A DNA stretch of 64,000 nt, taken from Verrucomicrobiota bacterium (GTDB lineage Bacteria; Verrucomicrobiota; Verrucomicrobiia; Limisphaerales; UBA8199). The position numbers were made by a program, and so were the translations under genes. The notes beneath the pieces are model-generated. The model saw only the letters and a list, made by a program, of their open reading frames with translations. It did not search any database and had not been told where the DNA came from. This document shows positions 1 through 64,000 of this stretch, one piece after another; the stretch's first letter is position 1, and each line of letters begins with the position of its first letter. The stretch lies in assembly GCA_050011195.1 (NCBI GenBank), contig JBEKJO010000027.1, forward strand, positions 2,385 through 66,384. Direction: 5' to 3'.

Positions 1-244
1 AGGCGGCCGGGGCGTGGCGGATCAGGTGGTAAATGGAGTCTTTGAGTTTGGCTCGCCGCATCTTGAGCTCCTCGATTTCCTGATCGGTGGCGAAGTCAAT
101 TTCCTCTTCGATGCGGTAAATCTCATCGTCCAGCCGGTGATACTCGTCGAAGATATTCCGGAAATGGTCGTCAGAACCCTTGAGCCGCCGGATGATTTCA
201 CGATGCTCCGGAAACTCGCGCAGGATGGGATGATGAAGGTCCAT
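1..244 (-). CDS. DUF465 (YdcH-like) small protein; its 3' end runs off the window
   Basis: My own minus-strand translation from the ATG at 244-242 gives MDLHHPILREFPEHREIIRRLKGSDDHFRNIFDEYHRLDDEIYRIEEEIDFATDQEIEELKMRRAKLKDSIYHLI. This fits the DUF465 pattern (EFPE..I..LK..D.HF...EYH.LD.EI.RIE). It is absent from the ORF track because there is no stop inside the window. Confidence 0.7.
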   Translation of the reverse strand, partial: MDLHHPILREFPEHREIIRRLKGSDDHFRNIFDEYHRLDDEIYRIEEEIDFATDQEIEELKMRRAKLKDSIYHLIRHAPAA

Positions 245-544
245 GGGAGTGGTCTCCTGTTGTTCAGTTTCTTCGCCTGGTGTGTTTGTTGGGCATGACC
301 ACGAAGGCAGAGGAGCAGGCGGGCGAAAGGCCGTCCTTGTTCTGGAAGAGAGAGCCGGCCCTGTGGGCCGGTAGGTCCGCCGCTCTGCCGTTGGCATCGG
401 CTCGCAGGCAACCGGTTGTTTCGCGTCTCTGCAATTCCATTCGCGGTCCCGCCGCAGTTGGCGGCGTAGAATCATTTTATTCCAGATTCGGTCGCAGTAA
501 AGCCCTTCCTTCAATATTTGTTTCGGATGTCCTCCTCCGTAACG

Positions 545-2545
545 CTACGGAACGGCGTACTCGATGGCCACCAGGCAGACGTCATCGGCGAAGGCGCTGT
601 CGGCGGCAAAGCGCCGAATCTCCGCCAGAAGTTCGTCGAATAACTGCGGCGCCGGGAGTTGCGTGCGCTGCTGCACGCCGGCCACGAGCATTTCCTGCGA
701 GTAGAGTTCGTTATTGCGGTCCTGGACTTCGTAGAGGCCGTCGGTGAAGAGCATCACCAGGTCTTTGGGATCGAGCTTCACCTCCGAGGTTTGGTAGGTG
801 GCGTCCTCGAACAGACCCAGCACGGGCTGGCTTTTGCCTGCGGCATTGGCGAGCGGCTCGACCCGGCTGGCGCTGCGGCGGATCAGCAGCGGCTTGGGAT
901 GGCCGGCGTTGGCGTACCGCATCGTGCCCGACTTCGAGTCCGCCACCAGGTAGAAAGCCGTCGTCAGCATCGGTGTCCCGGTGTGCTTGAGGATGGCGTG
1001 GAGGTCGGAGTTAAGCTTGCTCAAGAACTGGCCGGGGTTGGTGGCGAGCGGTTTCAACTCTTCCGCCAGCGCGCGGATCATAGCCGTGACCAGCGCGGAG
1101 CGAACGCCGTGCCCGGCCACGTCACAGATAAACACAGCCGCTTCGTTTTCGGAGAGCGCTGAAACGGCGAAGAAGTCACCGCCCACAGTGCCGGCGGGAA
1201 GGTACCGGTGCGTGAATTGGAAGGCGCTCTCGGAGGGAGACGCCGCGCGCGGGAATGTCGGGTACTGCTGTGGCAGCATGGTGAGTTGAATCTCACGGGC
1301 CATCTTCAGGTCGTCTTCCATTTGCGCGTTCCGGGCGCGGAGTTCCTTCCGGCTTTGGGCCAGCAGGGCGTTGACCCGGCGAATCTTTTCATCCGCCAGC
1401 CGCTGCTGGGTGATGTCCCAGAAAATGCCTTGCAGCCCCATGATGGCGCCGTCAGCCGCATACAGCGGCGTCTTGACGACTTGCACGTAAATCTTTTCGC
1501 CGCCCGGCGGCTGATGTTCCTCGACCGTCTCAAAAGGCTTTCCCGTCTGCATCACCTGCCGGTCGTCGCGTTGGTACTTCTCAGCCAGCTCGCGCGGGAA
1601 GAAGTCGAAGTCCGTCTTGCCGACAATATCCTCCAGAGGCCGGCCCAGGATTTTGCAGAAGTGCTGATTGGCGAAGGTGAAACGTCCCTGGAGGTCCTTG
1701 CGCAGAATATTCTGGTGCAGCGTCTCGACCAGAGAATGGTAGAGTGCCTCCGAATTGCGCAAGTTCTCCTCGGCCTGCCGGCGCTGCGTGATGTCTTCAA
1801 CCGTGCCTTCGTAGTAAAGCAGCCGGCCCCGGGAATCGCGAATGGCGCGGCAGTTCTCCGAAATCCAGATCACCGAGCCGTCCTTGCGATAGATCGGGGA
1901 TTGGAAACCCGTTAGGGTGTCGTGTTCCTGCATCAGCCGGATGAACTCATCGCGCCGGCCTTCCTCGACGTAGAGGCGCCGGCCAATGTCGGTCAGGTCC
2001 TGGATCAGTTCTTCAGGGGACGAATAGCCATAAATCCGCGCCAGGGCGGCGTTGGCCATCAAGTAACGTCCCCCAGGCGTCGTCTGGAAAATGCCTTCCA
2101 CCAGGTGGTCGAAGACGCTGTGGTACTTCTCCTCGGCTTCCAACAGCGCCATGTCCATTCGGTGCCGCTCGATGGCATAGCGGATGGAGCGTTCCAGCCA
2201 GGCTGGGGTGAGCTGGCTCTTGACCAGGTAATCCTGCGCTCCCGCATGCACGGCTTCGAGGGCAACGATTTCATCGTCCGCATCACCGGCGGCGATGATG
2301 GGAAGCTGCGGCGCCTGGGCTTTGATCAGGAGAATGTTGGCCAACCCGGCCCCATCCGGCACACAGAGGTCGAGCAGCACCGCATCGAAGGTGTGGGCCT
2401 GCAGTTCCGACAAACCGGCCATCAGGCTTGCCGCCGACCGTATCTCCGCCGAGAGATCCCGGGCTTGGCCTATCATTTCGCCCACATAGCGGGCAAACCC
2501 GGGGTCATGCTCAATGAGCAGTACCTTTACTGGTTCCTGCGGCAT
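545..2545 (-). CDS. Response-regulator receiver, two PAS domains and a PP2C/SpoIIE-type phosphatase (RsbU-like)
   Basis: The N-terminus VKVLLIEHDP...DAVLLDLCVPDG is REC-like. The central part has PAS-like repeats, and the C-terminus (GGDFF...CDVAGHG...FTDGL...DD) is a PP2C/SpoIIE signature. Confidence 0.85.
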   Translation of the reverse strand: MPQEPVKVLLIEHDPGFARYVGEMIGQARDLSAEIRSAASLMAGLSELQAHTFDAVLLDLCVPDGAGLANILLIKAQAPQLPIIAAGDADDEIVALEAVHAGAQDYLVKSQLTPAWLERSIRYAIERHRMDMALLEAEEKYHSVFDHLVEGIFQTTPGGRYLMANAALARIYGYSSPEELIQDLTDIGRRLYVEEGRRDEFIRLMQEHDTLTGFQSPIYRKDGSVIWISENCRAIRDSRGRLLYYEGTVEDITQRRQAEENLRNSEALYHSLVETLHQNILRKDLQGRFTFANQHFCKILGRPLEDIVGKTDFDFFPRELAEKYQRDDRQVMQTGKPFETVEEHQPPGGEKIYVQVVKTPLYAADGAIMGLQGIFWDITQQRLADEKIRRVNALLAQSRKELRARNAQMEDDLKMAREIQLTMLPQQYPTFPRAASPSESAFQFTHRYLPAGTVGGDFFAVSALSENEAAVFICDVAGHGVRSALVTAMIRALAEELKPLATNPGQFLSKLNSDLHAILKHTGTPMLTTAFYLVADSKSGTMRYANAGHPKPLLIRRSASRVEPLANAAGKSQPVLGLFEDATYQTSEVKLDPKDLVMLFTDGLYEVQDRNNELYSQEMLVAGVQQRTQLPAPQLFDELLAEIRRFAADSAFADDVCLVAIEYAVP

Positions 2546-2642
2546 AAATGTTCATCCTGGTCTGACATCCACTCGCTGCTGCGCAGATCATAGAATCGCA
2601 GGATTAGGCGGTACTCGCAAGCCGTTTGGTTGTTGCGGCAAC

Positions 2643-2682
2643 GGAGTGATGGAGTGGTGGAGGGATGAGGTGATGGGCGGGG
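2643..2682. repeat. Octamer tandem array (GGAGTGAT-like units)
   Basis: The sequence reads ggagtgat ggagtggt ggagggat gaggtgat. It belongs to the same family as 4173, 24838 and 30431. Confidence 0.7.
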
Positions 2683-2706
2683 GCGCTTCGCACACAGGAC
2701 GCGGGG

Positions 2707-4962
2707 CTACTTCCTTTGTTCGGGGCTGGAATCGAGTGCGGCCAGGGCTTTCTGCGCCTCGGGATAATCCTGGCGCAGGCGCAACGCTTCCATGAATTGA
2801 GCTTTGGCCTCGGGCCGCCGCCCCTGCCGCAGCAGAGAGACCCCTAAGTTGAAATGGGTCTGGAAATCCTTCGGGTTGATCTCCAGCGCCTTCTGATAGT
2901 GAGGGATCGCCTCCTCCAGTTTATTCTGCGCCCCCAGCGCGTTGCCCAGGTTGCTCTGCGCTCCGGAATGGTCCGGCTTTAACCGAACCGCCTCTCGAAA
3001 CTGCCGCTCGGCCTCCGGGTATTTCCCCTGCATCGCGTAACAAATCCCCAGTCCGTTGCAGCTTTCCGCATGATTCGGATCGAGCCGCAATGCGGTCAGG
3101 TAATGCGCAATCGCTTCCTCCAGCTTGCCCGCCTCCGCCAGGTGATTCGCCAGATTATGCTCCGCGCTTTCATAATCCGGCTGCAATTGGAGCGCGGCGC
3201 GAAACTCAGCGATCGCCGCCTCAGCTTTTCCTTGCGCCTGCAAGGCCATCCCCAGGTTATGGTGGGCCTGGCTGGAATTCGGATTGAGCCGCAACGCCTG
3301 CTGGTAATTGGCGACCGCGTCGGCTGCTTTCCCCGCGTCCACCTGCGCATTGGCCAGATTGAAGTAATACAGGTATTCGGGCTTGAGCCGCACCGCTTCC
3401 GAATGGTGCGCGATGGCCTCCGCGAACCGTCCTTGACGCAGCAGCACGGTGCCGAGATTGTTGTGAGCCTCCGCGTAGTTCGGCTCGGCCTTAAGCGCGG
3501 CTTCATAATGCTGGACGGCCTCCGCCAGTTTGCCCTGCCGGCTATAGAGATTCCCGATATTGTAATGCGCCATGTAATTGCCCTCCACCGCCGTGATCAT
3601 CCGCTGGAAAAGGGTCTCGCTGTTCTTCCACCAGGCAATCTGCTTTCGCGTCAGGGCCATACATCCCGCCAGCACCACCGCGGTGGCGATCCCCAGCCCC
3701 GCCTTCGGCACCCGCCATGTGCCGGCCAGATCCCAAACGCCCCAGGCGACCGCGACGAAGATGCCGATCAGAGGAATATACGTATAGCGGTCCGCCATCG
3801 TCTGCATGCCCACCTGAACCAACCCAATGACCGGCACCAGCGTGCCCACATACCAAAACCAGCCGACTGCCAAATACGGACGGCTGCGAGCAAGCCGAAT
3901 CACCGCCACTGAGGCCGCCAGAAGAGCCATTGCCGCCAGGCCCACCTCCCATGCAGGCCAAGGCACCTTCCTCAAGTAGAGCGCCGCCAGATGTTCCGGC
4001 CAGAGCATCTTTCCGAGGTAACGGACATAGGACATCAAGGCGTTGGCCACCCGGGCGCCGATGGGGAGATTGTTTACATCCAGAACCGCTCCCCCGCTTT
4101 GCTGCACTTGGAAGGTGACGACGCACGAAGCCGCGCTGAGCAACAGGAACGGCACCTTCTCCAGGAGCAAGCGGAGTGATGGAGTGGTGGAGGGTTGGAG
4201 TGTTGGGAAGGAAAGGCGGCGCAGTGGCCAGAAATCGAGCAGCAACAACACGAACGGCACGGTCACCAACATCGGCTTGCTCATCAGGCCCAGCGCGAAC
4301 AGCAGCAGCGACAGGAGATAATAAAACGAAGATGGAGGATGGAGGATGGAGGATGGGGTTGGACCGACCGCATGTTGCGTGCTGCGGATTGTTGGATTCT
4401 GCATTCTGCATTCTGCATTCTTCCTTCCTCCTTCTGCCTTCTCCGCGTAACGCACATAAGCCCACAGGGTCAGCATGAAGAAGAACGTGCTCAGGACATC
4501 TTTCCGCTCGGCGACCCAGGCTACCGATTCGACATGCAGCGGATGGAGCGCAAACAGCGCCGCGACAACTCCGCTGCGCCACAGCGCGCCGGTCATTTTC
4601 CTAAGCAGGAGAAACAGCAAGAGGGTGTTGGCGATGTGGAAGAGCAGGCTCGTCAGGTGATGCCCCGCCGGCCTCATCCCATAGAGCTGGCAATCGAGTA
4701 TATGCGAAAGCATCGTGACCGGATGCCAATTGCGCGCGACGTCGCTGTGCCAGACCCAAGCCAGCCCCTTTGCGCTCAAGCCCGCCTGCACATAAGGATT
4801 CGCGGTGACGTAATCCGTGTCGTCGTAGTTGACGAATTCGTGCCCGGTCACCGGCCAATAAACCACCAGCGTGCTCAACGCCAGAAAGAGGCAGACGCAA
4901 AGCAAAGGCTTCCAAGACGGTTCTTGGCGGGGTGCTTCAACTGCGGCCATGACGGACGGCAC
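2707..4962 (-). CDS. Polytopic membrane protein with C-terminal TPR repeats (TMTC-like GT-C glycosyltransferase architecture)
   Basis: The N-terminal multi-TM region carries NYDDTDY and HPLHVESVAWV motifs typical of TMTC/DUF1736-like proteins. About ten TPR repeats follow (NLG..L...G....A...Y..AL...P). The ORF is intact but contains repeat-derived inserts. Confidence 0.75.
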   Translation of the reverse strand: MPSVMAAVEAPRQEPSWKPLLCVCLFLALSTLVVYWPVTGHEFVNYDDTDYVTANPYVQAGLSAKGLAWVWHSDVARNWHPVTMLSHILDCQLYGMRPAGHHLTSLLFHIANTLLLFLLLRKMTGALWRSGVVAALFALHPLHVESVAWVAERKDVLSTFFFMLTLWAYVRYAEKAEGGRKNAECRMQNPTIRSTQHAVGPTPSSILHPPSSFYYLLSLLLFALGLMSKPMLVTVPFVLLLLDFWPLRRLSFPTLQPSTTPSLRLLLEKVPFLLLSAASCVVTFQVQQSGGAVLDVNNLPIGARVANALMSYVRYLGKMLWPEHLAALYLRKVPWPAWEVGLAAMALLAASVAVIRLARSRPYLAVGWFWYVGTLVPVIGLVQVGMQTMADRYTYIPLIGIFVAVAWGVWDLAGTWRVPKAGLGIATAVVLAGCMALTRKQIAWWKNSETLFQRMITAVEGNYMAHYNIGNLYSRQGKLAEAVQHYEAALKAEPNYAEAHNNLGTVLLRQGRFAEAIAHHSEAVRLKPEYLYYFNLANAQVDAGKAADAVANYQQALRLNPNSSQAHHNLGMALQAQGKAEAAIAEFRAALQLQPDYESAEHNLANHLAEAGKLEEAIAHYLTALRLDPNHAESCNGLGICYAMQGKYPEAERQFREAVRLKPDHSGAQSNLGNALGAQNKLEEAIPHYQKALEINPKDFQTHFNLGVSLLRQGRRPEAKAQFMEALRLRQDYPEAQKALAALDSSPEQRK
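4173..4212. repeat. Octamer tandem array embedded in the CDS 2707-4962
   Basis: The sequence reads ggagtgat ggagtggt ggagggtt ggagtgtt. On the minus strand it is translated as ...FPTLQPSTTPSLRLL... Confidence 0.7.
4331..4444. repeat. Heptamer tandem arrays embedded in the CDS 2707-4962
   Basis: There are about four ggatgga units and then gcattct x3, followed by tccttcc/tccttct/gccttct units. The reverse complement matches the intergenic array at 8706-8746 (aaggcagaagg.ggaatgcagaatgcagaa). Confidence 0.7.
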
Positions 4963-5158
4963 TCTAGCCGGCTGCGCCTCAAACCCTCAAGCTGTTTCAG
5001 GGTCGTGAGAAACCCGGCGGCGCGTCCGAACAGTCAGACCTCCGCCCCGGCCCCGCCGCCGGCTCGCCAACCTGACGCCTTTGCCATTTCCACCGGCGGC
5101 TCTCGACTCGCGGCAAACAAGAATAGACAACGGGCAGACCAGCGAATATCCTGGCCAC

Positions 5159-5686
5159 ATGAAGATGATAAATTTCGCTCCGCTTGTAAAAGAGTCCAAT
5201 AAGCTCACCGATGACATCTTCGTCATCTACGACGAGCTAAAAAAGCACGACGCTGTGCTCTCGCGGCGTTTGATGGTCACGCAGGTCTTCGTTCAGATGG
5301 AGGCTCTTTCGAGCCTAGTTCGGAGCGTGATCAATGACTACTACGACAGCGGTAAGGGTGACGTCACAGAGCTGGACCGCGCTGATACCATCGTGATGCA
5401 CGGTGATGACTATCGAATTGACGATGACGGCAAGGTCACCTTGTCAAAGAAGAAGATCCGAACCCTGGCTCACGTCATGTATACCCTAAATTTCGCGGCT
5501 AGAATTCAAAAGAAGGTGTTCGATGCAAAGAAGGAAACGCATTGGCAGGACGTGGAACCCGCGATCAAGATTCGTAATCGCGTGACTCATCCGAAAAGTG
5601 TGAAAGACTTAGACGTCACCGAGAAAGAATTAGCCCTCGCGATGAACGCCATGCGTTGGTTCATATCGTGCTTGGCCAAGTTATGA
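5159..5686 (+). CDS. Hypothetical protein with a HEPN-like Rx4H motif
   Basis: The ATG at 5159 is where G+C drops. The 175-aa protein looks helical. The motif IKIRNRVTHP (R138-x4-H143) lies just before a terminal amphipathic helix, as in HEPN domains. The stop overlaps the next gene's start (ATGA at 5683-5686). Confidence 0.55.
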   Translation: MKMINFAPLVKESNKLTDDIFVIYDELKKHDAVLSRRLMVTQVFVQMEALSSLVRSVINDYYDSGKGDVTELDRADTIVMHGDDYRIDDDGKVTLSKKKIRTLAHVMYTLNFAARIQKKVFDAKKETHWQDVEPAIKIRNRVTHPKSVKDLDVTEKELALAMNAMRWFISCLAKL

Positions 5687-6294
5687 CTGAAGTGAAGAAA
5701 CAGGCCAACCAGTCGCTAGAGCCAACGCGAGGGGCAATCATGGCTCCTGCTGGCGCACGAGTCACGTCGGCCTCTCGTAACGCCTGCAGCGTCAATGGAA
5801 GGGACTGCGCATCAAAACCAATGACCTTCTTCAGCCGCCTTTCACCCGAGGAGATCGCCAATTATGACCCAATTCAGTTAGGGACAGGAGGCTTCTGTTT
5901 CCTGGTCGCTGAGTTGTTGATGGCGAAGCATCCACAGGCGGAACTCTGGCGGCTGACGAACCGAGAGGGCAAGACATACCCTCATGTGTTTGTGCGCATA
6001 GATGGAATGCCGTGTGACATCAACGGGTTTAGAAGCGTTGACGCGATGCGTTCCGATTGGGGCGACAATAGTCTGGTCGAGCAAATCGCTGATGCCCAAG
6101 CAATCAGGGATTTCTTTTATCCCAAGTATTCCCCTGAACAGTTGGCCGCAGCGAGATGCAGGTTAGCGCCGTTTGTGGGTGAATTGGTGGTTGCTTTTCG
6201 AGCGGGCCGGTTCAACCTCGACAACCAGCAGCCGACAACAAACGCCTCTGTGAAGCCAAAGGCTTGCAAAATGAGGGGCTTGCCAGCCGACTGA
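5683..6294 (+). CDS. Hypothetical protein, possibly a papain/transglutaminase-like Cys-His-Asp fold
   Basis: Its start is coupled to the upstream stop (ATGA). The motifs GTGGFCFLVAELL ... YPHVFVRIDGMPCDING resemble C...H...D triad spacing. I recognise no family. Confidence 0.55.
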   Translation: MTEVKKQANQSLEPTRGAIMAPAGARVTSASRNACSVNGRDCASKPMTFFSRLSPEEIANYDPIQLGTGGFCFLVAELLMAKHPQAELWRLTNREGKTYPHVFVRIDGMPCDINGFRSVDAMRSDWGDNSLVEQIADAQAIRDFFYPKYSPEQLAAARCRLAPFVGELVVAFRAGRFNLDNQQPTTNASVKPKACKMRGLPAD

Positions 6295-6333
6295 AACCAA
6301 ATAATCTGCCAACATGAAGGCGAATCGTTTGGG

Positions 6334-8406
6334 ATGGTCCCGGCTCTTTTGCTTATGAGTGCTGTTTTTCAGTCACCCGACCAGAAAAGCGGAGCGGATC
6401 GCGATTGGCTGGCTGGTCTCCGCGTCGATGCGGAAAAGGGCGATGCCGTTGCCCAGTTCACTCTGGGCGTAGTCTACGGCGATGGCGTAGGCGTGGCGAA
6501 GGATGAGGCGGAGGCGGTGAAGTGGTATCGTAGGGCCGCCGAGCAGAATCACGCTCTGGCTCGGAACAATCTGGGAGCTTGCTACCACAATGGCCAAGGC
6601 GTGGCGAAGGATTATCTGGAAGCGGTGAAGTGGTATCGCAAAGCCGCCGAGCAGAATCTCGCGCTTGGTCAATGTAACCTGGGCGTGTGCTACGGCAACG
6701 GCTACGGCGTGGCGAAGGATGAGGTGGAGGCGGTGAAGTGGTTCCGCAAAGCCGCCGAGCAGAATCTCGCGCTTGCTCAATATAATCTGGGCGTTTGCTA
6801 CGAGCGCGGCCAAGGCGTGGCCAAGAACGAGGTTGAGGCGGCGAAGTGGTACGCCAAAGCCGCTGAGCAGAATGACGCCGGTGGGCAATACAATCTAGGG
6901 CATTGCTACTACAAAGGCGAAGGCCTGCTGAAGGATGAGGCGGAGGCGGTGAAGTGGTGGCGCAAAGCCGCCGAGCAGAATCACTCGCTGGCTCAATGCT
7001 GGCTGGGCGTCTGCCATGCGCGTGGCCAAGGCGTAGTGAAGGATGAGGTGGAAGCGGTGAAGTGGTATCGCAAAGCCGCCGAGCAGAATATCGCCGCTGC
7101 TCAATGCTATCTCGGCTGGTGCTACACGGAGGGCCGAGGCGTAACGAAAGATAAGGTGGAGGCGGTGAAGTGGTATCGCAAAGCCGCCGGGCAGGATGAC
7201 GCCGATGCGCAATTCAATCTGGGCGTCTGTTACGAGAATGGCCAAGGCGTGGCCAAGGATACGGTAAAGGCGGTGAAGTGGTATCGCAAGGCCGCAGCCC
7301 AGGATCACGCCGATGCTCAATTCAATCTGGGCGTCTGTTACAAGAACGGCCAAGGCGTGGCAAAGGACGAGACGGAGGCGGTGAAGTGGTATCGTAAAGC
7401 CGCCGAGCAGAATGACCCTGATGCACAATACAATTTGGGCCTCTGCTATGCCAAAGGCCAAGGCGTGACCAGGGATACGGTGGAGGCAGTGAAGTGGTAT
7501 CGCCGGGCCGCCGCGCAGAATCACCCTCAGGCCCAATACAGCCTGCAGGGCGGCAGTGCTCCTTCAAGCCAACAAGAGCTGTCAAGGCTTGACGGCTTGG
7601 TGAGCCGCCTTAACAGTTTAATTGGACTTTCCAAGGTGAAGGAAGACGCCGCCCGACTCATTAACCTGGTCAAGGTCAGACGGATACGCCAGCAGAAAGG
7701 CATGAGGGTGACTCCCATGTCGCTACACTTGGTCTTTACCGGAAACCCGGGAACTGGCAAGACCACGGTAGCTCGTCTCCTGGGCGAGATTTACCATGAA
7801 ATTGGTATCCTGTCGAAAGGGCATCTCACTGAGACCGACCGGAGTGGGCTCGTGGCCGGTTACCTGGGGCAGACGGCGATCAAAGTGAGTGAGGTTGTCC
7901 AAGGAGCATTGGGGGGCATCCTCTTTATTGACGAGGCGTACTCGCTGGCACAGGAAGCACAGCGAGACCAATTCGGCAGAGAGGCGATTGATACCCTCAT
8001 AAAGCGAATGGAAGATCACCGCGACGATTTGATCGTCATCGTGGCGGGATACACGGAACCGATGAAAGCTTTTCTCGAATCAAATCCCGGACTTCGCTCC
8101 AGGTTTAACAAATTCCTACACTTCGATGATTATTCCCCACAGGAGCTTTTCCAGATCTTTACCAAGTATTGTGAGGACGAGGGCTACGCCTTCGCCAATA
8201 CTTCTGCTGGCAAAATTAAGGCCCTCATAAACCTGGCGCGCGAGAGGCGTGCCGCGAACTTCGGCAATGCCAGGACCATTCGAAATCTGTTTGAACAGAC
8301 GATCTCTAACCACGCAAACCGTGTCGCAAGTATTACAAACCCATCACAAAGCGACTTGACCACCATTTTGCCCCAAGATGTTCCAACCGTTGCCGCCACA
8401 AGATAA
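6334..8406 (+). CDS. Sel1-repeat (about 10 copies) protein fused to a CbbX/SpoVK-type AAA+ ATPase
   Basis: Ten 36-aa units of the form A..NLG.CY..G.GV.KD..EAVKWYRKAAEQ are present. The C-terminal part has Walker A GNPGTGKT, Walker B ILFIDEAY, and NPGLRSRF. Confidence 0.9.
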   Translation: MVPALLLMSAVFQSPDQKSGADRDWLAGLRVDAEKGDAVAQFTLGVVYGDGVGVAKDEAEAVKWYRRAAEQNHALARNNLGACYHNGQGVAKDYLEAVKWYRKAAEQNLALGQCNLGVCYGNGYGVAKDEVEAVKWFRKAAEQNLALAQYNLGVCYERGQGVAKNEVEAAKWYAKAAEQNDAGGQYNLGHCYYKGEGLLKDEAEAVKWWRKAAEQNHSLAQCWLGVCHARGQGVVKDEVEAVKWYRKAAEQNIAAAQCYLGWCYTEGRGVTKDKVEAVKWYRKAAGQDDADAQFNLGVCYENGQGVAKDTVKAVKWYRKAAAQDHADAQFNLGVCYKNGQGVAKDETEAVKWYRKAAEQNDPDAQYNLGLCYAKGQGVTRDTVEAVKWYRRAAAQNHPQAQYSLQGGSAPSSQQELSRLDGLVSRLNSLIGLSKVKEDAARLINLVKVRRIRQQKGMRVTPMSLHLVFTGNPGTGKTTVARLLGEIYHEIGILSKGHLTETDRSGLVAGYLGQTAIKVSEVVQGALGGILFIDEAYSLAQEAQRDQFGREAIDTLIKRMEDHRDDLIVIVAGYTEPMKAFLESNPGLRSRFNKFLHFDDYSPQELFQIFTKYCEDEGYAFANTSAGKIKALINLARERRAANFGNARTIRNLFEQTISNHANRVASITNPSQSDLTTILPQDVPTVAATR

Positions 8407-8439
8407 GAAATGTCATGCTGGGATGTTCGATGACGCTAA

Positions 8440-8706
8440 CCGATTCGCCGTTGCCCTCTGGCGGACGAGCGCGGCAACGTGGTCGGCGTGGTAGCCGCCA
8501 AGCTCAATGTGGCGGCAGCCGTGGCGACCAGCGGGGCGCTGCCCGAGAACGTGAACTACGCCGTCAAGAGCAGCCTCCTGCTCAGCTTCCTCGAATCCGT
8601 GCCGGAAGTGGCGGCCAAGCTCAAGGAGCCAGGCGCCCAAGACCGCAAGTTTGAGGACGTGGTGAAATCCGCCGAGCAAGCCGCCGTGCTGGTGTTGGTG
8701 TATTGA
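8440..8706 (+). pseudogene. 3' remnant of a trypsin-like (S1) serine protease gene
   Basis: The frame opens just after a stop at 8437-8439. Its translation, ..CPLADERGNVVGVVAAKLN...LPENVNYAVKSSLLLSFLESV.., corresponds to the C-terminal third of S1 proteases. The catalytic His, Asp and Ser regions are missing. Confidence 0.55.
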
Positions 8707-8746
8707 AGGGAAGGCAGAAGGCGGAATGCAGAATGCAGAAAGCGGG
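8706..8746. repeat. Heptamer tandem array
   Basis: The sequence reads aagggaa ggcagaa ggcggaa tgcagaa tgcagaa. Confidence 0.65.
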
Positions 8747-8795
8747 CAAGAGGATTTAACGCAGAGGCATAGCGCGGCAGAGCCGCAACCGAATT

Positions 8796-8900
8796 GCGCG
8801 AAGCGTTTGGAGTGCGTCCAGCTTGCTGGCGCTGTCGGGAGGCGGAGGAGGTGCGAAAGCGGGAGCAAGCTCCGCGCACTCCAAACGCTTCGCGTGGCAG
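8796..8900. repeat. Palindromic dispersed element, family B
   Basis: The arms gcgaagcgtttggagtgcg and cgcactccaaacgcttcgc are inverted repeats. Further copies lie at 24385, 53684 and (partial) 51218. Confidence 0.8.
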
Positions 8901-9406
8901 TTCGCCACTACCGCCAGGTTGGCATAACTTCGGGGATAAACCGCGTGTTGGGCTTGGCCGGTACACACTCCACCCCCGATTTTCGGCACCACTCAGACCG
9001 TCAACGGTGCTGCCTAGGCGCTACCCCAACGCGAGGGGGAGAGCAACTCCCCGGGGCGCGAGTCCGGGTCGGATGGGACTCCCCTGCGGCAGCGGCTCAG
9101 ACCGGGCCGGCAGGGGTCCGGGCGACCCAGACCCTCGGGTTTCGCGTAGGTAAGCATATTTTCCGCCAGGAGTCAAGCCCCAAGTGGAAAGAAGATGTTG
9201 GCCACCGGGCGCACCCCACCACCGCCATGGGAAGGCAGGGACCGCTGGCCTAGCTCTCCGCTGGCGCACAAACGCGGACGTTCCGGCGAGATGTCCCTGC
9301 CCTCTTGGCGGCAGTGCCCGGTTGCGCCCGTCGGCAGCCGGAATCCCAGTTACACCTTTCCAATCGGCGCATCGTGATTTAGGTTGCGGGGCCGCTCTCA
9401 GCGCAA

Positions 9407-10756
9407 ATGCCGAGTGTTTATATCAAGACTTACGGGTGCCAGATGAACGAGCGCGACAGCGAAGCGGTCGCCGCGCAGCTCGTGGCCAAGGGCTACACCC
9501 TCGCGCCGGCGGAAGCATCGGCTGACGTGGTCCTGCTCAACACGTGCAGCGTGCGGGACATGGCCGAGCAGAAGGCCCTGCGGAAGATGGAGAACCTGGT
9601 GGCCGAAACCCGCCGCCGCGGACCCAACGTTTTGCTCGGCTTCATGGGCTGTGTGGCCCAGACCCGGGGGCAGGAGCTGATTGACCGGCTGCCGGACGTG
9701 GACCTGGTCGTCGGCACGCAGAAGTTCCATCGCACCGCGGAGTATCTCGATGACCTCTTTGCCGGCCGGCGCGATAAAGTGGTGGAGGTGGCGGAAGAGC
9801 AGGGGAGCGAAGCGGCGATTCGCGAGCATCTGCTCAACGGGAACGCGGAAAAATCCGTCGCCGCGTTTGTGAGCATCATGCAAGGCTGCAACCAGTATTG
9901 CACCTTCTGCATCGTTCCCTATACCCGCGGGGAAGAGCGCAGCCGGGCGATCCCCGACATCGTCGCCGAGTGCCGCGCGCTGGTCGCGCACGGCGTGAAG
10001 GAAATCACCCTGCTGGGACAGATCGTCACCAGCTACGGCCGGGGCGATATTCCCAACAAGGAAGGCAAATCCCCTTTCGTGCAACTGCTCGAAGCGGTTG
10101 ATGCCATTGATGGGCTGGAACGCATCCGCTTCACTTCGCCACACCCGAAAGGTTATGGCGACGACCTGGTGGAGGCTTACGGGCGGCTCGGCAAACTGGC
10201 CGAGAGCGCGCACATCCCCGTGCAAAGCGGCAGCGACCGGGTGCTCAAACTGATGCACCGCGGCTACACGCGGGAGCGGTTCCTGAGCATTATTGAGAAG
10301 TTGCGCCGCATGAACCCGGCCATCGGCCTGAGCACGGATTTCATCGCCGGCTTTCCCGGCGAGATGGAAGCGGACTTTGAGGAGACGCTGTCGCTGGCGC
10401 GGGAAGTTGGGTTCGACCAGGCCTTCGTCTTCAAGTATTCGCAACGTCGCGATACCCCCGCAGCGGATATGCCCGGCCAGGTGGCTCGGGCCGTGAAAGA
10501 AGAGCGGAACCAACGTCTGCTCGAGGTGGTGAACGCCCAGGGCGCGCGGCAGCACCAGCAGTTCGTGGGCCGGCGGGCGCAGATCCTGGTCGAGGGGCCG
10601 AGCAAGAAAAATCCCTCCCGCATGATGGGCCGGACGCGCTGCAACAAGATTGTCGTATTCGACGGTTCGGCCCGGCACTGCGGCCTGCTTCTGGATGTGA
10701 AGATTCAGCGCGCCGGCACGTTCACGCTTTACGGGGAAGCGGTGGAAGGCCGGTGA
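9407..10756 (+). CDS. miaB: tRNA-i6A37 methylthiotransferase MiaB
   Basis: The N-terminus is MPSVYIKTYGCQMNERDSE. A radical-SAM CNQYCTFC motif and a C-terminal TRAM-like region are present. Confidence 0.95.
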   Translation: MPSVYIKTYGCQMNERDSEAVAAQLVAKGYTLAPAEASADVVLLNTCSVRDMAEQKALRKMENLVAETRRRGPNVLLGFMGCVAQTRGQELIDRLPDVDLVVGTQKFHRTAEYLDDLFAGRRDKVVEVAEEQGSEAAIREHLLNGNAEKSVAAFVSIMQGCNQYCTFCIVPYTRGEERSRAIPDIVAECRALVAHGVKEITLLGQIVTSYGRGDIPNKEGKSPFVQLLEAVDAIDGLERIRFTSPHPKGYGDDLVEAYGRLGKLAESAHIPVQSGSDRVLKLMHRGYTRERFLSIIEKLRRMNPAIGLSTDFIAGFPGEMEADFEETLSLAREVGFDQAFVFKYSQRRDTPAADMPGQVARAVKEERNQRLLEVVNAQGARQHQQFVGRRAQILVEGPSKKNPSRMMGRTRCNKIVVFDGSARHCGLLLDVKIQRAGTFTLYGEAVEGR

Positions 10757-10905
10757 CGCGGTCGCGAGATCAGCAGTCGCAACTGCGCCGGCCTGGCAAA
10801 GATGCCGGGAGACCCTGAAGCAGCCCTGTCGCCCTCGCCAGCGGTGAAACATCCCGGCTTGCGTCTGCCTAATCTATCTTCCATCTTCTGTCTGCAATTA
10901 CTGAA

Positions 10906-11469
10906 ATGACATTGAAGCTTTCAACCCTGAGCATTCTGCTCGGCCTGGGCATGGGTCTGCCGCAGATTTACGGCATGGTCAAACCGGCGGCATTCGCTGC
11001 GGCGGTCCGGAAGTTCCCGCGTTCCCTGCCGTGGGGCATTTCCCTGATGCTGCTGGGCACGGTCTGGTTCCTGTGGAATCTGAGCCAGGAGTCAATTGCG
11101 GATTTCGCTACTTACAAGAACGTCCTGTTGGCCGGGTTCGCCGGGGTGGGCTTGGGGACCTGCGTTTTCGTGCAGGATTTTCTGGCTGTGCGGGGGCTGG
11201 CGATCGTGCTGCTGCTGTTGGCCAAGCTGATGGTGGACACGGGCCGGCCGGCGCTGGAGCAAACGCACTGGGTGCTGGTTATTCAAACCTGGGCGTATGT
11301 CTTGGTGGTCGCCGGCATCTGGCTCACGGTTTCACCGTGGCGCCTCCGCGATTTCCTGGCCTGGGGCACCGCGACTGAGCAGCGCATCAAGGTAGGTTGC
11401 GGGCTGCGGTTGGCGTTTGGTTTGTTTGTGGCGGCGCTGGGGCTGACCGTATTCAGGTCGGTCGTGTAA
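10906..11469 (+). CDS. Integral membrane protein, function unknown
   Basis: It has multiple hydrophobic helices and host-like composition. Confidence 0.6.
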   Translation: MTLKLSTLSILLGLGMGLPQIYGMVKPAAFAAAVRKFPRSLPWGISLMLLGTVWFLWNLSQESIADFATYKNVLLAGFAGVGLGTCVFVQDFLAVRGLAIVLLLLAKLMVDTGRPALEQTHWVLVIQTWAYVLVVAGIWLTVSPWRLRDFLAWGTATEQRIKVGCGLRLAFGLFVAALGLTVFRSVV

Positions 11470-11500
11470 GCTCCCCAGTCCTCGTGGACGATTTGATCCC

Positions 11501-12430
11501 GTGAGTTCGTTCCAGGGCAGGATTTTGGTGATTCGCGGCGGGGCGATTGGCGACTTCATTCTGACTCTGCCGGCGATAGCCGCCTTGCGCCGGCAATTCC
11601 CCGCAGCCCACCTCGAAGTCCTCGGCTACCCCCACATTGCGCAACTGGCCCTGGCCGGCGGCCTGGTGAACCGGGTTCAGTCCATCGAAGCGCGCGCCCT
11701 CGCCGGCTTCTTCGCACGCGGCGGTGAACTGGCCGAGGACCTCGCCGACTACTTCTCCGAGTTCGATCTGATCCTGTCTTATCTGTACGACCCGGATGGG
11801 GTTTTCCAGACCAACGTGAGCCTTTGCACGGGCGCGCAGTTTATCGTGGGGCCGCACCGGGCGGACGAAGCAGCCAGACTGCACGCCGCGAAGGTCTATC
11901 TTCAGCCGCTCGAGCGTCTCGCCATCTTCGACGCTGACTCCATCCCACGCCTCCCGCTTGTTCATCACCCTCTTTCCAGCAACTATCAAGTATCAGCTAT
12001 CAACCTCCTCGCCCTTCATCCCGGCAGCGGCAGCGAGCGCAAGAACTGGCCGGAAGCGAAATGGGCGGAGTTGCTGCAGCACCTGACCATTTCCACCGGC
12101 TTCAATTTGCTCCTCGTGGGCGGGGAAGCCGAAGGGGAGCGGCTGCAACGCCTGGCCGCCGCCCTGCCTCCCGCGCGCTCGCGCATGGCGCAGAGTCTGC
12201 CGCTGGCGGACCTGGCGCACCGGCTGGCAAGCTGTCGCGCGTTCATCGGTCACGATTCGGGCATCTCGCACCTGGCCGCGGCGGTGGGTCTGCCGGGTGT
12301 GGTCTTGTGGGGTGATACGGCGGAAGAAATCTGGCGGCCCCCGAGTGAAAAGGTGATTGTGCTTCGCCATCCTGCGGGGTTGGCCCGGTTGCCCGTGGAG
12401 GCAGTGGTGGAGCAGTTGCGAAACATTTAG
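11501..12430 (+). CDS. Glycosyltransferase family 9 (heptosyltransferase-like)
   Basis: ILVIRGGAIGDFILTLPAIAALRRQFP and the C-terminal GHDSGISHLAAAVG are typical of GT9. The start codon is GTG. Confidence 0.8.
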   Translation: MSSFQGRILVIRGGAIGDFILTLPAIAALRRQFPAAHLEVLGYPHIAQLALAGGLVNRVQSIEARALAGFFARGGELAEDLADYFSEFDLILSYLYDPDGVFQTNVSLCTGAQFIVGPHRADEAARLHAAKVYLQPLERLAIFDADSIPRLPLVHHPLSSNYQVSAINLLALHPGSGSERKNWPEAKWAELLQHLTISTGFNLLLVGGEAEGERLQRLAAALPPARSRMAQSLPLADLAHRLASCRAFIGHDSGISHLAAAVGLPGVVLWGDTAEEIWRPPSEKVIVLRHPAGLARLPVEAVVEQLRNI

Positions 12431-12620
12431 AGCGCCGAAGCAGTTCACCGGGCAGAAGAATTGCTTGTGGCAAAGGGCAGCCGAGCGAAAATGCCCTGCA
12501 CCCGAATCGCTGTGGACAAACGGGCTGCGGCTGTCTTAGCTTTGCACAATTCTGAGACAGCGGCTTGCGCCACAGTGCGTTTCGGCCGGTCGCGAGGCGG
12601 TCGGCGATGGCGGGCGACAG

Positions 12621-13721
12621 ATGAAAAGAATCCTGGTCATAGACGACGAAGAATGGTTGCGAGAGATGGTGCACATCGCGCTGGGCCAAAAAGGCTTTGA
12701 CGTGATCGAAGCCGAAAACGGCGCGGTGGGCATCGAGAAGGCGCGCAAGGAACTGCCCGACCTGATCCTCTGCGATGTGAACATGGAGAAGGTGGACGGG
12801 TATCTGACGCTGTCAGCGCTCCGCAACGAGCCTGCCACCGCCGCGATCCCTTTTATTTTGATGACCGGTCTGGCGGATAATGCCGGGATGAGGCATGGCA
12901 TGGAGCTGGGCGCGGACGACTACCTGCCCAAACCCTTCACCATTGAAGGGCTGTACGCCGCAGTGGAGGCGCGGCTCAAAAAGGCCCAGGCGCTGCGCCA
13001 GGAAGCGGAGAAGAAACTGGCTGATTTGCGCGACAACCTCACCCTGATGCTGCCGCACGAATTACGCACGCCGTTGAACGGCATCCTGGCTTTTGGCGAA
13101 ATCCTCGCCGCCGAGGCCGCCACCCTGCCGGCGAGGGAAATCGCCGAGATGGGCCAGGTGATTCATGACTCCGGCAAACGGCTGGAACGGCTGGTTGAGA
13201 ATTTCCTGATCTACGCGCAGATCGAGTTGCTGGGCGCAGACGCGCAAAAGATTGGCGCCTTGCGCCAGAAGCAGACGCAGTCTCCCGCCAAGCTGATCGA
13301 GGGACACGCCCGGGGCCAGGCGCGGGCGGCCAAGCGGGCGGAGGACTTGACGCTGGACCTCGCTGACCAGCCGGTGCCGATGTCCGAAGGCTACCTGGCG
13401 AAAATCGTGGATGAGCTGGTCCAGAACGCTTTCAAGTTCTCTGAAGCCGGCAAGCAGGTGCGCGTAGCGCTTTCAGCTTCGCCCTCGGGCGTCGTGCTCG
13501 CGGTCACGGACCAGGGCCGCGGTTTCTCGACCGAGCACATTATCAAAGTCGGCGCTTACATGCAGTTCGACCGCAAAATCCAGGAACAACAGGGACTGGG
13601 TTTGGGGCTGGTGATTGCCAGGCGCCTGACCGAGCTGCATGGCGGCACGCTGTCGATCCAAAGCGAGCGAGGCGCAGCCACCACCGTGACGGTGAAGTTG
13701 CCGGGAGTGGCTGGCAGTTGA
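12621..13721 (+). CDS. Hybrid response-regulator receiver / histidine kinase
   Basis: A REC domain (ILVIDDE...DLILCDVNM) is followed by the HisKA H-box LPHELRTPLNGI and an HATPase (DQGRGF...GLGLGL). Confidence 0.85.
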   Translation: MKRILVIDDEEWLREMVHIALGQKGFDVIEAENGAVGIEKARKELPDLILCDVNMEKVDGYLTLSALRNEPATAAIPFILMTGLADNAGMRHGMELGADDYLPKPFTIEGLYAAVEARLKKAQALRQEAEKKLADLRDNLTLMLPHELRTPLNGILAFGEILAAEAATLPAREIAEMGQVIHDSGKRLERLVENFLIYAQIELLGADAQKIGALRQKQTQSPAKLIEGHARGQARAAKRAEDLTLDLADQPVPMSEGYLAKIVDELVQNAFKFSEAGKQVRVALSASPSGVVLAVTDQGRGFSTEHIIKVGAYMQFDRKIQEQQGLGLGLVIARRLTELHGGTLSIQSERGAATTVTVKLPGVAGS

Positions 13722-13743
13722 GGTTGGCGCGGCGGGTGAGGGC

Positions 13744-14601
13744 TTACTGAGGCCAGGGGCTCACCTTGTTCCGGGCCATTTCGCCCAGGATAAAGTTAGG
13801 CAACCAGTGCAGCAGGGAGAAGATCAGAATGACTCCGGCAAGCGGCGCGAAATCGAATTTGGCAATACGCAACGGCAACCAGTGAAGCGGCGCCAGCAGG
13901 TTGCGGGCGGTGGCGCCGACAAAATCCCACAGGGGGCTGGTTCCCAAATAGACGTAGCTTGCAATCAGGTGCAGGAAAAGGAAGACCGGCAGGACATATT
14001 GGAGGCTTAGGTATAGCGCGGTTCCGATGAGGATGCCTTGTTCCACCAGATGGGCATTGGAATGCACGCGGCTGGTAATCTCGAGATCCACCAGCAAAGG
14101 ATGGAGGGCAATCCAAAGGCCGGCGATGAGAAGCAAAGGCAGGAGCAACTGCAGGGGCCAGGGCCAGCGCGCGACCGGGCCGAGGTGGAGGCGAAGCATT
14201 TTCAGGAGGGGATCAGACTCAGCACCGCGCCGGTTGATCATCGCCAGGGCCAACAGCCAGAAATAACAGACGATGAGCATGCGTGCGAAGCTGAGCACGG
14301 AAAAGAGCATCGTGGGGCCGAAAAGGTGGCTGCGGAAAGGCGGGACAACAAAGAAGAGGTTGAGCCTGGGCTTCCAGTCCGCCTCAGGGCCGATCTGCTG
14401 ATAGAGCACCGCACGCAAAACGAGTAGCGCGGCCAAACCAGCGAGAAGCTGCCAGCCTTTCAGCCGGCGCGGCGCGGCGCGCCGCAAAGTGCCGATCAGG
14501 GTCGCCGGCGAGGTCTTGACCAGTGGATCAAAACCGATGGAACGCCAGCTTAACCAGAGCAAGACCCCGGCCAAGTTTAGTATAAAATCGATCAGACCCA
14601 T
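13744..14601 (-). CDS. Integral membrane protein (possibly YggT-like)
   Basis: It has several TM helices; the family assignment is tentative. Confidence 0.55.
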   Translation of the reverse strand: MGLIDFILNLAGVLLWLSWRSIGFDPLVKTSPATLIGTLRRAAPRRLKGWQLLAGLAALLVLRAVLYQQIGPEADWKPRLNLFFVVPPFRSHLFGPTMLFSVLSFARMLIVCYFWLLALAMINRRGAESDPLLKMLRLHLGPVARWPWPLQLLLPLLLIAGLWIALHPLLVDLEITSRVHSNAHLVEQGILIGTALYLSLQYVLPVFLFLHLIASYVYLGTSPLWDFVGATARNLLAPLHWLPLRIAKFDFAPLAGVILIFSLLHWLPNFILGEMARNKVSPWPQ

Positions 14602-14681
14602 GCGGCAACTGGTAACTGGTGCTTGGTGATTGGTGGAGGGCCACGACGGCCAAGGGCCGATTCCCCATCACTAATCACCGA

Positions 14682-15578
14682 TTACCTTGGCATCATCTTC
14701 AACAAAGTCTCCGCCATTTCGGAAGGCGTCGGCGCGACGCGGATGCCGGCGTCTTTAAACGCGGCGATCTTTGCCGCCGCCGTGCCTTTGCCGCCGCTCA
14801 CAATGGCCCCCGCATGGCCCATGCGCCGGCCGGGCGGCGCTGTCGCGCCCGCGATGAACCCGGCGACCGGCTTCCGGCAGTTGCTCCGGATCCAGGCGGC
14901 GGCTTCCTCTTCCGCCGAGCCGCCGATTTCGCCAATCATAATGATGCCATGCGTGTCCGGGTCGGCCTGAAACAGTTTGATGACGTCCAGGTGCGAGGTT
15001 CCATTGACCGGGTCACCACCGATGCCGACGCAGGTGGATTGGCCGACGCCACGGCAGGTGAGTTGCCAGACGGCCTCGTAAGTCAACGTGCCGCTGCGCG
15101 ACACCACGCCAACGTGGCCCTGCTGGTGAATGTAGCCGGGTGCAATGCCAATGCGGCAGCCGCCCTGCGAATCCGTGCCGGCGCCGGGGGTGACGATGCC
15201 CGGGCAATTCGGTCCGATCAGCCGCGTTTGCTTGCCTTCCATCGCCCGCTTCACCTTAACCATGTCGTTCACGGGGATGCCTTCCGTGATGCAGACGACG
15301 AGGTCCAGTCCGGCATCCACGCCTTCAAGAATCGCATCGGCCGCGAAAGCCGGGGGGACAAAAATGGCCGACGCCGTCGCCCCGGTTTGCTTGATGGCCT
15401 CGGCCACGGTGTCGAAGATCGGGACCCGGTTCTCGAACAGTTGCCCGCCCTTGCCTGGCGTGACACCGGCGACGATTTGCGTGCCGTAGGCGAGGCTGAG
15501 CTGGGTGTGCCGCGCGCCGAAGCTGCCGGTGATGCCCTGGACCAGAACGCGAGTTTGCGGGGTGACGAGGATGGACAT
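14682..15578 (-). CDS. sucD: Succinyl-CoA synthetase alpha subunit
   Basis: [11 protein letters not shown]...GVTPGKGG...GPNCPG are characteristic motifs. Confidence 0.95.
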
Positions 15579-15598
15579 AAGCAGGAACCTGGCACCGG

Positions 15599-16807
15599 CT
15601 AACTGGTGGAAACCGCCTTGACCACCTTTTGCGCGGCGTCGGCCATCGAGCCGCCGCGGATGATGGTCAGGCCGGATTCGGCGAGGGTCTTCTTGCCGGC
15701 CTCGACGTTGTTCCCTTCGAGCCGCACCACGAGCGGGAGTTGCAAGCCGGTTTCTTTTACCGCCGCCACGATGCCGGTGGCGATAACATTGCAGTCCATG
15801 ATGCCGCCGAAGATGTTAACCAGGATGCCCTTCACGTTCGGGTCCTGCAGAATGATCTTGAACGCCGCGGCGACTTGCTCGTGGCTGGCCCCGCCGCCGA
15901 CGTCGAGGAAATTAGCGGGGCGTCCGCCGAAGTGCTGGATGATGTCCATTGTGGCCATCGCCAGGCCGGCGCCATTGACCAGGCAGGCGATGTTGCCGTC
16001 GAGCTTGATGTAGTTCAGGTTGAATTTGCCGGCCTCGATTTCCAGCGGCGCTTCTTCGGCCAGATCGCGCATCGCCTGGAGGTTCGGATGCCGATAGAGG
16101 GCATTGTCATCGAGCGAAAGCTTGGCATCTACGGCCAGCAGCGTTTCTTTGCCCGCGCGCGTGCGGACAAGGCACAGGGGGTTGATTTCCACCAGCGAGG
16201 CGTCGCATTCCCACCAGGTTTTATAGACCCCGAGCAACAGTTTGGCCGCCGGGCCGATCAAGTCATCTTTAAGCCCCAGTGCGCTGGCCACCTTGCGAGC
16301 CTGGTAGGGCATCATGCCGACGGCTGGGTCGATGGACTCCTTGATAATCTTCTCCGGTGTCCTGGCCGCGACTTCCTCGATGTCCATGCCCCCCTCGATG
16401 CTGGCCATGATTACCGGGCGCGACGACGAACGGTCCAGCAACACGGCCAGATAAAACTCTTTCTTGATCTCCGGCGCGGCAGCGATGATCAACTTGCGCA
16501 CGAGCCGGCCCTCGGGTCCGGTCTGCTTGGTGACGAGCATATTGCCCAGCATGGCTTTGGCTTTCTCGCCAACATCCTCCGCCGTCTGGCACAGCTTGAC
16601 GCCGCCTTGGAAACCGCTCTTGAAGGTGCCTTTGCCCCGGCCACCGGCATGAATCTGCGATTTGACGGCAATGAGATCGGCGCCCTCGGCCAAGAGTTGC
16701 GCGGCAATTCTCTTCGCCGCTTCCGGCGTGTCGCAAACTTCCCACCGGGGCATGGCCACCCCGTATTGCCCCAACAATTGTCTGGCCTGGTACTCGTGAA
16801 TATTCAT
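15599..16807 (-). CDS. sucC: Succinyl-CoA synthetase beta subunit
   Basis: [12 protein letters not shown] starts at the ATG at 16807. The ORF-track N-terminal extension to 17068 is rejected. Confidence 0.95.
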
Positions 16808-16937
16808 TTCGGATTCAGGAGCGCAGGGCGCGTTGAAGTTTCGGAGGATCCCCTCCTGCAACTCATGTAACCCGTGTAACCCATTTGATTTGGTTAACTC
16901 AGTTCGCCGATTCAGCGCTCCGACGCCCTCCGCCCGG

Positions 16938-18230
16938 TCATTTGCGCTCTTTGATCGGCGTGTAATGGTTGAGAGCAGGCCCGGTGTAAATCTGGCGCGG
17001 CCGATAGATGCGCGTTGGGGCTTCCATGACCTCTTTGTAATTGGCGATCCAGCCCGGCATGCGTCCAATGGCGAACATCACCGTGAACATCTCCACCGGA
17101 ATGCCGATCGCGCGCATGATGATGCCGCTGTAAAAGTCCACATTGGGATACAGCTTGCGCTCGACAAAATAGGAATCGTGGAGGGCCGCTTCCTCCAGGT
17201 GCTTGGCGATGTCGAGCAACGGATCGCTGATATGAAGCTTGGCCAGCACGTCGTCGCAGGCCTTCTTGATGATCTTGGCGCGCGGGTCATAATTCTTATA
17301 GACCCGGTGGCCAAACCCCATCAGGCGCTTGCCGCTGTTCTTGTCCTTGGCGGCGGCAATGAACTTGGAGCCGTCGTCGCCCGACCGGTGAATCTCCTCG
17401 AGCATTTCCAGCACCGCCTGGTTGGCCCCGCCGTGCAAGGGACCCCAGAGCGCGCAAACCCCGGCCGCGGCGCTGGCGAACAGATTGGCCCGGCTCGAAG
17501 CCACCATCCGCACTGTCGCCGTCGAGCAGTTCTGTTCGTGGTCGGCGTGCAGCAGGAAAATCAAGTCCAACGCTTTGACCGCCTCCGGTTTCAGCTCATA
17601 ATCCTTGAACGGCAGCGAGAACATCATGTGCAGGAAGTTCTCCGCGTACTTCAGTTCGGGCTTCGGGTAAATGGCCGGCAACCCGCGCGATTTGCGATAC
17701 GAGAACGCCGCAACCGTCCGCACTTTGGACAGCAGCCGGGCGGCCTGCACCTCAAAACTGCCCCGCATCTGGTCCGTGAACAACTCGGGATGGAAGCAGC
17801 TCGACGCATTGATCATCGCGGAGAGGATGGCCATCGGATGCGCATGGGGCGGGAAGCCTTCGAAGTGGTGCCTCATGGCCTCGTTCAAGAGTTCGTTTGC
17901 GGTCAGCAGGTCCGAGAAACGCCGCAGCTCGGCGCTGTTCGGCAGCCTGCCCATGATAATCAGGTGGGCCACCTCGATGAAGGTGGATTTCTCCGCCAAC
18001 TCCTCTATGGGAATGCCGCGGTAACGCAAGATTCCCTTCTCCCCGTCAATGAACGTAATCTGGCTTTGGCACGAGCCGGTGTTCCCGTAGCCATCGTCCA
18101 GCGTGATATAGCCGGTTTCGTTGCGCAGCGCCGAGATGTCCAGCGCGCGTTCCCTTTCGGTTCCTTCGACAATCGGAAGCTTGCAGCTCTTCCCGTCCAG
18201 TATCAGTTCGGCGGTTTTATCCATAAACAA
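16938..18230 (-). CDS. gltA: Citrate synthase
   Basis: [13 protein letters not shown]...HADHEQN.ST...GFGHRVYK are characteristic motifs. Confidence 0.95.
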
Positions 18231-18514
18231 CTTTCGCTAAAGGTTCAGAGCGGCAAAAATAATGCAATCCGCAAGTCCGAGGCAACCCTAAACCGCGCTT
18301 TCGCGCAAAATATCACACCCATCCTCCGTCGGCAGATTCCACCCGGTTGCCGTCACTCCAGAGGCCAAACGAAGAAAACCGTTGAAGCTGGCGGGGTTTC
18401 CTGCTCCAATGCGCTCGGTGCTGTGAAAGATGGGGTTCATAGTCGGGGTCTGGACCGTCCTGCGGGGTCATCGGGGATGTTCGCCGCGCTTTGTACCGAA
18501 GCAGCCCCATAGCG

Positions 18515-19267
18515 ATGTCATCGGCTAAAGACACAGAGGTCTCCACTTCCGCCCAGCGCAACTGGTTTACCACCACCCACTGGAGCCTCGTGCTCAATGC
18601 TCGCGACCCGGCCTCGCCGCTGGCCACCGAAGCGCTGGAGAAGCTCTGCCGCACCTACTGGTACCCTCTTTACGTTTACGCACGGCGGCAGGGGGAGGAC
18701 GAGGAAGCGGCCAAGGACCTGACGCAGGGGTTCTTCGCCCGCCTCCTGGAAAAGAACTACCTGGCCCAGGCCCAGCGTGAGAGGGGCAGATTCCGCTCAT
18801 TCCTGTTGGCTTCGTTGAAGCATTTCCTGGCGGACGAACGGGACAAGATCCGCGCTCAGAAGCGGGGTGGCGGCCAGCCCATTATCTCCCTCGACGACAC
18901 AACCTGCGAGGACCGCTATCGCTTGGAGCCGGCGGAAGCTATGGATGCGGAAAAACTCTTCGAGCGCCGCTGGGCCTTGACGCTGCTGGAGCAGGCCCGG
19001 GCGCGAGTGAGAGAGGAGCATATTAAAGCCGGCAAAGCCGAACTCTACGACCGCTTGAAACCCTTTGAGTCCGGGGACGAGAACGCTTCATCTTACGCCC
19101 AAGTGGCCGCCGAGCTGGGGCTTACCGAGAGCGCGGTTAAGTCTGCTGTCTTCCGGATGCGGCAACACTATCGCGAATTGGTGCGCGAGGAGGTGGCCCA
19201 CACCGTGGAAAGCCCGGCTGAGATTGATGAGGAGATACGCCACCTGATTAGGGTGATCAGCGGGTGA
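18515..19267 (+). CDS. ECF-type RNA polymerase sigma factor (STK-associated type)
   Basis: TTHWSLVL...YWYPLYVYARRQG...LTQGFF are sigma-2/sigma-4-like regions. A Ser/Thr kinase gene follows immediately. Confidence 0.8.
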   Translation: MSSAKDTEVSTSAQRNWFTTTHWSLVLNARDPASPLATEALEKLCRTYWYPLYVYARRQGEDEEAAKDLTQGFFARLLEKNYLAQAQRERGRFRSFLLASLKHFLADERDKIRAQKRGGGQPIISLDDTTCEDRYRLEPAEAMDAEKLFERRWALTLLEQARARVREEHIKAGKAELYDRLKPFESGDENASSYAQVAAELGLTESAVKSAVFRMRQHYRELVREEVAHTVESPAEIDEEIRHLIRVISG

Positions 19268-19359
19268 ACTGTGATCGGCCATGTTTGTCCCCATCGCGCG
19301 CAACTTTCATCCTGGTTTTCCTCAGTAAAGGTAAGAGACGCAGGCATTAGAACGAGCCG

Positions 19360-22314
19360 ATGATGCCAATGACACGAACATGTGCTGAATGCGGGGCCAC
19401 GCTAGCGGGCGACACCGCGGCTGGCGCTTGCCCGGTTTGCGCCTTGCGGGGCGCGCTGGAACTGTCCGGCGCTACGGCGGAGGTCGTGGTGACTGAGAAA
19501 CCCGGCGACCAAATCGGGCATTATAAGCTGCTCGAAAAGATTGGCGAGGGCGGGTGCGGCATCGTGTACATGGCCGAGCAGATCAAGCCCATTCGCCGGC
19601 GTGTCGCTCTGAAGATCGTCAAGCTGGGCATGGACACCAGGCAGGTCATCGCCCGGTTCGAAGCCGAGCGCCAGGCCCTGGCCCTGATGGACCATCCGAA
19701 CATCGCCAAAGTGCTCGATGCCGGGGCCACCGATACCGGCCGGCCCTACTTCGTCATGGAGTTGGTGCGCGGCATCAAGATTACCGACTACTGCGACCAG
19801 CACCACCTGTCCACCCCTGAGCGGCTGGACCTGTTCATGCAAGTCTGCCATGCCATCCAGCACGCACACCAGAAAGGGATCATCCATCGCGACATCAAAC
19901 CTTCCAACATCCTGGTTACTTTGCTGGACGGCGTGCCCATTCCCAAGGTGATTGATTTCGGCATTGCCAAGGCCACGCAGCAGCCATTGACCGATAAGAC
20001 CCTGTTTACCGGCTTCCACCAGTTCATCGGCACGCCAGCCTACATGAGCCCGGAACAGGCGGAAATGGGCCCGCAGGATATAGACACGCGCAGCGATATT
20101 TACGCCCTGGGCGTGCTGCTCTACGAGCTATTAACGGGGCGCTTGCCATTCGAACAGAAGGAGATGCTTGAGGCTGGCCTGGACGAAATGCGGCGGCTCA
20201 TTCGGGAGAAAGAGCCGCCCAAACCTTCGACCCGCCTGAGTACATTGGCGCACGGCGACCTCACTGCTATTGCCAGAAGCCGCCAGACCGAGCCACCCCG
20301 GTTGCTCCACTTGGTGCGTGGCGACTTGGACTGGATCGTAATGAAATGCCTGGAGAAGGACCGCGCGCGCCGTTACGACACGCCGAACGGGTTGGCGCGG
20401 GACCTGGAGCGGCACTTGAACCATGAGCCGGTGACCGCCGCGGCGCCGAGCCCGTTCTACCGAATGGGCAAATTCGTCCGCCGCCATCGCGTTGGGCTCG
20501 CAACCGCAGCGGCCCTATTGGTTCTGGTGGTCGCTGGGGTGGTGGCAAGCGTGTGGCAGGCGGTGCGCGCGACCAAGGCCGAGGGGCAGGCGCGAACGGT
20601 GGCTACGTTCTTGAAAAACATGCTGAACGGCGTGCGCCCATCCCGAGCGTTGGGACGGGACACGAAAATGCTCCGGGAAATTTTGGATAGAACCGCCGGC
20701 AGCCTTGGAAAAGACCTCCGGAATCAACCGGCGGTGGAGGCCGAGCTCCGCAGCACGGTCGGCGGAGTTTACCTGGACCTCGGCGAATATGAAAAGGCCG
20801 AGACCATGCACCGCGCGGCGCTGGCGTTGCGAAAGGAAGTTTTTGGTTACGAGCACCCGGACGTCGCCGAATCGCTCGACGAGCTTGGCAACGCCCTTTA
20901 CCGGCAAAGCAAGCTGACCGAAGCCGAAACCACGCATCGCGAGGCCCTGGCGCTGCGGAGAAAACTGCTTGGCAGCCGTCATCCCAAAGTGGCTGCCTCG
21001 CTCAACAATCTGGCCAACACACTCCGGGAGCAGGGCAGGCTGGCGGAGGCTGAAGCCATGTTCCGCGAGGCGCTGGTGTTGCGGAGAGAATTGCTGGGCA
21101 GTAACCACGCGGAAACCGCCGAGACGGTGGACAACCTGGGCGCAATCCTCTCGCTCCAGGACAAGTTTCAAGAGGCCGAGACGATGCAGCGCGAGGCGCT
21201 GGCGTTGGACAAACGGCTGCTCGGCAACGACCATCCCGACGTGGCCCTCTCGCTCAACAACCTGGCCGATACGCTCACGGCCGAAGGCAAGCTGGACGAG
21301 GCTGAGGCCAGGTCCCGCGAGGCGCTGGCGTTGCGACGGAAAGTGCTCGGCGCGGAACATCCCGACGTGGCTTTCTCGCTCTTCAATCTGGCCAATGTGC
21401 TCTTGCGGCAGGACAAGCTGGCGGATGCCGAGGCCGCCCATCGCGAGGCGCTGGCCATGCGGCGGAAATTGCTCGGCAACGACCATCTCGCCGTGGCTGG
21501 ATCGCTCAATAACGTGGCTGCAGTGCTGATCGCCGAAGATAAGCTGGCCGAGGCGGAAACCGCGCAGCGCGAGGCCCTGGCGATCCAACGCAAAGCTTTG
21601 GGCGGCGAGCATCAAGATATTGCCGGCTCGCTCGCCAATTTGGCTTACCTGCTCCAGCGCCGAGGCCAGTTGGCCGAGGCCGAGGCGACGCAGCGCGAGG
21701 CGCTGGCCATGCGGCGGAAGCTGCTGGGCAATGAGCATTCCGATGTGGCCGCCTCGCTTGCCGGCCTGGCCGACGTGCTCTACGACCAACACAAGCTGGC
21801 GGAGGCCGAAGCCTTGCAGCGGGAAGAGTTGGCGATGCGGCGAGAGTGGCTGTCAAAAACGTCTCCGCACCTGCCCGCCCTGGTCAACAACCTCGTTGAT
21901 GCCTTTTTCCGCTTGACGCGCACCGTCCTGGCGGCGGAAGAGTTTGCCGAGGCCGAGCGGCTGGCGCGCGAGTGGCTGGCCCTTGGCGAAAAGGAATTGC
22001 CCGACGACTGGCAGACGTTCAATGCCCGCAGCATGCTGGGCAGCGGCCTGCTGGGGCAGAGGAAGTTCACCGAAGCCGAGCCGCCCCTGGTCTTCGGCTA
22101 TGACGGAATGAACCGGCGGCAGGAAAAGGTCCCGCCTGAATACAAATTCCGCCTGCGGGAGAGTCTAGAGTGTTTGGTGCGCCTCTACCAGGCCACGGGC
22201 CGGCCTGACCAAGCTGCCGAATGGAAGAAGAAGCTCGCAAATTACAGCGCGTCTGAGCCCGACCAGAAGGCCAACGCCCCCAAACCGCAGCCGCCCTTGC
22301 CCGGCAGCCCTTAA
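19360..22314 (+). CDS. Ser/Thr protein kinase with a TM segment and a long TPR (TPR_10/12-like) array
   Basis: It has an N-terminal CxxC..CxxC and the kinase motifs [20 protein letters not shown] and SPEQ. A TM helix is followed by about ten repeats of the form AE...REALA.RRKLLG..HPDVA.SLNNLA. Confidence 0.9.
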
Positions 22315-22412
22315 CGCCTTCTCCTGAAACCCCGGCCAGTATTGGAGTGTGGGGCGGGGGAGCGTAACGCGCTTTCTTGTCCCGCGACGCTCACCGCCTC
22401 CGCCCGGAAAAC

Positions 22413-23552
22413 CTACGGTCCGGCAGAGGCCCGGCCCCGATAGAAGCCCTGCCGATTGGTCGCTGCGCTGGAATCGCTGACGGTCCAGGCGAAGTTCGTG
22501 GCGTAGGTGCTGGCAAACGGCTGCCAATTCTGGAGGTCATCACTGGTGTCAAGGAACTGGACCAGACCCGGCTCGGTCTCTACGGTCACGGAAACAGCGG
22601 CACTATTGTTGGCCTTGCTTAACTGGAGCGCAGGCTGGGGCAGCGTCGGCGGCGTTGCTCCCGCCACGACCCGGATATGGTCGAAGGCCATGAAATTGTT
22701 TCCGGGATCGTCCGCGTTGGACAGGAGCCACGCGGCATAGAGGTACCCCAAAATGAACCTCTGGTTGGCGGGAGCTATCGGTATTGGGCCGGGGGTGATA
22801 CTCGTGCCATTCAGGGATGCGCTCCACAGATTGTTCGTAAAATCCATGTCAACCTCCAACCGGTGAAGGAATGAATTGGTAAATTGTGTGCCGAGGGAGT
22901 AACGGTAATCGCTTCCATTGGTCTCGTAGTAAACCCTGTTGTCGGTGTGGTCGAAAGTCAACGTAAACAGCAAAACATACGGCGAGGGGGTAGAGAAGAA
23001 CCAACTGAAGTCATCGTTTGTGCCCTCGGTGGAAGGCTCAATGCGAAACAACACAGAAAAGGAAACGCAGGGGGTCTGTTGGGAAGCGGGATCAAAGGCG
23101 GTCGGATACGTTACCGGATGTCGTTCGAGCAGCGTGTCATTGCCGGGGCTGAGCGCCGTCAAACCCACGTACGCCTGCAACCCAAGTCCGGGCCAGAGGG
23201 GTTCCACCAGGCAGCCCTTGGTTGGATCATTAGACAACCACAGGTTTTGTCCAGCCAAAGGCAACCCCTGAGTGTAGCCCTCGCTCGGTTCAAAATCTAT
23301 CGCCAGGATGTTCGTGAACGTGGCCGCGCCAGCATTCGACCAGACGGCGCCCGGGCAAATGAGGCAGCAGAACAGAGGGATCAGCGAGCTGTTCGTGGAC
23401 CAGCGAACTCGAATCCAATGGCCGCACCCGGACCAAAATGGCTTCGGCTTGCCATTTTGGCATCCCGCTGCCCGGCAGTTTTGTAGTGCAGGAGGTTTCA
23501 CCGGGGGGCCACAGTGAGCTTTGCTTCCCGCGCCGTCAAGCTCATATACCAT
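22413..23552 (-). CDS. Secreted hypothetical protein (jelly-roll/LamG-like) with a C-terminal FYR-ending domain
   Basis: A signal-like segment SLIPLFCCLICPGAVWSNA lies about 45 aa after the only ATG, so the true start is uncertain. The C-terminus is ..NRQGFYRGRASAGP. Confidence 0.6.
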   Translation of the reverse strand: MVYELDGAGSKAHCGPPVKPPALQNCRAAGCQNGKPKPFWSGCGHWIRVRWSTNSSLIPLFCCLICPGAVWSNAGAATFTNILAIDFEPSEGYTQGLPLAGQNLWLSNDPTKGCLVEPLWPGLGLQAYVGLTALSPGNDTLLERHPVTYPTAFDPASQQTPCVSFSVLFRIEPSTEGTNDDFSWFFSTPSPYVLLFTLTFDHTDNRVYYETNGSDYRYSLGTQFTNSFLHRLEVDMDFTNNLWSASLNGTSITPGPIPIAPANQRFILGYLYAAWLLSNADDPGNNFMAFDHIRVVAGATPPTLPQPALQLSKANNSAAVSVTVETEPGLVQFLDTSDDLQNWQPFASTYATNFAWTVSDSSAATNRQGFYRGRASAGP

Positions 23553-23577
23553 AAAAATGAGCCTTCAGGATCAAACT

Positions 23578-23613
23578 TCCTGCAACCTTTCCCCCCGTTT
23601 CCCTCTGTATCCA
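23578..23613 (+). promoter_or_regulatory. Conserved 34-nt motif (candidate ECF-type promoter), copy 1
   Basis: The motif tccTGCAACCTTTCcCCccGTTTcCCTCTGTAT lies 47 nt upstream of the lipoprotein ATG. A near-identical copy is at 24898. Confidence 0.3.
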
Positions 23614-23656
23614 GTGAAGTCCGAAACAACAACAACAAAAAGAAAGATAAACACAA

Positions 23657-24280
23657 ATGAAACTGACAACTAAGCACCTGACCGCTCTCCTCGCGGCAAT
23701 GACGGTGGTCGCCACCGGCTGCACCGCCACACTCAACCACGGCAAATTCAGCGACATCGCCTGTCCGCCCAAAGGGCCGGTCGGCGTCTCGGCCCGCGCC
23801 GAAAAGATGCCCCATCGAATCGGGTGGGGGACCTTCACGGTCTTCGCCATCCCGGTTGCGCCGGTGACCGTCAACGGCGAGCCTGACAAGGAACTGATGA
23901 ACCAGTTCAAGGCCGCCGTCGAGCACTGCGGCTACCAGGCGAAGCTGGTCCAGGACCCGGGCGACGCCGCCGGTCTGCCCGTCCTCTCCTGCTCAGTCAA
24001 GAAGTTCAAATTCCGCAACTATACTTGGTTGTTCCCCCTGGTCTTCAACTGGGGGACCGTGACGGTCGAGGTGTCTGTCAAAGGCCCGGACGGCACTGCC
24101 CTCTGGTCCAAATCCTACAACGGCAAGGCCAGCGGCCTCTACAGCTTTAACTCGACGGTCAACAAAGCCTTGACCGTCATGCTCAACGAGATGATTGCCG
24201 ACCTGGCCCGCACTGACTTCAAGGCGGCCACCGGGGCCAAAGCGCCGCCGGCAGCAAACGTCCCCCGGCCCGGAATTTAG
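23657..24280 (+). CDS. Lipoprotein, function unknown
   Basis: The signal peptide has a lipobox: MKLTTKHLTALLAAMTVVATGC. Confidence 0.7.
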   Translation: MKLTTKHLTALLAAMTVVATGCTATLNHGKFSDIACPPKGPVGVSARAEKMPHRIGWGTFTVFAIPVAPVTVNGEPDKELMNQFKAAVEHCGYQAKLVQDPGDAAGLPVLSCSVKKFKFRNYTWLFPLVFNWGTVTVEVSVKGPDGTALWSKSYNGKASGLYSFNSTVNKALTVMLNEMIADLARTDFKAATGAKAPPAANVPRPGI

Positions 24281-24384
24281 CCTTTCCACCCGGCTTGGCA
24301 ATGACCTCCCGGATTCGCAGGTGTTGCGGCGAGGCAATGGCCGAAGCAGGCAATGCTCAGCCCCTGAACCGTCCGAATGGCCGC

Positions 24385-24516
24385 GAGGTTCTGGAGTGCG
24401 GTGGCTGGCGGGGAACGGGGCTGACACCGCTCTGGACGGCCTGCGGAGGGTCGAAGCGAAAGCGGTGTGTGCCCTCACCCCTCACCCACCGCACTCCAAA
24501 ACGCTGGCGTGCGGGC
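24385..24516. repeat. Palindromic dispersed element, family B
   Basis: The arms are ttctggagtgcgg and ccgcactccaaaacgctggcg. Confidence 0.7.
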
Positions 24517-24837
24517 CGGGCCTGGCGCTGGCTTCAATCCTTCAGTGATAAACCGGAGCCAATAAATTGCCATGATTGGGAGAATCAGAACAACTTGTAC
24601 TTGGTGGCGGCACAGAAATAGGCTTGCCATTCGGACCAGATTGCCTTCTACTGAACGCGTTATTTGGCTGGGCCGGCGCTCGGGCTGGGCGTTCCGGCAC
24701 CGGGCAGGAGATTTGTTCAATCGGTGTTCGAGAAGGAATGGGGATGGGCAGCGGCACAAGCGCAGTGGCGGGGACAAGGTCTGGGGCAAGTTCCGGGCAG
24801 GGGAGGGCTGTTGTCTCCGTTTCCTCTGTTCCTTCCT

Positions 24838-24890
24838 GCCCCACCACTCCACCACTCCACCACTCCACCACTCCATTACTCCATTCCCCA
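24838..24890. repeat. Octamer tandem array (reverse orientation)
   Basis: The sequence is ccaccact x4 followed by ccattact and ccattccc. Confidence 0.75.
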
Positions 24891-24897
24891 GAAGATT

Positions 24898-24933
24898 CCC
24901 TGCAACCTTTCGCCGGCTTTTCCTCTGTATGGG
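24898..24933 (+). promoter_or_regulatory. Conserved 34-nt motif (candidate ECF-type promoter), copy 2
   Basis: The motif cccTGCAACCTTTCgCCggCTTTtCCTCTGTAT lies upstream of the large secreted-protein gene. Confidence 0.3.
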
Positions 24934-25187
24934 GTGGAGGCCGGTGGCCTCCCCGCGAAAGCGGCGCAGCGGAAAGCAGTGAATATGCATAAAGATCGGA
25001 AGCTCTCTCTATGAGACCAGGCAGGAAGAAACAGTAAAACCAATTTTGCGCAGCTTCGGCTGCCGGGCTTCTGCACGGGGACCCCGTTCAATTGAAAGGG
25101 GACCGTGTGAAGGGCGCGACGGGGTCGTGCCCCTGGGATTTCCCGGCCGCCGAACACGCGCGCAAGGCAAAAGAAAGGCAACGAACT

Positions 25188-27906
25188 ATGAGAATTGAAA
25201 GAAGTACAAGAATCGGAACAGAAAACACCAACAAAAACCAGAGCGCCAGCCCACCGGCCCACCGGGGGCGCACTAAAACCGCCTTACGGGCGGCAATGTG
25301 CCTGCTGGCGTGGCTTGGCGTCACCGGTGTTGGTTTTGCCCAAACCGTCGTCTGGTCGGAGAACTTTGACGACGGCAACGGAAACAACCGTTGGTATGCC
25401 GATGCTGGCATCTGGCAAATCGGCTCGCCAACCTTCGGTCCAGCTGCGAATTCCGCCGGGTGTCGTGCTCATTCGTGCCCAGATTGCGCGACGACTGGAC
25501 TGACCGCCAATTATACTGGTGGTGCAAACTCAAGGCTGATTCGTATCCAGTCCTTTGCAGTTCCAGCAACCAACCAGTTTCCGCGTCTGCGTTTTTGGCA
25601 TTGGTACAGCTTTGCTTGTGCCAATTGCTACGATACAAGCGGTTGCGATTATGGGGTCGTGGAGGTGAAAGGCACTAATGGAACATGGCAGGCCGTGTCT
25701 CCGGGATACTACGGCACTGGCGGCGATTGGACCTATGCCTCGGTGGATTTGAGCGGCTATGCCGGCCAGACGGTGCAAGTGGCTTTCCACATAGTCTATA
25801 ACCAGACTGGCGGCTGCGAAAACACGGCGCCGGGATGGTATGTGGATGATATTGCGTTCGAGACAGGGACGCCCGTGTTTAACAATCCGGAAGGCTTTGA
25901 GGACGGAATTGGAGATTGGTATGCCGAAACCGGAACTTGGCAGGTGGGCGTGCCGACCAGTGGGCCGGGGGCGGCGCACAGTGGAACGAACTGTGCCGCT
26001 ACCATCTTGAATGGCAATTACGCGGATGCGAATGGGTGGGCCGGTTCGCGACTGATTTCCGCGGCGTTCAGTGTTCCAGCAACACTGCTACGATTCAAGC
26101 GGTTGCGATTATGGGGTCGTGGAGGTTAAAGGCACTAATGGTATATGGCAGGCCGTGTCTCCGGGATATTATGGCACTGGGGGTGGTTGGACCTACGCGT
26201 CGGTGGATTTGAGCGCCTACGCCGGCCAGACGGTGCAGTTAGCGTTCCACCTCGTCTACGGGCAGAGTGGCTGCGAAAACACGGCGCCGGGATGGTATGT
26301 GGATGATATAGCACTAATTACCGGCACACCGGTGTTCAACAACCCGGAAAGCTTTGAGAACGGAATTGGGGACTGGTATGCGGAGACGGGAACCTGGCAG
26401 GTGGGCGTGCCGACCAGCGGGCCGGGGGCGGCGACCATCTTAAATGGCAATTACCCAGGTGGGGCCAATTCGCGTCTAGTGTCACCGAAATTAATCCTCC
26501 CCCCTGCCTTTAGTAGTCCAGCATTGCGTTTCTGGGAATGGTACAGCTTTGCTTGTGCCAACTGCTACGATACAAGCGGTTGCGATTATGGGGTCGTGGA
26601 GATTAAAGCAGGTACAAACTCGTGGACCGGACTCTATACAAATAGCGGAAGTGGTGGCGTATGGTCGTATCCCTATATACCTCTTACCGCCTATGGTGGC
26701 CAGACAGTACAGTTTGCTTTCCATATAGTCTATAACCAGACTGGCGGCTGCGAAAACACGGCCCCGGGCTGGTATGTAGATGACGTGTTCATTCAAAGCT
26801 TTAACCAGCCCTTTATCCTTACTTCACCTGCCAGCCAAACGAATTCTGTCGGGTCAAGTGCGACATTAAATGTCAGCGCCAGCGGTGATCTGCCTTTGGG
26901 TTATCAGTGGCGGTTTAACTCCAACTCCATAGCGGGCGCCACCAACACAACGTTAACGTTGACTAACGTGCAGCTTTCACAGGCGGGTTATTACGATGTG
27001 GTGGTGACGAACGATGCTGGTTCCGTCACGAGCACACCTGCCCTGCTTACCGTGATCATGGCTCTTACAGGGACCAATATAAACGATCCCGGAGAATACG
27101 GAAGCTTGACGAACTCCAGTGGCGTTTATACCGTGAGTGGTGCGGGAGAAGGCACAGATGGCACGGCGGATATTTTCTACTTCGCTTATCAGATACTGGC
27201 AGGAGATGCCCAAATCATCGCCCGGTTGACAGGTATGCGGGGCGGCGATTCGCAATTGGCCGAGGCCGGCATCATGATTCGCGAAACTCTTGATCCGGGA
27301 GCTAAACAGGTTTCATTCTCGGTGAACGAGAGCACCAACGCGATTTTCCGGCGGCGGCTGACTAATGATGACTTCACCATACAGAACAGCCTTCGAGGGA
27401 CAAATTACCTTCAGGGGCCAAACTACATCTGGCTTCGATTAATGCGCATGGGGAACACGTTTGTGGCGCATTACTCAACCAACGGTCTGAACTGGCAATA
27501 CATGTGGTTCACGACTGTGACCATGTCCAACCAGGTGCAGGTTGGGCTGGCAGTCACCGCTCATCACTACGGCGAAACTAACACTGCCAGCTTCGACAAC
27601 GTGAGCCTGGGAAGCTTGACTACGCTTTCCGGCACATGGCCGTTGCCTGGACCGCAGATTCTGCTCGGCGGAGATGGAGCCACAGCAGCCGCGTTCCAGA
27701 GCGTCGGAGGCTTCAAGTTCCTTGTCGGCGGCGTGGTGGGGGACTATTACAGTATTAAGTGCTCCACTAATGTGGCGGCGAGCCTCGCTTCGTGGCCGTT
27801 ACTTGGCACGGTGACGAATACTTATGGCGTGGTGCCTTTCGTCGATACGCAGGCACTGACCAACAAACGCATGTTCTATCGCGCGCAAAAGCTCGGCGGG
27901 CCGTAG
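25188..27906 (+). pseudogene. Large secreted protein interrupted by a frameshift near 26084: three MAM/choice-of-anchor-like modules, an Ig-like domain, a LamG/DUF1349-like domain and an FYR-ending C-terminal domain
   Basis: ORFs 25092-26129 and 26071-27906 are a single gene. Module 2 lacks 55 nt present in module 1 (caaccagtttccgcg...gtgccaat) and has 2 nt in their place, so 53 nt net is lost and the frame shifts. Confidence 0.65.
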
Positions 27907-27947
27907 CAGCGTCCTTTTTACGCCATTCCTTCGCGGTGAGGGGCATC

Positions 27948-27972
27948 GGGCCTGGAAAGCAGTTCCAGGCCC
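27948..27972 (+). terminator. Stem-loop downstream of the large secreted-protein gene
   Basis: gggcctggaa agcag ttccaggccc forms a perfect 10-bp stem. The downstream sequence is only weakly T-rich. Confidence 0.4.
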
Positions 27973-28004
27973 GACTGGTGTTGTGTGGACATGCAGCCGC
28001 GCTA

Positions 28005-28095
28005 TTCCATAGCGTGTAGACGCCGACGGCAGTCGGCGCTGATTTTCAGTCCCGCAAGATGGCGCCGACTGCCGTCGGCGGCTACACCCTGTAGG
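28005..28095. repeat. Palindromic dispersed element, family C
   Basis: The arms are gtagacgccgacggcagtcggcgc and gcgccgactgccgtcggcggctac. A second copy lies at 63931 to the window end. Confidence 0.8.
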
Positions 28096-28191
28096 TAGTT
28101 TGTGCGAGGTATGAGAATTCCGGGTTAGCAGATTGGGGAGGGGTGGCTGGGCTGCGGTTTATGGTGGCGAACTGGCCCAGGAGGCAGCGGT

Positions 28192-28520
28192 TAATACCAC
28201 TTCCAGCTCGAAGATGCACTATTTCCTGTAAGGCAAGCAGGTACAGTAGTTTGCGCGATATTTGGACAGACCTTGGGGGCTACCGCCGGCACGAAGACTA
28301 CTGCGGGCGGGGGAATAGCAGGTATTGGGAGGATCATCGGAGGGGCATCATGCCGACACCAGTGTTCCTGCCGCAAAACCTTGCCTTCGCGCCCCCCGGA
28401 CGTAAGGGCGCAGGGGCGTCTTCTGCCGCTGCGCCGGTAGTCGTGTCGGGTTCGACGCTACCAGCAACGCTTCTGAGTGGCGCTCGCCGGAGCCGTGGTC
28501 TGGGCATTCCACGAGGCTGG
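28192..28520 (+). repeat. Family E element, copy 1 (~330 nt; candidate structured ncRNA or MITE)
   Basis: It aligns end to end with 50646-50973 in the same orientation. The centre has indels that break any common frame, and two hairpins show compensatory substitutions. Confidence 0.7.
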
Positions 28521-28560
28521 GGGGTACTTATACTATTTCCATCACACTGTCAAGTAGAGA

Positions 28561-28700
28561 GTTATACCACTTTGCAATGGAACTCGGTAGGAATGAGTGG
28601 AAGCCCCCCGCCCCTGAACCCCCAGGCAAAGACGGACCCCTCTCCTCAGCCCTCTCCCCTTGAGAAGGGGAGAGGGTGGTCGCAGGCCGGGGGAGGGGAA
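28561..28700. repeat. Family F element (28561-28642) abutting a family D hairpin element (28636-28700)
   Basis: F (ataccactttgcaatggaactcggtaggaatgagtggaagc...caggcaaagacggacccctc) recurs inverted at 50143-50224. The D hairpin is ccctctcccc ttgagaa ggggagaggg. Confidence 0.75.
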
Positions 28701-28746
28701 CATACCGATTGTTTCAGTGAAATGGTATGAGTGGGTCAAGATTTAG

Positions 28747-30384
28747 CTAAGCCGGTTGCGCGGCGGAGGGGGCGGCTCGACGATGGCGCAGGATGCGGCT
28801 AATCAGCATGATCCCGGCAATTCCGGCACAGGCCCAGCCGAACCAGTCGCCGTGTTGGTGGTAAAAGGTCGGGAGGCGCTTTTGGCCGGGGGCGAGCAAA
28901 GGGATTTGGGCGGTCAGGAAGCCGGGGCCATAGATGGCGCCGTGGTCGTCGCGAAAGACCTGGCGCAGGCGGCCCTGGGCGTCCACCCAGCCGGTGAGGC
29001 CGTTGTTGGAGCAGCGGATGAGGGGGAGAGCGTTTTCGACGGCACGGAAGAGGGCGGCGGCGGCATGCTGCCACTGGGCGGAGCCTTCGCCAAACCAGCC
29101 GTTGTTGGTGAGGTTCACGAGGAAATCGGTGTCGTCGTCAGCGGCTTCGCGGGCGAGGTGGGGGAAAATGTCCTCGAAGCAGATCAAAGGCGAGGTTTTC
29201 ACATCTGGCTGCGTCAGGACGAAGGGGACGGGGCGGTCGCCGGGGGTGAAGCCGCCTTCGATAGGCGTGAACCATTTGACGAAGGGGAGCCAGCGCACCA
29301 GGGGAATGTATTCGCCGAAGACGACGAGGTTGCGCTTACGATAGCGGGCGACGAATTGGCCGTCCGGGTTGACGAGGAAGCTGGCGTTGTAGAACTCGTA
29401 GTTATCGGGGGCGGCGGGCGGCGCAGGCCGGCCAATGTCGTCGGAACCGAGGATGAGCCACACGCGATGCTGGCGGACGAGGTTGGTGATGGCGGGGTAG
29501 ATATTGGTGTCCCAGCGGGCGTAGCTGGGGACGGCGGCTTCGGGCCATACGAGCAGGTCGGTCCGATTGGTCAGGGCCTGTTCGGAGAGGCGTATGAGGT
29601 CGCGGAAGCGCTCGCGGTCGCGGCTGGAGTCCCAGATCAGCGTTTGGGGAATGCTGGGTTGAATAAGGGTGACGTTCAGGGTGCGGTCGGGGGCGGAATC
29701 CCGCGCCAGTTGCCGGAAGCCGAAGTTGAAGAGGAGGGCGATAACCAGCACGGGGAGAATGATTTCGCCGACCCAAGCGGAACGCGTGGTCGGGCGCAGC
29801 ACGACCATCAGGCCGGCGGAGAGCAGCGAAAGCGAGACCCAAACAACCAGGAACGACACGCCGTAGATGCCGGTGACGGAGGCGATCTGGATGAGGGGCA
29901 CCATTCGATACTGGGACGCGCCCAGCAGGTTCCAGGGGAAGCCGGTGAAGAGCCGGACTACGAGCATTTCGAGGGCGACCCAGAGGGCGGCACCGTAAAT
30001 GGCCCAGAGGGTGCGCCGGGTCCAGCTCCGGGCCAGGAGACCCACCGGGGACAGCAGCCAAACCCAAGTGGCGGGATAAAGGGCGAGGTAGGCGCTGAGG
30101 GAAAGCCAGCCGGCGGCCGGGCCAAGGGGGATCGAGTGCCAGCGGTAGGGAATCAAGAGGAGCCAGCAAAGGGAAGCGAGGTAATAGGCCAAGCCGGCGA
30201 CGTAGCCGATGCGGAAGCTTTCTGCGCCGCTCCTGCCGAGGGCGGTCGCGAGCATCAGCGCGGGGGCGATCCATGCGAGGCCGGCGATGCCGATTTTGGG
30301 GAAGGAGGCGGCCAGCAGGAGTCCTGCGAGAGTGGCCGCGAGGTAACGGCTGCGCATGAATGGGCTGGCCCAGAAAGTTCTCAC
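28747..30384 (-). CDS. lnt: Apolipoprotein N-acyltransferase
   Basis: An N-terminal multi-TM region is followed by a C-terminal nitrilase-like domain (LVWPE...ICFE). An alternative start is at 30357. Confidence 0.9.
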   Translation of the reverse strand: MRTFWASPFMRSRYLAATLAGLLLAASFPKIGIAGLAWIAPALMLATALGRSGAESFRIGYVAGLAYYLASLCWLLLIPYRWHSIPLGPAAGWLSLSAYLALYPATWVWLLSPVGLLARSWTRRTLWAIYGAALWVALEMLVVRLFTGFPWNLLGASQYRMVPLIQIASVTGIYGVSFLVVWVSLSLLSAGLMVVLRPTTRSAWVGEIILPVLVIALLFNFGFRQLARDSAPDRTLNVTLIQPSIPQTLIWDSSRDRERFRDLIRLSEQALTNRTDLLVWPEAAVPSYARWDTNIYPAITNLVRQHRVWLILGSDDIGRPAPPAAPDNYEFYNASFLVNPDGQFVARYRKRNLVVFGEYIPLVRWLPFVKWFTPIEGGFTPGDRPVPFVLTQPDVKTSPLICFEDIFPHLAREAADDDTDFLVNLTNNGWFGEGSAQWQHAAAALFRAVENALPLIRCSNNGLTGWVDAQGRLRQVFRDDHGAIYGPGFLTAQIPLLAPGQKRLPTFYHQHGDWFGWACAGIAGIMLISRILRHRRAAPSAAQPA

Positions 30385-30430
30385 CGCGCCCAGCTTGCCG
30401 AGAAAGCGTCGAAAGGCAAGGTCGGGGAAT

Positions 30431-30526
30431 TGGAGTGATGGAGTGATGGAGTGGCGGAGTATTGGAGTATTGGAGTATTGGAGTATTGGAGTGGTGGAGT
30501 GATGGAGTGATGGAGTGATGGAGTTT
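30431..30526. repeat. Octamer tandem array, 12 units
   Basis: The units are tggagtga x2, tggagtgg, cggagtat, tggagtat x3, tggagtgg, tggagtga x3 and tggagttt. The array sits in the divergent lnt / ClC intergenic region. Confidence 0.9.
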
Positions 30527-30619
30527 GGGAGCGAGTTCAGAATTGCGTCTCGTCAAAGGGGCGATTTATCGCGATATTGGCTTGTGCAGTTTTTGAGGAA
30601 CACAAAGGTTGTGGGAGAG

Positions 30620-32776
30620 ATGCACGCGTTTTTCCTGCGGCATTGGCAGCGGGCACTGCGCGTTCGGGGCCGGATTCGCTTCAGCGAAGAGGCGTTTCAC
30701 CTGGTGCTGGCCGGAGGTGTGGGGGTGATCGGCGGGCTGGTGAACATCTTTTTCTACTACGCGACGGAGTCGGTAAGGCTGTTCTTCCTGCGGCGGCCGG
30801 GCGAGCTGGTCGAGGTGGCGGAGAAGATGGTCCCCTGGCAGCGGGTGCTGACGCCAACGTTGGGCGGGTTGTGCGCGGGGCTGGTGTTGCATTGGGGCCT
30901 GCGGATGGCGGGGCCGCTGCATTCGAGCAACCTGCTGGAGGTGGTCGTGGCGGGTGATGGGCGTTTGCCGCTGCGGAGCGGGATGGTGAAGTTCCTGTCA
31001 TCGCTGGTCACCATCGGGTCGGGGGGATCCATCGGGCGGGAGGGCGGCATCGTGCAACTGGCGGCGACGCTGGCGTCCAAATGGGGCCAGCTCGCGAAAT
31101 GGCAGCCGTATCGGCTGCGGCTGCTGGTGGGATGCGGGGCGGCGTCGGGGATTGCGGCGGCGTATAACGCGCCGATTTCCGGCGCGGTGTTTGCGGCGCT
31201 GATCGTGCTGGGCAACTTCTCGATGAGCCTGTTCGCCCCGCTGGTGTTCGCGTCGGTGGTGGCGACGATGGTATCGCGGAGCTTCTTCGGCATCCGGCCA
31301 TGGTACACAGTGCCGCCGTTCGAGTTTACGAGCCTGACGCAATTGCCGTGGTTTGTGTGCCTGGGGATCGTGAGCGGCGGGATGGGGGCGGCGTTTATGA
31401 AGTTGCTGAACCGGACCGAGGCGGCCTTCAAGAAGGTGCCGGCGCCGATCTATGTCCGGCTGGCGCTGAGCGGGCTGATGGTGGGGCTTATCGCGATATG
31501 GTTTCCCGGCGTGTGGGGCAATGGCTACGTGGTCACGAACCGCATCCTGCGGGGCGAGTATGGCGCGCCGGCTTTCTCCGCCGGGGATATCGCGGACCTG
31601 GAATCGCTGGCCCATAGATTGAAGCAGCCGGCCGAGGACGACGGGGTCTCGAAGTATCTGGCGGCACAGATCGCGCCAGCCACCTTGAACCTGTTGTCAA
31701 ATTATACTGGGAATGGGGACGTGAAGCTGCAGGAGGCGCTGGCAGCCGACCTGAATCGAGTCATCCAGGGCGGGCCGCTTTACGAGGCGCAGCGATTTAG
31801 GAACGTAACGTTGTCCGCGAAGACGATCCGGCTGCTCGAGCGCAAGCCGCAAGGGCTGGACCTGGCACGGTTGAATCGGAAGCTGCTGCTGGAAGCTTGC
31901 CCGCGGGAGATGTCCCGGACGCACTGGCGCGAGGCGGCGGCGGCGGGGTTGTTGGCGCTGGCGGGGTTGTTCGTGGCGAAGCTGGTAGCGACGCTGGCGA
32001 CGGTTGGTTCGGGCGCAGTGGGCGGGGTGTTCACGCCCACGCTGTTTCTGGGAGCGGGGTTGGGGGCGACGTTTGCCTTGTCGCTGCAACAATTGGGTGC
32101 GGGAGAGGATTTGCCGATTGCGGCGTTCGCGGTGGTGGGCATGGGGAGCATGTTGGCGGCGACCACGCGCTCGCCGTTGCTGGCGATGATCATGGTCTTC
32201 GAGATCTCGCTGGACTATTCGTTGATGCCGCCGCTGATGCTGGCGTGCGTGGTGTCCATCCTGGTGGCGCGCCGGTTGCATCCGGCATCCATTTACACCG
32301 AGCCGCTGCGGCGCAAGGGGTTGATCGTGCCGCAGGAGGCCACGGCGTCGGAAGCGGCGGCGGAACGGACGGTCGGGGATATTATGCGGGCGCCGGTGCC
32401 GCCGGTGCGCGAGACGGCGACACTGCGGGAGATCGCCGACCGCTTTCTGACCGGGGCGAACAACTTCCTGCCGGTGGTGGATGCAAAGAACCAGTTAGTT
32501 GGTTTGGTGGCTTTGCATGATTTGAAAGAATACCTGGGGGCGGAAGAGGAATTCCGGGGGGTGATTGCGTACGACTTCATGCGGCCGCCACCGGCCTGCG
32601 TGACGCCCAATCAACGGCTGCTGGAGGTGCTGCCGGTGGTGCTGGCGAGCGAACAGCGCAATATTCCGGTGGTGAGCACGCTGAAGGAGAACCGCCTGGT
32701 CGGGGCGCTGCCTCGTGGGGAGGTGCTGGGGATATTTTCGGAAGCGATTGCCGCGAGCAGCAAGACGGAGGCGTAG
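30620..32776 (+). CDS. ClC-family chloride channel/transporter with C-terminal CBS pair and an internal insertion
   Basis: GSGGSIGREGG, GVWGNGY and GSGAVGGVFTPTLFLGA are ClC motifs, and a CBS pair lies at the C-terminus. The start is taken at MHAFF (30620). Confidence 0.9.
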   Translation: MHAFFLRHWQRALRVRGRIRFSEEAFHLVLAGGVGVIGGLVNIFFYYATESVRLFFLRRPGELVEVAEKMVPWQRVLTPTLGGLCAGLVLHWGLRMAGPLHSSNLLEVVVAGDGRLPLRSGMVKFLSSLVTIGSGGSIGREGGIVQLAATLASKWGQLAKWQPYRLRLLVGCGAASGIAAAYNAPISGAVFAALIVLGNFSMSLFAPLVFASVVATMVSRSFFGIRPWYTVPPFEFTSLTQLPWFVCLGIVSGGMGAAFMKLLNRTEAAFKKVPAPIYVRLALSGLMVGLIAIWFPGVWGNGYVVTNRILRGEYGAPAFSAGDIADLESLAHRLKQPAEDDGVSKYLAAQIAPATLNLLSNYTGNGDVKLQEALAADLNRVIQGGPLYEAQRFRNVTLSAKTIRLLERKPQGLDLARLNRKLLLEACPREMSRTHWREAAAAGLLALAGLFVAKLVATLATVGSGAVGGVFTPTLFLGAGLGATFALSLQQLGAGEDLPIAAFAVVGMGSMLAATTRSPLLAMIMVFEISLDYSLMPPLMLACVVSILVARRLHPASIYTEPLRRKGLIVPQEATASEAAAERTVGDIMRAPVPPVRETATLREIADRFLTGANNFLPVVDAKNQLVGLVALHDLKEYLGAEEEFRGVIAYDFMRPPPACVTPNQRLLEVLPVVLASEQRNIPVVSTLKENRLVGALPRGEVLGIFSEAIAASSKTEA

Positions 32777-32798
32777 TCATGGCCGATGGGCGACTGGC

Positions 32799-33848
32799 TC
32801 AGCACAGGAAAGCGAGGGCGGCGAGGGCTTCCGCCGCGAGCCAGATGACCAGCACGGCTTGCGTACGGGTGAGGCCGCGCCGGACCAACCGGTGGGAGAG
32901 ATGGTTGGTGTCGCCTTGATAGAATGGCTGGCCGATGCGCCAGCGGAGGAAGACGACCCAAACCAAGTCCGCCAGCGGGATAGCGAGGACCAACAGCGGA
33001 AGCAACACTGCCCAGCGGCGCGGGTGCTGCGCGGTATAGAAATGCGGGAGAATGGCGAGCACCGCCAACAGGTAGCCGACGAGATGACTGCCGGCGTCAC
33101 CGAGAAAGGCGCGGGCGCGGGGGAAATTGTAGGGCAAAAAGCCGAGCAGGGCGCCGAAGGTGAGGAAGGCGATGAGCGCGACCAGGTATTGGCCGTCCGC
33201 CGCGGCGATGAGGGCGAAATGGTAGGCCCCAATCGCGCCCAGGCCCGCGCAGAGGCCGTTCATGTTGTCCATGAAGTTGAAGGCGTTGATGACGGTGAGA
33301 ATCCACAGGATGGTGATGGCGTAGCTGAAGATCAGACTGGGAACAAAGAGAGTAATGCGCGCACCGCTCGCAGCGACCAGGGCGGCGATCGCCAACTGGC
33401 CGGCGAACTTCGCGCCCGGGCGCAGCTCGCGCTTATCGTCCAGCCAACCGACCCACAACATGCCGAACGCGCCAAGGAAGATGCCGGCCAACTCGATTGC
33501 GCGGCGGCCCAGGCCATACTGAAGGAGAAAGGCAGAATTGGCATCCAGCAGTTCCAGACGACCGGTGCTGCGGGAAGTCGCAGCGGAGATGACGGAACCT
33601 TCTTCCGCAGGATGGCCGGCCCTCTGCCACCAAAGCACCAGGCAGGCCAGCAGCGTTGGAATCAGCAGGCCAGTCATGACCGCCAAACCGCCGGCCAACG
33701 GGATGGGCTGGTCGTGAATCTTGCGTTGGCCGGGATCATCGACCAGTCCGGTGCGAAGACACCATTTGCGCCAGAGCGGCAAGGCAGCCAGCACCGTGAC
33801 GCAGGCGCTCACGATGGCCAACAGATAGACGTTGAACGGGAAGGTCAC
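32799..33848 (-). CDS. Glycosyltransferase family 4 polyprenyl-phosphate sugar-1-phosphate transferase (WecA/MraY-like)
   Basis: It is polytopic, with the motifs VDDPGQRKIH, NAFNFMDNMNGL and FLGDAGS. Confidence 0.85.
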   Translation of the reverse strand: MTFPFNVYLLAIVSACVTVLAALPLWRKWCLRTGLVDDPGQRKIHDQPIPLAGGLAVMTGLLIPTLLACLVLWWQRAGHPAEEGSVISAATSRSTGRLELLDANSAFLLQYGLGRRAIELAGIFLGAFGMLWVGWLDDKRELRPGAKFAGQLAIAALVAASGARITLFVPSLIFSYAITILWILTVINAFNFMDNMNGLCAGLGAIGAYHFALIAAADGQYLVALIAFLTFGALLGFLPYNFPRARAFLGDAGSHLVGYLLAVLAILPHFYTAQHPRRWAVLLPLLVLAIPLADLVWVVFLRWRIGQPFYQGDTNHLSHRLVRRGLTRTQAVLVIWLAAEALAALAFLC

Positions 33849-35005
33849 GCCAGGGAAGCTCCCAGTCGGATGTAGAGTTGGTGCAGGTTGTCCACCATGG
33901 GCTGGACGCCGAAGCGTGGTTGGACGAACTGTTGGCCGCGACGGCCCAGGCGTTGGCGCAAGGCCGGGTCCCGGGCCAGCCGAAGGAGGCGTTCGCGCAA
34001 GCCGGGCAAATCGCCTGGCCGCAACAAGAACCCGGTTTCATTCTCAAGACAGACCTCTCTGGCACCGTCGGCATCGTAAGCGACGACGGGCCGGGCGGCG
34101 GCCAGCGCCTGGGGCAGCGCGCGAGGCAGCCCCTCGCGCAGGGACAAGTGCACGAGGAGGTCCATGATGCCCACCAGTGGCGGCACGGCGGCTGGCGCGA
34201 CGAGGCCGGTGAAAACCACATGCTTTTCAAGTCCGAGGGAGCGCACCTGGTCTTCGAAGCGCCCGCGCCAGGAGCCGTCACCGACGAACAGCAATTTAAT
34301 CTGGGGACAAAGGCGCACCAGCCCGGGCGCGACGGCCAGCAGGTCGCTGTGTCCCTTGAGCTTAAAGAGACGGGCGATTTTGCCGATGACGATGTCGTCC
34401 GGCGCGAGGCCGAGCCGGGCGCGGAGGTTGAGGTCGTTAGTCGAGGAGAGGAACGGTTCCAGCGGGAAGCCGCTGAAGATGGTCGTGTACTGGTCCGGGC
34501 GTCCGATGCCGGCGGCCAGGTATTGCTGTTTCATGGCTTCGGCCACAACGACGAAATGGGTGGTAACCCGGGCGGCAACGCGTTCCGCCGAGCGAAAAAG
34601 TGAGTTGGCCAAGGGACCTTGAAAGGGGCCGAAAGATGGCCCGTGAATGGTATGCAGGATGATCGGCACGCCGGCACGGGCGGCAGCGAGCCGGCCCAGA
34701 ATGCCGGCCTTGCCGCTGTGGGTGTGGACGATGTCGGGCTGGCGCGCGCGAAACAATTCGGTGAGCTTTTTCCAGGCTAGAAAGTCTTGCCAGGGGTTGA
34801 TCGGGCGGACCAACTCAGGCACGAGGGTGAGCAGGACCGGGCAGCCGGCGAATAGGGATTCCAGCGAGCCTTCCGGCCCGAGGGTTGGGCCGGCCACCAG
34901 AGTGACGTCCAGTCCCGGTTTCTCGCGCAGGCCCAGCACGGAGGCAACGGTGTTTTCCTGGGCCCCCCCCACGATCAAGCGTGTGATGACGTGTATGACC
35001 CGCAT
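33845..35005 (-). CDS. Group-1 (GT4) glycosyltransferase
   Basis: MRVIHVITRLIVGGAQEN...HTHSGKAG...E.GLPRALPQALAA are typical motifs. Its stop overlaps the downstream start by 4 nt. Confidence 0.85.
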   Translation of the reverse strand: MRVIHVITRLIVGGAQENTVASVLGLREKPGLDVTLVAGPTLGPEGSLESLFAGCPVLLTLVPELVRPINPWQDFLAWKKLTELFRARQPDIVHTHSGKAGILGRLAAARAGVPIILHTIHGPSFGPFQGPLANSLFRSAERVAARVTTHFVVVAEAMKQQYLAAGIGRPDQYTTIFSGFPLEPFLSSTNDLNLRARLGLAPDDIVIGKIARLFKLKGHSDLLAVAPGLVRLCPQIKLLFVGDGSWRGRFEDQVRSLGLEKHVVFTGLVAPAAVPPLVGIMDLLVHLSLREGLPRALPQALAAARPVVAYDADGAREVCLENETGFLLRPGDLPGLRERLLRLARDPALRQRLGRRGQQFVQPRFGVQPMVDNLHQLYIRLGASLA

Positions 35006-35014
35006 CCGGTGCGG

Positions 35015-37945
35015 TCAACGCGAGCCGGACTTCAGTTGCTTAAGGCGCTCGCTGACGAATTTGGCTTCGGCGGTGTTGGTCTGAGCATTGACCAGGTAGA
35101 GTTGGTAGTTCCGGACCGCGGCGTTGGTGTCCTTTTTCCGCCAGGCGATTTCGGCCAGGCCGTAGTAGATTTGGAAAGCGGTCGGGAAGGCCTTTTGCAG
35201 GAGTTCGTAGTCGCGCTGCGCGGCCTCCAGTTTGTTGGCGCGCAGGCAGGCGATGGCGCGGTTGAGCAGCGCGGAGTAGTTGTTGGTGTCTATAGCCAGC
35301 GCCTGGGTGAGCGGGGGAATGGCCTGGTCGAAGGCGCCGATCTGGATGCAAGCGAAGCCCTTGTTGACGAGGGCATTCATGTTGGTCGGCGCGAGGTTGA
35401 GCTCCTGTTTGATAGTGGTGAGCGCATTGGAGTAACGTCCATACTTCATATACACCTGCGTCGCGGTGGCCAGCAAAGCCGCATCGCCGGGATACTGCGC
35501 CACCGCCGCTTGCACGGCCGCCTCTGCGCCTTTGAGGTCGTTCTGGGCCAGGTGGGCAGAGGTTTCGACGAAAAGGAACTCAGTTCGGTTGGTGCGGGTG
35601 GCCTCGAGCAGGCTGGGTTGGGCGCGGATTTGATCCACGAGCTTGAGCGCCTCGCCAGGCAGGCCGGTGACGACACACAGTTGGGAAAGCCAGATGCGGG
35701 CGACGAGGTTCTCGGGGGCTAGTGTTTTGACGCGGTCAAACTGCGCTGCCGCCTGGCGGTAGAGGTTGTTGCGCACGAACACTCGACCCTGTTCGTAACA
35801 GAAATTCGGTTCGTCGAACGGCCCGTTGTCACCCATGATCTGGTCCCAATTCCGGTATTTGCCGAACTCATCTTCAACCGATTTGGAGACCTGCACCGAA
35901 CTTCTGCGCCCGGCTCGGAGGTTTCTATTGCACTGCAGGTTGACCTGCGCCACGAGGTTGTCGGGATTCAACTCCAGGGCGCGCTCGAAATGCGCGGCGG
36001 CGTTGGTCAACTGGCCGTCTTTCTGCATCTCGACTGCCCAATAGTCGAGCGCGCGGGAGTAAAACGCTGCCAGAACGGCGGCATCGTGGTTGGACTCCCT
36101 GGTGAGATGGGCGTCTTCTAACAGGCTATCCATCAGTCCGGGTTGCTTGTCTGGACTCGGAGGTTCGACAACCGCCACAAGGGGTTGAAGGGCCTGGGAG
36201 TCGGTCTTCGCCCAAAAGGCCTCGTTCTCAGCAACCAAGTCTTTGTTTGGCGGCGGCGCGAAAAGGGCGTTGGTCGGATACGGATTAAGCTTGTAAACCA
36301 AGCCATGCGGCTCCGGGCAGAAGAACTCGAAGTAATAGCCGAAGCTCGGGTGGAGATAGTAGAGGCTGTTGGTCTGCGCCAGGCGGGAGACCAACTGGAC
36401 CAGCAGGAAGGGTTCGGCGTGTTGCAAGCTTCCCTTGGGAGGGTTGCTTTCCCAAAGTCGCGGGTGGTTCTTCTTCAGGAACCGGTGGTAGTCGGGAAAG
36501 ACCAGCGAGGCGGTCTCCAGAAACAGGTACGCTTTACCCTTGCCGGTTTGGGCGGCGTAGGCCTGGAGCAGCAACGAGCGGCGGGGGTCGTCACTGAGCA
36601 GGACGGCGCGTTGGGGTGGAAGAGACTGTGCCAGCAAGGCAGCGTATTGCTTGAGCATGGGGCCATTCGTCGTGCGAATCTGAGGCAGGTTTCTGTAAAC
36701 CAGCAGCCACGGCGCCAGCAACAGAAGCAGCCAGATGATGGCGGTGATGGCGCTGTTGATCAGGCGCACATGAGGCGGCAGGCGGCGGGGGCGATCGGAT
36801 CTTCCGCTGAACAAGAGCAGGAAATACCCGCTGCAATAGCCCACGGTGAGCGCGCCCAGGTAATAGAAGGTCAGGAAAGGAGAGCCGAAGCCTTTGTTGC
36901 GGGGGCTGAACGGCGGGTCGAGGGCCACCCAAATGCAGGCGATAAGAAAAAGGCCGTGCACCACATGGAACATAAAGGTGGCCAGTGTGATCCCCAATTT
37001 GCTGGTGTCGCCAAAGTAGGAGGCCCAACGAATGCCGATGATGAAGACCGGCAAAACCGAAGTTAGCGCCAGCAACGCCAACGTCTGCCTGCCGTACTTG
37101 TAAAACAACATGAGAATGTTCCTTTGCGCATTCAGGTTCGCTTTCAAAGCGGGCCAGAACGGTATGGAAGAGGCATCGGTCGCACCTTGCAAAAGGGGGA
37201 GCAGCAGGTAGAGCGACAAACCGGCCAGGCCGCATAGCGACATCCGCGCCAGGAAGCCCAGGTTGAAAAAGCTGAGACCTTTAATCCAGACCAGCGCCAC
37301 CACAAACGCCGGCAGAAAACCAATCATCGCCCAGTTGTTCGTTATCGCCACCCCGCAAACGAAGGAGGCACGCATCAACCAGGATTCGCGCTCCTTAATG
37401 CGGAACTCCAGCAGGCAACGAACCACGTAGGCGAACAGCAGCAGGTCGAGCATTTCACAGCCCGTGCCCCAGGGCGGCGGCGGAGAGGAGACGGTCGTGG
37501 CGTGCTCCCAGAAGGTCAGTTGCAAGCCGCATACCAGCGCCGCCAGGACCGGCGGCAACCAGGCAGCGGGGATCGAGAGAAGCCCGGATCTGCCGGCTTC
37601 CTGCTGGCGCTGGTCGTGGGTGCGGTCGTGCGGCAGCAATGCCACCGAGCGGACTAACAACGCCAAAGACAGAGTTGCGCAAACGGCGGCGAAGGAATTG
37701 AGCGCCAGCGGAATCGTTTGGGCCGGCAGCCAGCGGAAAGGGCAGGTGACCAGCCAAAAAACCGGGCCGTACAACTCCGGCTGCCAGGTCCAGCCGGACA
37801 CCCTGGCTACCTGCAGAAGACTGCTCAACGACACCCAACGATTGAGCGTCACGAGGTAAACGGCCAACGCGGCTGCCGCTACCAGCCAAGGCAGTAATGC
37901 GGGGACGAACTTGTTCTCCGGACTGACTTCACGTTCCGTTGTCAT
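35015..37945 (-). CDS. Large polytopic membrane protein with C-terminal TPR repeats (GT-C-like architecture; family uncertain)
   Basis: About 12 TM helices are followed by a soluble region and several TPR repeats. The start is taken at MTTEREV (37945) to avoid overlapping the upstream gene. Confidence 0.7.
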   Translation of the reverse strand: MTTEREVSPENKFVPALLPWLVAAAALAVYLVTLNRWVSLSSLLQVARVSGWTWQPELYGPVFWLVTCPFRWLPAQTIPLALNSFAAVCATLSLALLVRSVALLPHDRTHDQRQQEAGRSGLLSIPAAWLPPVLAALVCGLQLTFWEHATTVSSPPPPWGTGCEMLDLLLFAYVVRCLLEFRIKERESWLMRASFVCGVAITNNWAMIGFLPAFVVALVWIKGLSFFNLGFLARMSLCGLAGLSLYLLLPLLQGATDASSIPFWPALKANLNAQRNILMLFYKYGRQTLALLALTSVLPVFIIGIRWASYFGDTSKLGITLATFMFHVVHGLFLIACIWVALDPPFSPRNKGFGSPFLTFYYLGALTVGYCSGYFLLLFSGRSDRPRRLPPHVRLINSAITAIIWLLLLLAPWLLVYRNLPQIRTTNGPMLKQYAALLAQSLPPQRAVLLSDDPRRSLLLQAYAAQTGKGKAYLFLETASLVFPDYHRFLKKNHPRLWESNPPKGSLQHAEPFLLVQLVSRLAQTNSLYYLHPSFGYYFEFFCPEPHGLVYKLNPYPTNALFAPPPNKDLVAENEAFWAKTDSQALQPLVAVVEPPSPDKQPGLMDSLLEDAHLTRESNHDAAVLAAFYSRALDYWAVEMQKDGQLTNAAAHFERALELNPDNLVAQVNLQCNRNLRAGRRSSVQVSKSVEDEFGKYRNWDQIMGDNGPFDEPNFCYEQGRVFVRNNLYRQAAAQFDRVKTLAPENLVARIWLSQLCVVTGLPGEALKLVDQIRAQPSLLEATRTNRTEFLFVETSAHLAQNDLKGAEAAVQAAVAQYPGDAALLATATQVYMKYGRYSNALTTIKQELNLAPTNMNALVNKGFACIQIGAFDQAIPPLTQALAIDTNNYSALLNRAIACLRANKLEAAQRDYELLQKAFPTAFQIYYGLAEIAWRKKDTNAAVRNYQLYLVNAQTNTAEAKFVSERLKQLKSGSR

Positions 37946-37971
37946 GCGGCGGGTCAAAGTTGAATCTATGG

Positions 37972-39141
37972 TCACAGAGTTGGCAAGCTTAGTTTCGGTC
38001 CGGCCGCCGCCAAGTTGCAGCGTATATCCGCCACGCATTCCACATGCCGGGTATTCGGAAACATGTCCAACGGGACTACTTGCGCCAATTGAAAGACATC
38101 TTCGGCGCACAAAACGTTCAAGTCGCGCGCCATGGTCGCCGGGTGGCAGGAGACGTAGATGACTTGCGAGGGCCGCGCCCGGTGCAGCAAGTGCAACGTC
38201 TCCGGCTGGCAGCCCTTGCGCGGGGGGTCGAGCAGGACGGTTGTCGCCCGGGCGGTGGAGCGCGACAAGAGCGCCGGGAGCAGTTCCTCCGCGGCCCCGG
38301 CTACGAACTCGCCGTTGGTACGTGAGCGGGCCGCGGCGTTCCGACGCGCAGCCTGGATCGCCAACCGGTCCAATTCCACGCCGACAAAGGATTCGACCAG
38401 GTCACCGAGCTCAATGCTGAAAAACCCGACGCCGCAATAAACATCCAGCAGATGGCGGGTCCCGGCTTCTCGTAAGCGGTCACGCACGATTTGCACCAGT
38501 CGCGGCAGGAGGAAAAAGTTGTTCTGGAAGAAAGAGTCCGGCGGCACTTCCCAGCCGTCGGGGGGAATGCGCAGGACCACCTTGATTCCGCCCTTGGGCG
38601 GCGGGTGGGCGCGGACATAATGGATCTGGTCGTTAAGGGCTGGCTCGGCGATTTTGCATTCTTCGAGATCCAACACCAAGCGGCTGTCGGCGCGGATAAA
38701 GCCGATGTTCAAACCCTGTTTGAACTTGTCCCATTGGCTGCGGATCATGATGCGGTTTCGATAGGCGTAGGGCTGGGGGCAGGGGATCACTGGCGTGATA
38801 AGCCCGAGATCAAACCGGCCAATGCGCTGGAACAGATCGCCGATCTGCTTATGCTTGAGGCGGAGTTGGGCGGGGTAGGCCAGGTGCTGATACTGGCAGC
38901 CACCGCACTGGCCGAAGTAGCGGCAGAGCGGTTCGACCCGCTCGGGAGAAGGTGCGGTCACACGGAGAAGCCTGGCCCGCGCGAACCGCTTCTTCACCTC
39001 CGTAATCTCCGCTTCCACTGCTTCCCCCAACGCTACAAACGGGACAAAGACAACGAAATCCTCGACGCGGGCCACCCCTTCGCCCCCGAAGGCGATGTCG
39101 CCAATCGTCAAAGTCAACCTGTCGCCCAGAGCCAGACTCAC
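37972..39141 (-). CDS. TRAM-domain SAM-dependent RNA (uracil-5) methyltransferase (RlmD/RumA family)
   Basis: It has an N-terminal TRAM domain, the Cys cluster CRYFGQCGGCQYQH, the SAM motif DVYCGVG and the catalytic VSCHPAT. Confidence 0.85.
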   Translation of the reverse strand: MSLALGDRLTLTIGDIAFGGEGVARVEDFVVFVPFVALGEAVEAEITEVKKRFARARLLRVTAPSPERVEPLCRYFGQCGGCQYQHLAYPAQLRLKHKQIGDLFQRIGRFDLGLITPVIPCPQPYAYRNRIMIRSQWDKFKQGLNIGFIRADSRLVLDLEECKIAEPALNDQIHYVRAHPPPKGGIKVVLRIPPDGWEVPPDSFFQNNFFLLPRLVQIVRDRLREAGTRHLLDVYCGVGFFSIELGDLVESFVGVELDRLAIQAARRNAAARSRTNGEFVAGAAEELLPALLSRSTARATTVLLDPPRKGCQPETLHLLHRARPSQVIYVSCHPATMARDLNVLCAEDVFQLAQVVPLDMFPNTRHVECVADIRCNLAAAGPKLSLPTL

Positions 39142-39229
39142 GCCCAGGAAAGTAGAAAGTCCGGCAGGCAGGCAAAAGGACTTTCTGGTGACGAAGGTGG
39201 CGGCATTGTCCTCGGCGGTCGGGGGAGGG

Positions 39230-39442
39230 TTATCCTTCGTACTTGGTCATTTTATAATGGCCGCTCTCGTTCTGCTCGACTAACCCCTGGTCCACCAGTG
39301 AAGCCAGCGGCGCGTCCGCCCAATGCGGGTTCTCCTCAAAGACGGTGCGTTTCAGCGCCTTGCGCGCAATCTCCCTTCGCGCGACATAATCGTCCGGACT
39401 GCCCTTGAGAAAATTCATAATTGCAAATTCCTCATAACTCAT
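39230..39442 (-). CDS. Small hypothetical protein (70 aa)
   Basis: MSYEEFAIMNFLKGSPDDYVARREIARKAL... looks like a possible winged-helix protein. The start is chosen at 39442. Confidence 0.45.
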   Translation of the reverse strand: MSYEEFAIMNFLKGSPDDYVARREIARKALKRTVFEENPHWADAPLASLVDQGLVEQNESGHYKMTKYEG

Positions 39443-39544
39443 AACTTGTCTTTTGTTAGGCGCGCCGATACGCACCGACATTGGCGACCTCGCACGGCGC
39501 AAGGCAACAACTCGACAACTCTACTTGCGCCCGGACTCCAGCGC

Positions 39545-39598
39545 AAGAAAACCCCCGCAGCCGGGACCTGCATCCCGCGCTACGGGGGCTGACGTAAG
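39545..39598 (-). terminator. Rho-independent terminator downstream of gene 39618-39950
   Basis: On the minus strand, cccccgtagc gcgggatgcaggtcccg gctgcggggg is followed by TTTTCTT. Confidence 0.6.
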
Positions 39599-39617
39599 AT
39601 GCCGTAAAGCAACTCAG

Positions 39618-39950
39618 TTACTTGGCCAATTCGATCTTCGAGGCGGTGAACTCGTTCTTGCCCTCGACTTTCTTGACCGTGCCGGTGGCCGTGACCTTTT
39701 TGGCTTCCTTGCACACGTTCTCGTGGAAGGCTTTGCTCACGTCGTTTTCGACCAGGTAATAGTTAACGGTTTTCCCGTTCTTGTTTTCCACCTGGATGAC
39801 GGTTTGGCATTTGTCGCCTTGCTTGAGCAGGCACTTGGCACACTTGGCTTCGCCGGTAATGGTTTTTTCCTTATCGGCGGCCAATGTCGGAGTGGCAATC
39901 GCCAGCAACAGAAGGCCCGCAACGGCTGTGAATAGTAACGTTTTCTTCAT
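39618..39950 (-). CDS. Small secreted Lys-rich protein, function unknown
   Basis: The signal peptide is MKKTLLFTAVAGLLLLAIATPTLAA. Conserved Cys pairs are present. Confidence 0.65.
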   Translation of the reverse strand: MKKTLLFTAVAGLLLLAIATPTLAADKEKTITGEAKCAKCLLKQGDKCQTVIQVENKNGKTVNYYLVENDVSKAFHENVCKEAKKVTATGTVKKVEGKNEFTASKIELAK

Positions 39951-40105
39951 AGGTAGTTTATTGTGCTTTGTTGGGTTAACACCAACGGATATGAGACAAG
40001 GTGGCCCTGGTTCCGTTCAAACAGGAATGGAGCATTCCGAATGCGAATGGCCGGGAGGCATCAAGCCAAACCCCGGAACCCAACACCAACCGCGTTGTCG
40101 GCGAA

Positions 40106-42604
40106 TCAGCTTGAGAGCGCGCCTTCGGCGGCGGCCTTCTGCGAGAAGACCAGACGGTCGTTATCCACGGTCACGAGGATGGGTTCGCCTTCGTGGAAGA
40201 TGCCGCGGAGGATTTCTTCGGCCAAAGGATCTTCCAGGGAACGCTCGACGGCGCGGCGCATGGGGCGCGCGCCATAGAGCGGGTCGTATCCCTTGCTCAC
40301 CAGGAGGTCCTTGGCCTTGTCATCGAGCTGAAGTATGATGTTTCTGGCCTTAAGCCGTTGCATGACCTTGGTGATTTCCAAACCGAGGATTTCAATCAGA
40401 TCCGGCTTGGTGAGCGCGCGGAAGACGATGATGTCGTCCAGACGATTCAGGAACTCCGGCCGGAACGTCTTCTTGGCTTCGTCCATGATCTTGTCGCGCA
40501 TTTTCTCGTAGCTGTTCTCGTCGGTGATCGGCGAGAAGCCGAGTGTCGATTGCTTTCGAATGGTGTCGGAGCCGACGTTCGAGGTCATCAGGATGATGGT
40601 GTTGCGGAAATTGACGACGCGGCCAACGTTGTCGGTCAACTTGCCTTCCTCGAGGATCTGCAAAAGCATGTTCCACACGTCCGGGTGCGCCTTTTCGATC
40701 TCGTCGAAGAGCACGACCGAATAGGGCTTGCGGCGCACCTGCTCGGTAAGCTGGCCCCCTTCTTCGTAGCCCACGTAGCCGGGCGGGGACCCGATCAGGC
40801 GGGAAACATTGAATTTCTCCATGTACTCGCTCATGTCGAGCTGGATGAGGGCCTTGGAGTCGCCAAATAACTGCTCGGCCAGCGTCTTGGCGAGCAGAGT
40901 CTTGCCGACACCGGTGGGGCCCAGCAGCGCAAAGGTGCCGATGGGGCGGCGCGGGTCTTTGAGGTCGGCGCGGGAGCGCCGCAGGGCTTTACACAGGGAC
41001 GAGACGGCTTCGTGCTGGCCGATGACCACCTTGCTCATCTCGGTTTCGACCTGGAGCAACCGCTGCATCTCACCTTGCTCCATACGTTGCAAGGGGATGC
41101 CGGTCCATTTAGAGACCACATGCAGGATGTCTTCCTCGTTCACCTTGACGCGCTTTTCTTCACGGGTGACGCGCCACTCCTTCAAAACCGCTTCAAGCCT
41201 TTCCTTGGCCTGTTTCTCTTTGTCGCGCATGGACGCCGCGCCTTCGAAATCCTGGTTCTTGATCGCCCGTTCCTTCTTGGCCTTGATCTCCTCAATGTCG
41301 GCTTCAAGCCCTTTGACCTCCGGCGGCCGGGTCATGGTGCCGATACGCGCCCTTGAGCCGGCTTCGTCCATCACGTCGATGGCTTTGTCCGGCAGGTACC
41401 GATCAGTGATGTAACGGTCCGAGAGTCGGACCGAAGCCTCGATGGCTTTGTCCGTGAACTCCGCCTTGTGATGCTCTTCGTATTTCGGGCGGAGGCCCTT
41501 GAGGATCAGAATCGCTTCATCGATCGACGGGGCTTCGACTTTGACGGCCTGGAAGCGCCGCTCCAACGCCGCGTCCTTCTCGATGTACTTGCGATACTCG
41601 TTGAGCGTGGTGGCGCCGATGCACTGGAGTTCGCCGCGGCTCAGAGCGGGTTTGATAATGTTCGAGGCGTCCATCGTGCCTTCGGCGGAGCCGGCGCCGA
41701 CGATTGTGTGCAACTCGTCAATGAACAAAATGATGTTCTTGGAGCGGCGAATCTCGTCCATGACGGCTTTGATGCGCTCTTCGAACTGGCCACGATACTT
41801 GGTGCCGGCGACCATTAAGGCCAGGTCGAGGGTGATCACGCGCCGGTCGCGGAGGAGTTCCGGGACGTTGCCCGACGCGATTTCTTGCGCCAAACCCTCA
41901 ACGATGGCGGTCTTGCCGACGCCGGCCTCACCCAAAAGCACCGGATTGTTCTTGGTGCGGCGACACAGGATCTGAATTACACGCTCAATTTCGCTCTTGC
42001 GCCCGATGACAGGGTCCATCTCCCCTTTGCGGGCGATCTCGGTCAGATCGCGGCCAAAGGCCTTCAGCGCGGGGGTTTTGATTTCGCCTTTCTTCTCGGG
42101 GGCCGGTTTCTCCGGGGCCTCGCCCGGGGCTGATTCATCTTGCGCGGCGAAATTGGGATCGAGTTCTTTCAGGATTTCCTGCCGGGTCTGTTCAATATCG
42201 ACATCCAGGTTCTTGAGGACGCGCGCGGCCACACCATCGCCCTCGCGCAGCAGACCCAGCAGGATGTGCTCCGTGCCGACGTAGGTGTGGTTGAGGGCCT
42301 TGGCTTCTTTTTGAGCCAGTGCCAGGACTTTCTTCACCCGTGGCGTGTACGGAATGTTGCCCATCATCTTCTGATCGGGTCCAGTGCCAACCTGCTTCTC
42401 CACTTCCAGGCGGACAGTCTCCAGGTCGAGGCCCAGTTTCTGAAGGACATTAACGGCGACACCCTGACCCAACTTGATGAGTCCGAGCAAAAGGTGTTCC
42501 GTGCCGACAAAGTTGTGGTTGAAACGGTCGGCTTCTTTGCGCGCCAGCGCGAGCACCTGCTGCGCCCGCGGAGTAAAATTGTTCATGGCTTCCTGATCGC
42601 TCAT
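40106..42604 (-). CDS. clpC: ATP-dependent Clp protease ATP-binding subunit ClpC
   Basis: It has two Clp_N repeats, two AAA+ modules ([16 protein letters not shown]) and a UVR motif between them. Confidence 0.95.
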
Positions 42605-42618
42605 ACTTCAAAGTGCAA

Positions 42619-43731
42619 TTACTTGGCCGGTTTGTCCAATCCGGCACCCGGCGATGCCGCCGGCGGGACGACGGGGCGGCTGACCGGCCGCAAGCGCTCG
42701 CGCACCATATCGGCACGGAGCAAGTCTCGTTCCTCGGCCGAAAGCTTCTCTGAATGCTGCTTCTGCAAGTGGGCCGGTTGTGTCAACATGAACAACTCAT
42801 CCACCAGGGACCGGTCCACGCCAGGGAACGATCCCAAATCCACCCCCAGGCGCATCAGCGATAGCAGATTCATCGTCTCTTTCGAAGAGATGCTGTGGGC
42901 ATTGGCCAGAATTCCGTACGCGCGCCCGATGTGGTTATAGACCATTTTGGGCTTCTTCTCCAAAAGGGTCCCCCGCGCGTTTTCCTCGTGCTCGATAAGC
43001 TGGGCCAGGACCTTCTCCAACCGCTCGACAATAGCCCCCTCGGATTCGCCCAAGGTCATCTGGTTGGACACCTGGAAGACGTTGCCCAACGCCTCGGTGC
43101 CCTCGCCATAGAGGCCACGGACGGCCAAGCCGAGTTTATTGACCGACTGAATGATGGGGTTAATCTGTTCGGCCAGGACCAGCCCGGGCAGGTGAAGCAT
43201 GGCGCTGACCCGGATGCCCGTGCCGAGGTTGGTCGGACAAGCCGTCAAGTAGCCGAGTTCGGGACTAAAGGCATAATTCAGCGTTTTCTCCAAGGTGGAA
43301 TCCGCCTGGTCAATCGTCGCCCAGGCCTGCCGAAGTTGCAGGCCGGGGCGCAGGGCCTGCATGCGCAGATGATCCTCCTCGTTGATCATGAAGCAAAGCG
43401 TTTCCTCCCGATTCAACACCAATCCGCTGCCCGCGCTCTTGGCGGCATGCTCCCGGCTGATGAGATGGCGTTCAACGAGGATCTGCTTGTCCAGGGAGGA
43501 CAGGCCATCCATCGTCCCGGAGAAGGCGCCCTTCATTTCGGGCAGGGCTTCTATGGTGGGCCGAATCATTTCCAGCACGCGAACCCGTTCGGGCTTCTTG
43601 GCCCAGCCGGGGAAGGCGGCGTCCTTGAGGTTGCGCGCCAGGCGGACGCGGCTGGACATAACGATCCGGTCGTGCGGCCCTTTGCGCCGCGCGCTCTCGG
43701 CCGGGGGGATAAGAAAGACGTGAAGTTCCAT
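42619..43731 (-). CDS. mcsB: Protein arginine kinase McsB
   Basis: NEEDHLR, CPTNLGTG and the guanido-kinase core are present. The start is at MELHVF (43731), and the ORF-track extension is rejected. Confidence 0.9.
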   Translation of the reverse strand: MELHVFLIPPAESARRKGPHDRIVMSSRVRLARNLKDAAFPGWAKKPERVRVLEMIRPTIEALPEMKGAFSGTMDGLSSLDKQILVERHLISREHAAKSAGSGLVLNREETLCFMINEEDHLRMQALRPGLQLRQAWATIDQADSTLEKTLNYAFSPELGYLTACPTNLGTGIRVSAMLHLPGLVLAEQINPIIQSVNKLGLAVRGLYGEGTEALGNVFQVSNQMTLGESEGAIVERLEKVLAQLIEHEENARGTLLEKKPKMVYNHIGRAYGILANAHSISSKETMNLLSLMRLGVDLGSFPGVDRSLVDELFMLTQPAHLQKQHSEKLSAEERDLLRADMVRERLRPVSRPVVPPAASPGAGLDKPAK

Positions 43732-43736
43732 GAGGG

Positions 43737-44246
43737 TCACCTCGCTGTGGGAGTGGTTCCCCGAGAGGTGGTTTGCTTGATTTCGTCCCGCAATACGGCG
43801 GCCTTCTCGAAGTCTTCCTGCTCGATGGCTTTGTTCAGCTTCTTCTGGAGGAGCAGGAGGCGGTCGCACAAATCGCGGTTCTGGCGTAAAGATTCGGGAA
43901 CTTTGCCTGCATGCCGCGTCCCTTTGTGCATGGTCTTGAGCAAGCCTTCGAGGGGCTCGGCGAAGGTCTGGTAACATTCCGGGCAGCCCAGCCGGCCCGC
44001 CTTCTTGAAATCCGCCTGGGTGAAGCCGCAGGCGGGGCACTTCAGGCCTGTGACGCCGCCGGCCTGTTCAATTTCCTGCGAGGCCCCCAGGCCGAGCAGC
44101 AGGTCCGCTAACGAGAATCCAGTAGGGTCGTTTACGCCCTTGGTCTTGGCGCATTCCTCGCAGAGGTCCACCTTCTGCATTTTGTCCCCGGCGATCTGGG
44201 TCAAATGAACCGTTGCTTCCTTTTCCTTGCAGATGCAGCACAACAT
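43737..44246 (-). CDS. mcsA: McsA-like activator (zinc-finger plus UVR motif)
   Basis: It has CxxC pairs (CCIC, CEEC, CPAC, CPEC) and the C-terminal UVR motif FEKAAVLRDEIK. Confidence 0.85.
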   Translation of the reverse strand: MLCCICKEKEATVHLTQIAGDKMQKVDLCEECAKTKGVNDPTGFSLADLLLGLGASQEIEQAGGVTGLKCPACGFTQADFKKAGRLGCPECYQTFAEPLEGLLKTMHKGTRHAGKVPESLRQNRDLCDRLLLLQKKLNKAIEQEDFEKAAVLRDEIKQTTSRGTTPTAR

Positions 44247-44253
44247 AAATTCG

Positions 44254-45126
44254 CTAACCGTATATCGGCTCGCCGGAGGCTTTAGTCAAGGCATGGTATT
44301 GGGCCACCAGGTTCTCCGTAACCGGCCCCGGCTTCCCGGTGCCGATGACCCGCCCGTCAATCTTCACCACGGGCGCCAACTCGGCGGCGGTGCCGGTCAA
44401 AAAACACTCGTCCGCATTGAATAAATCGTAGCGGGTCAGGTTCGGTTCGCTCACCTTCAAGCCGGCTTCCGCGGCCAGCTCCATGACCACCCGCCGCGTA
44501 ATCCCGTACAACGCCCCCGCGGAAAGCGGCGGCGTGAACAAGTGCCCGTCCTTGACGATGAACAGATTGTCGCCGGTGCACTCCGCCACGAACCCCTCGG
44601 CGTTCAACATGATCGCCTCCTCGCAGCCCGCATTGTTCGCCTCGATCTTGGCCAGAATGTTGTTCAGGTAGTTCAACGACTTGATGGCCGGGTTCAGCGC
44701 GCTGTGCAGATTGCGCGTCGTCGGCACGGTGATAATGTCCATCCCGCGCTTATAAATCTCCTCCGCGTAAAGCTGAATCTTCCCGGCAATAATGATCACC
44801 GACGGACTCTTGCAACGGCTGGGATTCAGGCCCAGCGTTCCAGGCCCGCGCGTCACCACCAGCCGGACATAACCATCGCGAATCTTGTTCCGGCGGTAAG
44901 TCTCGACCACCGCCGCCATGACTTCCTGATGGGTCATCGGAATCTTCAGCAGAATGGACTTCGCCGAACAAAACAACCGGTCAATGTGCTCCTTCAATTT
45001 GAATACCCGGCCATTGTACGCGCGAATCCCCTCGTAAATGCCGTCTCCATACAACAGCCCGTGGTCGAAGACTGAAATCCTGGCGTGCCGTTCGTCGCAG
45101 TATTTTCCGTCGATATAGATTTTCAT
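44254..45126 (-). CDS. ilvE: Branched-chain amino acid aminotransferase (class IV)
   Basis: The protein reads MKIYIDGKY...VFDHGLLYGDGIYEGIRAY. The start is at 45126. Confidence 0.9.
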   Translation of the reverse strand: MKIYIDGKYCDERHARISVFDHGLLYGDGIYEGIRAYNGRVFKLKEHIDRLFCSAKSILLKIPMTHQEVMAAVVETYRRNKIRDGYVRLVVTRGPGTLGLNPSRCKSPSVIIIAGKIQLYAEEIYKRGMDIITVPTTRNLHSALNPAIKSLNYLNNILAKIEANNAGCEEAIMLNAEGFVAECTGDNLFIVKDGHLFTPPLSAGALYGITRRVVMELAAEAGLKVSEPNLTRYDLFNADECFLTGTAAELAPVVKIDGRVIGTGKPGPVTENLVAQYHALTKASGEPIYG

Positions 45127-45200
45127 GCCTAAAGTCCACACCAGCCTACGTAAAAAATGCCGCTAAAGCAACCCGGGATTCGCCGGCGGCTTTGGGGGGG

Positions 45201-45373
45201 GGCGCATCCTGACACTGCCCCCGGACCGCGAGCCGTCCGCGGCTCGCAGCGCGTTGGAATGTGAGAGAGCTTCGAGCATTGTTTCGCGTTCGTGGCTGCT
45301 GCGAGCCGCGGACGGCTCGCGGTCCGTCACCGTTGGGCGTTCTCACTCCTTGGTGGCAGTATCGAGATGCGCC
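45201..45373. repeat. Palindromic dispersed element, family A (copy 1)
   Basis: The outer arms are ggcgcatcctgacactgcc and ggcagtatcgagatgcgcc. The inner arms are ggaccgcgagccgtccgcggctcgc and gcgagccgcggacggctcgcggtcc. Confidence 0.85.
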
Positions 45374-45472
45374 CGTTTTGAGGGTTGCAGTCCCCCCGTT
45401 GCCCGGCCCTCATTTTTCGATATATTTGCGTGACAGCCGCGGCCAGGTGACTATATTTCCTCGCCCTTGGAC

Positions 45473-45547
45473 GACCCTATCGTCTAGCGGTTAGGACACC
45501 GCCCTTTCACGGCGGCGGCACGGGTTCGAGTCCCGTTAGGGTCGCCA
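45473..45547 (+). tRNA. tRNA-Glu (anticodon TTC), CCA encoded
   Basis: The acceptor stem gacccta pairs with tagggtc, the anticodon loop is cTTTCAc, and the T-arm is gggttcgagtccc. It aligns closely with canonical bacterial tRNA-Glu. Confidence 0.95.
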
Positions 45548-45606
45548 CCTGCATGAATGTTCCCCCGCGCGTCCTTGACGAGGAACACCCTCCCGTGTTT
45601 CCAACC

Positions 45607-45639
45607 GGAAGGGCGGCCCGTTATCGGGCCGCCCTTTCC
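45607..45639 (+). terminator. Strong hairpin downstream of tRNA-Glu
   Basis: The hairpin is ggaagggcggccc gttatc gggccgccctttcc. There is no clear U-tract. Confidence 0.3.
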
Positions 45640-46130
45640 CATTGCACTAATAATGTCTCAAGAGGCTAAACACCTCGGACCGCAGTTGGTCTCGAAATAC
45701 TTCAAAATAAGGCTTGCCAAAGGGCGGCGGGTTGCCGTATAAACAATGGCGCCGGGCTATGATAGTTTTAGTTTCAGTTCAGTTGGCCGACGCGGTTGTT
45801 AACGGGATGGCTTGCCTCTCGATTGGCCTCGTCGGGTATCTCTTCTGCCTGCGCTTTCGGGAAAGGCGCGAGCAGAAGAAAGTGCAACGGGAGCGTGATC
45901 GCGACCGCCGAAAGCATTGGGGTTACATTTGAGCATTGAAAGGCGCGCCGTTGCCACTCTGGCGCGGGTTTGCAGGACTTGCCGTGCCTGAGTTCAGCCA
46001 GGCACGCGGAATGTCCTGCTGAGTGGATGCCGCTGCCGTCGTTCTTTTGTCCGGGTGGCGTACAGCCTTTGCCTCCCCTGGGGTTCCCCATCCCCAAACC
46101 TGCCAAGGCGTAAGCTGCCCGGACTGCCTT

Positions 46131-46517
46131 TCAGCTTTTCCAATCGAACGCGCGCTTCTTCACAGCATAGAGGTAACCGACGAACAGGATGGCCAGGAAA
46201 GAGACCATCGCGCCGAGAATCACCCCGCCGTTTTCCTTGAGCATTTCCCTGTAAATGACCGCCCAGGGATAGAGAAAGACCACTTCGATATCGAAGAGAA
46301 TGAAGAGCATCGCGACGAGATAGAACTTCACCGAAAGCCGCGCGCTGCCTTCGCCCACCGGCACCATCCCGCATTCGTAAGGGGTGTCCTTGACCGGCGG
46401 GCGCTGGCCCCGTTTGCCCAGGACCACCGACATTACCAACATGCCGAACGAAAACACCACCGCCAGCACCCCGAGCATCAACACCGGGAGATACTGCGTC
46501 AGTTGCAATTCTTCCAT
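46131..46517 (-). CDS. nuoA: NADH-quinone oxidoreductase subunit A
   Basis: The protein reads PYECGM...KFYLVAMLFILFDIEVVFLYPWA. Confidence 0.9.
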   Translation of the reverse strand: MEELQLTQYLPVLMLGVLAVVFSFGMLVMSVVLGKRGQRPPVKDTPYECGMVPVGEGSARLSVKFYLVAMLFILFDIEVVFLYPWAVIYREMLKENGGVILGAMVSFLAILFVGYLYAVKKRAFDWKS

Positions 46518-46569
46518 GGGGCGAATCTAAGGTTCCCCCGCGCGTTGGCAAGTTGAATCCCCAACGCGG

Positions 46570-46713
46570 CAAGATTCGCCCTTTATCCGGACCGCGAGCC
46601 GTCCCCGGCTCGCAGCGCGTTGGAAGGTGCAAGAGCTTCGACCGTCATTTCGCGTCCGTGGCTGCTGCGAGCCGGGGACGGCTCGCGGTCCGGGGACAGT
46701 ATCCCGCTGCGCG
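46570..46713. repeat. Family A element (copy 2)
   Basis: The arms are ccggaccgcgagccgtccccggctcgcagc and gctgcgagccggggacggctcgcggtccgg. Confidence 0.8.
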
Positions 46714-46772
46714 TTTCCTGCCGCTCTTTTCGCCGTGCATTTTTCCCGCCGCCGTGCTAAATTGGCGCGCAA

Positions 46773-47627
46773 ATGTATCCTCCGGTCGTTACCAAAGATC
46801 CGACTGCGGTCGAGGTCGAGGTGCAAGCCGCCTGCCGGGCGATGTTTCCCGAGGCCGATCCCATGTTCGTGCCGCGGGTTTTCGGCTGGGCGATCGAGTG
46901 TTTCACGGGCAACTACCGGGATTATCAGGCGGTGGATGCCCGCTACCATGATTTTGAGCACACGCTGCAAGGCACACTCTGCCTGGGGCGGCTGCTGCGC
47001 GGACGGCACGCAGCGGGGGCCCAGCCGCAACTCTCCCAGCGCATGTTTCAACTCGCTCTGGCGGCGGTCCTGCTCCATGACACCGGCTATCTGAAAAGGC
47101 GCGACGACACCGAAGGCACCGGCGCAAAATACACCGTCATTCATGTTAAGCGCAGCGCGGACTTCGCCGCGCAACTGCTGCAAGAGAAAGGCTTCAGTGC
47201 CGGCGACATCAAGGCCGTGCAAAACATGATCTCCTGCACCGGTATCAACGCGGCGCTCAGTGCCATTCCTTTCCAGAGCGAAATGGAGAAGGTGGCCGGC
47301 TTCGCCCTGGGCACCGCTGATTTGCTGGGCCAAATGGCCGCGGAGGATTATGTGGATAAACTCCCGGTTCTCTATGCCGAGTTTGCGGAGGCCGCCCGCT
47401 ACTCCAAAGATCGAACCCATTTCGTCGCCCTGTTCACCAGCGCGGACGATCTAATGTGGAAGACCCCGACTTTCTGGGAGAAACTGGTCCGCGTGAAACT
47501 GGACCGGGATTTCGGGGGTCTGCACCGCTTTTTGAACGACCCGTATCCTTCCGGCCCCAATGCCTATGTCCAACGCATCGAGGCCAACCTCGAACGCCTG
47601 CGCCAGCGCTTAACGCCGGTCACCTGA
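46773..47627 (+). CDS. HD-domain phosphohydrolase-like protein
   Basis: The motifs YHDFEHT and LLHDTGY are present. Confidence 0.7.
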   Translation: MYPPVVTKDPTAVEVEVQAACRAMFPEADPMFVPRVFGWAIECFTGNYRDYQAVDARYHDFEHTLQGTLCLGRLLRGRHAAGAQPQLSQRMFQLALAAVLLHDTGYLKRRDDTEGTGAKYTVIHVKRSADFAAQLLQEKGFSAGDIKAVQNMISCTGINAALSAIPFQSEMEKVAGFALGTADLLGQMAAEDYVDKLPVLYAEFAEAARYSKDRTHFVALFTSADDLMWKTPTFWEKLVRVKLDRDFGGLHRFLNDPYPSGPNAYVQRIEANLERLRQRLTPVT

Positions 47628-47812
47628 CGGTGTGTCTCAACACTACCCCCGGACCGCGAGCCGTCCCCGGCTCGCAGCACATTCGACCGTGTAGGCAGCG
47701 GGCCAGAAGTTCAATCGCCGTTTCGCATTGGTGGCCGCTGCGAGCCGGGGACGGCTCGCGGTCCGTGACTGTTGGGCGTCCTCACTCTTTGGTGGCAGTG
47801 TGCGGATGCGCC
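47628..47812. repeat. Family A element (copy 3)
   Basis: It has the same inner arms, and the outer right arm is ggcagtgtgcggatgcgcc. Confidence 0.8.
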
Positions 47813-47895
47813 CCGGTGCGCTTCAGGGTTGTTTCGGTCCGGCGCAACAGGCAAAACTCCAGCCGCATCGCGTGACCTATAACCGGCATCGCACT

Positions 47896-49977
47896 ATGAA
47901 AACGTCCAACTTAACCCAAGCCGCCGCCCCCGCCATTTTCGCCGCGGCCATCGCCGTGACGGCGGCCCCGGCCGCCGCCGCCGAGCCGGAGTTCAACGGC
48001 CAACACTACCGTGGCCGCGGCGATGTCGAATACCTGCGGTTATTGGACACCGCGCGCCGCATGTTCGAGCCGGACCCCGAACTGCAAAACCTCGCCATGC
48101 TCTACGAGCCCAAATGGGACGGCCTCGTTGAAGGGCCGACTTGGGACGCGTGGTGGATTCAGAACTCCTACGGCACCACCTACAGCATCCTGCCGCTCCT
48201 GCGCGAGCCTTTCGTCACCTTCCTCCAGCATTCGCAGGACCTGTGGTTCGACCAGATGGGCGATGGCCACCGCACCGGCGCCGCGCCGCCCCTCGACTGG
48301 GTCGCTCCCGACGGCTGTCTTTGCGATGCCGCGCGGCCCGGCTGGATCGTCTATAGGCAAGGGGATGGCCGCATCGGCATTCACGATTGGGGCCTGGAAT
48401 TCACCGCCGCGGGCATCCTCCTGCAATCGGAACTGCTGCTCATCGGCCGCGACCCCGGCGCCCTGGCCCATTATCTCCCCCGGCTGGAGCGCAGCGCCAA
48501 CTTCATTGAGACCCGGCGCGACCCGACCAACAACCTCTTCCGCGCCGGCCCTGCCGGCAATCTGCTCGCCCCCAGCTACGCCGGCTGGCGCCGCCCCGAC
48601 GGCTCCTATGGCCAAGCCTACCTCGCGGGCTTGTCCATCACCTACATCGCGGCCCTGGACCGCTTGATCGAGCTGGAGAAACTGGCGCACAATTCCGCGC
48701 GCGTCTCCCTCTACACCGCCCGCCGCGACCTCGCGAGGCAAGGACTTCCACGCCTGACCACCGAGGAGGGCTACTTCATCCGCTCGCTCGACCCGGACGG
48801 CGTCAAGCACGGCGTCTTCGGCGCTCAAGAACATGGCTACTTCGAAGCCTCGCCCAACCACGACGCCATCGCCTTTCGCGTCGCCGGTGACGCCCAGTCC
48901 GAGCGGATTTACCGCAAGATCGCCTCACTGCCCGGCCTGCGCCCTTATGATTTCATCCTCCCCAACTATCCTTCCTACGACGACATGTATGAAAAGCCCG
49001 AGGGCCTCTGGGCCTACGGCACGTGGGTCAACGGCGGGCATTGGTCCACCTGCGAAGCCCGCATGGTCCTCGCCTATTACCGCCTCGGCCAATTCGACGA
49101 CGCCCGACGGTCCATGCGCCGCCTGCTGACCTTCGCCGAGCGCTTCCGCATGGACAACCCGCTCACCAAGCGCGGCAGCGACGTCTATCAGCCCAACCAG
49201 CCCATCAACCTCTGCTACGACACCTTCGGCCCTGCCGCCGCCTTCATGCGCGGCCTCTTCGAATACCTCTACCGCGCCGACGGCCTCACGCTCGTCCCGC
49301 ACATCCCGCCCGCCATTGAGGAACTCCAGCAACTCGACCCCGTCCGCTTCGGCCAAAAGAAGCTCTTCCTCACCACCATTGGCCGCGGCCCCGTCACCGG
49401 CGTCAGAGTCAACGGACGCAAGTGGAAAGACTTCGACCCGGTCTCGGTGTTCCTGCCCTACGACAAAACGCCCGCCGTCGCGCATATTCAAATCCTCTTG
49501 GGCAACGCCAAGCCCCGAACCGGCATGACGGCGCAAAAGGCCGCCATGAACCTTACCGAACGCACCCCTCTCCCTGCCCTCTCCCCGCGAAGCGGGGAGA
49601 GGGTGGCCGAAGGCCAGGAGAGGGGGAGGGCATGGAAAGGGCAGGGGACCGAACTGGCCGCGCTGGACCAGCGGGTCGGGCCGCTACGTGAGTTCCATCG
49701 CCGACTGGCCGCGGCCGGCCTCGGCGACACCCCCGCCGCGGCTCACGTGCAGCTTGCCCTCGACTGCATCGAAACCACGCACCGCCGCCAGCACCTCCTC
49801 CAGACCGGCAAGATCAAACCGTTGCCCGGCCCCGCCGAGGCCGCCGCCGACCAGTCCTACCTCGAAACCGCCCAAAAGCTCTGCGCCGGCTTGGACGCCT
49901 CACTGAAGTCCGCCGAAACCGCCACCGACCCCGCGTCCCGGAAAATTTCTCGCCTCTGGCGGGAAGTTTCCCACTGA
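47896..49977 (+). CDS. Secreted hypothetical protein (possibly a six-hairpin glycosidase-like fold)
   Basis: The start is at MKTSNLTQAAAPAIFAAAIAVTAAPAAAA (signal peptide). The fold assignment is weak. The gene carries an in-frame family D hairpin element at 49564-49630. Confidence 0.7.
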   Translation: MKTSNLTQAAAPAIFAAAIAVTAAPAAAAEPEFNGQHYRGRGDVEYLRLLDTARRMFEPDPELQNLAMLYEPKWDGLVEGPTWDAWWIQNSYGTTYSILPLLREPFVTFLQHSQDLWFDQMGDGHRTGAAPPLDWVAPDGCLCDAARPGWIVYRQGDGRIGIHDWGLEFTAAGILLQSELLLIGRDPGALAHYLPRLERSANFIETRRDPTNNLFRAGPAGNLLAPSYAGWRRPDGSYGQAYLAGLSITYIAALDRLIELEKLAHNSARVSLYTARRDLARQGLPRLTTEEGYFIRSLDPDGVKHGVFGAQEHGYFEASPNHDAIAFRVAGDAQSERIYRKIASLPGLRPYDFILPNYPSYDDMYEKPEGLWAYGTWVNGGHWSTCEARMVLAYYRLGQFDDARRSMRRLLTFAERFRMDNPLTKRGSDVYQPNQPINLCYDTFGPAAAFMRGLFEYLYRADGLTLVPHIPPAIEELQQLDPVRFGQKKLFLTTIGRGPVTGVRVNGRKWKDFDPVSVFLPYDKTPAVAHIQILLGNAKPRTGMTAQKAAMNLTERTPLPALSPRSGERVAEGQERGRAWKGQGTELAALDQRVGPLREFHRRLAAAGLGDTPAAAHVQLALDCIETTHRRQHLLQTGKIKPLPGPAEAAADQSYLETAQKLCAGLDASLKSAETATDPASRKISRLWREVSH
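49564..49630. repeat. Family D hairpin element inside a CDS
   Basis: ccctctcccc gcgaagc ggggagaggg is translated as ..PLPALSPRSGERVAEGQERGRA.. Confidence 0.75.
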
Positions 49978-49991
49978 ACGCCCAATCGAAC

Positions 49992-50125
49992 GGCGCGCAT
50001 CTCGACACTGCCCCCGGACCGCGAGCCGTCCCCGCAGCGGCCACGACTGCGAAGCGGCGATCAAGCCTCTGACATGCTCCCCGCACGCTCCAACGCCCTG
50101 CGAGCCGGGGACGGCTCGCGGTCCG
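49992..50125. repeat. Family A element (copy 4; right outer arm missing)
   Basis: The sequence runs ggcgcgcatctcgacactgcccccggaccgcgagccgtcccc ... gcgagccggggacggctcgcggtccgtcactgttgg. Confidence 0.8.
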
Positions 50126-50142
50126 TCACTGTTGGACATTCG

Positions 50143-50224
50143 AGAGGGGTCCGTCTTTGCCTGGGGGTTCAGGGGCGAGAGCTTCCACTCATTCCTGCCG
50201 AGTTCCATTGCGAAGTGGTAGAAC
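50143..50224 (-). repeat. Family F element (inverted copy)
   Basis: Its reverse complement matches 28561-28642 at roughly 90 percent by eye. Confidence 0.75.
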
Positions 50225-50291
50225 GGGCGCGCAGGCGTTTTGGCATTGACGCGTTTGCGTTTCCTCCCCAAGCTTCGGGCATCATCACATT

Positions 50292-50507
50292 ATGAAGACT
50301 CCAGCAAAAGCATGTCGGAATTGCGGCGGCACGGAGTTTTATGCCGGCGACTCCGCCCGGACCGTAGCGATAGCCGTTACGTTCTTCTCTCTTCCGCCCA
50401 AGTTTCATCTGCGCGTTTGTGGCGGTTGCGGACTGGTTGATTGGTTCCTGCCCGAGAAGGACGTGCAGAAGCTCAAGAAGAAGTTTTCACCTGAAAAGGC
50501 AGGATGA
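50292..50507 (+). CDS. Small zinc-ribbon protein (71 aa)
   Basis: CRNCGG and CGGCG are CxxC pairs. The ORF sits in isolation between repeat elements. Confidence 0.4.
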   Translation: MKTPAKACRNCGGTEFYAGDSARTVAIAVTFFSLPPKFHLRVCGGCGLVDWFLPEKDVQKLKKKFSPEKAG

Positions 50508-50645
50508 TGGGGCACTTGCCGCCCAACGGGACTCGGAGGCCACCCGAGAGGGCAAAATCACCATTCCTGAGTGCCAGAAAAGGCCCATTTCTGGCCAAAG
50601 CTCGCGGATTTCGTCTGAAAATGGCGGTTTCAGCCCCCCGAACTG

Positions 50646-50973
50646 TAATACCACTTCCAGTTCCAAGATGCACTATTTCCTGTAAGGCAAGCAGGCACAG
50701 TAGTTTGCGCCATATTTGGACAGACCTTGGGGGCTACCGCAGGCACGAAGACTACGGCGGGCGGGCTAAAAGTGAGTATTGGGAACATCATCGGAGCGAC
50801 ATCATGCCATTGCCGGTGTCTGTATCGCAATCTTCAACTTTCGGCCCATCCGCACGAGGGGGCGCAAGGGGGTTTTCTGCCCTTGCGCCCATAGTCGTGT
50901 CGGGTTCGACGCAACCGGCAACGGTTCTGAGGCCCGTTCGCCGGAGCCGTGGTCTGAGCATTCCACGAGGCTG
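50646..50973 (+). repeat. Family E element, copy 2 (candidate structured ncRNA or MITE)
   Basis: See 28192-28520. Confidence 0.7.
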
Positions 50974-51385
50974 ACGGGCGTATAACAAAAAAGGCCCTCG
51001 CTGTCAAGAACGAAAGCAACCGGCTGCGGGGCGGGCAACCACTCGCACCTGGGCGAGACCTGGCGGGGGTGGAAGTGGAAGTTGGGGCATGGTGTTCTGC
51101 GGTTGAATTCGTAGGGCGGCTCTTGACCGCGCCAGGCGAGGATGCGGCAGCGGAAGCATTTGTAGCGCGGGAGCCTCCTGCGGCTGAGGCCGGGCGTTCG
51201 ACAGCGGCAGCAAGCAGCCGCACTCCAAACGCTGGCGCGCAATTCGTCCGCTCTACGCGCAGGCGACGGAGCAGCATCGGCGGAATTCACTCTGCTCCAT
51301 AAAGCCGCGAAGGTTTCTCGATTCCTGGCTTGCACCCCGAGCGACAGCCGGTCAAAATGCATCCCGAACGAAAGACTTTGACTTT

Positions 51386-51643
51386 GTGCCAAACATACTG
51401 TTTGGCGCTCTAGTCGTTTTCTGGTTTATGAATATATTATTCTTTGGAGTGGATGAGTCTGATTTGAAAGAGCTCGATTTGAACCTCGTTCCGCGAGTGG
51501 GCGATTACTTGGCCCTCAATGCTGGAAAGACATATCGAGTCACTAAGATTGTTTGGGTGCTCACACAGCCTCTCGATCATCCCGGCCTCCGAAACGTTCA
51601 GGTTCATTGCGTCACCGCCACAAATGCTTTTGAGGATAGCTGA
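51386..51643 (+). CDS. Small hypothetical protein in the low-GC islet
   Basis: A hydrophobic N-terminus is followed by VGDYLALNAGKTYRVTKIVWVL. The start codon is uncertain (GTG at 51386 or ATG at 51428). Confidence 0.35.
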   Translation: MPNILFGALVVFWFMNILFFGVDESDLKELDLNLVPRVGDYLALNAGKTYRVTKIVWVLTQPLDHPGLRNVQVHCVTATNAFEDS

Positions 51644-51813
51644 TGCCTTCTCCCATTCCGCATGTAAGCGAATGCAGCACGCGCCACTTGAGGCGTCTGG
51701 CGTTCGCCTTGAGCACCCGAGCCAGCGTTGTTTCCCGCGAGAAGCGCCGAACCAGACGGTGCAGCGAATGAGAGCCAGCGCGGTCACGCGGGTCTCCGCC
51801 AATCACCGAATCC

Positions 51814-52770
51814 ATGACGGACGAGATCAGGGAGTACTATCGCCTTTTTGAGCTTGAACCCGGAGCCGGGGCAGACGCGGTGAAGCAAGCGTACCGCGAG
51901 CTGCTCAAGGTCTGGCACCCCGACCGGTTTCCAGACGCCAAATTCCAAAAGAGAGCCACGGAAAAAACCAAAGCACTGAACGAGGCTTACCAGAAAATCA
52001 CCGCTTATCTGTCCGGTACTTACGCAGAATCCCGCGCCAGCGCCAAAGCCAGAGCGGCAACTCAAGATGATTTGCAGGCAAGGGAAGCGGAAGATGATGC
52101 TGAAGAGGAAGTTGATCTTGAAGACGAAGAGGATTTCGCTTCAATCTTAGAATCTGCCCGAAGCGGTTCTCCGTCGGATCAAGTCGAGTTGGCCGACATG
52201 TATTCTGAGGGCACGAAAGTTCCCAAGAATGAAGCGGAGGCATTTCGGTGGTATTTGGCGGCTGCTTCACAAGGAGACTGTCAGGGGATGTGGATGGTCG
52301 GTGTAAGCTACCTCCGGGGTCTGGGCGTAGAGCGAGACAAGAATGAGGCCACTAAATGGCTCTCCAGATTAGCTTACCCGGAGACCACAGAGGATATCAG
52401 TGGGCTGTCGCTGATGCTTAACGCCCAAATACTCATGGCAGAGATCTATTACGATCCGGGCGAGCCCCACGATCCCGCAACGGCTTACGGTTGGGTGCTT
52501 CTAGCAATCTGCTATGGCCAGCCGTCGAACGTCGAAGTCACTCAATTCAATTTCGATTCCCCGATGTTCCATCTTGAACGACAGAGAGCATCCATGCTTG
52601 AACAGATGAAAGAGAAACTTGAGTCAGAGTTGACTCCCGAGCAGCGTGCCAAAGGCCAAAAAATGGCTGCGGAGCTGTTTCGTTCTGAAGACTATTTGAG
52701 AGCGAGGTACAAGCAGATGCTGAAGGAGTGGCTGAAGGCGCAGGAAGATGGCCCGCGCAGCAATTTGTGA
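51814..52770 (+). CDS. J-domain (DnaJ-like) protein with Sel1 repeats
   Basis: The J-domain YYRLFELEPGAGADAVKQAYRELLKVWHPDRF carries the HPD motif. An acidic linker follows, then Sel1 units (EAFRWYLAAASQGD, EATKWLSRLA). Confidence 0.85.
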   Translation: MTDEIREYYRLFELEPGAGADAVKQAYRELLKVWHPDRFPDAKFQKRATEKTKALNEAYQKITAYLSGTYAESRASAKARAATQDDLQAREAEDDAEEEVDLEDEEDFASILESARSGSPSDQVELADMYSEGTKVPKNEAEAFRWYLAAASQGDCQGMWMVGVSYLRGLGVERDKNEATKWLSRLAYPETTEDISGLSLMLNAQILMAEIYYDPGEPHDPATAYGWVLLAICYGQPSNVEVTQFNFDSPMFHLERQRASMLEQMKEKLESELTPEQRAKGQKMAAELFRSEDYLRARYKQMLKEWLKAQEDGPRSNL

Positions 52771-52864
52771 GACGGTGCGGTCCCTGGCCGTTTCGGGGCT
52801 TGCGCCAGCGGGCCGGGGGGGCGTAGAACCGGGGCGAACGGGTAACATTAACCAGGAATAAATT

Positions 52865-52890
52865 ATGCTTATCCGGTTTGTTGACAAATT
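52865..52890 (+). promoter_or_regulatory. 26-nt motif ATGCTTATCCGGTTTGTTGACAAATT, copy 1
   Basis: It contains TTGACA. TATTAC lies 17 nt downstream, and the motif is 45 nt upstream of the ATG at 52936. Confidence 0.3.
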
Positions 52891-52935
52891 GATTATCCAC
52901 CACTATTACTTGTGGCCGCGCTGCTTTGAACATTT

Positions 52936-53241
52936 ATGCACCCCAGAATGAACGAAATCGTAGATGATATGCGCAAGCTTCGTGCGCCCTCGGCCATGAA
53001 TGCCGGACGTTTCCAAACCGAGCAATCCGCGCTTATGGCAGAGTTGCTTGTTCTGCTTGCTGAGGAGCAAGCCAAGTCGGCGCAGACACTGGAGCGTTAT
53101 ACTCGTTCGCTTGTTCGACTCACATGGGCTTTGGTATGGCTTGCCGTAGGCTTGCTCGTATTCACGATAAGCACGGCAATAGTGCATTTATGCTTATCCG
53201 GTTTATTGACAAAATCCTCCTTTTGGCGTTTCTGGCATTAG
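52936..53241 (+). CDS. Small protein with a C-terminal TM helix
   Basis: A helical N-terminus is followed by LVRLTWALVWLAVGLLVFTISTAIV. Composition is low-GC. Confidence 0.45.
   Translation: MHPRMNEIVDDMRKLRAPSAMNAGRFQTEQSALMAELLVLLAEEQAKSAQTLERYTRSLVRLTWALVWLAVGLLVFTISTAIVHLCLSGLLTKSSFWRFWH
53190..53215 (+). promoter_or_regulatory. 26-nt motif, copy 2
   Basis: ATGCTTATCCGGTTTATTGACAAAAT lies inside the 3' end of ORF 52936-53241. Confidence 0.25.
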
Positions 53242-53507
53242 CCGCCTGGCTGATCTTTGATGCCGCCCCACATCGAAATGCGCTTCAAATCCGCTGGCGA
53301 ATCCGCCGATGGATCGGCCTTCGACGCTTGGAGTTGCAAATGCGCCTCTTGGAGTTTCGCATAGGCTTGGGCAAGCTGCTCATGTTCTGCCACCAGCGCA
53401 GCTACCTCTCTTCCAATAAACGCAATCTGGCTGCGTATTTCGGGCTTGCCCGAGCCACCGTCAACCATCCGATCCAGGTCATCAATATGTTCAAGGATGC
53501 TTCGCAT
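53238..53507 (-). CDS. Small coiled-coil protein (89 aa)
   Basis: REVAALVAEHEQLAQAYAKLQEAHLQLQ looks like a real coiled coil. The opposite-strand frame is R/L-rich, as expected for a shadow ORF. Confidence 0.45.
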   Translation of the reverse strand: MRSILEHIDDLDRMVDGGSGKPEIRSQIAFIGREVAALVAEHEQLAQAYAKLQEAHLQLQASKADPSADSPADLKRISMWGGIKDQPGG

Positions 53508-53531
53508 GACGCCAGAAACAGGAAAACCGCA

Positions 53532-53557
53532 AATTTGTCAAGCAACCGGATAAGCAT
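53532..53557 (-). promoter_or_regulatory. 26-nt motif, copy 3 (inverted)
   Basis: On the minus strand, ATGCTTATCCGGTTGCTTGACAAATT ends 24 nt upstream of the ATG at 53507. Confidence 0.3.
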
Positions 53558-53683
53558 AGATCCAACCTTGTCCCAAACCAACGCGCCCATTGTGTCCGCC
53601 GAACTGCGCGACCAGTTGAACGGGTTGAAGGACCTGATTGATGCTCTGGTCACGTCCGGCGTGAGGGCGGTTTTGTGGATGAA

Positions 53684-53822
53684 CTGCCACGCGAAGCGTT
53701 TGGAGTGCGGAACGCCAGTTCCGCTTTCGGCTTTGACGCCGGCAAATCGCAAAGCACGGATGTGTCGCGTGCGTGAGTTGAAAGCGGCGCTGCCGCGCCG
53801 CACTCCAAAACGCTGCGCGCAG
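53684..53822. repeat. Palindromic dispersed element, family B
   Basis: The arms are ctgccacgcgaagcgtttggagtgcgg and ccgcactccaaaacgctgcgcgcag. Confidence 0.8.
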
Positions 53823-53839
53823 TTCGGTTGCGGTAGGCC

Positions 53840-55285
53840 TTAAGCCGCAACGGGCGGGGGCGGGAAATGGGGTTTGCGCGGGTCGGTGGCGGTGATGACG
53901 ACGCTGACGGATTTCTGGTTGAAGCCTTTGAAGCCGCCGTGGCGCTGGAGGTTTTCGAGGTGGCTGCCCAGCGCGCCTTGTTTCATGAACAGGCCGAATT
54001 CCTCGCGCGTAATCAGGTTGGCGGACAGGAGGCGCTCGGCGCGCTCGCGGCGGACGGGCCAGCGCTCGCCTTCGGTGAAGGCCTGGCGCAGGAAAGGGAA
54101 ATCGGAAAACGGCTTCATGGTGTTGACGCCGGAGGCCTGCAACTGGCCGCGCAGAAGGTCGAACTCGAACCGCGCTTCGAGATGGTGCAGGCCGGCTTCG
54201 AGGAGGCTCTCGCCATGCAAACCGACCCACAGGCCGACCGTGCCCAGGCGCGAGGCGGGCGGGAGTTTGTGCGTCGAGAAATCTATCAGGGTTTCCTCCG
54301 GCAGCAAATCCACGTCGGCAAACACTACGATGCCGGCGACGGGTTGCTCGGAGATTTGCGCGCCCCAGCCGGCCTCGGCGCCGGCGTAGTAGCGTTCGCG
54401 TTTGACGAAGCCTAGCTTCAACAGGAATACGACCAGGTCCACGAAGTGCTCGCGGGAGCAGCGGAAGGTGTGATGGTCGTGGTTGCCCCAGCCAAGGCCA
54501 AGCAGGTCCTGACGGTGCTTCTGAATCCGCGCGGCGCGGTTGCGGCTCTCCCAGTAGGCGCGCTCGGCTTCAAAGAACAACTGGCAGGCCAGGTCGCATC
54601 CCACCAGGCGGACGACGCGGTCAAGGGTTTGGCGGGCGGCGCGGATGCCGTCGGCGTCGGTGGGAAACAGACGCCGGCGGGTCCGCCAGAGTTCGCGGGC
54701 TTTGATAATGTTCGTCAGTTCGAGGCGCTTGAGCGGGGCGGGCACGAACCCGAGATAGGCGCGGCGCTCGACGGCTTCGAGCTGCGTCCCGTTTTCTTCG
54801 GCGACCAGGATGCGGCGATAGCGTGAGAAGGGTTCGCCTTCGGGTTCGCCCGGGAGGTTGTGGCAGGCGATGAAATCCGCGATGGACTCCGGCCGCAAGG
54901 CCAGCAGAGATGGGCTTTCGTTGTGGCCCCGGCGCAGGAGGACGCGGGGGAGGGTGGTGCGGGGATGTTCAAAGACGGTCTCGCCATTGGGAGTTTCGGC
55001 CTGCGGGTCGGGCACGAAGCCCACTGCGCGCAGAGCTTTCTCCTCACTCGGGGCCAGCACGAGATGGTCGGTCCATTCGAAGAGGTCGGTGCCGGTCTCG
55101 TCGCGCATTCGGGCTGCCAACTGGCGGGCGAAGGTGTTCCGTTGCAGGAACAGGGCGATGCGGTCGCGCAGGAACTGTTCGGCCTCATTGGCCAGCGGCC
55201 AGTCGAAGGGCAGGGGAGCACGGGCAGGGCGGGTGGCGGCTTTCATGGGCCTTTTGGCAGGACGGCTTTTCGTTGCGCTGATCAT
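53840..55285 (-). CDS. Conserved-looking hypothetical protein (481 aa), possibly VOC/glyoxalase-like modules
   Basis: It is a long ORF with host-like composition. The motifs GNHDHHTFRC..HFVDLVVFLLKLGF and GLHHLEARFEFD resemble VOC metal-binding strands, so the assignment is tentative. Confidence 0.6.
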   Translation of the reverse strand: MISATKSRPAKRPMKAATRPARAPLPFDWPLANEAEQFLRDRIALFLQRNTFARQLAARMRDETGTDLFEWTDHLVLAPSEEKALRAVGFVPDPQAETPNGETVFEHPRTTLPRVLLRRGHNESPSLLALRPESIADFIACHNLPGEPEGEPFSRYRRILVAEENGTQLEAVERRAYLGFVPAPLKRLELTNIIKARELWRTRRRLFPTDADGIRAARQTLDRVVRLVGCDLACQLFFEAERAYWESRNRAARIQKHRQDLLGLGWGNHDHHTFRCSREHFVDLVVFLLKLGFVKRERYYAGAEAGWGAQISEQPVAGIVVFADVDLLPEETLIDFSTHKLPPASRLGTVGLWVGLHGESLLEAGLHHLEARFEFDLLRGQLQASGVNTMKPFSDFPFLRQAFTEGERWPVRRERAERLLSANLITREEFGLFMKQGALGSHLENLQRHGGFKGFNQKSVSVVITATDPRKPHFPPPPVAA

Positions 55286-55406
55286 AACTGGTTAGCAGGT
55301 AAAGTAGTCGAAACGCGCGGTTCTGCAACCGGGAGGGCGAGCGTCCTCGCGAGCCCTGATTTCTTGGGATGTTTGGGCTCGCGAGGACGCTCGCCCTCCC
55401 GGGCAT

Positions 55407-56360
55407 TCAGGAACTAGCGCTGGTGTAGCGGCGCAGAGAGGCGCGCCAGCCCCATTCGGAGACGCAAAAGCATACGACGCTCATGGCCAGCAGCAGGAGC
55501 ACTGGCCCCGGGGAGTCCAGTTTGTCGGCCAGCAGGCGCACGGGGACGTTGGAAACCAGCAGCATGGGGAGAGCAAAGGTGAACACGGCCTTGAACAGCC
55601 CGCCAAAGGCCTCGTCGGGCATGCGGGCGATGTTGAACAGGTTGTAATAACCCCAGACAATCCCCTGCGCGCGCACGGTCCAGAAGCTGATGCCGGCCAG
55701 GAGGAACATCAGGGAGTAGTGAATCGCGATGCCCGCCACACAGAGCGCCAGAAAACCCAGCACCTGCACAAGCGTGGGGACCAGGTGCAGTTGGCGGGCG
55801 GCATAGACCATCACCGCCAGCGCGGAGGAGGCGTTGACGAAGGCCCCGAGGTCCACCTGCCGGAGCGAGACGACGAAGCGTGTGTTGACCGGGAGCAAGA
55901 GCAGGAAGTCCAGTTTGCCGCTGCGCACCAGCTCGGACAGGTTGGTGCAGTTGACGAGAAAGAAGGCCTGGAAGACCTGCTGAATGAAGTGGCTGGCGCC
56001 AATCAGCATGACCACCTGCCACTTGGTCCACGTGCCGATATGGTCGGTGTGCAGGTAGAGCACGCTGATGAAGCTCAGTTGCAGGCCGAACCAGAGCAAC
56101 TCGACGAGAATCCAGAGCAGGAAGTTGCTCTTGAAGCTCATCTCGCGCGCGACGGAGTTCTTCCATAAGGCGGCGTAGATGGAGAGGTAGCGTGAGGCGT
56201 GATGCGTGATGCGTGAAACGTGAAACGTGAAACGTGAAACGTGATGCGTGAAACGTGAAACGTGATGCGTGAAACGTGAAGGGAGGGGCGTGGTGCGTGG
56301 TGCGTGGTGCGTGCCGCTGTTCTCCACTTCGGATTTCGGATTTCGGGTTTCTGGCTTCAT
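55407..56360 (-). CDS. ABC-2 type permease (DUF990/ABC2_membrane_6-like) with a repeat-encoded N-terminal extension
   Basis: The core is RYLSIYAALWKNSVAREMSFKSNFLLW... The first ~45 codons are translated from heptamer arrays (SRFTHHVSRFTHHVSRFTFHVSRITHHASRY). Confidence 0.7.
   Translation of the reverse strand: MKPETRNPKSEVENSGTHHAPRTTPLPSRFTHHVSRFTHHVSRFTFHVSRITHHASRYLSIYAALWKNSVAREMSFKSNFLLWILVELLWFGLQLSFISVLYLHTDHIGTWTKWQVVMLIGASHFIQQVFQAFFLVNCTNLSELVRSGKLDFLLLLPVNTRFVVSLRQVDLGAFVNASSALAVMVYAARQLHLVPTLVQVLGFLALCVAGIAIHYSLMFLLAGISFWTVRAQGIVWGYYNLFNIARMPDEAFGGLFKAVFTFALPMLLVSNVPVRLLADKLDSPGPVLLLLAMSVVCFCVSEWGWRASLRRYTSASS
56192..56350. repeat. Heptamer tandem arrays (GTGAWRC about x13, GTGGTGC about x4, CGGATTT x3)
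   Basis: The plus strand reads gtgaggc gtgatgc gtgatgc gtgaaac x4 gtgatgc gtgaaac x2 gtgatgc gtgaaac ... gtggtgc x3 ... cggattt cggattt cgggttt. Confidence 0.9.
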
Positions 56361-56364
56361 GCTG

Positions 56365-57171
56365 TCACCCTCCCACTGCCGAATACTTCTTTATGCCCCG
56401 GCGCCAGGCAAGGCGCGCCACGCCGTAAGCGGCAACGACCCATAGGGCTTGGATCAGCAAACCGCTCACCAGGTCCGCGCCCGTTGTCTTGCCCATATAG
56501 ATGCTCACAGGAAAGTAGAGTTGATAAGGGAACGGCGTGAAGTAGAGCGCCTGTTCGACGCCGCGGGGCAGGATGTCCAGCGGGAAGAGGTGGCCGCTGG
56601 CGAGGTATTCGAAGGCAAACAGGATGAAGATGAACGTCGAGACCTCCAGCACCCAAAACGCCAGCATCGCCATCGCGTAGGACATGAAGAACTGGAGCAA
56701 CGCCGTCAGGACCGTCGAGAGCAGGAAGCAGCCCAAGGCGGTCCAACTCGGCGGCAGCACAAAGTACTGGTGCAGGTAAAGGATGAAGAGCGCCAGCGGT
56801 GTGACCGCCACGGCGAGGTACGTCACCCGGCCGGACAGGAACAGGCAGAGCCGGTACCAGAGGTAATCAATCGGCTTGAGCAGGAACTGGCTGATGTTGC
56901 CATCCTTGATGTCGGCGGCAATCTGCCAATCGTCCTCGTTTACCGCCGTCAGGGCGTCCACCACGGTGATGAGCAGGTAATAGGAGATCATCTGCGCGAG
57001 GGAATAGGTGCCGACGGTGGTTCCGGCGCCCTTGTCCGAGTAGATTTTCTGCCACACGTACAGCATGGCGATGAGCGGGATGAGGCCGAACACCGCTCGC
57101 GCCAGGAAGTTGAACCGGTAGGTCAGGTTGTTCTGAATCCCGATATTGATGACATGCCAGTATTTCTTCAT
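56365..57171 (-). CDS. ABC-2 type permease (DUF990/ABC2_membrane_6-like)
   Basis: The start is at MKKYWHVINIGIQNNLTYRFNF (57171), and the C-terminus is ..KKYSAVGG. Confidence 0.75.
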   Translation of the reverse strand: MKKYWHVINIGIQNNLTYRFNFLARAVFGLIPLIAMLYVWQKIYSDKGAGTTVGTYSLAQMISYYLLITVVDALTAVNEDDWQIAADIKDGNISQFLLKPIDYLWYRLCLFLSGRVTYLAVAVTPLALFILYLHQYFVLPPSWTALGCFLLSTVLTALLQFFMSYAMAMLAFWVLEVSTFIFILFAFEYLASGHLFPLDILPRGVEQALYFTPFPYQLYFPVSIYMGKTTGADLVSGLLIQALWVVAAYGVARLAWRRGIKKYSAVGG

Positions 57172-57403
57172 CTTGCCGGTTGGGGAAACCGTTGAAACGG
57201 TTTCCCACGCTCCGAGTGCGCCAGGCACCCCGCTGAAGCGGGGTGTTAAATGAGGGCCGATCGCCAACAGCGAAGAAATCTGTCCTGCGCCCTTGAAAAG
57301 CACAAGCGTAATCCCTCCGTGACGGCGGGGAGGGGCGCATCCGCGCACTGCCCCCGAGAGTGGTCCGATCTGGTGGAATCTCGCGCCTGCTTCGACTCAA
57401 ACG

Positions 57404-57476
57404 CCCCTCCTCTCCCCAGCCCTCTCCTCCATTTCATGGAGGAGAGGGAGTTGTGTCACGGGTATCTCGGGGGGGC
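57404..57476. repeat. Family D hairpin element
   Basis: The hairpin is ccctctcctcc atttcat ggaggagaggg. Confidence 0.75.
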
Positions 57477-57596
57477 AGTCGCGCCCGGCATTTGCGCCCG
57501 CCTTCACTGACCGGCTACGCACAAGGGCGGAATAAGGCTGGCGTTTTCCAGGCGGCGGGGTGAAGATGGGGCCTGCCGTTCACAACCAACAAAGCG

Positions 57597-58073
57597 ATGA
57601 TTGATCAAAAGCACTGTCCGTTTTGCAGGACGCCGGCGACCACCGGGTGCGAGCACCTGGCGGTGGCGGCGGAAGGGCGGGATTTTGTCCGGCGTTGCAT
57701 TGAGCTGTGCCAGGGAGAGAAGCAGTGGCGGGCCCTGGGCGAGGGGCGGCGGCGGCAGCGCCTCGTTACCGGCGAATGGTCGCCGGAACGGGAAGATTAC
57801 ACGTGGCTGGAGACGGCGTTCTGCGATGAGTTTCTCAAGCGGCTCGCCTGGTTCGGAGGAATGGAATACGAATGGCGGTCCGGACCCAAGTCCACGCAGA
57901 CGGGTTTCTGGGTGTTGCTGTGGTCGAAAGACCCGCGGCAGCTCTGGTGGGAATTGCGCGACGAGTTCGAGCGGCAGGCGCAGGAACGGCGGTCGCCGCG
58001 GGGCGGCAGCCCGAAGGCCAAAGGCAGAAGCCCGAAGTTCGAGAGCCGGGGCGAAAGATCATTGCCGCTTTGA
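57597..58073 (+). CDS. Hypothetical protein with an N-terminal Cys cluster
   Basis: It begins MIDQKHCPFCRTPATTGCEH and has a Trp-rich middle and a basic tail. It does not overlap the downstream gene once that gene's start is corrected. Confidence 0.5.
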   Translation: MIDQKHCPFCRTPATTGCEHLAVAAEGRDFVRRCIELCQGEKQWRALGEGRRRQRLVTGEWSPEREDYTWLETAFCDEFLKRLAWFGGMEYEWRSGPKSTQTGFWVLLWSKDPRQLWWELRDEFERQAQERRSPRGGSPKAKGRSPKFESRGERSLPL

Positions 58074-58116
58074 AGCGTGGTGTTGCCGGAATGAGAAAGG
58101 CCGCTACACTCGGCCC

Positions 58117-59187
58117 ATGATTCGGAACATCATCTTCGACTGGTCGGGGACGCTTGTGGACGACCTGCCCGCCGTGTGGCAGGCGACCAACTACGTTCTG
58201 ACGCAGTCCGAGCGGTCAGAGATGAGCCTGGAGCAGTTCCGCGCCGAGTTCTGCCTGCCCTTCACGATATTCTACGACCGGCATGTGCCGCACATTCCCC
58301 TGCCGCAACTGGAGAGCTGGTTTCACAGCCGCTTCCGGCAGGTGCAGGATTCGGTCTGCGCGCTGCCTCATGCGCGCGAGTTCCTCGAGTTTTGCCGGGC
58401 GCGCAAGCTCCGGACCTTCCTGCTGAGCACCGTCCATCGCGACCATTTCGCCGTGCAATCGGCGATCACGGGGTTTGGCCCGTATCTGGACAAGCCGTAT
58501 GTGAACGTCTGGGACAAGCGCAAGAAGATCCATGAAATGCTGGCAGAGAACGCTTTGGTCCCGGACGAAACGCTGTTCATCGGGGACATGCAGCACGACA
58601 TTGAGACGGCCCGGCACGGGGGCATTCACTCGTGCGCGGTGCTGACGGGCTACAACACGCTGGAGCAACTGCGCGCGGCGGAGCCGGATTTGATCGTGGA
58701 ACACCTGGGCGAGCTGCGCGCAGTGCTGCAGCAGAATGACCTGCACCTCAAACCGCAGGGCCAGCGACTCGAGGAGAGCCATCGGCCCATCGTGACGGTC
58801 GGCGGCTTGATCTTTGACGGCGCCGGCCAGGCGCTGATGATTCGCACGCATAAATGGTCGAATCTCTGGGGCATCCCGGGGGGCAAGGTCAAGTGGGGCG
58901 AGCCATGCCTGGAGGCCTTGCGCCGCGAGATTCGGGAGGAGACCGGCCTGGCCGTCACGGACGTGGAGTTTGTCCTGGTACAGGATTGCATCCACTCGAA
59001 AGAATTCTATCGCGATGCGCACTTTGTTCTGCTGAACTACACCTGCCGGTGCGCGGGCGAGCCGGCGGTTAAGCTGAATGACGAGGCCCGCGAGTTTCGC
59101 TGGGTGACGGCGGCGCAGGCCCTCGAGCTGCCGCTCAACCAGCCGACGCGCAAGCTGCTGCAGGCCGTGGCGGCGCTGAAGCGCTAA
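58117..59187 (+). CDS. HAD-superfamily hydrolase fused to a NUDIX hydrolase
   Basis: The HAD part has motif I IIFDWSGTLVDD and motif IV GDMQHD. The C-terminal NUDIX box is GGKVKWGEPCLEALRREIREETGL. The start is at 58117. Confidence 0.85.
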   Translation: MIRNIIFDWSGTLVDDLPAVWQATNYVLTQSERSEMSLEQFRAEFCLPFTIFYDRHVPHIPLPQLESWFHSRFRQVQDSVCALPHAREFLEFCRARKLRTFLLSTVHRDHFAVQSAITGFGPYLDKPYVNVWDKRKKIHEMLAENALVPDETLFIGDMQHDIETARHGGIHSCAVLTGYNTLEQLRAAEPDLIVEHLGELRAVLQQNDLHLKPQGQRLEESHRPIVTVGGLIFDGAGQALMIRTHKWSNLWGIPGGKVKWGEPCLEALRREIREETGLAVTDVEFVLVQDCIHSKEFYRDAHFVLLNYTCRCAGEPAVKLNDEAREFRWVTAAQALELPLNQPTRKLLQAVAALKR

Positions 59188-59198
59188 ACGAAAGAAGC

Positions 59199-59555
59199 AT
59201 GTCAAAGATTACAATTGTCGATCTGGAAGTCTTTTATTGTGTCGGTGTGACGGATGAAGAGCGCGCGAAGCCGCAGCGCCTGCTGCTGACGGTGGATATG
59301 AACTTTGATTTCTCCTCCGCCGCGGTGAGCGACCGAATCGAACGGACGATCAACTACCAGACCGTGGCGGATGACTTGCTGAAGTTCGGCGAGGGCCGGA
59401 GTTGGAAGCTGGTCGAGAAACTGGTTGCCAATGTTGCGGACAGAATTCTGGCGGAGTACAAACCGCAGGCGGTCATGGTGGAGGCCAAGAAGTTTTCCAT
59501 TCCGCAGGCCCGCTTTGTCTCGGTCAGCACGGGCAGTTCCCGCCCGCCGCGCTAG
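59199..59555 (+). CDS. folB: Dihydroneopterin aldolase
   Basis: VFYCVGVTDEERAKPQRLLLTVDM...INYQTV is a FolB pattern. Confidence 0.85.
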   Translation: MSKITIVDLEVFYCVGVTDEERAKPQRLLLTVDMNFDFSSAAVSDRIERTINYQTVADDLLKFGEGRSWKLVEKLVANVADRILAEYKPQAVMVEAKKFSIPQARFVSVSTGSSRPPR

Positions 59556-59654
59556 GCCGTATCCGAGTGGTCCGGGAGAGAGAAGATTGACGCAAAGGCG
59601 CGGAGGGGCAGAGGCGGAGAGCCGATGAATCCGTCGGCTCAAACCACCCGCAGG

Positions 59655-60110
59655 TCAGCCCGGGACGCCGGTAATGTAGGTTTGCAACTGGCTGATGGTG
59701 GTGTGCTGGGCGGAGATAATCCAGTTCACCAGGTCCCCAATCGAAACGATGCCCATAATCTTGTCGCCGTCCAGCACGGGGAGGTGCCGGAAGTGATGAT
59801 CGGTCATCAGTCGCAGGCATTCCTCGACGGTGTGGGACGGGCTCACGTGGATGACGTGGCTCGAAAGGATTTCCCTCACCGCCGTCGTTTTGGACGCCTT
59901 GCCCTTGACCACGATCTTGCGGGTGTAGTCGCGTTCCGAAATGATGCCCACCAGTTTGTTGTTCTCCGTTACCAGCAGCGCGCCGACGTTCTTGTCGGCC
60001 ATCATCACGATGGCCTCGAAAACCGTGGCGTCCGGGGAGATGGACCAGACGGTGTTGCCTTTATGGCTGAGAATCTCGCTAATCGTTCCATTTGGGTTCA
60101 TTGCTGACAC
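59655..60110 (-). CDS. CBS-domain pair protein
   Basis: It contains two CBS motifs (NVGALLV...GIISERD and HLPVLD...GIVSIGD). Confidence 0.85.
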   Translation of the reverse strand: MSAMNPNGTISEILSHKGNTVWSISPDATVFEAIVMMADKNVGALLVTENNKLVGIISERDYTRKIVVKGKASKTTAVREILSSHVIHVSPSHTVEECLRLMTDHHFRHLPVLDGDKIMGIVSIGDLVNWIISAQHTTISQLQTYITGVPG

Positions 60111-60226
60111 AGCTTATCACGGCCCGGCGCGAATGACACGAGATTTCTTGCGGGGATAGACCGCCCACAGCGGGAGAGGAGTGGAGAAGGGGATCGGTGA
60201 AGCGGCGCGGGTGCGCGCGCGGGAGT

Positions 60227-61003
60227 TCAATGAACAAATTCCTTGTAGAAGGTCGCCGCCGAAATGAGGAAGCCGATGAGGGTGATGATTTGCCGGACGC
60301 GCTGCTGCGGAATTCGTTGGGCGTAATGGGAACCCAGGAAGTAGCCGAGCAAGGCTCCCGCGGTCATCACCCCGGCTTTGGGCCAGTGAACCAGGCCGGC
60401 GAGAATGAACCACACCGCGGCGACCAGGTTGATCAGCGAGGTGAGCATGGTCTTTAGGGCGTTCATCTCGTGGATGTTGCTCAAGCCGATGAACCCCAGG
60501 GAGGCGAGCATGAGGATGCCGATGCCGGCGCCGAAGTAGCCGCCGTAAATGGCCACCGCGAGCTGGAACAGAATGGCTCCGCCCACTGCAGGATGTTTCC
60601 CTTCGCGCGAGGCCTGGGCGCCGAAGTTGGCCAAGCGCCGGAAGGTGCCTTGGGCCAGGAACAGCACGGTGGCAAACAGGATCAGGAACGGCACCAGTTT
60701 GGAGAAGGTCTGGTTGCTGGTGCAGGTGAGCAGGACGGCGCCGATCAACCCCCCGACGGCGCTGACGGGCGCAAAGCGCCAGAGCCAGGGCCGGATGGGG
60801 TCGAGATGTCTCCGGTAACCGTAAATGCCCCCCGAGGTGCCAATGACCAGAGCCAGCGTGCTAGTGGCGTTGGCAATGATCGGCGGTGTGCCAAAGACGA
60901 GCAGCGCAGGAAACGTCACCAGCGTCCCGCCGCCGGCCACGGCATTGATCGCGCCGCCCGCTGTCGCGGCGACCGTTAGCCCCAGGATTTCAGTCACCGA
61001 CAT
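60227..61003 (-). CDS. TauE/SafE (TSUP) family membrane transporter
   Basis: It has 7-8 TM helices and repeated GGG/GxGGG segments. Confidence 0.8.
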   Translation of the reverse strand: MSVTEILGLTVAATAGGAINAVAGGGTLVTFPALLVFGTPPIIANATSTLALVIGTSGGIYGYRRHLDPIRPWLWRFAPVSAVGGLIGAVLLTCTSNQTFSKLVPFLILFATVLFLAQGTFRRLANFGAQASREGKHPAVGGAILFQLAVAIYGGYFGAGIGILMLASLGFIGLSNIHEMNALKTMLTSLINLVAAVWFILAGLVHWPKAGVMTAGALLGYFLGSHYAQRIPQQRVRQIITLIGFLISAATFYKEFVH

Positions 61004-61088
61004 TCTTGGCGCGGGAGGATAAAGGTGGATCAGTGCAACTCAAGGGCAACCTGTGAAGCGAGCGCTCTGCATTCAGAAACCCATTTTG

Positions 61089-62183
61089 CTACGAATAAGG
61101 AAGCAAGACCTTGACCAAGGCGTCGAGTTGGCGGCGGCTGTGTTCGCTGGAGATGACAAAGCGAAAGTAGCCGCCCGGGGGGCCGCCGGGATACTTGATG
61201 AACGGCGGGTAAATGCCCGCTGCCAGAAGAGCGCGGTTCAAGCGGGCCGCTTCACTCGCGCGCCGGGGGAGCAGGGGCACAATCGGCCCGGGCGTTTCGG
61301 CCAGCGGCAGGCCAGCTTCGCGCAAGGCGGCTTTCACGTAGGCTGCGTTCCCGACCAGTCTTCGCCTCAGGCCCTTGTCCGCCTTGAGTATCCGCACGCC
61401 TTCCAGTGCTGCGTTGACCAGCGGCAAGGGTGGGGCGGTGCTGCCGACGAACATCCGGCTCCGGTCCAAGATTTGCTGGCGGAACCGGGCGGTTCCGAGA
61501 ATCGCGCCGCCATAAGCGCCGAACGCCTTGCTCAACGTGACAGTTTGAATGATGCGGCGGCGGCCCACGCCCGCATGTTCGAGCGCGCCCTGGCCGGTGC
61601 GGCCCAGGACCCCGGCGCCGTGGGCGTCGTCCACAAGGATCAGCGCGTCTTTGGGAATCACCTGCAGGTATTCGGCCAGCGGGGCGGCTGAGCCGTCCTG
61701 CGAAAACATCCCGTCGGTGAGCACCAGCAGCTTCGACTGGGGACCGCAGCGCCGGACGGAGCGGGCCAGGGCTTCGGCATCCCGGGACTTGAACTGAAGC
61801 ACGGGGCATTCCAGGAAGCGCGCCGCGTCCGACAGAGACGGATGCGAGCCCGCATCAATGAGCGCATGTGAGAAATTGCCCGCCAGGGCCTGGGCGACCA
61901 CCAGATTGGTCATGTAACCGCTGGAGACCAGCAGGGCGCTCTCTGCGGCGAAGAAGCCGGCCAGGTGCGCTTCCAGTTCACGGTAAAGCAGATGGTTGCC
62001 GGTGGTCAGCCGTGAGGCGGCGACGTTCAGTCCGTATTTCTTCACGCCGGCCTGCAAGGCGGCGATGACCCGCGGATGGCTGGCGAGGCGGAAGTAGTCG
62101 CAGCCGGAGAAATAGGAGAGCGTGCGTTGGCGAAAGCGCACATAGGTGCGGCTGGTTTGCTGAAGCGGCTCGGGCTCGGTCAT
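61089..62183 (-). CDS. PLP-dependent alpha-oxoamine synthase (8-amino-7-oxononanoate synthase-like)
   Basis: The motifs DDAHGAGVLG and TLSKAFGAYGG (PLP lysine) are present. Confidence 0.8.
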   Translation of the reverse strand: MTEPEPLQQTSRTYVRFRQRTLSYFSGCDYFRLASHPRVIAALQAGVKKYGLNVAASRLTTGNHLLYRELEAHLAGFFAAESALLVSSGYMTNLVVAQALAGNFSHALIDAGSHPSLSDAARFLECPVLQFKSRDAEALARSVRRCGPQSKLLVLTDGMFSQDGSAAPLAEYLQVIPKDALILVDDAHGAGVLGRTGQGALEHAGVGRRRIIQTVTLSKAFGAYGGAILGTARFRQQILDRSRMFVGSTAPPLPLVNAALEGVRILKADKGLRRRLVGNAAYVKAALREAGLPLAETPGPIVPLLPRRASEAARLNRALLAAGIYPPFIKYPGGPPGGYFRFVISSEHSRRQLDALVKVLLPYS

Positions 62184-62239
62184 GGCGGTAACGTATAAGC
62201 CAGCCCCCGGCGAAGGGCACGAAGAAAGTGAAGTGCGGG

Positions 62240-62665
62240 TTATGGTTTCGGCGCTGCGGCCTGCGGCATGAGCTGCACCACGTCCCCCGGTTGCAGCGGG
62301 ATGTCCACCCCGCTCAGCAATTGTTTGGGATCAACGCGGGTCGCCATGCCGTTATGCACGATGATGATCTGGCCCGGGTCTTTGGCGCCGTAGTAATCGG
62401 CGGCGAGCACGGCCTTGGCCAGGGTCAGACCTTCCGTCCAGGGAACGACGCGGTTCCGGACCTCGCCATTTACCGTCACGCAGGGCCCCTGACCCAGGGT
62501 CTGAGTTTGCTGCATTCTCGTCATTGCCTGCTGCTGTCCGGCTATATAGGCGGCGCGCGCCTGGGCGTTGGCCTTGCTTTTGGTGACACAGCCTCCGAGC
62601 GCGACCGCCACGAGCAACGGGACGCACAGACGGATGAGGAGCAACCATGACTGTTCACTGTTCAC
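62240..62665 (-). CDS. Lipoprotein with an SLBB/polysaccharide-export-like domain
   Basis: The lipobox is LLVAVALGGC, followed by VTVNGEVRNRVVPWTEGLTLAKAV...LQPGDVV. The start is uncertain: GTG at 62665, which overlaps the pilT stop, or TTG at 62644. Confidence 0.55.
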   Translation of the reverse strand: MNSEQSWLLLIRLCVPLLVAVALGGCVTKSKANAQARAAYIAGQQQAMTRMQQTQTLGQGPCVTVNGEVRNRVVPWTEGLTLAKAVLAADYYGAKDPGQIIIVHNGMATRVDPKQLLSGVDIPLQPGDVVQLMPQAAAPKP

Positions 62666-63863
62666 CGGGTCGCTTGAGAATCTTCCCGAATTCGCTCTCG
62701 CCGGGCTCAATCTCGATCCTCGCAGGCGCCTGGGTGCCCGGCACGCGTGAGGGCGAAACGTGTTTGGTCTCGGGCCTCGAAGGCTTGGGCGCGATGGGAA
62801 AGGCCGGCGGGCGCGCGGGGGGCGGCCCGGCTTCGCCCGGCTCGGCATCGGCCGCTTCGGGGCTTTGCCCGGGTATAAACCAGTTCTTGCGGCTGTCCAG
62901 CCACGTCCGATACCGCTGCACCGTCCACATGCCATGCTCGGCGCCCGTCTCCAGCGAGGAGGTGATCTTAAAGAAGTCGCGGTTGCGGATGAAGTTCTTC
63001 ACCGCATGAGTCGGGACGAGAATCTCGCATTCCGGCACACGGATGTTTAGTTCGGGCCGAAAGTGCAGGCGCTGAGAGATGACGGCCAGCATGCAATCGG
63101 CCAGTTGCGCGGCGACGCTGCTTTGGATTTCGGCCGGGAAGGCGGACACCACCCGTTGCAGCGCTTCGACGCAGGTCGAGGAATGGACGGTGGCCATCAC
63201 CAGGTGCCCGGTCTCGGAGGCGCTGAGCGTTAGCCGCATGGTTTCCGGGTCGCGCATCTCGCCCACCATCAGCACGTCGGGGTCTTCGCGCAGGGAATCG
63301 ATGAGCGCCTGCTCGAAGCTGGGCGTGTCGCGTCCGACCTCCCGCTGGCGGATGTAGGCGCGGCGCGGGCGGAAGGTGTATTCGATAGGGCTCTCAATCG
63401 TCACAATGTGCCGCGTGTCGGTCACGTTGATCTCCTGAATCAAAGCGGCCAGGGTCGAGGATTTGCCGGAACCCGTCGCCCCGCTGACCAGGATCAAGCC
63501 GTTGTGGGCGGCGACCAGTTTCTTGAAGTCGGGATGCAAATTGAGCTTCTCGACGGTCGCGGTGAAGGTAGAGAGCAGGCGGATGGCGAAACCGACGCCA
63601 CGGGAGGTTTGGAGGATGTTAATGCGGCAGCGCACGCCGTGAAAGTTTCGGGAGCAGTCGAACGACTTCTGCTCCAGAAACCGCGGCCAGTCCTCGTCGC
63701 CGATCACGCGCCGCGCCATCTCCAGCAGCAGATTCCCCGGGAGGGGTTCGCCCGAGGTGCGCAGTGAGCCGCGAATCCGCAGTGCCGCCGGCAGCCCCGC
63801 TTCCAGGTGCAAATCGCTGGCGCCGTTCGTGGCCGCCAGATTGACTAATGAATCCAGGTCCAT
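62655..63863 (-). CDS. pilT: Type IV pilus retraction ATPase PilT-like, with a Pro-rich C-terminal extension
   Basis: ASDLHL, Walker A GATGSGKS, TIESPIEY and VGEMRD are present. About 55 extra Pro/Ala-rich residues lie at the C-terminus. Confidence 0.9.
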   Translation of the reverse strand: MDLDSLVNLAATNGASDLHLEAGLPAALRIRGSLRTSGEPLPGNLLLEMARRVIGDEDWPRFLEQKSFDCSRNFHGVRCRINILQTSRGVGFAIRLLSTFTATVEKLNLHPDFKKLVAAHNGLILVSGATGSGKSSTLAALIQEINVTDTRHIVTIESPIEYTFRPRRAYIRQREVGRDTPSFEQALIDSLREDPDVLMVGEMRDPETMRLTLSASETGHLVMATVHSSTCVEALQRVVSAFPAEIQSSVAAQLADCMLAVISQRLHFRPELNIRVPECEILVPTHAVKNFIRNRDFFKITSSLETGAEHGMWTVQRYRTWLDSRKNWFIPGQSPEAADAEPGEAGPPPARPPAFPIAPKPSRPETKHVSPSRVPGTQAPARIEIEPGESEFGKILKRPGEQ

Positions 63864-63930
63864 ACGCAGATTCTAACCGTCAACAACCGCCGTGGCAAAA
63901 AGTTCCTGCTATAGCCGGTTAACCGGGAAA

Positions 63931-64000
63931 TTTCATAGCGTGTAGCCGCCGACGGCAGTCGGCGCTGATTTTCAGTCCCGAGAGATGGCGCCGACTGCCG
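63931..64000. repeat. Family C palindromic element (truncated by the window end)
   Basis: catagcgtgtagccgccgacggcagtcggcgctgattttcagtcccgagagatggcgccgactgccg matches 28005-28095. Confidence 0.8.

What the first reader, a model, noticed from the sequence alone, without database searches (positions are those of the whole stretch)
5159..5686. Gene A: Rx4H motif placed as in HEPN ribonucleases
The 175-aa protein looks helical. R138-N-R-V-T-H143 is followed by a final amphipathic helix (EKELALAMNAMRWFISCLAKL). This matches the usual position of the HEPN catalytic motif, and the RN..[AT]H form is common in Abi-type HEPNs. A Gly/Asp-rich insertion (GDDYRIDDDGKV) lies between helices.
Basis: partly seen in the sequence, partly recalled or inferred. 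Interest (0 to 1): 0.55.

Follow-up and report, generated by a model that had tools for sequence, protein, structure and literature searches.

The report
Unnamed HEPN-type RNase gene in island
Gene A very probably encodes a small RNA-cutting enzyme of the well-known HEPN type, from a widespread family that no database names yet, and it is the first gene of a foreign, mosaic gene island that looks like a bacterial self-defence module.

Summary
The ORF is real (5159-5686, +, 175 aa). The motif is there but is numbered one residue too low: it is R139-N-R-V-T-H144. On its own the motif is weak evidence, because 25% of shuffles of this protein contain an Rx4H. The weight comes from the family. An exhaustive HMMER search finds 896 cluster representatives. 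In 176 aligned members H144 and P145 never change, R139 is kept in 97%, residue 140 is N/D/H in 99%, and E48 is kept in 94%. A confident AlphaFold model (pLDDT 89.7) puts the motif at the end of the penultimate core helix, E48 in helix 2, and the Gly/Asp insert as a beta-hairpin between helices 2 and 3. This matches the published HEPN rules. The top fold matches in two libraries are HEPN proteins, but marginally (E about 0.05, probability 0.98-0.99). No curated model reaches threshold; the nearest is RiboL-PSP-HEPN. Gene A is the first gene of a low-GC mosaic island (5039-8706): HEPN, YunG-like protein, Sel1-AAA+ ATPase. In a related island an AbiU2 HEPN fills the same slot. A near-identical strain differs by one SNP in 2.2 kb, and that SNP is R139H. 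This is a new, unnamed family of a known kind, and its RNase activity is untested.

The parts
5159..5686 (+). Gene A: 175-aa protein (173 aa if translation starts at the ATG at 5165). Member of an unnamed HEPN-superfamily family.
   Evidence: ORF and translation. Family of 896 representatives. AlphaFold model with pLDDT 89.7. Top fold matches are HEPN proteins.
5573..5590 (+). Codons for R139-N140-R141-V142-T143-H144, the predicted catalytic Rx4H motif. G5574 is the one base that differs in the near-identical contig L041 (CGT to CAT, R139H).
   Evidence: conservation; end of helix 129-143, with H144 the first loop residue; SNP.
5300..5302 (+). Codon for E48, the conserved acidic residue in helix 2 (helix 33-63). 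R37 (5267-5269) lies in the same helix and is also 95% conserved.
   Evidence: HEPN rule from PMC3710099.
5402..5449 (+). Residues 82-97: the Gly/Asp-rich insert, modelled as a beta-hairpin between core helices 2 and 3. G91 is 98% conserved.
5039..5158 (+). Conserved non-coding leader of the island. It includes a promoter-like TAGACA-17-TATCCT at 5124-5152. The leader is shared with related islands that begin with three different first genes.
   Evidence: alignment A7.
5778..5796 (+). Junction in the A-B spacer. At this point the L001/L040/L042-type islands carry an extra 232-aa gene that the window lacks.
5821..6294 (+). Gene B: 157-aa YunG-like protein (PF24591). It is the constant member of the related islands.
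   Evidence: Model pLDDT 85 with no PDB fold match.
6334..8406 (+). Gene C: 690-aa protein with about 10 Sel1 repeats followed by a CbbX/SpoVK/EccA-type AAA+ ATPase and AAA lid.
   Evidence: 74% identical to the L001 homologue.
8458..8706 (+). Remnant (82 codons, 94% identical) of the C-terminal end of the Sel1-trypsin protein found in related islands. It marks the 3' end of the island and shows that the AAA+ module replaced a trypsin module.

Best explanation
Gene A encodes a divergent, single-domain HEPN-superfamily endoribonuclease.

Shown:
- It belongs to a large, patchily distributed bacterial family.
- The family's only strongly conserved polar residues are R37 and E48 (helix 2) and R139, N/D/H140, R141 and H144-P145 (end of helix 3 and the following loop).
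- These residues sit on a confidently predicted four-helix HEPN-like core with a hairpin insert.

Inferred from established HEPN biochemistry (RNase L/Ire1 KEN, PrrC/RloC, HepT, Cas13, Csm6):
- H144 activates a ribose 2'-OH.
- R139 and N140 stabilise the transition state, and E48, R37 and R141 support them.
- Cleavage is metal-independent and leaves 2',3'-cyclic phosphate and 5'-OH ends.
- The active site is probably completed across a homodimer interface.

Context (partly shown, partly inferred):
- The gene is the first gene of a horizontally acquired, mosaic island with lower GC (49-57% against 61%), spanning 5039-8706.
- The island is read from a conserved promoter-like leader.
- Its layout is [swappable HEPN] - [optional unknown gene] - [YunG-like protein] - [Sel1-repeat protein with a swappable C-terminal module, AAA+ ATPase here and trypsin elsewhere].

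The most likely role is a toxic RNase effector of an abortive-infection or conflict module, kept silent until a trigger arrives. The Sel1-AAA+ protein is the candidate sensor or regulator.
For: Family and motif:
- 896 representatives. H144 and P145 are invariant, R139 is 97% conserved, residue 140 is N/D/H in 99%, R141 95%, E48 94%, R37 95%.

Structure:
- pLDDT 89.7, pTM 0.82. The motif lies at the end of helix 129-143, E48 in helix 33-63, and the insert at 64-128.
- This agrees with the HEPN rules quoted.

Fold search:
- the top four PDB hits are HepT HEPN toxins (probability 0.87-0.99, TM 0.41-0.52, rmsd about 5 A).
- the top BFVD hit is a MAE_28990/MAE_18760-like HEPN (probability 0.98).
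- gene B, run as a control, gives no such hit (best probability 0.07).

Profiles:
- the only recurring sub-threshold families are HEPN_RiboL-PSP (5 of 70) and RTasHEPN (6 of 70). Single members also hit Csm6 and DUF3644. The one hit whose coordinates I saw (P0161) lies on the motif region.
- UniRef calls one member 'RiboL-PSP-HEPN domain-containing'.

Genomic position:
- in islands with a 79%-identical gene B and a 62%-identical Sel1 region, an AbiU2 HEPN (Pfam E 1.4e-16) occupies gene A's position.
- PMC3710099 had already noted AbiU2 in operons with Sel1-repeat genes.

RNA-repair link:
- two members lie next to RtcB and Ro60 inside long tRNA-gene arrays. RtcB ligates exactly the ends that HEPN RNases produce.

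Selection:
- the only difference in 2195 bp from a near-identical contig is R139H.
- dN/dS is 0.39 against the 82%-identical homologue, so the gene is under constraint but evolving fast.
Against: - No curated model (Pfam, NCBIfam) matches the window protein even at E<=10. The PADLOC hit is E 0.035 over 24 residues.
- Profile searches against PDB sequences found nothing meaningful: only chance-level hits to a cytochrome with A1 (E>1) and none with A2.
- Foldseek E-values are marginal (0.045 and 0.057), and no hit reaches 1e-3.
- hhalign of the family profile against one AbiU2 sequence shows no similarity.
- I had no model coordinates, so exposure and geometry of R139, H144 and E48 were not measured.
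- Across 29 non-redundant loci the family has no recurrent neighbour and often sits between housekeeping genes. No antitoxin or regulator is evident, and coupling to genes B and C rests on only two island types.
- Related Sel1-trypsin proteins start with what reads (by eye, no predictor run) as a signal-peptide-like segment. That fits poorly with a cytoplasmic partner of an RNase.
- The R139H variant could equally mean that the activity is dispensable.
Confidence: 0.72

Rival explanations
1. Gene A is a self-contained, single-gene Abi-like HEPN toxin or stress RNase. It is merely adjacent to genes B and C. The island is a mosaic of unrelated cargo, and B and C have their own function, possibly in the envelope.
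For: - In 29 non-redundant loci the family is a solo gene with no recurrent neighbour.
- Gene B homologues occur without any gene-A-family member.
- Related Sel1-trypsin proteins start with what reads (by eye) as a signal-peptide-like N-terminus.
- The A-B spacer is 134 bp and is the site of a gene gain or loss.
Against: - Four island types share the same leader, the same gene order, and a HEPN or other small gene in the first slot.
- AbiU2-Sel1 operons were noted independently.
- No convincing terminator lies between A, B and C on the + strand.
Confidence: 0.3
2. Gene A is an RNA-processing or RNA-quality-control nuclease that works with RNA repair, for example controlled tRNA cleavage followed by RtcB re-ligation. 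It would not be a defence toxin.
For: - Two members (41% identical to each other) lie within horizontally spread long tRNA arrays, next to RtcB and Ro60.
- Such arrays are known to have RNA-processing neighbourhoods and co-regulated rtcB (PMC8421152).
- Some other members lie next to aminoacyl-tRNA synthetase or release-factor genes.
Against: - Only 2 of about 31 loci have tRNA arrays or RtcB.
- The window has neither near gene A.
- Patchy distribution, low GC and fast evolution fit a conflict gene better.
Confidence: 0.15
3. Gene A has the HEPN fold but is not a nuclease. It would be a ligand- or RNA-binding or regulatory subunit, like the HEPN domains attached to nucleotidyltransferases, or it is already decaying.
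For: - The near-identical strain carries R139H.
- dN/dS of 0.39 is relaxed for an enzyme.
- The 232-aa neighbour present in sister islands has been lost here.
Against: - According to PMC3710099, non-catalytic HEPN domains lose the Rx4-6H motif. Here the motif, the polar residue after R, and the helix-2 acid are all near-invariant in 176 sequences, and the window copy keeps all of them.
Confidence: 0.1
4. The motif is a coincidence on an unrelated helical bundle, so the protein is not a HEPN.
For: - Rx4H occurs in 25% of shuffles.
- No threshold-passing profile or fold match exists.
Against: - The motif is conserved across the family, and its placement matches the HEPN rule.
- HEPN proteins top two independent fold libraries.
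- Sub-threshold HEPN profile hits recur in two profile libraries.
Confidence: 0.06

Closest known systems
RiboL-PSP-HEPN family (Pfam PF18735; Anantharaman et al. 2013)
   Same: It is the only Pfam family that recurs among family members: 5 of 70 hit it (best E 0.0031), and the one hit whose coordinates I saw lies on the motif region. UniRef gives one member this name. Both carry a conserved R-[polar]-x3-H. The paper describes RiboL-PSP-HEPN as distantly related to the Abi proteins AbiD and AbiF.
   Different: No member I inspected individually comes near the gathering score: P0161 scores 12.9 bits against 28.4, and the window protein scores nothing. There is no fusion to an L-PSP endoribonuclease, and no ParB neighbour was seen among those surveyed. 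The extended signature K-I-R-[NDH]-R-[IL]-T-H-P-K, W129, W167 and the G91 hairpin define this family in my alignments; I could not check them against the RiboL-PSP model.
HepT toxin of HEPN/MNT toxin-antitoxin systems (PDB 8yuf, 8xdj; also 1wty)
   Same: Best structural matches in the PDB: probability 0.87-0.99, TM 0.41-0.52, rmsd about 5 A. Both are small stand-alone HEPN proteins with an Rx4H RNase motif.
   Different: Sequence identity is 8%. Gene A is about 40 residues longer, with a helix and hairpin insert. No MNT nucleotidyltransferase antitoxin gene lies next to it in the window, and no recurrent partner of any kind appears in 29 family loci.
AbiU2 HEPN with Sel1-repeat operon partner (PF18734; Anantharaman et al. 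2013, Table 1)
   Same: In L046/L047 an AbiU2 HEPN occupies the first slot of an island that has the same leader, a 79%-identical YunG-like gene and a related Sel1-repeat gene. The HEPN-Sel1 pairing is the published AbiU2 context.
   Different: There is no detectable sequence similarity between the gene A family and AbiU2 (hhalign probability 0.07; no PF18734 hit). AbiU2 has Rx5H (RHKRLSH) and gene A has Rx4H. This looks like non-orthologous replacement, not membership.
MAE_28990/MAE_18760-like HEPN and RT-associated HEPN (PADLOC RTasHEPN, DRT systems)
   Same: The top BFVD fold hit is a MAE_28990/MAE_18760-like HEPN (probability 0.98). RTasHEPN is the only recurring PADLOC family (6 of 70, best E 0.0056; window protein E 0.035 over residues 121-144).
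   Different: All matches are sub-threshold. No reverse transcriptase, ParB or methylase partner is present in the window, and none was seen among the family neighbours.

Membership tests
HEPN superfamily | Rx4-6H motif with a polar residue (N/D/H) right after the R, conserved across the family | tested here: met
   R139-N-R-V-T-H144 in the window. In 176 members R139 is 97% conserved, residue 140 is N/D/H in 99%, and H144 is kept in 175/175. Rule quoted from PMC3710099.
HEPN superfamily | Motif located at the end of core helix 3 and the start of the loop to helix 4, followed by a final helix | tested here: met
   In the AlphaFold model (pLDDT 89.7), helix 129-143 ends with R139-T143, H144 is the first loop residue, and the final helix is 155-174. 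Rule.
HEPN superfamily | Conserved acidic residue in helix 2 near the motif, and a variable insert between helices 2 and 3 | tested here: met
   E48 (94% conserved, plus 3 Asp) lies in helix 33-63. The insert at 64-128 holds a short helix, a beta-hairpin and helix 102-116. The spacing to the next basic residue is Ex6[KR], not the typical Ex3[KR].
HEPN superfamily | Statistically significant profile or fold match to a recognised HEPN family | tested here: inconclusive
HEPN superfamily | Solvent-exposed catalytic His, and R/H facing a dimer cleft | not testable with these tools
HEPN superfamily | Metal-independent RNase activity that gives 2',3'-cyclic phosphate ends | not testable with these tools
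   This needs biochemistry.
RiboL-PSP-HEPN (PF18735) | Score at or above the Pfam gathering threshold (28.4 bits) | tested here: not met
   The window protein has no hit at E<=10. P0161, the only member whose score was shown, gives 12.9 bits; 5 of 70 members hit, best E 0.0031, none of the ten central members scanned individually passes.
RiboL-PSP-HEPN (PF18735) | Fusion to an endoribonuclease L-PSP domain, or an operon with ParB | tested here: not met
   The family consists of single-domain proteins of about 170-250 aa. No ParB appeared among the neighbours that could be seen; the census lists only the 25 commonest Pfam families.
HEPN/MNT (HepT-MntA) toxin-antitoxin | Adjacent minimal nucleotidyltransferase antitoxin gene | tested here: not met
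   The window neighbours are a GT39/TPR gene on the opposite strand and the YunG-like gene. The neighbour census found no recurrent partner, and no nucleotidyltransferase among the listed families.
AbiU2 (PF18734) | Sequence match to the AbiU2 model | tested here: not met
   No Pfam hit. hhalign against the L046 AbiU2 sequence gives probability 0.07.
AbiU2 (PF18734) | Operon with a Sel1-repeat gene (contextual feature from the 2013 survey) | tested here: met
   Gene C has 10 Sel1 repeats. The syntenic island L046 has AbiU2 in gene A's slot.
Type II toxin-antitoxin module (generic) | A small, tightly linked partner gene conserved across the toxin family | tested here: not met
   No recurrent neighbour in 29 non-redundant loci.

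The most novel reading that the evidence does not exclude
Gene A is the swappable RNase effector of an uncharacterised, modular bacterial conflict system. The system is read from a conserved leader and has the layout [HEPN of any family] - [optional unknown protein] - [YunG-like protein] - [Sel1-repeat sensor with exchangeable output, either AAA+ ATPase or trypsin protease]. This HEPN family, which is not captured by Pfam, NCBIfam or PADLOC, targets tRNA, as its placement inside RtcB/Ro60 long tRNA arrays hints. The single R139H SNP in a sister strain would then be a natural escape from self-toxicity.
Probability: 0.3. Interest if true: 0.65.

Novelty: new member of a known kind. Interest (0 to 1): 0.42.

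Why it matters
HEPN RNases are the effectors of Cas13, Csm6, RNase L, many toxin-antitoxin pairs and many abortive-infection systems. Finding unannotated families shows how much of this arsenal is still hidden.

This family has about 900 clusters at 50% identity and spans many bacterial phyla. RefSeq annotates one member as 'hypothetical protein', and neither NCBIfam nor PADLOC matched the window protein, so genome annotation and defence-finders probably miss it. Three things make it a useful entry point:

- In a conserved island scaffold it is interchangeable with an AbiU2 HEPN. That gives a natural experiment on how HEPN effectors are plugged into Sel1/AAA+/protease modules.
- Two members sit inside horizontally spread long tRNA arrays with RtcB and Ro60. 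This links an RNase that makes 2',3'-cyclic phosphate ends to the ligase that repairs them.
- A one-SNP natural variant hits the predicted catalytic arginine.

None of this changes a paradigm. It is a solid, testable annotation, not a new kind of system.

Tried and rejected
- Direct family scans of the window protein (Pfam, NCBIfam, PHROGs, PADLOC) gave nothing usable.
- Sequence and profile searches against PDB chains gave only chance hits to a cytochrome, or nothing.
- The word-index protein search found only two close homologues. The exhaustive representative search was needed to reveal the family.
- hhalign of the family profile against the extra 232-aa gene of L001 and against an AbiU2 sequence showed no relationship. 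I therefore rejected the idea that the 232-aa gene is a paralogue of gene A.
- A search for a conserved partner or antitoxin (27 GTDB loci plus 8 metagenome loci, neighbours clustered by BLAST, and a Pfam census of 103 neighbours) found none. The simple toxin-antitoxin reading was rejected.
- The metagenome scan with gene A added only one more island copy.
- Phage origin is not supported at the sensitivity used. There is no match in INPHARED (one tblastn query), one IMG/VR contig matched under a single narrow motif pattern, and two megaplasmids. Gene B has no match in IMG/VR.
- The Rfam scan of the window found no RNA element near the island.
- The gene B model has no PDB fold match.
- A literature search for 'YunG' returned only people's names.

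Full report
1. THE OBSERVATION

The ORF is as described. An ATG at 5159 opens a reading frame that ends with the stop codon at 5684-5686 and encodes 175 aa. A second in-frame ATG at 5165 (M3) coincides with the start of the closest independent homologue (L001), so the mature protein may be 173 aa.

The motif RNRVTH is real, but it lies at residues 139-144, not 138-143. GDDYRIDDDGKV is residues 82-93, and EKELALAMNAMRWFISCLAKL is residues 155-175.

The motif in one sequence is weak evidence. In 20,000 shuffles of this protein, 25% contain Rx4H, 58% contain Rx4-6H and 4.5% contain R[NDH]x3H. A second, non-conserved Rx6H (R74..H81) is also present. The gene has 49% G+C in a 61% G+C window.

2. 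A REAL AND LARGE FAMILY, UNSEEN BY CURATED MODELS

Pfam and NCBIfam gave no hit even at E<=10, and PHROGs gave only noise above E 0.1. PADLOC gave one weak hit to an RT-associated HEPN model (E 0.035, residues 121-144). The word-index search found only two near relatives.

An exhaustive HMMER search of 1.84 billion cluster representatives found 896 proteins at E<=1e-3 and 44 at E<=1e-10. Nearly all are stand-alone proteins of 170-250 aa. I aligned 176 members to the family HMM:

| Position | Conservation |
|---|---|
| H144 | 175/175 |
| P145 | 175/175 |
| R139 | 97% |
| Residue 140 | N 80, D 71, H 23, A 1 |
| R141 | 95% |
| K146 | 91% |
| E48 | 94% (plus 3 Asp) |
| R37 | 95% |
| G91, W129, W167 | 98% each |

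The family signature is K-[IV]-R-[NDH]-R-[ILV]-T-H-P-K.

A scan of GTDB species genomes with one narrow motif pattern returned 27 loci. They come from Acidobacteriota, Deinococcota, Bacteroidota, Ignavibacteriales, Nitrospirota, Nitrospinota, Planctomycetota, Verrucomicrobiota, Kiritimatiellia, Calditrichaceae and several Proteobacteria. This is a patchy distribution of the kind seen with horizontal spread.

At the sensitivity used, the family is close to absent from plasmids (2 of 72,556 records, both megaplasmids), absent from INPHARED phages, and present in one IMG/VR contig.

3. IS IT A HEPN DOMAIN?

Anantharaman et al. 2013 (PMC3710099, read) give these rules:
- An Rx4-6H motif whose R is followed by a polar residue, mostly N, D or H.
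- A conserved acidic residue in helix 2.
- Frequent inserts between helices 2 and 3.

An AlphaFold2 model built on a 31-sequence alignment is confident (pLDDT 89.7, pTM 0.82). It has helices 7-29 and 33-63, then an insert (short helix 74-81, beta-hairpin 83-87/93-97, helix 102-116), then helix 129-143, a short turn, and helix 155-174.

R139-T143 form the last turn of helix 129-143, and H144 is the first loop residue. E48 and R37 lie in helix 33-63. All four rules are met.

Fold search:
- Foldseek against the PDB puts four HepT HEPN-toxin chains (8yuf, 8xdj) at ranks 1-4. They have probability 0.87-0.99, TM 0.41-0.52 and rmsd about 5 A, but E only 0.045-0.3. Another HEPN protein, 1wty, appears further down.
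- Foldseek against BFVD puts a MAE_28990/MAE_18760-like HEPN protein first (E 0.057, probability 0.98).
- As a control, a model of gene B of similar quality gives no hit with probability above 0.07.

Profile scans of 70 family members:
- The only Pfam family hit by more than two members is HEPN_RiboL-PSP (5 members, best E 0.0031). One member hits DUF3644, which the 2013 paper says overlaps a HEPN family.
- The only recurring PADLOC family is RTasHEPN (6 members), and one member hits Csm6.
- For the two hits whose coordinates I saw (P0161 in Pfam, the window protein in PADLOC), the match lies on the motif region.
- UniRef names one member a RiboL-PSP-HEPN domain protein.

4. THE NEIGHBOURHOOD IN THE WINDOW

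Gene A is the first gene of a block that is conserved at about 80% DNA identity with metagenome contig L001 but has different flanks. In the window a GT39/TPR gene lies upstream on the other strand. In L001 the upstream gene looks, by eye, like the C-terminal end of an SMC-type ATPase (not scanned).

The block begins at 5039 with a conserved non-coding leader. This leader contains a promoter-like TAGACA-17-TATCCT at 5124-5152. The block then carries:
- Gene A.
- Gene B (5821-6294), a 157-aa YunG-like protein. Pfam PF24591 is below the gathering threshold for the window copy, but it is pre-computed for many homologues.
- Gene C (6334-8406), with about 10 Sel1 repeats followed by a CbbX/SpoVK/EccA-type AAA+ ATPase.

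L001-type islands carry an extra 232-aa gene of unknown family between A and B. The window lacks it, and the junction is at 5778-5796.

Immediately after gene C, 8458-8706 encodes an 82-residue remnant. It is 94% identical to the C-terminal end of the Sel1-trypsin protein of a related island. The AAA+ module therefore displaced a trypsin module, and the island extends to 8706.

5. RELATED ISLANDS SHOW A MODULAR SCAFFOLD

I followed gene B's homologues:
- L046/L047 have the same leader, then an AbiU2 HEPN (PF18734, E 1.4e-16), a 331-aa unknown protein, a YunG-like protein 79% identical to gene B, and a Sel1+trypsin protein.
- L042 has the leader, a 205-aa unknown protein, the 232-aa gene, a YunG-like protein, and a Sel1+trypsin protein.
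- L044/L045 place the YunG-like gene beside a divergently oriented AAA_13 ATPase and a trypsin-like gene.

So the first slot is filled by HEPN proteins of two unrelated-looking families (hhalign probability 0.07 between them) or by an unknown protein. The YunG-like gene and the Sel1 scaffold stay constant. [quoted passage not shown] No other paper in the searchable library mentions both AbiU2 and Sel1.

This positional equivalence is independent support for reading gene A as a HEPN effector. It also suggests, without proving, a functional link to genes B and C.

6. THE FAMILY ELSEWHERE IS MOSTLY A SOLO GENE

I examined 29 non-redundant loci. I clustered the three genes on each side by BLAST, and ran a Pfam census on the two genes on each side (103 proteins). 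Neither found a recurrent partner. Many flanks are housekeeping genes such as MetH, LeuRS, a class I aminoacyl-tRNA synthetase, a peptide release factor and isocitrate dehydrogenase.

Other members lie near restriction or PD-(D/E)XK nuclease genes, or in a region with ParDE, HipA-domain and NYN-domain genes.

The exception is a pair of loci, L004 and L007. There the family member (41% identity between the two) lies right next to RtcB or Ro60, inside long arrays of 22-25 tRNA genes, with HNH endonuclease genes in both and a weak PIN hit in L004. None of the other roughly 31 loci has such an array.

Long tRNA arrays that spread horizontally, with HNH and co-regulated rtcB in their neighbourhood, have been described before (PMC8421152). 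RtcB joins 2',3'-cyclic-phosphate and 5'-OH ends, which are the products of HEPN RNases. This is a suggestive link between the family and RNA, perhaps tRNA, cleavage, but it holds for one clade only.

7. POPULATION AND SELECTION SIGNALS

Contig L041, from another metagenome, is identical to the window over 4627-6821 (2195 bp) except for G5574A. That change converts R139 to His. The differences beyond 6822 lie in the Sel1 repeats and look like a shift in repeat register.

If one SNP fell at random in 2195 bp, the chance of it landing in this codon is about 0.1%. For any of the roughly nine family-invariant codons the chance is about 1%. This is a single anecdote, but it fits selection against a costly activity, or a tolerated weakening of it.

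Against the 82%-identical L001 copy, dN/dS is 0.39 for gene A, 0.39 for gene B and 0.19 for the AAA+ part of gene C. The genes are constrained but evolving fast, as conflict genes often are.

8. MECHANISM

Shown:
- The conserved residues.
- The predicted fold and the placement of the motif.
- The mosaic structure of the island.
- The slot equivalence with AbiU2.

Inferred from established HEPN enzymology (summarised):
- H144 acts as the general base on the 2'-OH.
- R139 and N140 stabilise the transition state, helped by E48, R37 and R141.
- Cleavage needs no metal and yields 2',3'-cyclic phosphate ends.
- The active site is probably formed across a dimer.

Speculative:
- The Sel1-AAA+ protein senses a trigger and releases or activates the RNase.
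- The YunG-like protein is an adaptor or inhibitor.
- The substrate is tRNA.

One difficulty is that the related Sel1-trypsin proteins start with what reads, by eye, as a signal-peptide-like segment (no predictor was run). That would place them outside the cytoplasm. In the window's gene C this segment looks degenerate.

9. VERDICT

The HEPN interpretation is supported by convergent evidence, but no single match is statistically decisive and there is no biochemistry.

Gene A belongs to a widespread, unnamed HEPN family. Its nearest relative is RiboL-PSP-HEPN, of which it is not a member by Pfam's threshold. It is a new member of a known kind. Interest is moderate (0.42), raised somewhat by the modular island, the RtcB/tRNA-array link and the R139H variant.

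Noticed in passing
window 8458-8706 (+): Directly after gene C's stop there is an 82-codon remnant, 94% identical to the C-terminal end of the Sel1-trypsin protein of a related island (L042). The AAA+ ATPase module of gene C therefore replaced, or was inserted into, an ancestral Sel1-trypsin gene. The AAA+ part is also the lowest-GC stretch of gene C (50-52%).
   Followed up: yes
window 5574 against L041 position 948: Contig L041, from another metagenome, is identical to the window over 2195 bp (4627-6821) except for one base, G5574A. That base change turns the predicted catalytic R139 of gene A into His.
   Followed up: yes
L004 1-12642 and L007 1-10642: Two distant members of the gene A family lie inside long tRNA gene arrays (22 and 25 tRNA hits in about 12 kb, all on one strand). 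The arrays are interleaved with RtcB, Ro60 (TROVE/vWA) and HNH genes, plus a weak PIN hit in L004. The RtcB proteins are 83% identical while the HEPN proteins are only 41% identical.
   Followed up: partly
window 5039-5158; L001 1071-1245; L042 about 4440-4645; L046 about 600-780: A conserved non-coding leader precedes three different first genes (this HEPN family, an AbiU2 HEPN, and an unknown 205-aa protein). Its core reads GCAAACAAGAAT[A/G]GACAACGGGCA[A/G]AC...GAATA[T/C]CCT and overlaps a promoter-like TAGACA-17-TATCCT. In the window the ATG follows the -10-like hexamer by only 6 nt, so the mRNA may be leaderless.
   Followed up: partly
L001 1900-2598; L042 5288-5986; junction at window 5778-5796: A 232-aa gene with no Pfam family lies between the HEPN slot and the YunG-like gene in sister islands (the two copies are 80% identical). 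It is absent from the window. A 19-bp overlap of the two BLAST segments at the junction suggests deletion or insertion through a short repeat. hhalign shows no relation to gene A.
   Followed up: partly
window 5821-6294 (gene B): The YunG-like protein gives a confident AlphaFold model (pLDDT 85; mixed alpha/beta with a long C-terminal helix) but has no Foldseek match in the PDB. Invariant E41, H55, D66 and R71 could mark a functional site. Its function is unknown.
   Followed up: partly
L042 6518-8515 and L046 2884-4551, compared with window 6334-8406: The related Sel1-trypsin proteins begin with what reads, by eye, as a signal-peptide-like segment (MKANRLRWFLLFLLVSAVLQLPAQQ). The window's Sel1-AAA+ protein keeps only a degenerate version (MVPALLLMSAVFQSP). 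This raises the question of where these proteins act. No signal-peptide predictor was run.
   Followed up: no
window 8705-8743 and 4397-4441 (opposite strand); also 8783-8903 against about 51200-51250 and 53680-53830: Short repeated DNA is present. A GAATGCAGAATGCAGAA-type heptad run lies after the island, with a second, reverse-oriented copy inside the GT39/TPR ORF. An imperfect palindromic repeat at 8790-8900 has partial copies near 51.2 kb and 53.7 kb.
   Followed up: no
L048 (Salinivibrio kushneri megaplasmid NZ_CP114591.1, 457497-458018): RefSeq annotates a family member as 'hypothetical protein'. It lies 39 bp downstream of a DUF2971 gene, in a stretch with ParDE, HipA-domain and NYN-domain genes.
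   Followed up: no

What the first reader, a model, noticed from the sequence alone, without database searches (positions are those of the whole stretch)
28192..28520. Two ~330-nt non-coding paralogues (28192-28520 and 50646-50973) with compensatory substitutions: candidate structured RNA
The two copies align over their full length in the same orientation. The ends are well conserved: taataccacttccag...tttggacagaccttgggggctaccgc at the 5' end and gtcgtgtcgggttcgacgc...ccggagccgtggtctg.gcattccacgaggctg at the 3' end. The central part has indels that break any shared reading frame. Hairpin 1 is GGCGCAG...CTGCGCC in copy 1 and GGCGCAA...TTGCGCC in copy 2, so a G-C pair is replaced by an A-T pair. 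Hairpin 2 is aacgC...Gcgct in copy 1 and aacgG...Cccgtt in copy 2, so C-G is replaced by G-C. I could not match the element to any RNA family from memory. Both copies lie in repeat pile-ups next to family F, D, C or A elements.
Basis: partly seen in the sequence, partly recalled or inferred. Interest (0 to 1): 0.6.

Follow-up and report, generated by a model that had tools for sequence, protein, structure and literature searches.

The report
Transposon-borne promoter and structured mRNA leader

Summary
28192-28520 and 50646-50973 align over 328 nt at about 83% identity, without gaps, so the reported indels are wrong. One metagenome scan recovered at least 58 distinct relatives, mostly from peat.

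A conserved RNA fold exists: 90.7% of cells pair against 37-48% in slid controls, and 94 double-change cells occur against 33±5 in shuffles. No Rfam family matches.

The RNA is encoded on the window's minus strand. Read that way, each copy has:
- a TTGACA-N17-TAnnnA promoter;
- a 259-nt leader with hairpins H1-H3, and a long-range helix H4 enclosing hairpin H5 and a long variable hairpin closed by H6;
- the start codon and 12 codons (MAQTTVPVYLTG) of a roughly 217-aa DUF6266-like gene;
- a roughly 32-nt terminal inverted repeat.

Five complete elements elsewhere (544-697 nt) carry both inverted repeats, and all ten flanks read TNA. Intact genes (L105, L106, L007) carry the same leader without inverted repeats.

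Both window copies have one inverted repeat and a dead open reading frame, and both point at the 3' ends of convergent genes. At most they produce orphan leader transcripts. Whether they act as RNAs is untested.

The parts
28192..28194 (.). TAA: the TNA target-site flank of copy 1
   Evidence: All 10 flanks of the 5 complete elements read TNA, and the two flanks are identical in 3 of the 5. Both window copies have TAA here.
28195..28226 (.). Terminal inverted repeat of copy 1 (TACCACTTCCAGCTCGAAGATGCACTATTTCC). It is the only one present; the partner repeat is missing from the window.
   Evidence: The pattern search finds it only at 28194 and 50648 in the window. Its inverted partner lies 544-697 nt away in L006, L037, L042/L079, L043/L088 and L072/L089.
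28224..28259 (-). Dead stub of the DUF6266-like ORF: 12 codons, with the start codon mutated from ATG to ATC at 28259-28257
   Evidence: Other copies read MAQTTVPVYLTG from an ATG at this position. Intact genes continue GKVGSVVYTGNRQG....
28260..28518 (-). 259-nt structured 5' leader RNA of copy 1. H1 28494-28513; H2 28457-28493; H3 28445-28456; H4 28437-28444 pairing with 28291-28301; H5 28407-28435; H6 28391-28398 pairing with 28304-28311; variable long hairpin 28312-28390; inferred Shine-Dalgarno region 28270-28278, complementary to the 5' end at 28509-28517.
   Evidence: Covariation counts are. The 5'-end/Shine-Dalgarno complementarity is.
28525..28553 (-). Promoter-like site of copy 1: -35 TTGACA (28553-28548), 17-nt spacer, -10 TAAGTA (28530-28525). 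The inferred start is A at 28518.
   Evidence: The hexamers are conserved across two unrelated spacer types. L105, which has the intact gene, carries TTGACT-N17-TATACT. The motif is kept in 21 of 38 distinct copies. The strict sigma-70 scanner does not call it.
28554..28564 (-). Last family-homologous bases upstream of the promoter (..AACTCTCTAC). Homology with other copies ends at TTA 28562-28564.
   Evidence: Other copies continue GGGTCTAACTCTCTAC; copy 1 diverges here.
50646..50648 (.). TAA: the TNA target-site flank of copy 2
50649..50680 (.). Terminal inverted repeat of copy 2 (2 mismatches to the family 18-mer); the partner repeat is missing
50630..50713 (-). Residual 27-codon ORF of copy 2 (MAQTTVPACLTGNSASWNWKWYYSSGG*). 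Only the first 12 codons derive from the gene; the rest is the inverted repeat and flank read through.
50714..50972 (-). 259-nt structured 5' leader RNA of copy 2. H1 50948-50967; H2 50911-50947; H3 50899-50910; H4 50891-50898 pairing with 50745-50755; H5 50861-50889; H6 50845-50852 pairing with 50758-50765; variable hairpin 50766-50844.
   Evidence: The central hairpin has z = -2.64.
50979..51007 (-). Promoter-like site of copy 2: -35 TTGACA (51007-51002), 17-nt spacer of the second type, -10 TATACG (50984-50979). The inferred start is A at 50972.
   Evidence: The strict scanner does not call it.

Best explanation
Both window copies are truncated members of a multi-copy, non-autonomous transposon (MITE) family in an uncultured peat Verrucomicrobiota lineage.

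A complete element is 544-697 nt long. It is bounded by roughly 33-nt terminal inverted repeats starting TACCAC, and it inserts at TNA with a 3-bp duplication. Its cargo, read on the window's minus strand, is the 5' control region of a roughly 217-aa DUF6266-like gene:
- a TTGACA-N17-TAnnnA promoter;
- a 259-nt leader;
- the ATG and 12 codons, fused to one inverted repeat.

The leader has a conserved fold: three 5' hairpins (H1, H2 with a conserved CUCAGAA loop, and H3), followed by a long-range helix H4 that encloses hairpin H5 and a roughly 95-nt rod-like hairpin closed by H6. The sequence of that rod differs between subfamilies, but it always forms a hairpin.

What is shown: the family, the inverted repeats, the TNA flanks, the link to the gene, the strand, and the covariation.

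What is inferred:
1. The promoter is active.
2. In the gene context the leader works in cis. Its first 9 nt (GCCUUGUGG) pair with the Shine-Dalgarno region (CCACGAGGU, 11 nt before the AUG). This closes the leader, protects the 5' end and occludes the ribosome-binding site. The competing local hairpin H1 (GUGG/CCAC) would release it.
3. The element arose when the gene's 5' part became enclosed by two element ends and the composite was then mobilised in trans.
4. The window copies have no usable ORF and face the 3' ends of convergent genes. At most they give orphan leader transcripts of about 330-500 nt.
For: Family size:
- One metagenome scan gave 104 loci. There are 66 blast copies and 58 distinct 5' domains.

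MITE anatomy:
- Both inverted repeats are present in 5 distinct elements of 544-697 nt.
- All 10 flanks read TNA and 3 of 5 pairs are identical.
- No conserved ORF exists.

Link to the gene:
- The leader lies directly upstream of intact genes P0001 (L007) and P0002 (L105, L106), and of the truncated gene in L112.
- In those gene-linked copies codons 1-12 vary at synonymous positions.
- Pfam gives a weak DUF6266 match (E = 0.024), and three homologues carry PF19781.

Strand:
- The promoter and ORF are oriented on the minus strand.
- G-U wobble cells number 103, against 42 A-C cells.

Structure:
- 47 curated pairs are 90.7% paired, against 37-48% when slid.
- 94 double-change cells occur, against 33±5 in shuffles and 26-60 when slid. 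14 pairs show changes on both sides.
- The model-aligned 5' domain (58 distinct sequences) is 93.4% paired against 37-50%, with 66 double-change cells against 22±6.
- Eight divergent central regions all fold into one long hairpin, with z from -1.3 to -4.7.

Promoter:
- The hexamers are conserved in two unrelated spacer contexts. L105 has TTGACT-N17-TATACT. The unrelated leader of homologue P0004 has TTGACA-N17-TAGTGA at the same distance.

Anti-Shine-Dalgarno pairing:
- It is 9 of 9 pairs in nine of the 13 leaders that lack the inverted repeat, including those of the intact gene in L105 and L106.

Host:
- The window's proteins are recorded in NCBI as a Verrucomicrobiota MAG.
Against: - Neither window copy has the second inverted repeat, so MITE status rests on relatives.
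- No autonomous element with these ends was found.
- Two of the five target-site duplications differ at the middle base.
- The -10 hexamer lacks the usual final T in most copies, and the strict sigma-70 scan calls nothing.
- No expression data exist.
- The 5'-end/Shine-Dalgarno pairing shows no covariation, and most inverted-repeat-linked copies have only 7-8 of 9 pairs.
- Whole-leader folding z-scores for the window copies are modest: -1.9 and -2.6.
- Copies are related and mosaic (for example L058), so cell counts overstate the number of independent events.
- A homologue at 56% protein identity has an unrelated leader, so the motif is confined to a narrow clade.
Confidence: 0.72

Rival explanations
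1. The element is a free-standing, trans-acting structured non-coding RNA gene of about 260-330 nt that has become mobile. The transposon-borne copies are the functional units and are kept by selection on the RNA itself. They might act as decoys for a factor that binds the DUF6266-like mRNA leader, or as regulators. The gene-linked copies are then only one of several uses.
For: - The fold is also kept within the 30 inverted-repeat-linked copies: 93.2% paired, with 57 double-change cells against 18.7±3.5 in shuffles and 10-31 when slid.
- In those same copies the ORF stub decays. The start codon is lost in the window's copy 1 and in L003, L074, L077 and L090. Codon 3 is a stop in L026, L037, L009/L063, L032 and L039.
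- The promoter-like motif is retained in 18 of 28 such copies.
- Divergence along the element is strongly uneven.
Against: - Inverted-repeat-linked and gene-linked copies share the same central-region subfamilies. This implies sequence exchange, so compensated helices could be inherited passively from selected gene leaders.
- About 10 of 28 inverted-repeat-linked copies lack the promoter motif.
- No terminator defines a discrete 3' end.
- No complementary target was found in the window.
- No expression data exist.
Confidence: 0.17
2. The element is a plain MITE with no RNA-level function. The hairpins are DNA-level features or neutral relics, and the apparent covariation comes from a few subfamily founders.
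For: - Inverted repeats and TNA flanks are present.
- The element is nested among other repeats.
- Many copies are truncated or lack the promoter.
- Copies are mosaic.
Against: - The same leader occurs without inverted repeats in front of intact genes.
- At least 14 pairs show changes on both sides, and several show 3-4 pair types.
- G-U exceeds A-C by 103 to 42, which a DNA-level or strand-neutral structure does not predict.
- Sequence-unrelated central regions keep one hairpin shape.
Confidence: 0.07
3. The element is an invertible promoter switch. The two roughly 33-nt inverted repeats would be recombinase sites flanking a promoter-leader-N-terminus cassette that is flipped to express alternative downstream genes, as in shufflon or vsa-type phase variation.
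For: Inverted repeats bracket a promoter plus the first codons of a gene, and one repeat lies inside the coding sequence.
Against: - All ten flanks read TNA and 3 of 5 are duplicated, which points to transposition.
- The sequences outside the repeats are unrelated between loci and never carry the remainder of the gene.
- Loci recovered twice always show the same orientation: L042/L079, L072/L089 and L043/L088.
- Intact genes have no repeat at codon 12.
Confidence: 0.03
4. A small protein is encoded on the + strand: the ORF that is open in the same register in both window copies, with a GGAGG-ATG at 28350.
For: ORFs 28143-28730 and 50504-50974 share a frame, and a Shine-Dalgarno-like GGAGG precedes the ATG.
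Against: - That frame is open in only 21 of 43 family members.
- I read about 62% amino-acid identity from the translations, against roughly 78% nucleotide identity judged by eye over the same stretch. Substitutions are therefore not biased towards synonymous sites.
- The product is of low complexity.
Confidence: 0.01

Closest known systems
Prokaryotic MITEs that carry promoters or give rise to small RNAs: Correia elements of Neisseria, MITEAba12, BrickBuilt, and Coxiella QMITE1/2 with Cbsr3/13/16
   Same: It is small, non-autonomous and multi-copy, with terminal inverted repeats and short target-site duplications. It sits in intergenic repeat clusters and nests in other repeats. It carries a sigma-70-like promoter and folds as RNA. 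These properties are reviewed in PMC10969869 (read).
   Different: The promoter and fold are not by-products of the inverted repeats. They are a captured 5' region of a host gene: promoter, 259-nt leader and 12 codons. The same leader also exists without inverted repeats in front of intact genes. At 544-697 nt it is large for a bacterial MITE. I found no described bacterial MITE with this kind of cargo, but I ran no dedicated literature search for one.
IS5-family (IS1031 group) insertion sequences and the related eukaryotic PIF/Harbinger-Tourist elements
   Same: It has a 3-bp TNA target with duplication. From my own knowledge, this is typical of the IS1031 group and of Tourist MITEs (TAA/TTA). 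The IS5-Harbinger relationship is noted in PMC12730594.
   Different: No transposase was found. From memory, the TACCAC ends do not resemble the usual IS1031 ends. The family assignment is a lead only.
Pack-MITEs of plants (MITE-like elements that carry captured gene fragments)
   Same: Inverted-repeat-bounded non-autonomous elements whose interior is a fragment of a host gene, amplified to many copies. This comparison rests on my own knowledge.
   Different: This is a bacterial host. The captured piece is a promoter plus a structured 5' UTR and not exons. The capture mechanism is unknown.
Long structured 5' leaders of bacterial mRNAs (riboswitch-type or stabiliser-type leaders such as ompA and S-layer gene leaders)
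   Same: It lies between a promoter and a start codon, has a conserved multi-helix fold with covariation, and can pair its 5' end with the ribosome-binding region.
   Different: No ligand, protein partner or terminator is identified. It matches no Rfam family. It is found in only one narrow clade of the gene family. Most copies are detached from any gene.
Transposon-encoded guide or scaffold RNAs: IscB/TnpB omega RNAs (HEARO) and IS110 bridge RNAs
   Same: It is a structured RNA of a few hundred nucleotides, multi-copy, at the end of a mobile element, with a transcript running towards and across the element end.
   Different: No TnpB, IscB or IS110 recombinase gene adjoins the copies. No Rfam match to HEARO or related models was found. 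The element has inverted repeats and target-site duplications, which IS200/IS605 and IS110 lack. The RNA continues into a protein start codon.

Membership tests
MITE (miniature inverted-repeat transposable element) | Terminal inverted repeats at both ends | tested here: met
   Roughly 33-nt repeats are found in 5 distinct complete elements. The two window copies have only one repeat each, so they are truncated members.
MITE (miniature inverted-repeat transposable element) | Short direct duplication of the target site | tested here: met
   All 10 flanks read TNA. The pairs TTA/TTA, TGA/TGA and TAA/TAA are identical. Two pairs (both TTA/TCA) differ at the middle base.
MITE (miniature inverted-repeat transposable element) | Small, multi-copy, without a transposase gene | tested here: met
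   Elements are 544-697 nt long. There are at least 58 distinct copies. No frame is conserved across the family.
MITE (miniature inverted-repeat transposable element) | A cognate autonomous insertion sequence with matching ends that supplies transposase | tested here: inconclusive
   None occurs among the 113 loci or in the window.
IS5 family, IS1031 group / Tourist-like | 3-bp TNA target-site duplication | tested here: met
IS5 family, IS1031 group / Tourist-like | DDE transposase of that family, or ends matching a known member | not tested
   No transposase was found and no ISfinder comparison is available.
Any Rfam RNA family (including tmRNA, tRNA-like, HEARO, riboswitches, ribozymes) | Covariance-model match | tested here: not met
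   No hit appeared over the element at the gathering threshold. At E<=10, both window copies and the gene-linked L105 leader gave only noise. ARAGORN finds only tRNA-Glu, elsewhere in the window.
cis-acting structured mRNA leader | Lies between a promoter and the start codon of a conserved gene | tested here: met
   This holds for L105, L106, L007 and L112. It does not hold for the window copies, whose ORF is a dead stub.
cis-acting structured mRNA leader | Conserved secondary structure supported by covariation | tested here: met
cis-acting structured mRNA leader | Demonstrated effect on expression of the downstream gene (ligand, protein or stability) | not testable with these tools
   Only the complementarity between the 5' end and the Shine-Dalgarno region bears on this, and it is an inference.
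Diversity-generating retroelement template/variable repeat pair | Mismatches confined to adenines of one copy; reverse transcriptase nearby | tested here: not met
   The mismatches between the two copies involve all four bases. No reverse transcriptase appears among the neighbouring ORFs scanned.
Omega RNA / bridge RNA of IS200-IS605 or IS110 elements | Adjacent TnpB, IscB or IS110 recombinase gene; no inverted repeats or target-site duplication | tested here: not met
   No such gene lies next to the window copies. Inverted repeats and target-site duplications are present. An IS110-type transposase lies 2.3 kb from one gene-linked copy (L112), but this is not a recurrent association.

The most novel reading that the evidence does not exclude
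The transposon-borne orphan leaders are expressed and functional. On this reading, a transposon has spread dozens of copies of a roughly 260-nt structured RNA, with its own promoter, around a Verrucomicrobiota genome. The copies are kept for their fold and not for coding. They could act in trans, for example as decoys for whatever binds the leader of the DUF6266-like mRNA, with the hypervariable always-hairpin middle as a specificity module. Alternatively they could act as portable promoter-plus-stabilising-leader cassettes.
Probability: 0.17. Interest if true: 0.75.

Novelty: new variant of a known kind. Interest (0 to 1): 0.5.

Why it matters
1. It adds a previously undescribed, covariation-supported, roughly 260-nt RNA fold from a lineage absent from the species-representative genome collection that was scanned. 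It gives a concrete motif, the gene it precedes, and a testable anti-Shine-Dalgarno mechanism.
2. It shows a bacterial MITE whose interior is a captured promoter-leader-start-codon cassette of a host gene. This is a bacterial counterpart of plant Pack-MITEs and a route by which strong promoters and structured leaders can be scattered through a genome.
3. It is a practical warning for RNA-motif discovery. Multi-copy paralogues with compensatory changes can be mobile copies of an mRNA leader, and the correct strand becomes clear only once gene-linked relatives are found.

Tried and rejected
- Rfam at the gathering threshold and at E<=10, on both window copies and on a gene-linked leader: nothing relevant.
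- tRNA/tmRNA scan, prompted by the GGGTTCGA motif: nothing at the element.
- Coding potential in six frames: no conserved ORF.
- Diversity-generating retroelement template/variable pair: the mismatches are not adenine-specific.
- Genome collection (GTDB species representatives): the 21-mer GGACAGACCTTGGGGGCTACC gave 0 hits. The protein patterns of the DUF6266-like gene gave 8 pattern hits, none confirmed.
- Plasmid and phage collections by blastn: no match.
- Viral contigs: the 19-mer gave one locus, where only about 22 nt align, inside a coding region; I read this as a chance match. The inverted repeat gave 0 hits.
- RNAalifold on the plain MAFFT alignment gave only a partial consensus, because the helix register shifts between subfamilies. 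Averaged base-pair probabilities were too noisy. I replaced both with a covariation-driven helix search, a hand-curated structure and a covariance-model alignment of the 5' domain.
- The strict sigma-70 scan does not call the promoter, so I keep it as inferred from conservation.
- Search for an empty site of the nested insertion: none among the loci.
- Search for antisense targets of the variable hairpin within the window: only chance-level matches.
- Function of the gene: AlphaFold model with mean pLDDT 78.8. It has a disordered basic N-terminus, three helices and a C-terminal FN3/Ig-like sandwich. Fold searches return only generic FN3/Ig domains. No paper mentions DUF6266.
- Leaders of more distant homologues: P0004 has an unrelated leader, and no match was found in the P0017 and P0020 loci.
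Full report
**Observation**

The two stretches are real paralogues. MAFFT aligns 28192-28520 with 50646-50973 over 328 columns without a single internal gap. blastn gives 83% identity.

Both copies carry a + strand ORF in the same register. That ORF is still not a gene. Across 43 family members the frame is open in only 21, and the other five frames are open in 10 or fewer.

Rfam finds nothing over the element at its gathering thresholds or at E<=10. ARAGORN finds only an unrelated tRNA-Glu.

**A large family**

A 21-mer from the 5' part had no match in the species-representative genome collection. A scan of metagenome contigs with the 19-mer GTCGTGTCGGGTTCGACGC returned 104 loci, mostly from peat samples. 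Sixty-six of them hold copies 68-100% identical to copy 1. L044 is identical to the window.

The window's own proteins are recorded in NCBI as a Verrucomicrobiota MAG. Because all loci were found through that 19-mer, hairpin H3 is invariant by ascertainment and says nothing about conservation.

**Boundaries, strand and the link to a gene**

It runs through a block that reads, on the minus strand, TTGACA-17 nt-TAAGTA. In a second set of copies, including window copy 2, the spacer is unrelated but the hexamers are kept: TTGACA-17 nt-TATAC(A/G). The copy in front of an intact gene (L105) has TTGACT-17 nt-TATACT.

Read on the minus strand, an ATG at the position of CAT in CATATTTGGACAG opens MAQTTVPVYLTGKVGSVVYTGNRQG.... 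In L007 this is a 219-aa ORF. Its relatives are proteins of about 217-222 aa known only from metagenomes. Pfam gives a weak match to DUF6266, and three homologues carry PF19781.

An nhmmer profile of the repeat finds it directly upstream of the intact gene in L105 and L106, and of a truncated gene in L112. The repeat is therefore, on the minus strand, promoter + roughly 259-nt 5' leader + start codon + 12 codons.

The strict sigma-70 scanner does not call the promoter, because the -10 hexamer usually lacks the final T. I keep the promoter as an inference from its conservation in unrelated spacer contexts. A further point in its favour is the unrelated leader of the 56%-identical homologue P0004, which has TTGACA-N17-TAGTGA at the same distance from its ATG.

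**Transposon anatomy**

In L006, L037, L042/L079, L043/L088 and L072/L089 the same roughly 33 nt recur inverted on the far side of the promoter, giving elements of 544-697 nt.

With the ends set at TACCAC...GTGGTA, all ten flanks read TNA. The two flanks are identical in three of the five elements: TTA, TGA and TAA. Both window copies have TAA next to their single inverted repeat.

These features define a MITE. From my own knowledge, a 3-bp TNA duplication is typical of the IS1031 group of the IS5 family and of Tourist elements. No transposase was found, so that assignment is only a lead.

The element sits inside another repeat at a TGA in 17 loci, and other small repeats have inserted into it. 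In L112 a solo 41-nt element end cuts the gene at about codon 127. Junctions between this gene and these ends have therefore arisen more than once.

The simplest origin is that the 5' part of the gene became enclosed by two element ends and the composite was then mobilised in trans. This origin is inferred, not shown.

**RNA structure**

I aligned 43 distinct leaders in the RNA sense (A2). RNAalifold on this alignment recovered only part of the fold, because helix registers shift between subfamilies. A search for stacked column pairs with high pairing and covariation gave a nested set of helices, in RNA 5'-to-3' order:
- H1, a hairpin;
- H2, a hairpin with a conserved CUCAGAA loop;
- H3, a hairpin;
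- H4, a long-range helix;
- H5, a hairpin inside H4;
- H6, which closes the central region.

On the 47 curated pairs, the structure compares with its controls as follows:

| Measure | Structure | Partners slid 1-3 columns | 500 shuffles |
|---|---|---|---|
| Cells paired | 90.7% | 37-48% | 85.7% |
| Cells changed on both sides | 94 | 26-60 | 33±5 |

Fourteen pairs change on both sides, and several show three or four pair types.

A covariance model of the 5' domain realigned 58 distinct sequences. These gave 93.4% pairing against 37-50% when slid, and 66 double-change cells against 22±6 in shuffles.

The roughly 95-nt central region is only about 61% identical even among inverted-repeat-linked copies, and it comes in a few discrete sequence versions. 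All eight versions tested fold into one long irregular hairpin, with z-scores from -1.3 to -4.7. The best score belongs to the intact-gene copy.

G-U wobble cells outnumber A-C cells by 103 to 42. This fits an RNA transcribed from the minus strand. It does not fit a DNA-level or + strand structure.

**How it most likely works**

In nine of the 13 leaders that lack the inverted repeat, including those of the intact gene in L105 and L106, the first nine transcribed bases after the start (GCCUUGUGG) are fully complementary to CCACGAGGU. That sequence contains the only Shine-Dalgarno-like GAGG, 11 nt before the AUG. The same GUGG can also form the local hairpin H1 with CCAC.

My best guess for the gene context is a closed leader whose 5' end is base-paired. 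This would protect the mRNA and occlude the ribosome-binding site, with H1 as the competing, opening conformer. There is no covariation for this pairing and no experiment, so I rate this step at about 0.3.

For the two window copies the downstream consequence is different:
- Copy 1 has lost the start codon (ATC).
- Copy 2 has a 27-codon read-through of the inverted repeat.
- Copy 1 lies between the 3' ends of two convergent genes: an Ig-domain protein gene and lnt.
- Copy 2 points at the 3' end of a 71-aa gene.

The window copies cannot drive a gene. At most they produce orphan leader transcripts.

**Are the orphan copies functional?**

The fold is kept within the 30 inverted-repeat-linked copies alone. 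Pairing is 93.2%, with 57 double-change cells against 18.7±3.5 in shuffles. Meanwhile their ORF stubs decay.

This would suggest selection on the RNA itself, but two points weaken it. First, inverted-repeat-linked and gene-linked copies share the same central-region subfamilies although all inverted-repeat-linked copies share one junction. That implies sequence exchange between the two classes, so compensated helices may be inherited passively. Second, about a third of inverted-repeat-linked copies lack the promoter motif.

No antisense target of the variable hairpin was found in the window. I give the functional-orphan reading about 0.17.

**Comparison with what is known**

Bacterial MITEs with sigma-70-like promoters (Correia, MITEAba12, BrickBuilt, QMITE1) and MITE-derived small RNAs (Cbsr3, Cbsr13, Cbsr16) are described (PMC10969869, read). 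The present element differs from these in three ways:
- its promoter and fold are the captured 5' control region of a host gene;
- the fold has independent covariation support;
- the same leader exists in front of intact genes.

It resembles plant Pack-MITEs in principle (from my own knowledge). It fails the tests for omega or bridge RNAs, diversity-generating retroelement repeats, tmRNA and every Rfam family.

The gene product has a disordered basic N-terminus, three helices and an FN3/Ig-like sandwich. Fold searches return only generic matches, so its function remains unknown. No paper in the library mentions DUF6266.

**Verdict**

The feature is a new variant of a known kind: a MITE with a captured promoter and structured-leader cargo, and a new RNA motif confined, so far, to a narrow uncultured lineage. 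Interest is moderate at 0.5. It would rise to about 0.75 if the orphan copies prove to be expressed and selected as RNAs.

Noticed in passing
window 30408-30547; 2627-2678; 4165-4216; 56177-56313; also L042/L079, L035, L052, L106, L007: There are arrays of 7-8-nt tandem units: GGAGTGAT-type about 14 times, and CGTGAAA/CGTGATG about 10 times. The same kinds of short-unit arrays sit inside the element, or replace its promoter side, in related loci: CGTGATG in L042, L079 and L035; GACGCTCC in L052; CATTTAA in L106 and L007. Their origin and role are unknown.
   Followed up: no
window 28013-28088 and 63923-64000: A 76-nt near-perfect palindrome of REP type occurs in two copies. Rfam only echoes it as spurious microRNA-hairpin hits on both strands. 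It lies between copy 1 and the 3' end of the Ig-domain gene, and it could stop transcripts from either side.
   Followed up: partly
window 28649-28698 and 49576-49625; L006: A palindromic module GCCCTCTCCCC...GGGGAGAGGG is repeated in the window. The same module is inserted inside the L006 copy of the element, which makes that copy 697 nt long.
   Followed up: partly
window 28565-28727: This may be a second small MITE of 163 nt, directly upstream of copy 1's promoter. Its termini are TACCAC.../...ATGGTA and its flanks are TNA (TTA and TGA). Its inverted repeats are weak, and the inverted-repeat tool did not report them.
   Followed up: partly
L020, L034, L037, L042, L046, L050, L062 and others (17 loci), just outside the inverted repeat: A roughly 150-nt module always precedes the inverted repeat, and a TGATACCCCAAGTCGCC module follows the element or its deletion derivatives. 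The element is therefore nested at a TGA inside another repeat, and the composite has been amplified.
   Followed up: partly
L112 6001-6430 and 2727-3761: A DUF6266-like gene with the leader and a good promoter (TTGACT-N17-TACCCT) is cut at about codon 127 by a solo 41-nt element end followed by TTA. An IS110-family transposase gene lies 2.3 kb upstream.
   Followed up: partly
L110 1-310: The homologue P0004 (56% identical protein) has a roughly 240-nt leader with no detectable similarity to this one, but the same TTGACA-N17-TAnnnA promoter at the same distance. Long leaders may be a general trait of this gene family.
   Followed up: no
window 6355-7626; 20714-21981; 25588-26783: Long in-frame tandem repeats occur inside large ORFs (108 nt about 10 times, 126 nt about 8-10 times). 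A roughly 460-nt unit is triplicated across the ORFs that include the Ig-domain protein next to copy 1.
   Followed up: no
window 45199-50141 (around tRNA-Glu at 45473-45547): A family of GC-rich palindromic repeats (CTGCGAGCCGGGGACGGCTCGCGGTCCG and its partner) recurs three or four times between genes.
   Followed up: no
L107/L108 (P0017 locus): A distant homologue of the gene (about 30% identity) heads a run of small same-strand ORFs with no Pfam match, on 3.4-kb contigs. Its upstream region is very GC-rich and repetitive. The context looks unlike the Verrucomicrobiota loci.
   Followed up: no

Follow-up and report, generated by a model that had tools for sequence, protein, structure and literature searches.

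A compound tract of 24 heptanucleotide units is located at the 5' end of the second of two adjacent ABC-2 permease genes in the 64,000-nucleotide stretch of Limisphaerales DNA analysed here (the window). The tract is probably an in-frame tail of heptads that was built by slippage, varies in length between strains and stays ON, and not an ON/OFF switch. We prefer a length-variable tail to a switch because only frame-preserving length steps were found and no junction was OFF among 142 in consensus assemblies.

The open reading frame at 55407..56360 (-) encodes 317 amino acids from the ATG at 56360-56358 and reads MKPETRNPKSEVENSGTHHAPRTTPLPSRFTHHVSRFTHHVSRFTFHVSRITHHAS and then RYLSIYAALWKNS. 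It is a PF06182 ABC2_membrane_6 permease (E = 1.2e-45; 156.6 bits against a cut-off of 22), and profile positions 1-229 of 229 are matched by residues 88-316. The features of this gene and its surroundings are as follows.

56365..57303 (-): permease 1, the upstream paralogous ABC-2 permease gene (PF06182, E = 3.5e-20), with its TGA stop at 56367-56365
56368..56374 (-): Shine-Dalgarno-like GGGAGGG, read from the sequence, 8 nt before ATG 56360
56326..56360 (-): block 1, the five heptamers ATGAAGC CAGAAAC CCGAAAT CCGAAAT CCGAAGT, encoding MKPETRNPKSEV
56360-56358 and 56327-56325 (-): the block 1 start codons ATG1 and GTG12
56312..56325 (-): linker 1, two degenerate heptamers, GGAGAAC AGCGGCA, in register
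56291..56311 (-): block 2, CGCACCA x3, encoding (T)HHAPRTT
56277..56290 (-): linker 2, CGCCCCT CCCTTCA, in register
56193..56276 (-): block 3, 12 heptamers, CGTTTCA or CGCATCA, the last being CGCCTCA
55407..56192 (-): conserved permease core, from R57 (CGC 56192-56190) to the stop
55331..55400 (no strand assigned): perfect 26-nt inverted repeat with an 18-nt loop, just 3' of the permease 2 stop

The GGGAGGG motif sits in the final codons of permease 1, and ATG 56360 comes 4 nt after the permease 1 stop. A Shine-Dalgarno sequence within the end of the upstream gene is what translational coupling would lead one to expect. Among 142 related junctions, 115 have a start codon at -6 to +15 nt from the upstream stop. 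The start of permease 1 itself, for which gene calls on L001-L003 were also used, is uncertain; the gene encodes 312 aa by the JGI call, and position 57171 is where the conserved MKKYWHV begins. At the other end of permease 2, the hairpin at 55331..55400 is likely the transcript end and separate from the repeat system. Its perfect inverted-repeat arms are unique in the 64-kb window, and the Rfam search of it returned sub-threshold miRNA-like hits only. A promoter and terminator scan of 55200-57700 gave nothing above shuffled expectation.

From the ATG to the core, the 168-nt extension at 56193-56360 (-) consists of exactly 24 heptamers in a single register. The register takes in both degenerate linker pairs and is carried on by CGCTACC, the first heptamer of the core. 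The three repeat blocks are made of CCGAAAT-type, CGCACCA and CGTTTCA/CGCATCA units, respectively. In block 3, units 1-3 and units 4-6 form a perfect 21-nt duplicate, and the block encodes four heptads (SRFTHHV, SRFTHHV, SRFTFHV and SRITHHA) at three units per heptad. The two unit variants are intermixed, and the longest run of identical units in the tract is four (CGTTTCA x4). Tandem Repeats Finder reported arrays at 56189-56281 (period 7, 13.3 copies, 84% matches; alternatively period 21, 4.3 copies, 88%), 56288-56313 (GCGTGGT x3.7, 100% matches) and 56328-56351 (TTCGGAT x3.4). Together with the shuffles described below, these results confirmed the tandem heptamer tract that the initial annotation had placed at the 5' end of the permease gene, and refined its size from about 20 units to 24. 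Because the identical tract sequence occurs in at least six independent metagenome assemblies, it is not an assembly artefact.

The initial annotation had also placed the tract inside the coding 5' end, translated from ATG 56360 with no alternative canonical start before the core, and both claims were borne out. Across 146 sequences, the summed entropy of codons 57-73 was 9.0, 6.4 and 20.8 at codon positions 1, 2 and 3. Met74, whose codon is at 56141-56139 (-), is methionine in 104 of the 146 sequences and threonine or leucine in 41. No in-frame ATG, GTG or TTG was found between codon 12 and Met74, and the canonical in-frame upstream starts are ATG1 and GTG12 only; the Shine-Dalgarno-like motif agrees with the first of them. 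Since residues 57-73 are conserved as coding sequence and no other start exists, the tract must, judging from these alignments, be translated. The tryptic peptides expected from the translated tract include NPKSEVENSGTHHAPR, FTHHVSR and ITHHASR.

It could be supposed instead that the tract is an untranslated spacer and that translation of the permease begins further downstream, at Met74 or a non-canonical codon. The extension does have a non-coding-like composition and rare codons, and the gene caller picked Met74 in the relative P0130. However, residues 57-73 are protein-conserved with synonymous changes, and threonine or leucine replaces Met74 as given above. An open frame with a start codon abutting the upstream stop is found in 115 of 142 junctions, and every closed-frame junction has a private ATG just 5' of the core. 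An ATG at most 45 nt from the core occurs in 3 of 77 long open extensions versus 18 of 27 closed spacers, and 24 of the 27 closed spacers have a start codon of any kind within this distance. An untranslated tract is therefore extremely improbable.

We retrieved the 142 distinct junctions from Limisphaerales genomes and metagenomes by the core only, with gene calls ignored; the unbiased metagenome scan covered strains other than that of the window. Open frames from the junction start codon were found in 115 junctions, and the remaining 27 have their own in-frame start. The number of junctions without an in-frame start (OFF) was 0 of 142 in these consensus assemblies, in which a minority of OFF cells in a population would be invisible. 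Where the heptamer-array score was at least 21, 21 of 24 junctions were in frame, against the one third expected if the frame were free, counts that are non-independent trials because the loci are phylogenetically related. The tract is under an in-frame constraint.

The length of the tract is quantised in steps of 21 nt. Among pairs with at least 93% core DNA identity, the differences in spacer length were 0 (44 pairs), 21 nt (5), 63 nt (6) and 3 nt (1). Strains with 99.7% identical core DNA are exactly 21 nt apart in the tract, and the difference is 63 nt at 93.7% identity. Protein lengths across the relatives form a ladder of 285/289/296/303/310/317 aa. Together, the close pairs and this ladder show that the number of heptads varies between strains while the frame is kept. 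The extension in relatives has 15, 18 or 24 heptamers, always in one register, and block 3 alone varies in unit number, with 3, 6 or 12 units. The allele in the window is the longest of those seen, with 12 units in block 3 versus 3-6 in the relatives. Block 1 has 5 units in most close relatives, and the counterpart of block 2 in relatives is CGCAACA x3.

The same anatomy may be read as a contingency locus, in which the permease is turned ON and OFF within populations by frequent gains and losses of one heptamer at a time, as in neuO of E. coli K1. The neuO gene encodes an O-acetyltransferase of the CUS-3 prophage and has an (AAGACTC)n heptanucleotide VNTR in its 5' coding region, with 3-53 perfect units; 42 of 64 genomes (65.6%) are OFF, and cultures hold n-1 and n+1 cells (PMC13001214). 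The same paper cites earlier work for an effect of heptad number on NeuO activity (PMC13001214). As in neuO, the permease repeat is a heptamer just 3' of the start codon, three units make one 7-residue repeat, a full-length product is made only at unit numbers divisible by 3, and the repeat is translated as an N-terminal tail that varies in length. Thirteen near-identical units lie in the 5' coding region, and the unit, which is not a multiple of 3, stands in frame between ATG 56360 and R57. We simulated changes of +-1 and +-2 units, and no ATG, GTG or TTG was left 5' of the core in its frame; Met74 alone remained. One unit gained or lost would thus abolish translation of the core, and the earlier proposal that such a change uncouples the core from its start holds. 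A recent length change between near-identical strains also accords with a contingency locus. So does the break of the L168 and L169 contigs in a related tract, which may reflect heterogeneity or mere repeat-induced assembly failure.

However, the differences from neuO are considerable. The absence of OFF junctions noted above contrasts with the OFF majority of neuO genomes, and all observed length changes are divisible by 3, whereas neuO cultures vary by single units. The permease tract mixes three blocks and two unit variants and has no more than four identical units in succession, compared with the long perfect runs of neuO and the 13-38 perfect units of the Haemophilus influenzae hmw genes (PMC2651432). 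Heptanucleotide repeats in H. influenzae include TGAAAGA in the hmw1A/hmw2A promoters and AACAACC in a TonB-dependent receptor gene (PMC2651432). They resemble the permease tract in lying at gene 5' ends and in changing copy number by slippage (PMC2651432), but they act on transcription or by frameshift and vary by single units between strains, features absent from the permease tract. In addition, neuO is a phage-borne surface modifier, whereas the permease gene is chromosomal, of housekeeping type and from a free-living verrucomicrobium.

The single candidate OFF allele was also rejected. The protein P0130 (244 aa, from MSFKSNF) seemed to be such an allele, but a GTG start, missed by the gene caller, stands in frame in its DNA (L167). 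The contigs L168 and L169 begin inside the tract. An exact look-up of the 244-aa Met74 product that an OFF allele of the window strain would give found none on record. The initial annotation had named an invariant unit number as evidence against phase variation, and as far as assemblies show this is the case: six samples, with up to 36 SNPs per 5 kb between their flanks, carry one and the same 24-unit allele, in contigs found by exact protein identity, by which length variants are not retrievable. The six samples are JGI 3300039310, 3300041416, 3300041955 and 3300039326 and ENA ERZ27249811 and ERZ27250183. Of the slipped-strand phase variation proposed there, the change of length by slippage stands, given the 21-nt difference between nearly identical cores, and ON/OFF switching is unsupported, given the lack of OFF junctions and close-strain differences of 0, 3, 21 or 63 nt. 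We consider a contingency locus very unlikely.

GC1/2/3 is flat in the extension (0.61/0.59/0.63) versus 0.56/0.37/0.80 in the core, and the extension is rich in rare codons relative to the core (TCA 22% v 5%, GCA 26% v 5%). The peptide variants of the extension arise from differing combinations of the units TCACGTT and TCACGCA. The units of block 1 are homogenised per lineage, with an identity of 0.68 within loci versus 0.48 between loci; linker 1 is conserved across relatives and unrepeated, with 0.34 within and 0.37 between. Concerted evolution is therefore measurable in the tract, and what drives the repeat acts at the level of the DNA.

The 56-residue N-terminal tail, rich in His, Arg, Ser and Thr, is probably disordered: AlphaFold assigned no secondary structure to residues 1-41, at pLDDT below 50, within a poor AlphaFold2 model (mean pLDDT 57, pTM 0.35). 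Many relatives begin with MNLKRYL or MKTFKRYF after spacers of 14-25 nt. As these proteins start near the core without it, the tail is dispensable by comparison with relatives, and it would be tolerated rather than required. A coiled-coil reading of the heptads, which would put V and F at a/d spacing, lacked support and was set aside. Heptad arrays were not accepted as a protein family either; a search with a synthetic long array gave mostly short ORFs mis-called across (TCACGYW)n in other bacteria.

The tract is not an isolated case. Arrays of score at least 14 in the 64-kb window numbered six at period 7 and four at period 8; periods 4-6 and 9-12 gave none in the window, and 30 dinucleotide-preserving shuffles gave none either. 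Chance falls far short of explaining the tract. A few families of units come up again at unrelated loci: arrays of the AATGCAG family lie at window positions 4396 and 8710 and in L070, and the octamer GGAGTGRT is found at 2643, 4173, 24841 and 30431. An array of the same heptamer family at 4396-4442 is in frame within another protein. Other units include AAACGTG at L007:1786 and AAAGTCC at L045. About 60 of the 81 distinct arrays, from about 160 loci, sit at the two-permease junction, where most species have them as coding sequence and others as non-coding sequence. The tract is one member of a class of 7- and 8-nt arrays in this Limisphaerales genome which accumulate at gene boundaries, chiefly at this junction. 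No description of heptamer arrays in Verrucomicrobia was found in the searchable literature.

Short tandemly repeated repetitive (STRR) is the name carried by comparable families in cyanobacteria. Cyanobacterial STRRs are short tandem arrays of 7-bp units, often between co-transcribed genes and capable of forming hairpins, and their function is not known (PMC2670836). The arrays described here share the 7-bp units, the short dispersed arrays, found above chance at multiple sites of the window, and the recurring unit families. The non-coding (type-B) spacers of relatives and window 14618-14686 match the intergenic, hairpin-forming STRR description well. In contrast, the host is a member of the Limisphaerales (Verrucomicrobiota), octamers occur beside heptamers, and the permease tract is neither intergenic nor part of a hairpin, being translated within an ORF and without an inverted partner. 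The only candidate partner of the main tract was a weak 75% match of block 2 to 56401-56424. The permease tract has a neuO-like anatomy and an STRR-like origin.

These likenesses raise the question of whether the arrays are chiefly a nucleic-acid element, a periodic RNA or DNA platform at the junction whose translation in the tract is incidental. Such an element could bind a protein, keep the coupled start unstructured or set the relative expression of both permeases. The junction holds arrays whether they are coding or not, and block 1 arrays are kept beside the upstream stop where they are untranslated (L018, L044, L048, L123), which hints at constraint on the nucleic acid and not on the protein. 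Non-coding spacers often pair an array with its inverse complement as hairpins (L055, L057, L069, L008, L019), which resemble the cyanobacterial STRRs between hupS and hupL (PMC2670836). Block 1 stays at 5 units while its sequence is homogenised, the CACG core of blocks 2 and 3 is invariant across species, all four GAA-type arrays of the window have their purine-rich strand as the sense strand, and the extension has no codon-position signature. However, units differ widely between lineages (CCAAAGT, CCGAAAC, CAGAAGG, CCGAAAA), therefore no single binding motif exists, and many relatives have no array at all. The RNA fold of the tract is weakly better than that of shuffles (z = -2.2), with 4 of 200 shuffles folding as well, and this was too weak to argue for RNA structure. 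Neither the tract nor the type-B spacers matched an Rfam family; Acido-Lenti-1 motifs were detected in the L020 spacer. We regard a chiefly nucleic-acid role as unlikely.

A more specific form of this idea is that the heptamer and octamer arrays of Limisphaerales are the verrucomicrobial counterpart of STRRs: family-specific and actively maintained elements whose action at operon junctions would be on RNA or DNA. In that case the tail would be a by-product, and the element itself would set the expression of the two permease genes. The hints are that junction arrays persist whether coding or not, that the block 1 unit number is fixed while its sequence is homogenised and that only periods 7 and 8 occur. 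We consider such a counterpart improbable.

Returning to the length-variable tail, our explanation is that a compound heptanucleotide microsatellite, set between the conserved core of the second permease gene and the translationally coupled start codon of that gene, is translated, and that slipped-strand mispairing alters its unit number. Selection would retain only three-unit changes (21 nt, one heptad), because a change of one or two units strips the core frame of every start codon. The outcome would be a protein-length polymorphism that stays ON. Whether a junction array is coding or non-coding is set by the side of the start codon on which it lies. We infer that slippage is the mutational process and selection the filter.

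This tract is a counter-example to the rule of thumb that takes a 5' coding repeat with a unit length not divisible by 3 as the mark of a phase-variable gene. A neuO-type anatomy is here an in-frame length polymorphism locked ON clade-wide, and genome scans for contingency loci from sequence alone would over-call it. STRR-like arrays of 7- and 8-nt units only, which lie at gene boundaries and enter protein termini and loops, are apparently undescribed in Verrucomicrobia subdivision 3. They offer a tractable case of disordered protein segments arising anew from microsatellites, and would allow the long-unexplained STRR phenomenon to be studied in a second phylum.

Three plus-strand arrays were detected by Tandem Repeats Finder at the 5' end of the second of two paralogous permease genes, where the heptamer tract is present as the initial annotation described it. 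They occupy, as was also claimed, the 5' coding end, namely the first 168 nt of ORF 55407..56360 (minus strand, 317 aa), a full-length PF06182 ABC-2 permease (E = 1.2e-45). The start codon, ATG 56360, lies 4 nt past the TGA of the paralogous gene (56365..57303/57348), with a Shine-Dalgarno-like GGGAGGG 8 nt 5' of it. On the sense strand this extension consists of 24 heptamers in a single register throughout, and the register is carried on into the first codons of the conserved core (CGC TAC C; the core begins at R57).

56189-56281, plus strand: array of period 7, 13.3 copies, 84% matches; also period 21, 4.3 copies, 88% matches
56288-56313, plus strand: array GCGTGGT x3.7, 100% matches
56328-56351, plus strand: array TTCGGAT x3.4
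56360-56326, sense (minus) strand: block 1, ATGAAGC, CAGAAAC, CCGAAAT, CCGAAAT, CCGAAGT
56325-56312, sense (minus) strand: linker 1, GGAGAAC, AGCGGCA
56311-56291, sense (minus) strand: block 2, CGCACCA x3
56290-56277, sense (minus) strand: linker 2, CGCCCCT, CCCTTCA
56276-56193, sense (minus) strand: block 3, twelve units, CGTTTCA or CGCATCA

Units 1-6 of block 3 form a perfect 21-nt duplicate, and the longest run of identical units in the tract is four. The tract sequence is identical in six independent metagenome assemblies. Under one scoring scheme for periods 4-12, the arrays of the window were restricted to period 7 (six) and period 8 (four), and 30 dinucleotide-preserving shuffles of the window contained none. 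Chance does not account for the tract.

No ABC ATPase gene adjoins the two PF06182 permease genes (55407-57348 and flanks). Upstream of the pair are a divergent 158-aa ORF and then a HAD-NUDIX gene, downstream is a 481-aa ORF without a Pfam match, and the neighbourhood is arranged alike in relatives. Directly 3' of the permease-2 stop lies a perfect 26-nt inverted repeat (GGGAGGGCGAGCGTCCTCGCGAGCCC, 55331-55400, 18-nt loop), which is unique in the window, gave only sub-threshold miRNA-like matches in Rfam, and probably forms a hairpin at the transcript end, lacking a T-tract.

Three lines of evidence show that the tract is translated. The 17 codons from the tract to Met74 (RYLSIYAALWKNSVARE) show the substitution pattern of coding DNA: entropies summed at codon positions 1/2/3 are 9.0/6.4/20.8 in 146 distinct sequences, and several residues are invariant despite synonymous codon change. 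The Met74 position is Met in just 104 of the 146. Translation must therefore begin 5' of R57, where the only canonical in-frame starts are ATG1 and GTG12, both 5' of blocks 2 and 3; the remark that no alternative canonical start is obvious between tract and core is correct. The same codons and the poor conservation of Met74 contradict the alternative in which the tract is untranslated and the gene starts 3' of it, which we regard as highly improbable.

Related loci were retrieved with the core alone (80 species-level genomes and 80 metagenome contigs), so the sample is unbiased by start-codon calls. A start codon (101 ATG, 13 GTG, 1 TTG) abuts the upstream stop, and the frame is open to the core, at 115 of 142 distinct junctions of the permease gene pair; at the other 27 the core frame is closed within the spacer. 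An additional ATG no more than 45 nt from the core occurs in just 3 of 77 long open extensions. Among the closed spacers 18/27 have such an ATG, or 24/27 with GTG and TTG included (reading MKTFARY, MHVKRYL, MNLKRYF etc.), and the rest have an in-frame ATG farther upstream. The two junction types are complementary in start-codon placement.

The initial annotation proposed that gain or loss of a unit uncouples the core from its start. In silico this holds: after a change of ±1 or ±2 units the core frame is still open upstream, but no ATG, GTG or TTG precedes Met74. The phase variation inferred from it is not supported, and the expected population signature is absent, since none of the 142 distinct junctions, which are phylogenetically non-independent and come, like all comparative assemblies, from consensus sequences, lacks an in-frame start. 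The suggested comparison of strains yielded no OFF allele (a core without an in-frame start); for locus pairs with at least 93% core DNA identity, spacer lengths differed by 0 (44 pairs), 21 (5), 63 (6) or 3 nt (1), and in one pair with cores 99.7% identical by exactly 21 nt. Length is thus quantised, and the nearest homologous proteins form a ladder of 285/289/296/303/310/317 aa. In close relatives blocks 1 and 2 with the linkers are constant at 12 units, while block 3 has 3, 6 or 12.

For the strain of the window, whose contigs were retrieved by exact protein identity, the 317-aa product is found on 11 contigs and the 244-aa product from Met74 is not on record. Six of the 11 represent six samples, all with identical 24 units; they are not one clone, since relative to the window L003 carries 36 substitutions in 5 kb, with divergent sequence downstream, and L005 and L006 carry a few SNPs. 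A candidate OFF allele, protein P0130 (244 aa from MSFKSNF), was rejected, being in frame from a GTG skipped by the gene caller; its sister contigs start inside the repeat. A genuine ON/OFF contingency locus, for which the in silico uncoupling speaks, is therefore decidedly unlikely.

Four results support the view that the extension behaves as repeat DNA incidentally read rather than as a sequence shaped for its peptide. Firstly, GC at codon positions 1/2/3 is flat in the extension (0.61/0.59/0.63) compared with the core (0.56/0.37/0.80). Secondly, core-rare codons are frequent in it (TCA 22% versus 5%, GCA 26% versus 5%, CCA 23% versus 8%, AGA 10% versus 1%). Thirdly, the variants of the SRFTHHV peptide across species (F/I, F/H, V/A) are the three reading phases of two heptamers, TCACGTT and TCACGCA. 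Fourthly, array evolution is concerted: identity is 68% among units within a locus versus 48% between loci at matching unit positions in block 1 and 62% versus 44% in block 3, with no such effect in the linkers (34% versus 37%), and homogenised units are lineage-specific (CCAAAGT, CCGAAAC, CCGAAAA, CAGAAGG).

The tail is dispensable for the family: many relatives start with MNLKRYL or MKTFKRYF 14-25 nt past the upstream stop. As 15 units are the norm in the sub-clade of the window, the allele with 24 units represents a derived, expanded state. The AlphaFold2 model is weak overall (mean pLDDT 57); in it, residues 1-41 have no secondary structure (pLDDT <50), and a helix runs from about residue 43 into the core.

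In unrelated bacteria (Desulfococcaceae HSG8, Vibrio coralliilyticus, Xylella fastidiosa; proteins P0135-P0254), (TCACGYW)n arrays also lie just 5' of genuine gene starts, and gene callers there turn them into spurious small 'SRFTFHV/SRITHHA' proteins or N-terminal over-extensions.

About 60 of 81 distinct period-7 arrays in some 160 loci sit in the permease junction, which is a clade-wide hot-spot for short tandem arrays, read or unread. Closed-spacer species have arrays of their own in the non-coding junction DNA:

L007: 9-mers
L020 (715 nt): about 35 heptamers (GGAGGRC)
L013: GAAGGAT x4
L044: 'SPKSKV' array, out of frame
L055, L057, L069, L008, L019: arrays paired into hairpins with their reverse complement

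In an NJ tree of the core, the closed-spacer loci L007, L108 and L008/L103, close relatives of the window, are nested among open-spacer relatives. Their N-terminus is short and ancestral-looking and their spacers are wholly different and non-coding (9-mers, or hairpins of TTTAAC octamers), which suggests junction replacement, perhaps by recombination. L020 carries paired, opposite-orientation Acido-Lenti-1 RNA motifs (L020:2579-2765 and L020:5274-5459; Rfam RF01687, above gathering score), one pair falling within its permease spacer. Heptamer unit families are shared with unrelated sites in other Limisphaerales genomes (L007:1786-1819, L070:272-303, L045:5344-5377).

Other arrays of the window also lie at gene boundaries (2643, 8710, 14618-14686, 30431, 58008), and a 751-aa TM+TPR protein (2707..4962, minus strand; C-terminal TPR repeats) is the window's second case of in-frame incorporation, its ORF being open across one octamer and two heptamer arrays.

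4173-4206, 4331-4356, 4396-4442: arrays encoding loop segments FPTLQPSTTPSL, PSSILHPPSS and EKAEGGRKNAECRMQN; the last (sense GAATGCA/GAAGGCA) encodes EKAEGGRKNAECRMQN, and in other species its units give permease N-termini MKAEGRRQKAE or MKAECRMKNAE
8710-8740: GAA-type heptamer array (GAAGGCA/GAATGCA) directly 3' of a TGA stop
14618-14640: heptamer array (TGGTGMT) with inverted complement 14664-14686, 23 nt apart, a 'hairpin of arrays' where two co-directional genes meet, as in several relatives' non-coding permease spacers
30431-30524: intergenic octamer array TGGAGTGA x11.8, 90% matches, flanked by a divergent lnt-like gene (28747..30384, minus) and a CLC-channel/CBS gene (30515..32776, plus); its GGAGTGRT family recurs at 2643-2676 and 4173-4206, and on the opposite strand at 24841-24883
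58008-58037: GAA-type array (AGCCCGA-type) encoding the C-terminal SPKAKGRSPKFES of the 158-aa ORF 57597..58073
6462-7540: 108 nt x10 tandem repeat, ordinary coding Sel1 repeats of a Sel1+AAA protein
21172-21839: 126/252 nt tandem repeat, ordinary coding, TPR-like, in a 984-aa ORF

The tract could instead be an RNA- or DNA-level element whose translation is incidental. Block-1-type arrays persist in non-coding spacers, unit count is constant while sequence is homogenised, the CACG core is conserved, and in 4/4 GAA-type window arrays the local gene has its sense strand on the purine-rich side. However, the units are diverse, the fold of the tract RNA is weak (z = -2.2), the tract has no inverted partner and it has no Rfam match, which makes such an element unlikely.

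We consider it likely that the tract is a translated heptamer array grown by slippage and filtered to 3-unit length steps. The layout of the tract, the need to translate it, the constraint to stay in frame and the quantised lengths are established by the results above. In the second permease gene a heptamer microsatellite would have grown, very likely by replication slippage, in the stretch separating the translationally coupled start from the core, and it may have been seeded from the gene's own ...TCACGCTAC sequence. Because 7 and 3 have no common factor, every frame of the array is open. The core stays joined to its start only when the total length is a multiple of three, so selection would pass 3-unit changes alone (21 nt, one heptad), whose repeated loss and gain would tend to make the units uniform as well. 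The encoded permease has an N-terminal tail of strain-variable length that is rich in His/Arg, probably disordered, and presumably tolerated rather than functional.

The E. coli K1 gene neuO, an established heptanucleotide switch, is OFF in 42/64 complete genomes (65.6%) and has 3 to 53 repeats, and n-1 and n+1 cells occur within one culture (PMC13001214). The tract resembles neuO in having heptamers after the start codon and three units per heptad, but it is in frame across the clade, with 0/142 junctions OFF. Heptamer tracts of H. influenzae comprise 13-38 perfect units (PMC2651432), compared with a longest identical run of four here. The cyanobacterial STRR between hupS and hupL has 7-bp repeats, hairpin potential and unknown function (PMC2670836); the closed-spacer arrays of relatives match this description, and in origin the tract matches STRR-type arrays. 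It is distinct from neuO and STRR in being in frame across the clade, compound and single-register, and in its setting, a chromosomal permease of free-living Limisphaerales in a genome that uses 7- and 8-nt periods only. Our literature searches found no description of such arrays in Verrucomicrobia. The locus is a useful caution against calling phase variation from sequence only, and it points toward an undescribed STRR-like repeat class.
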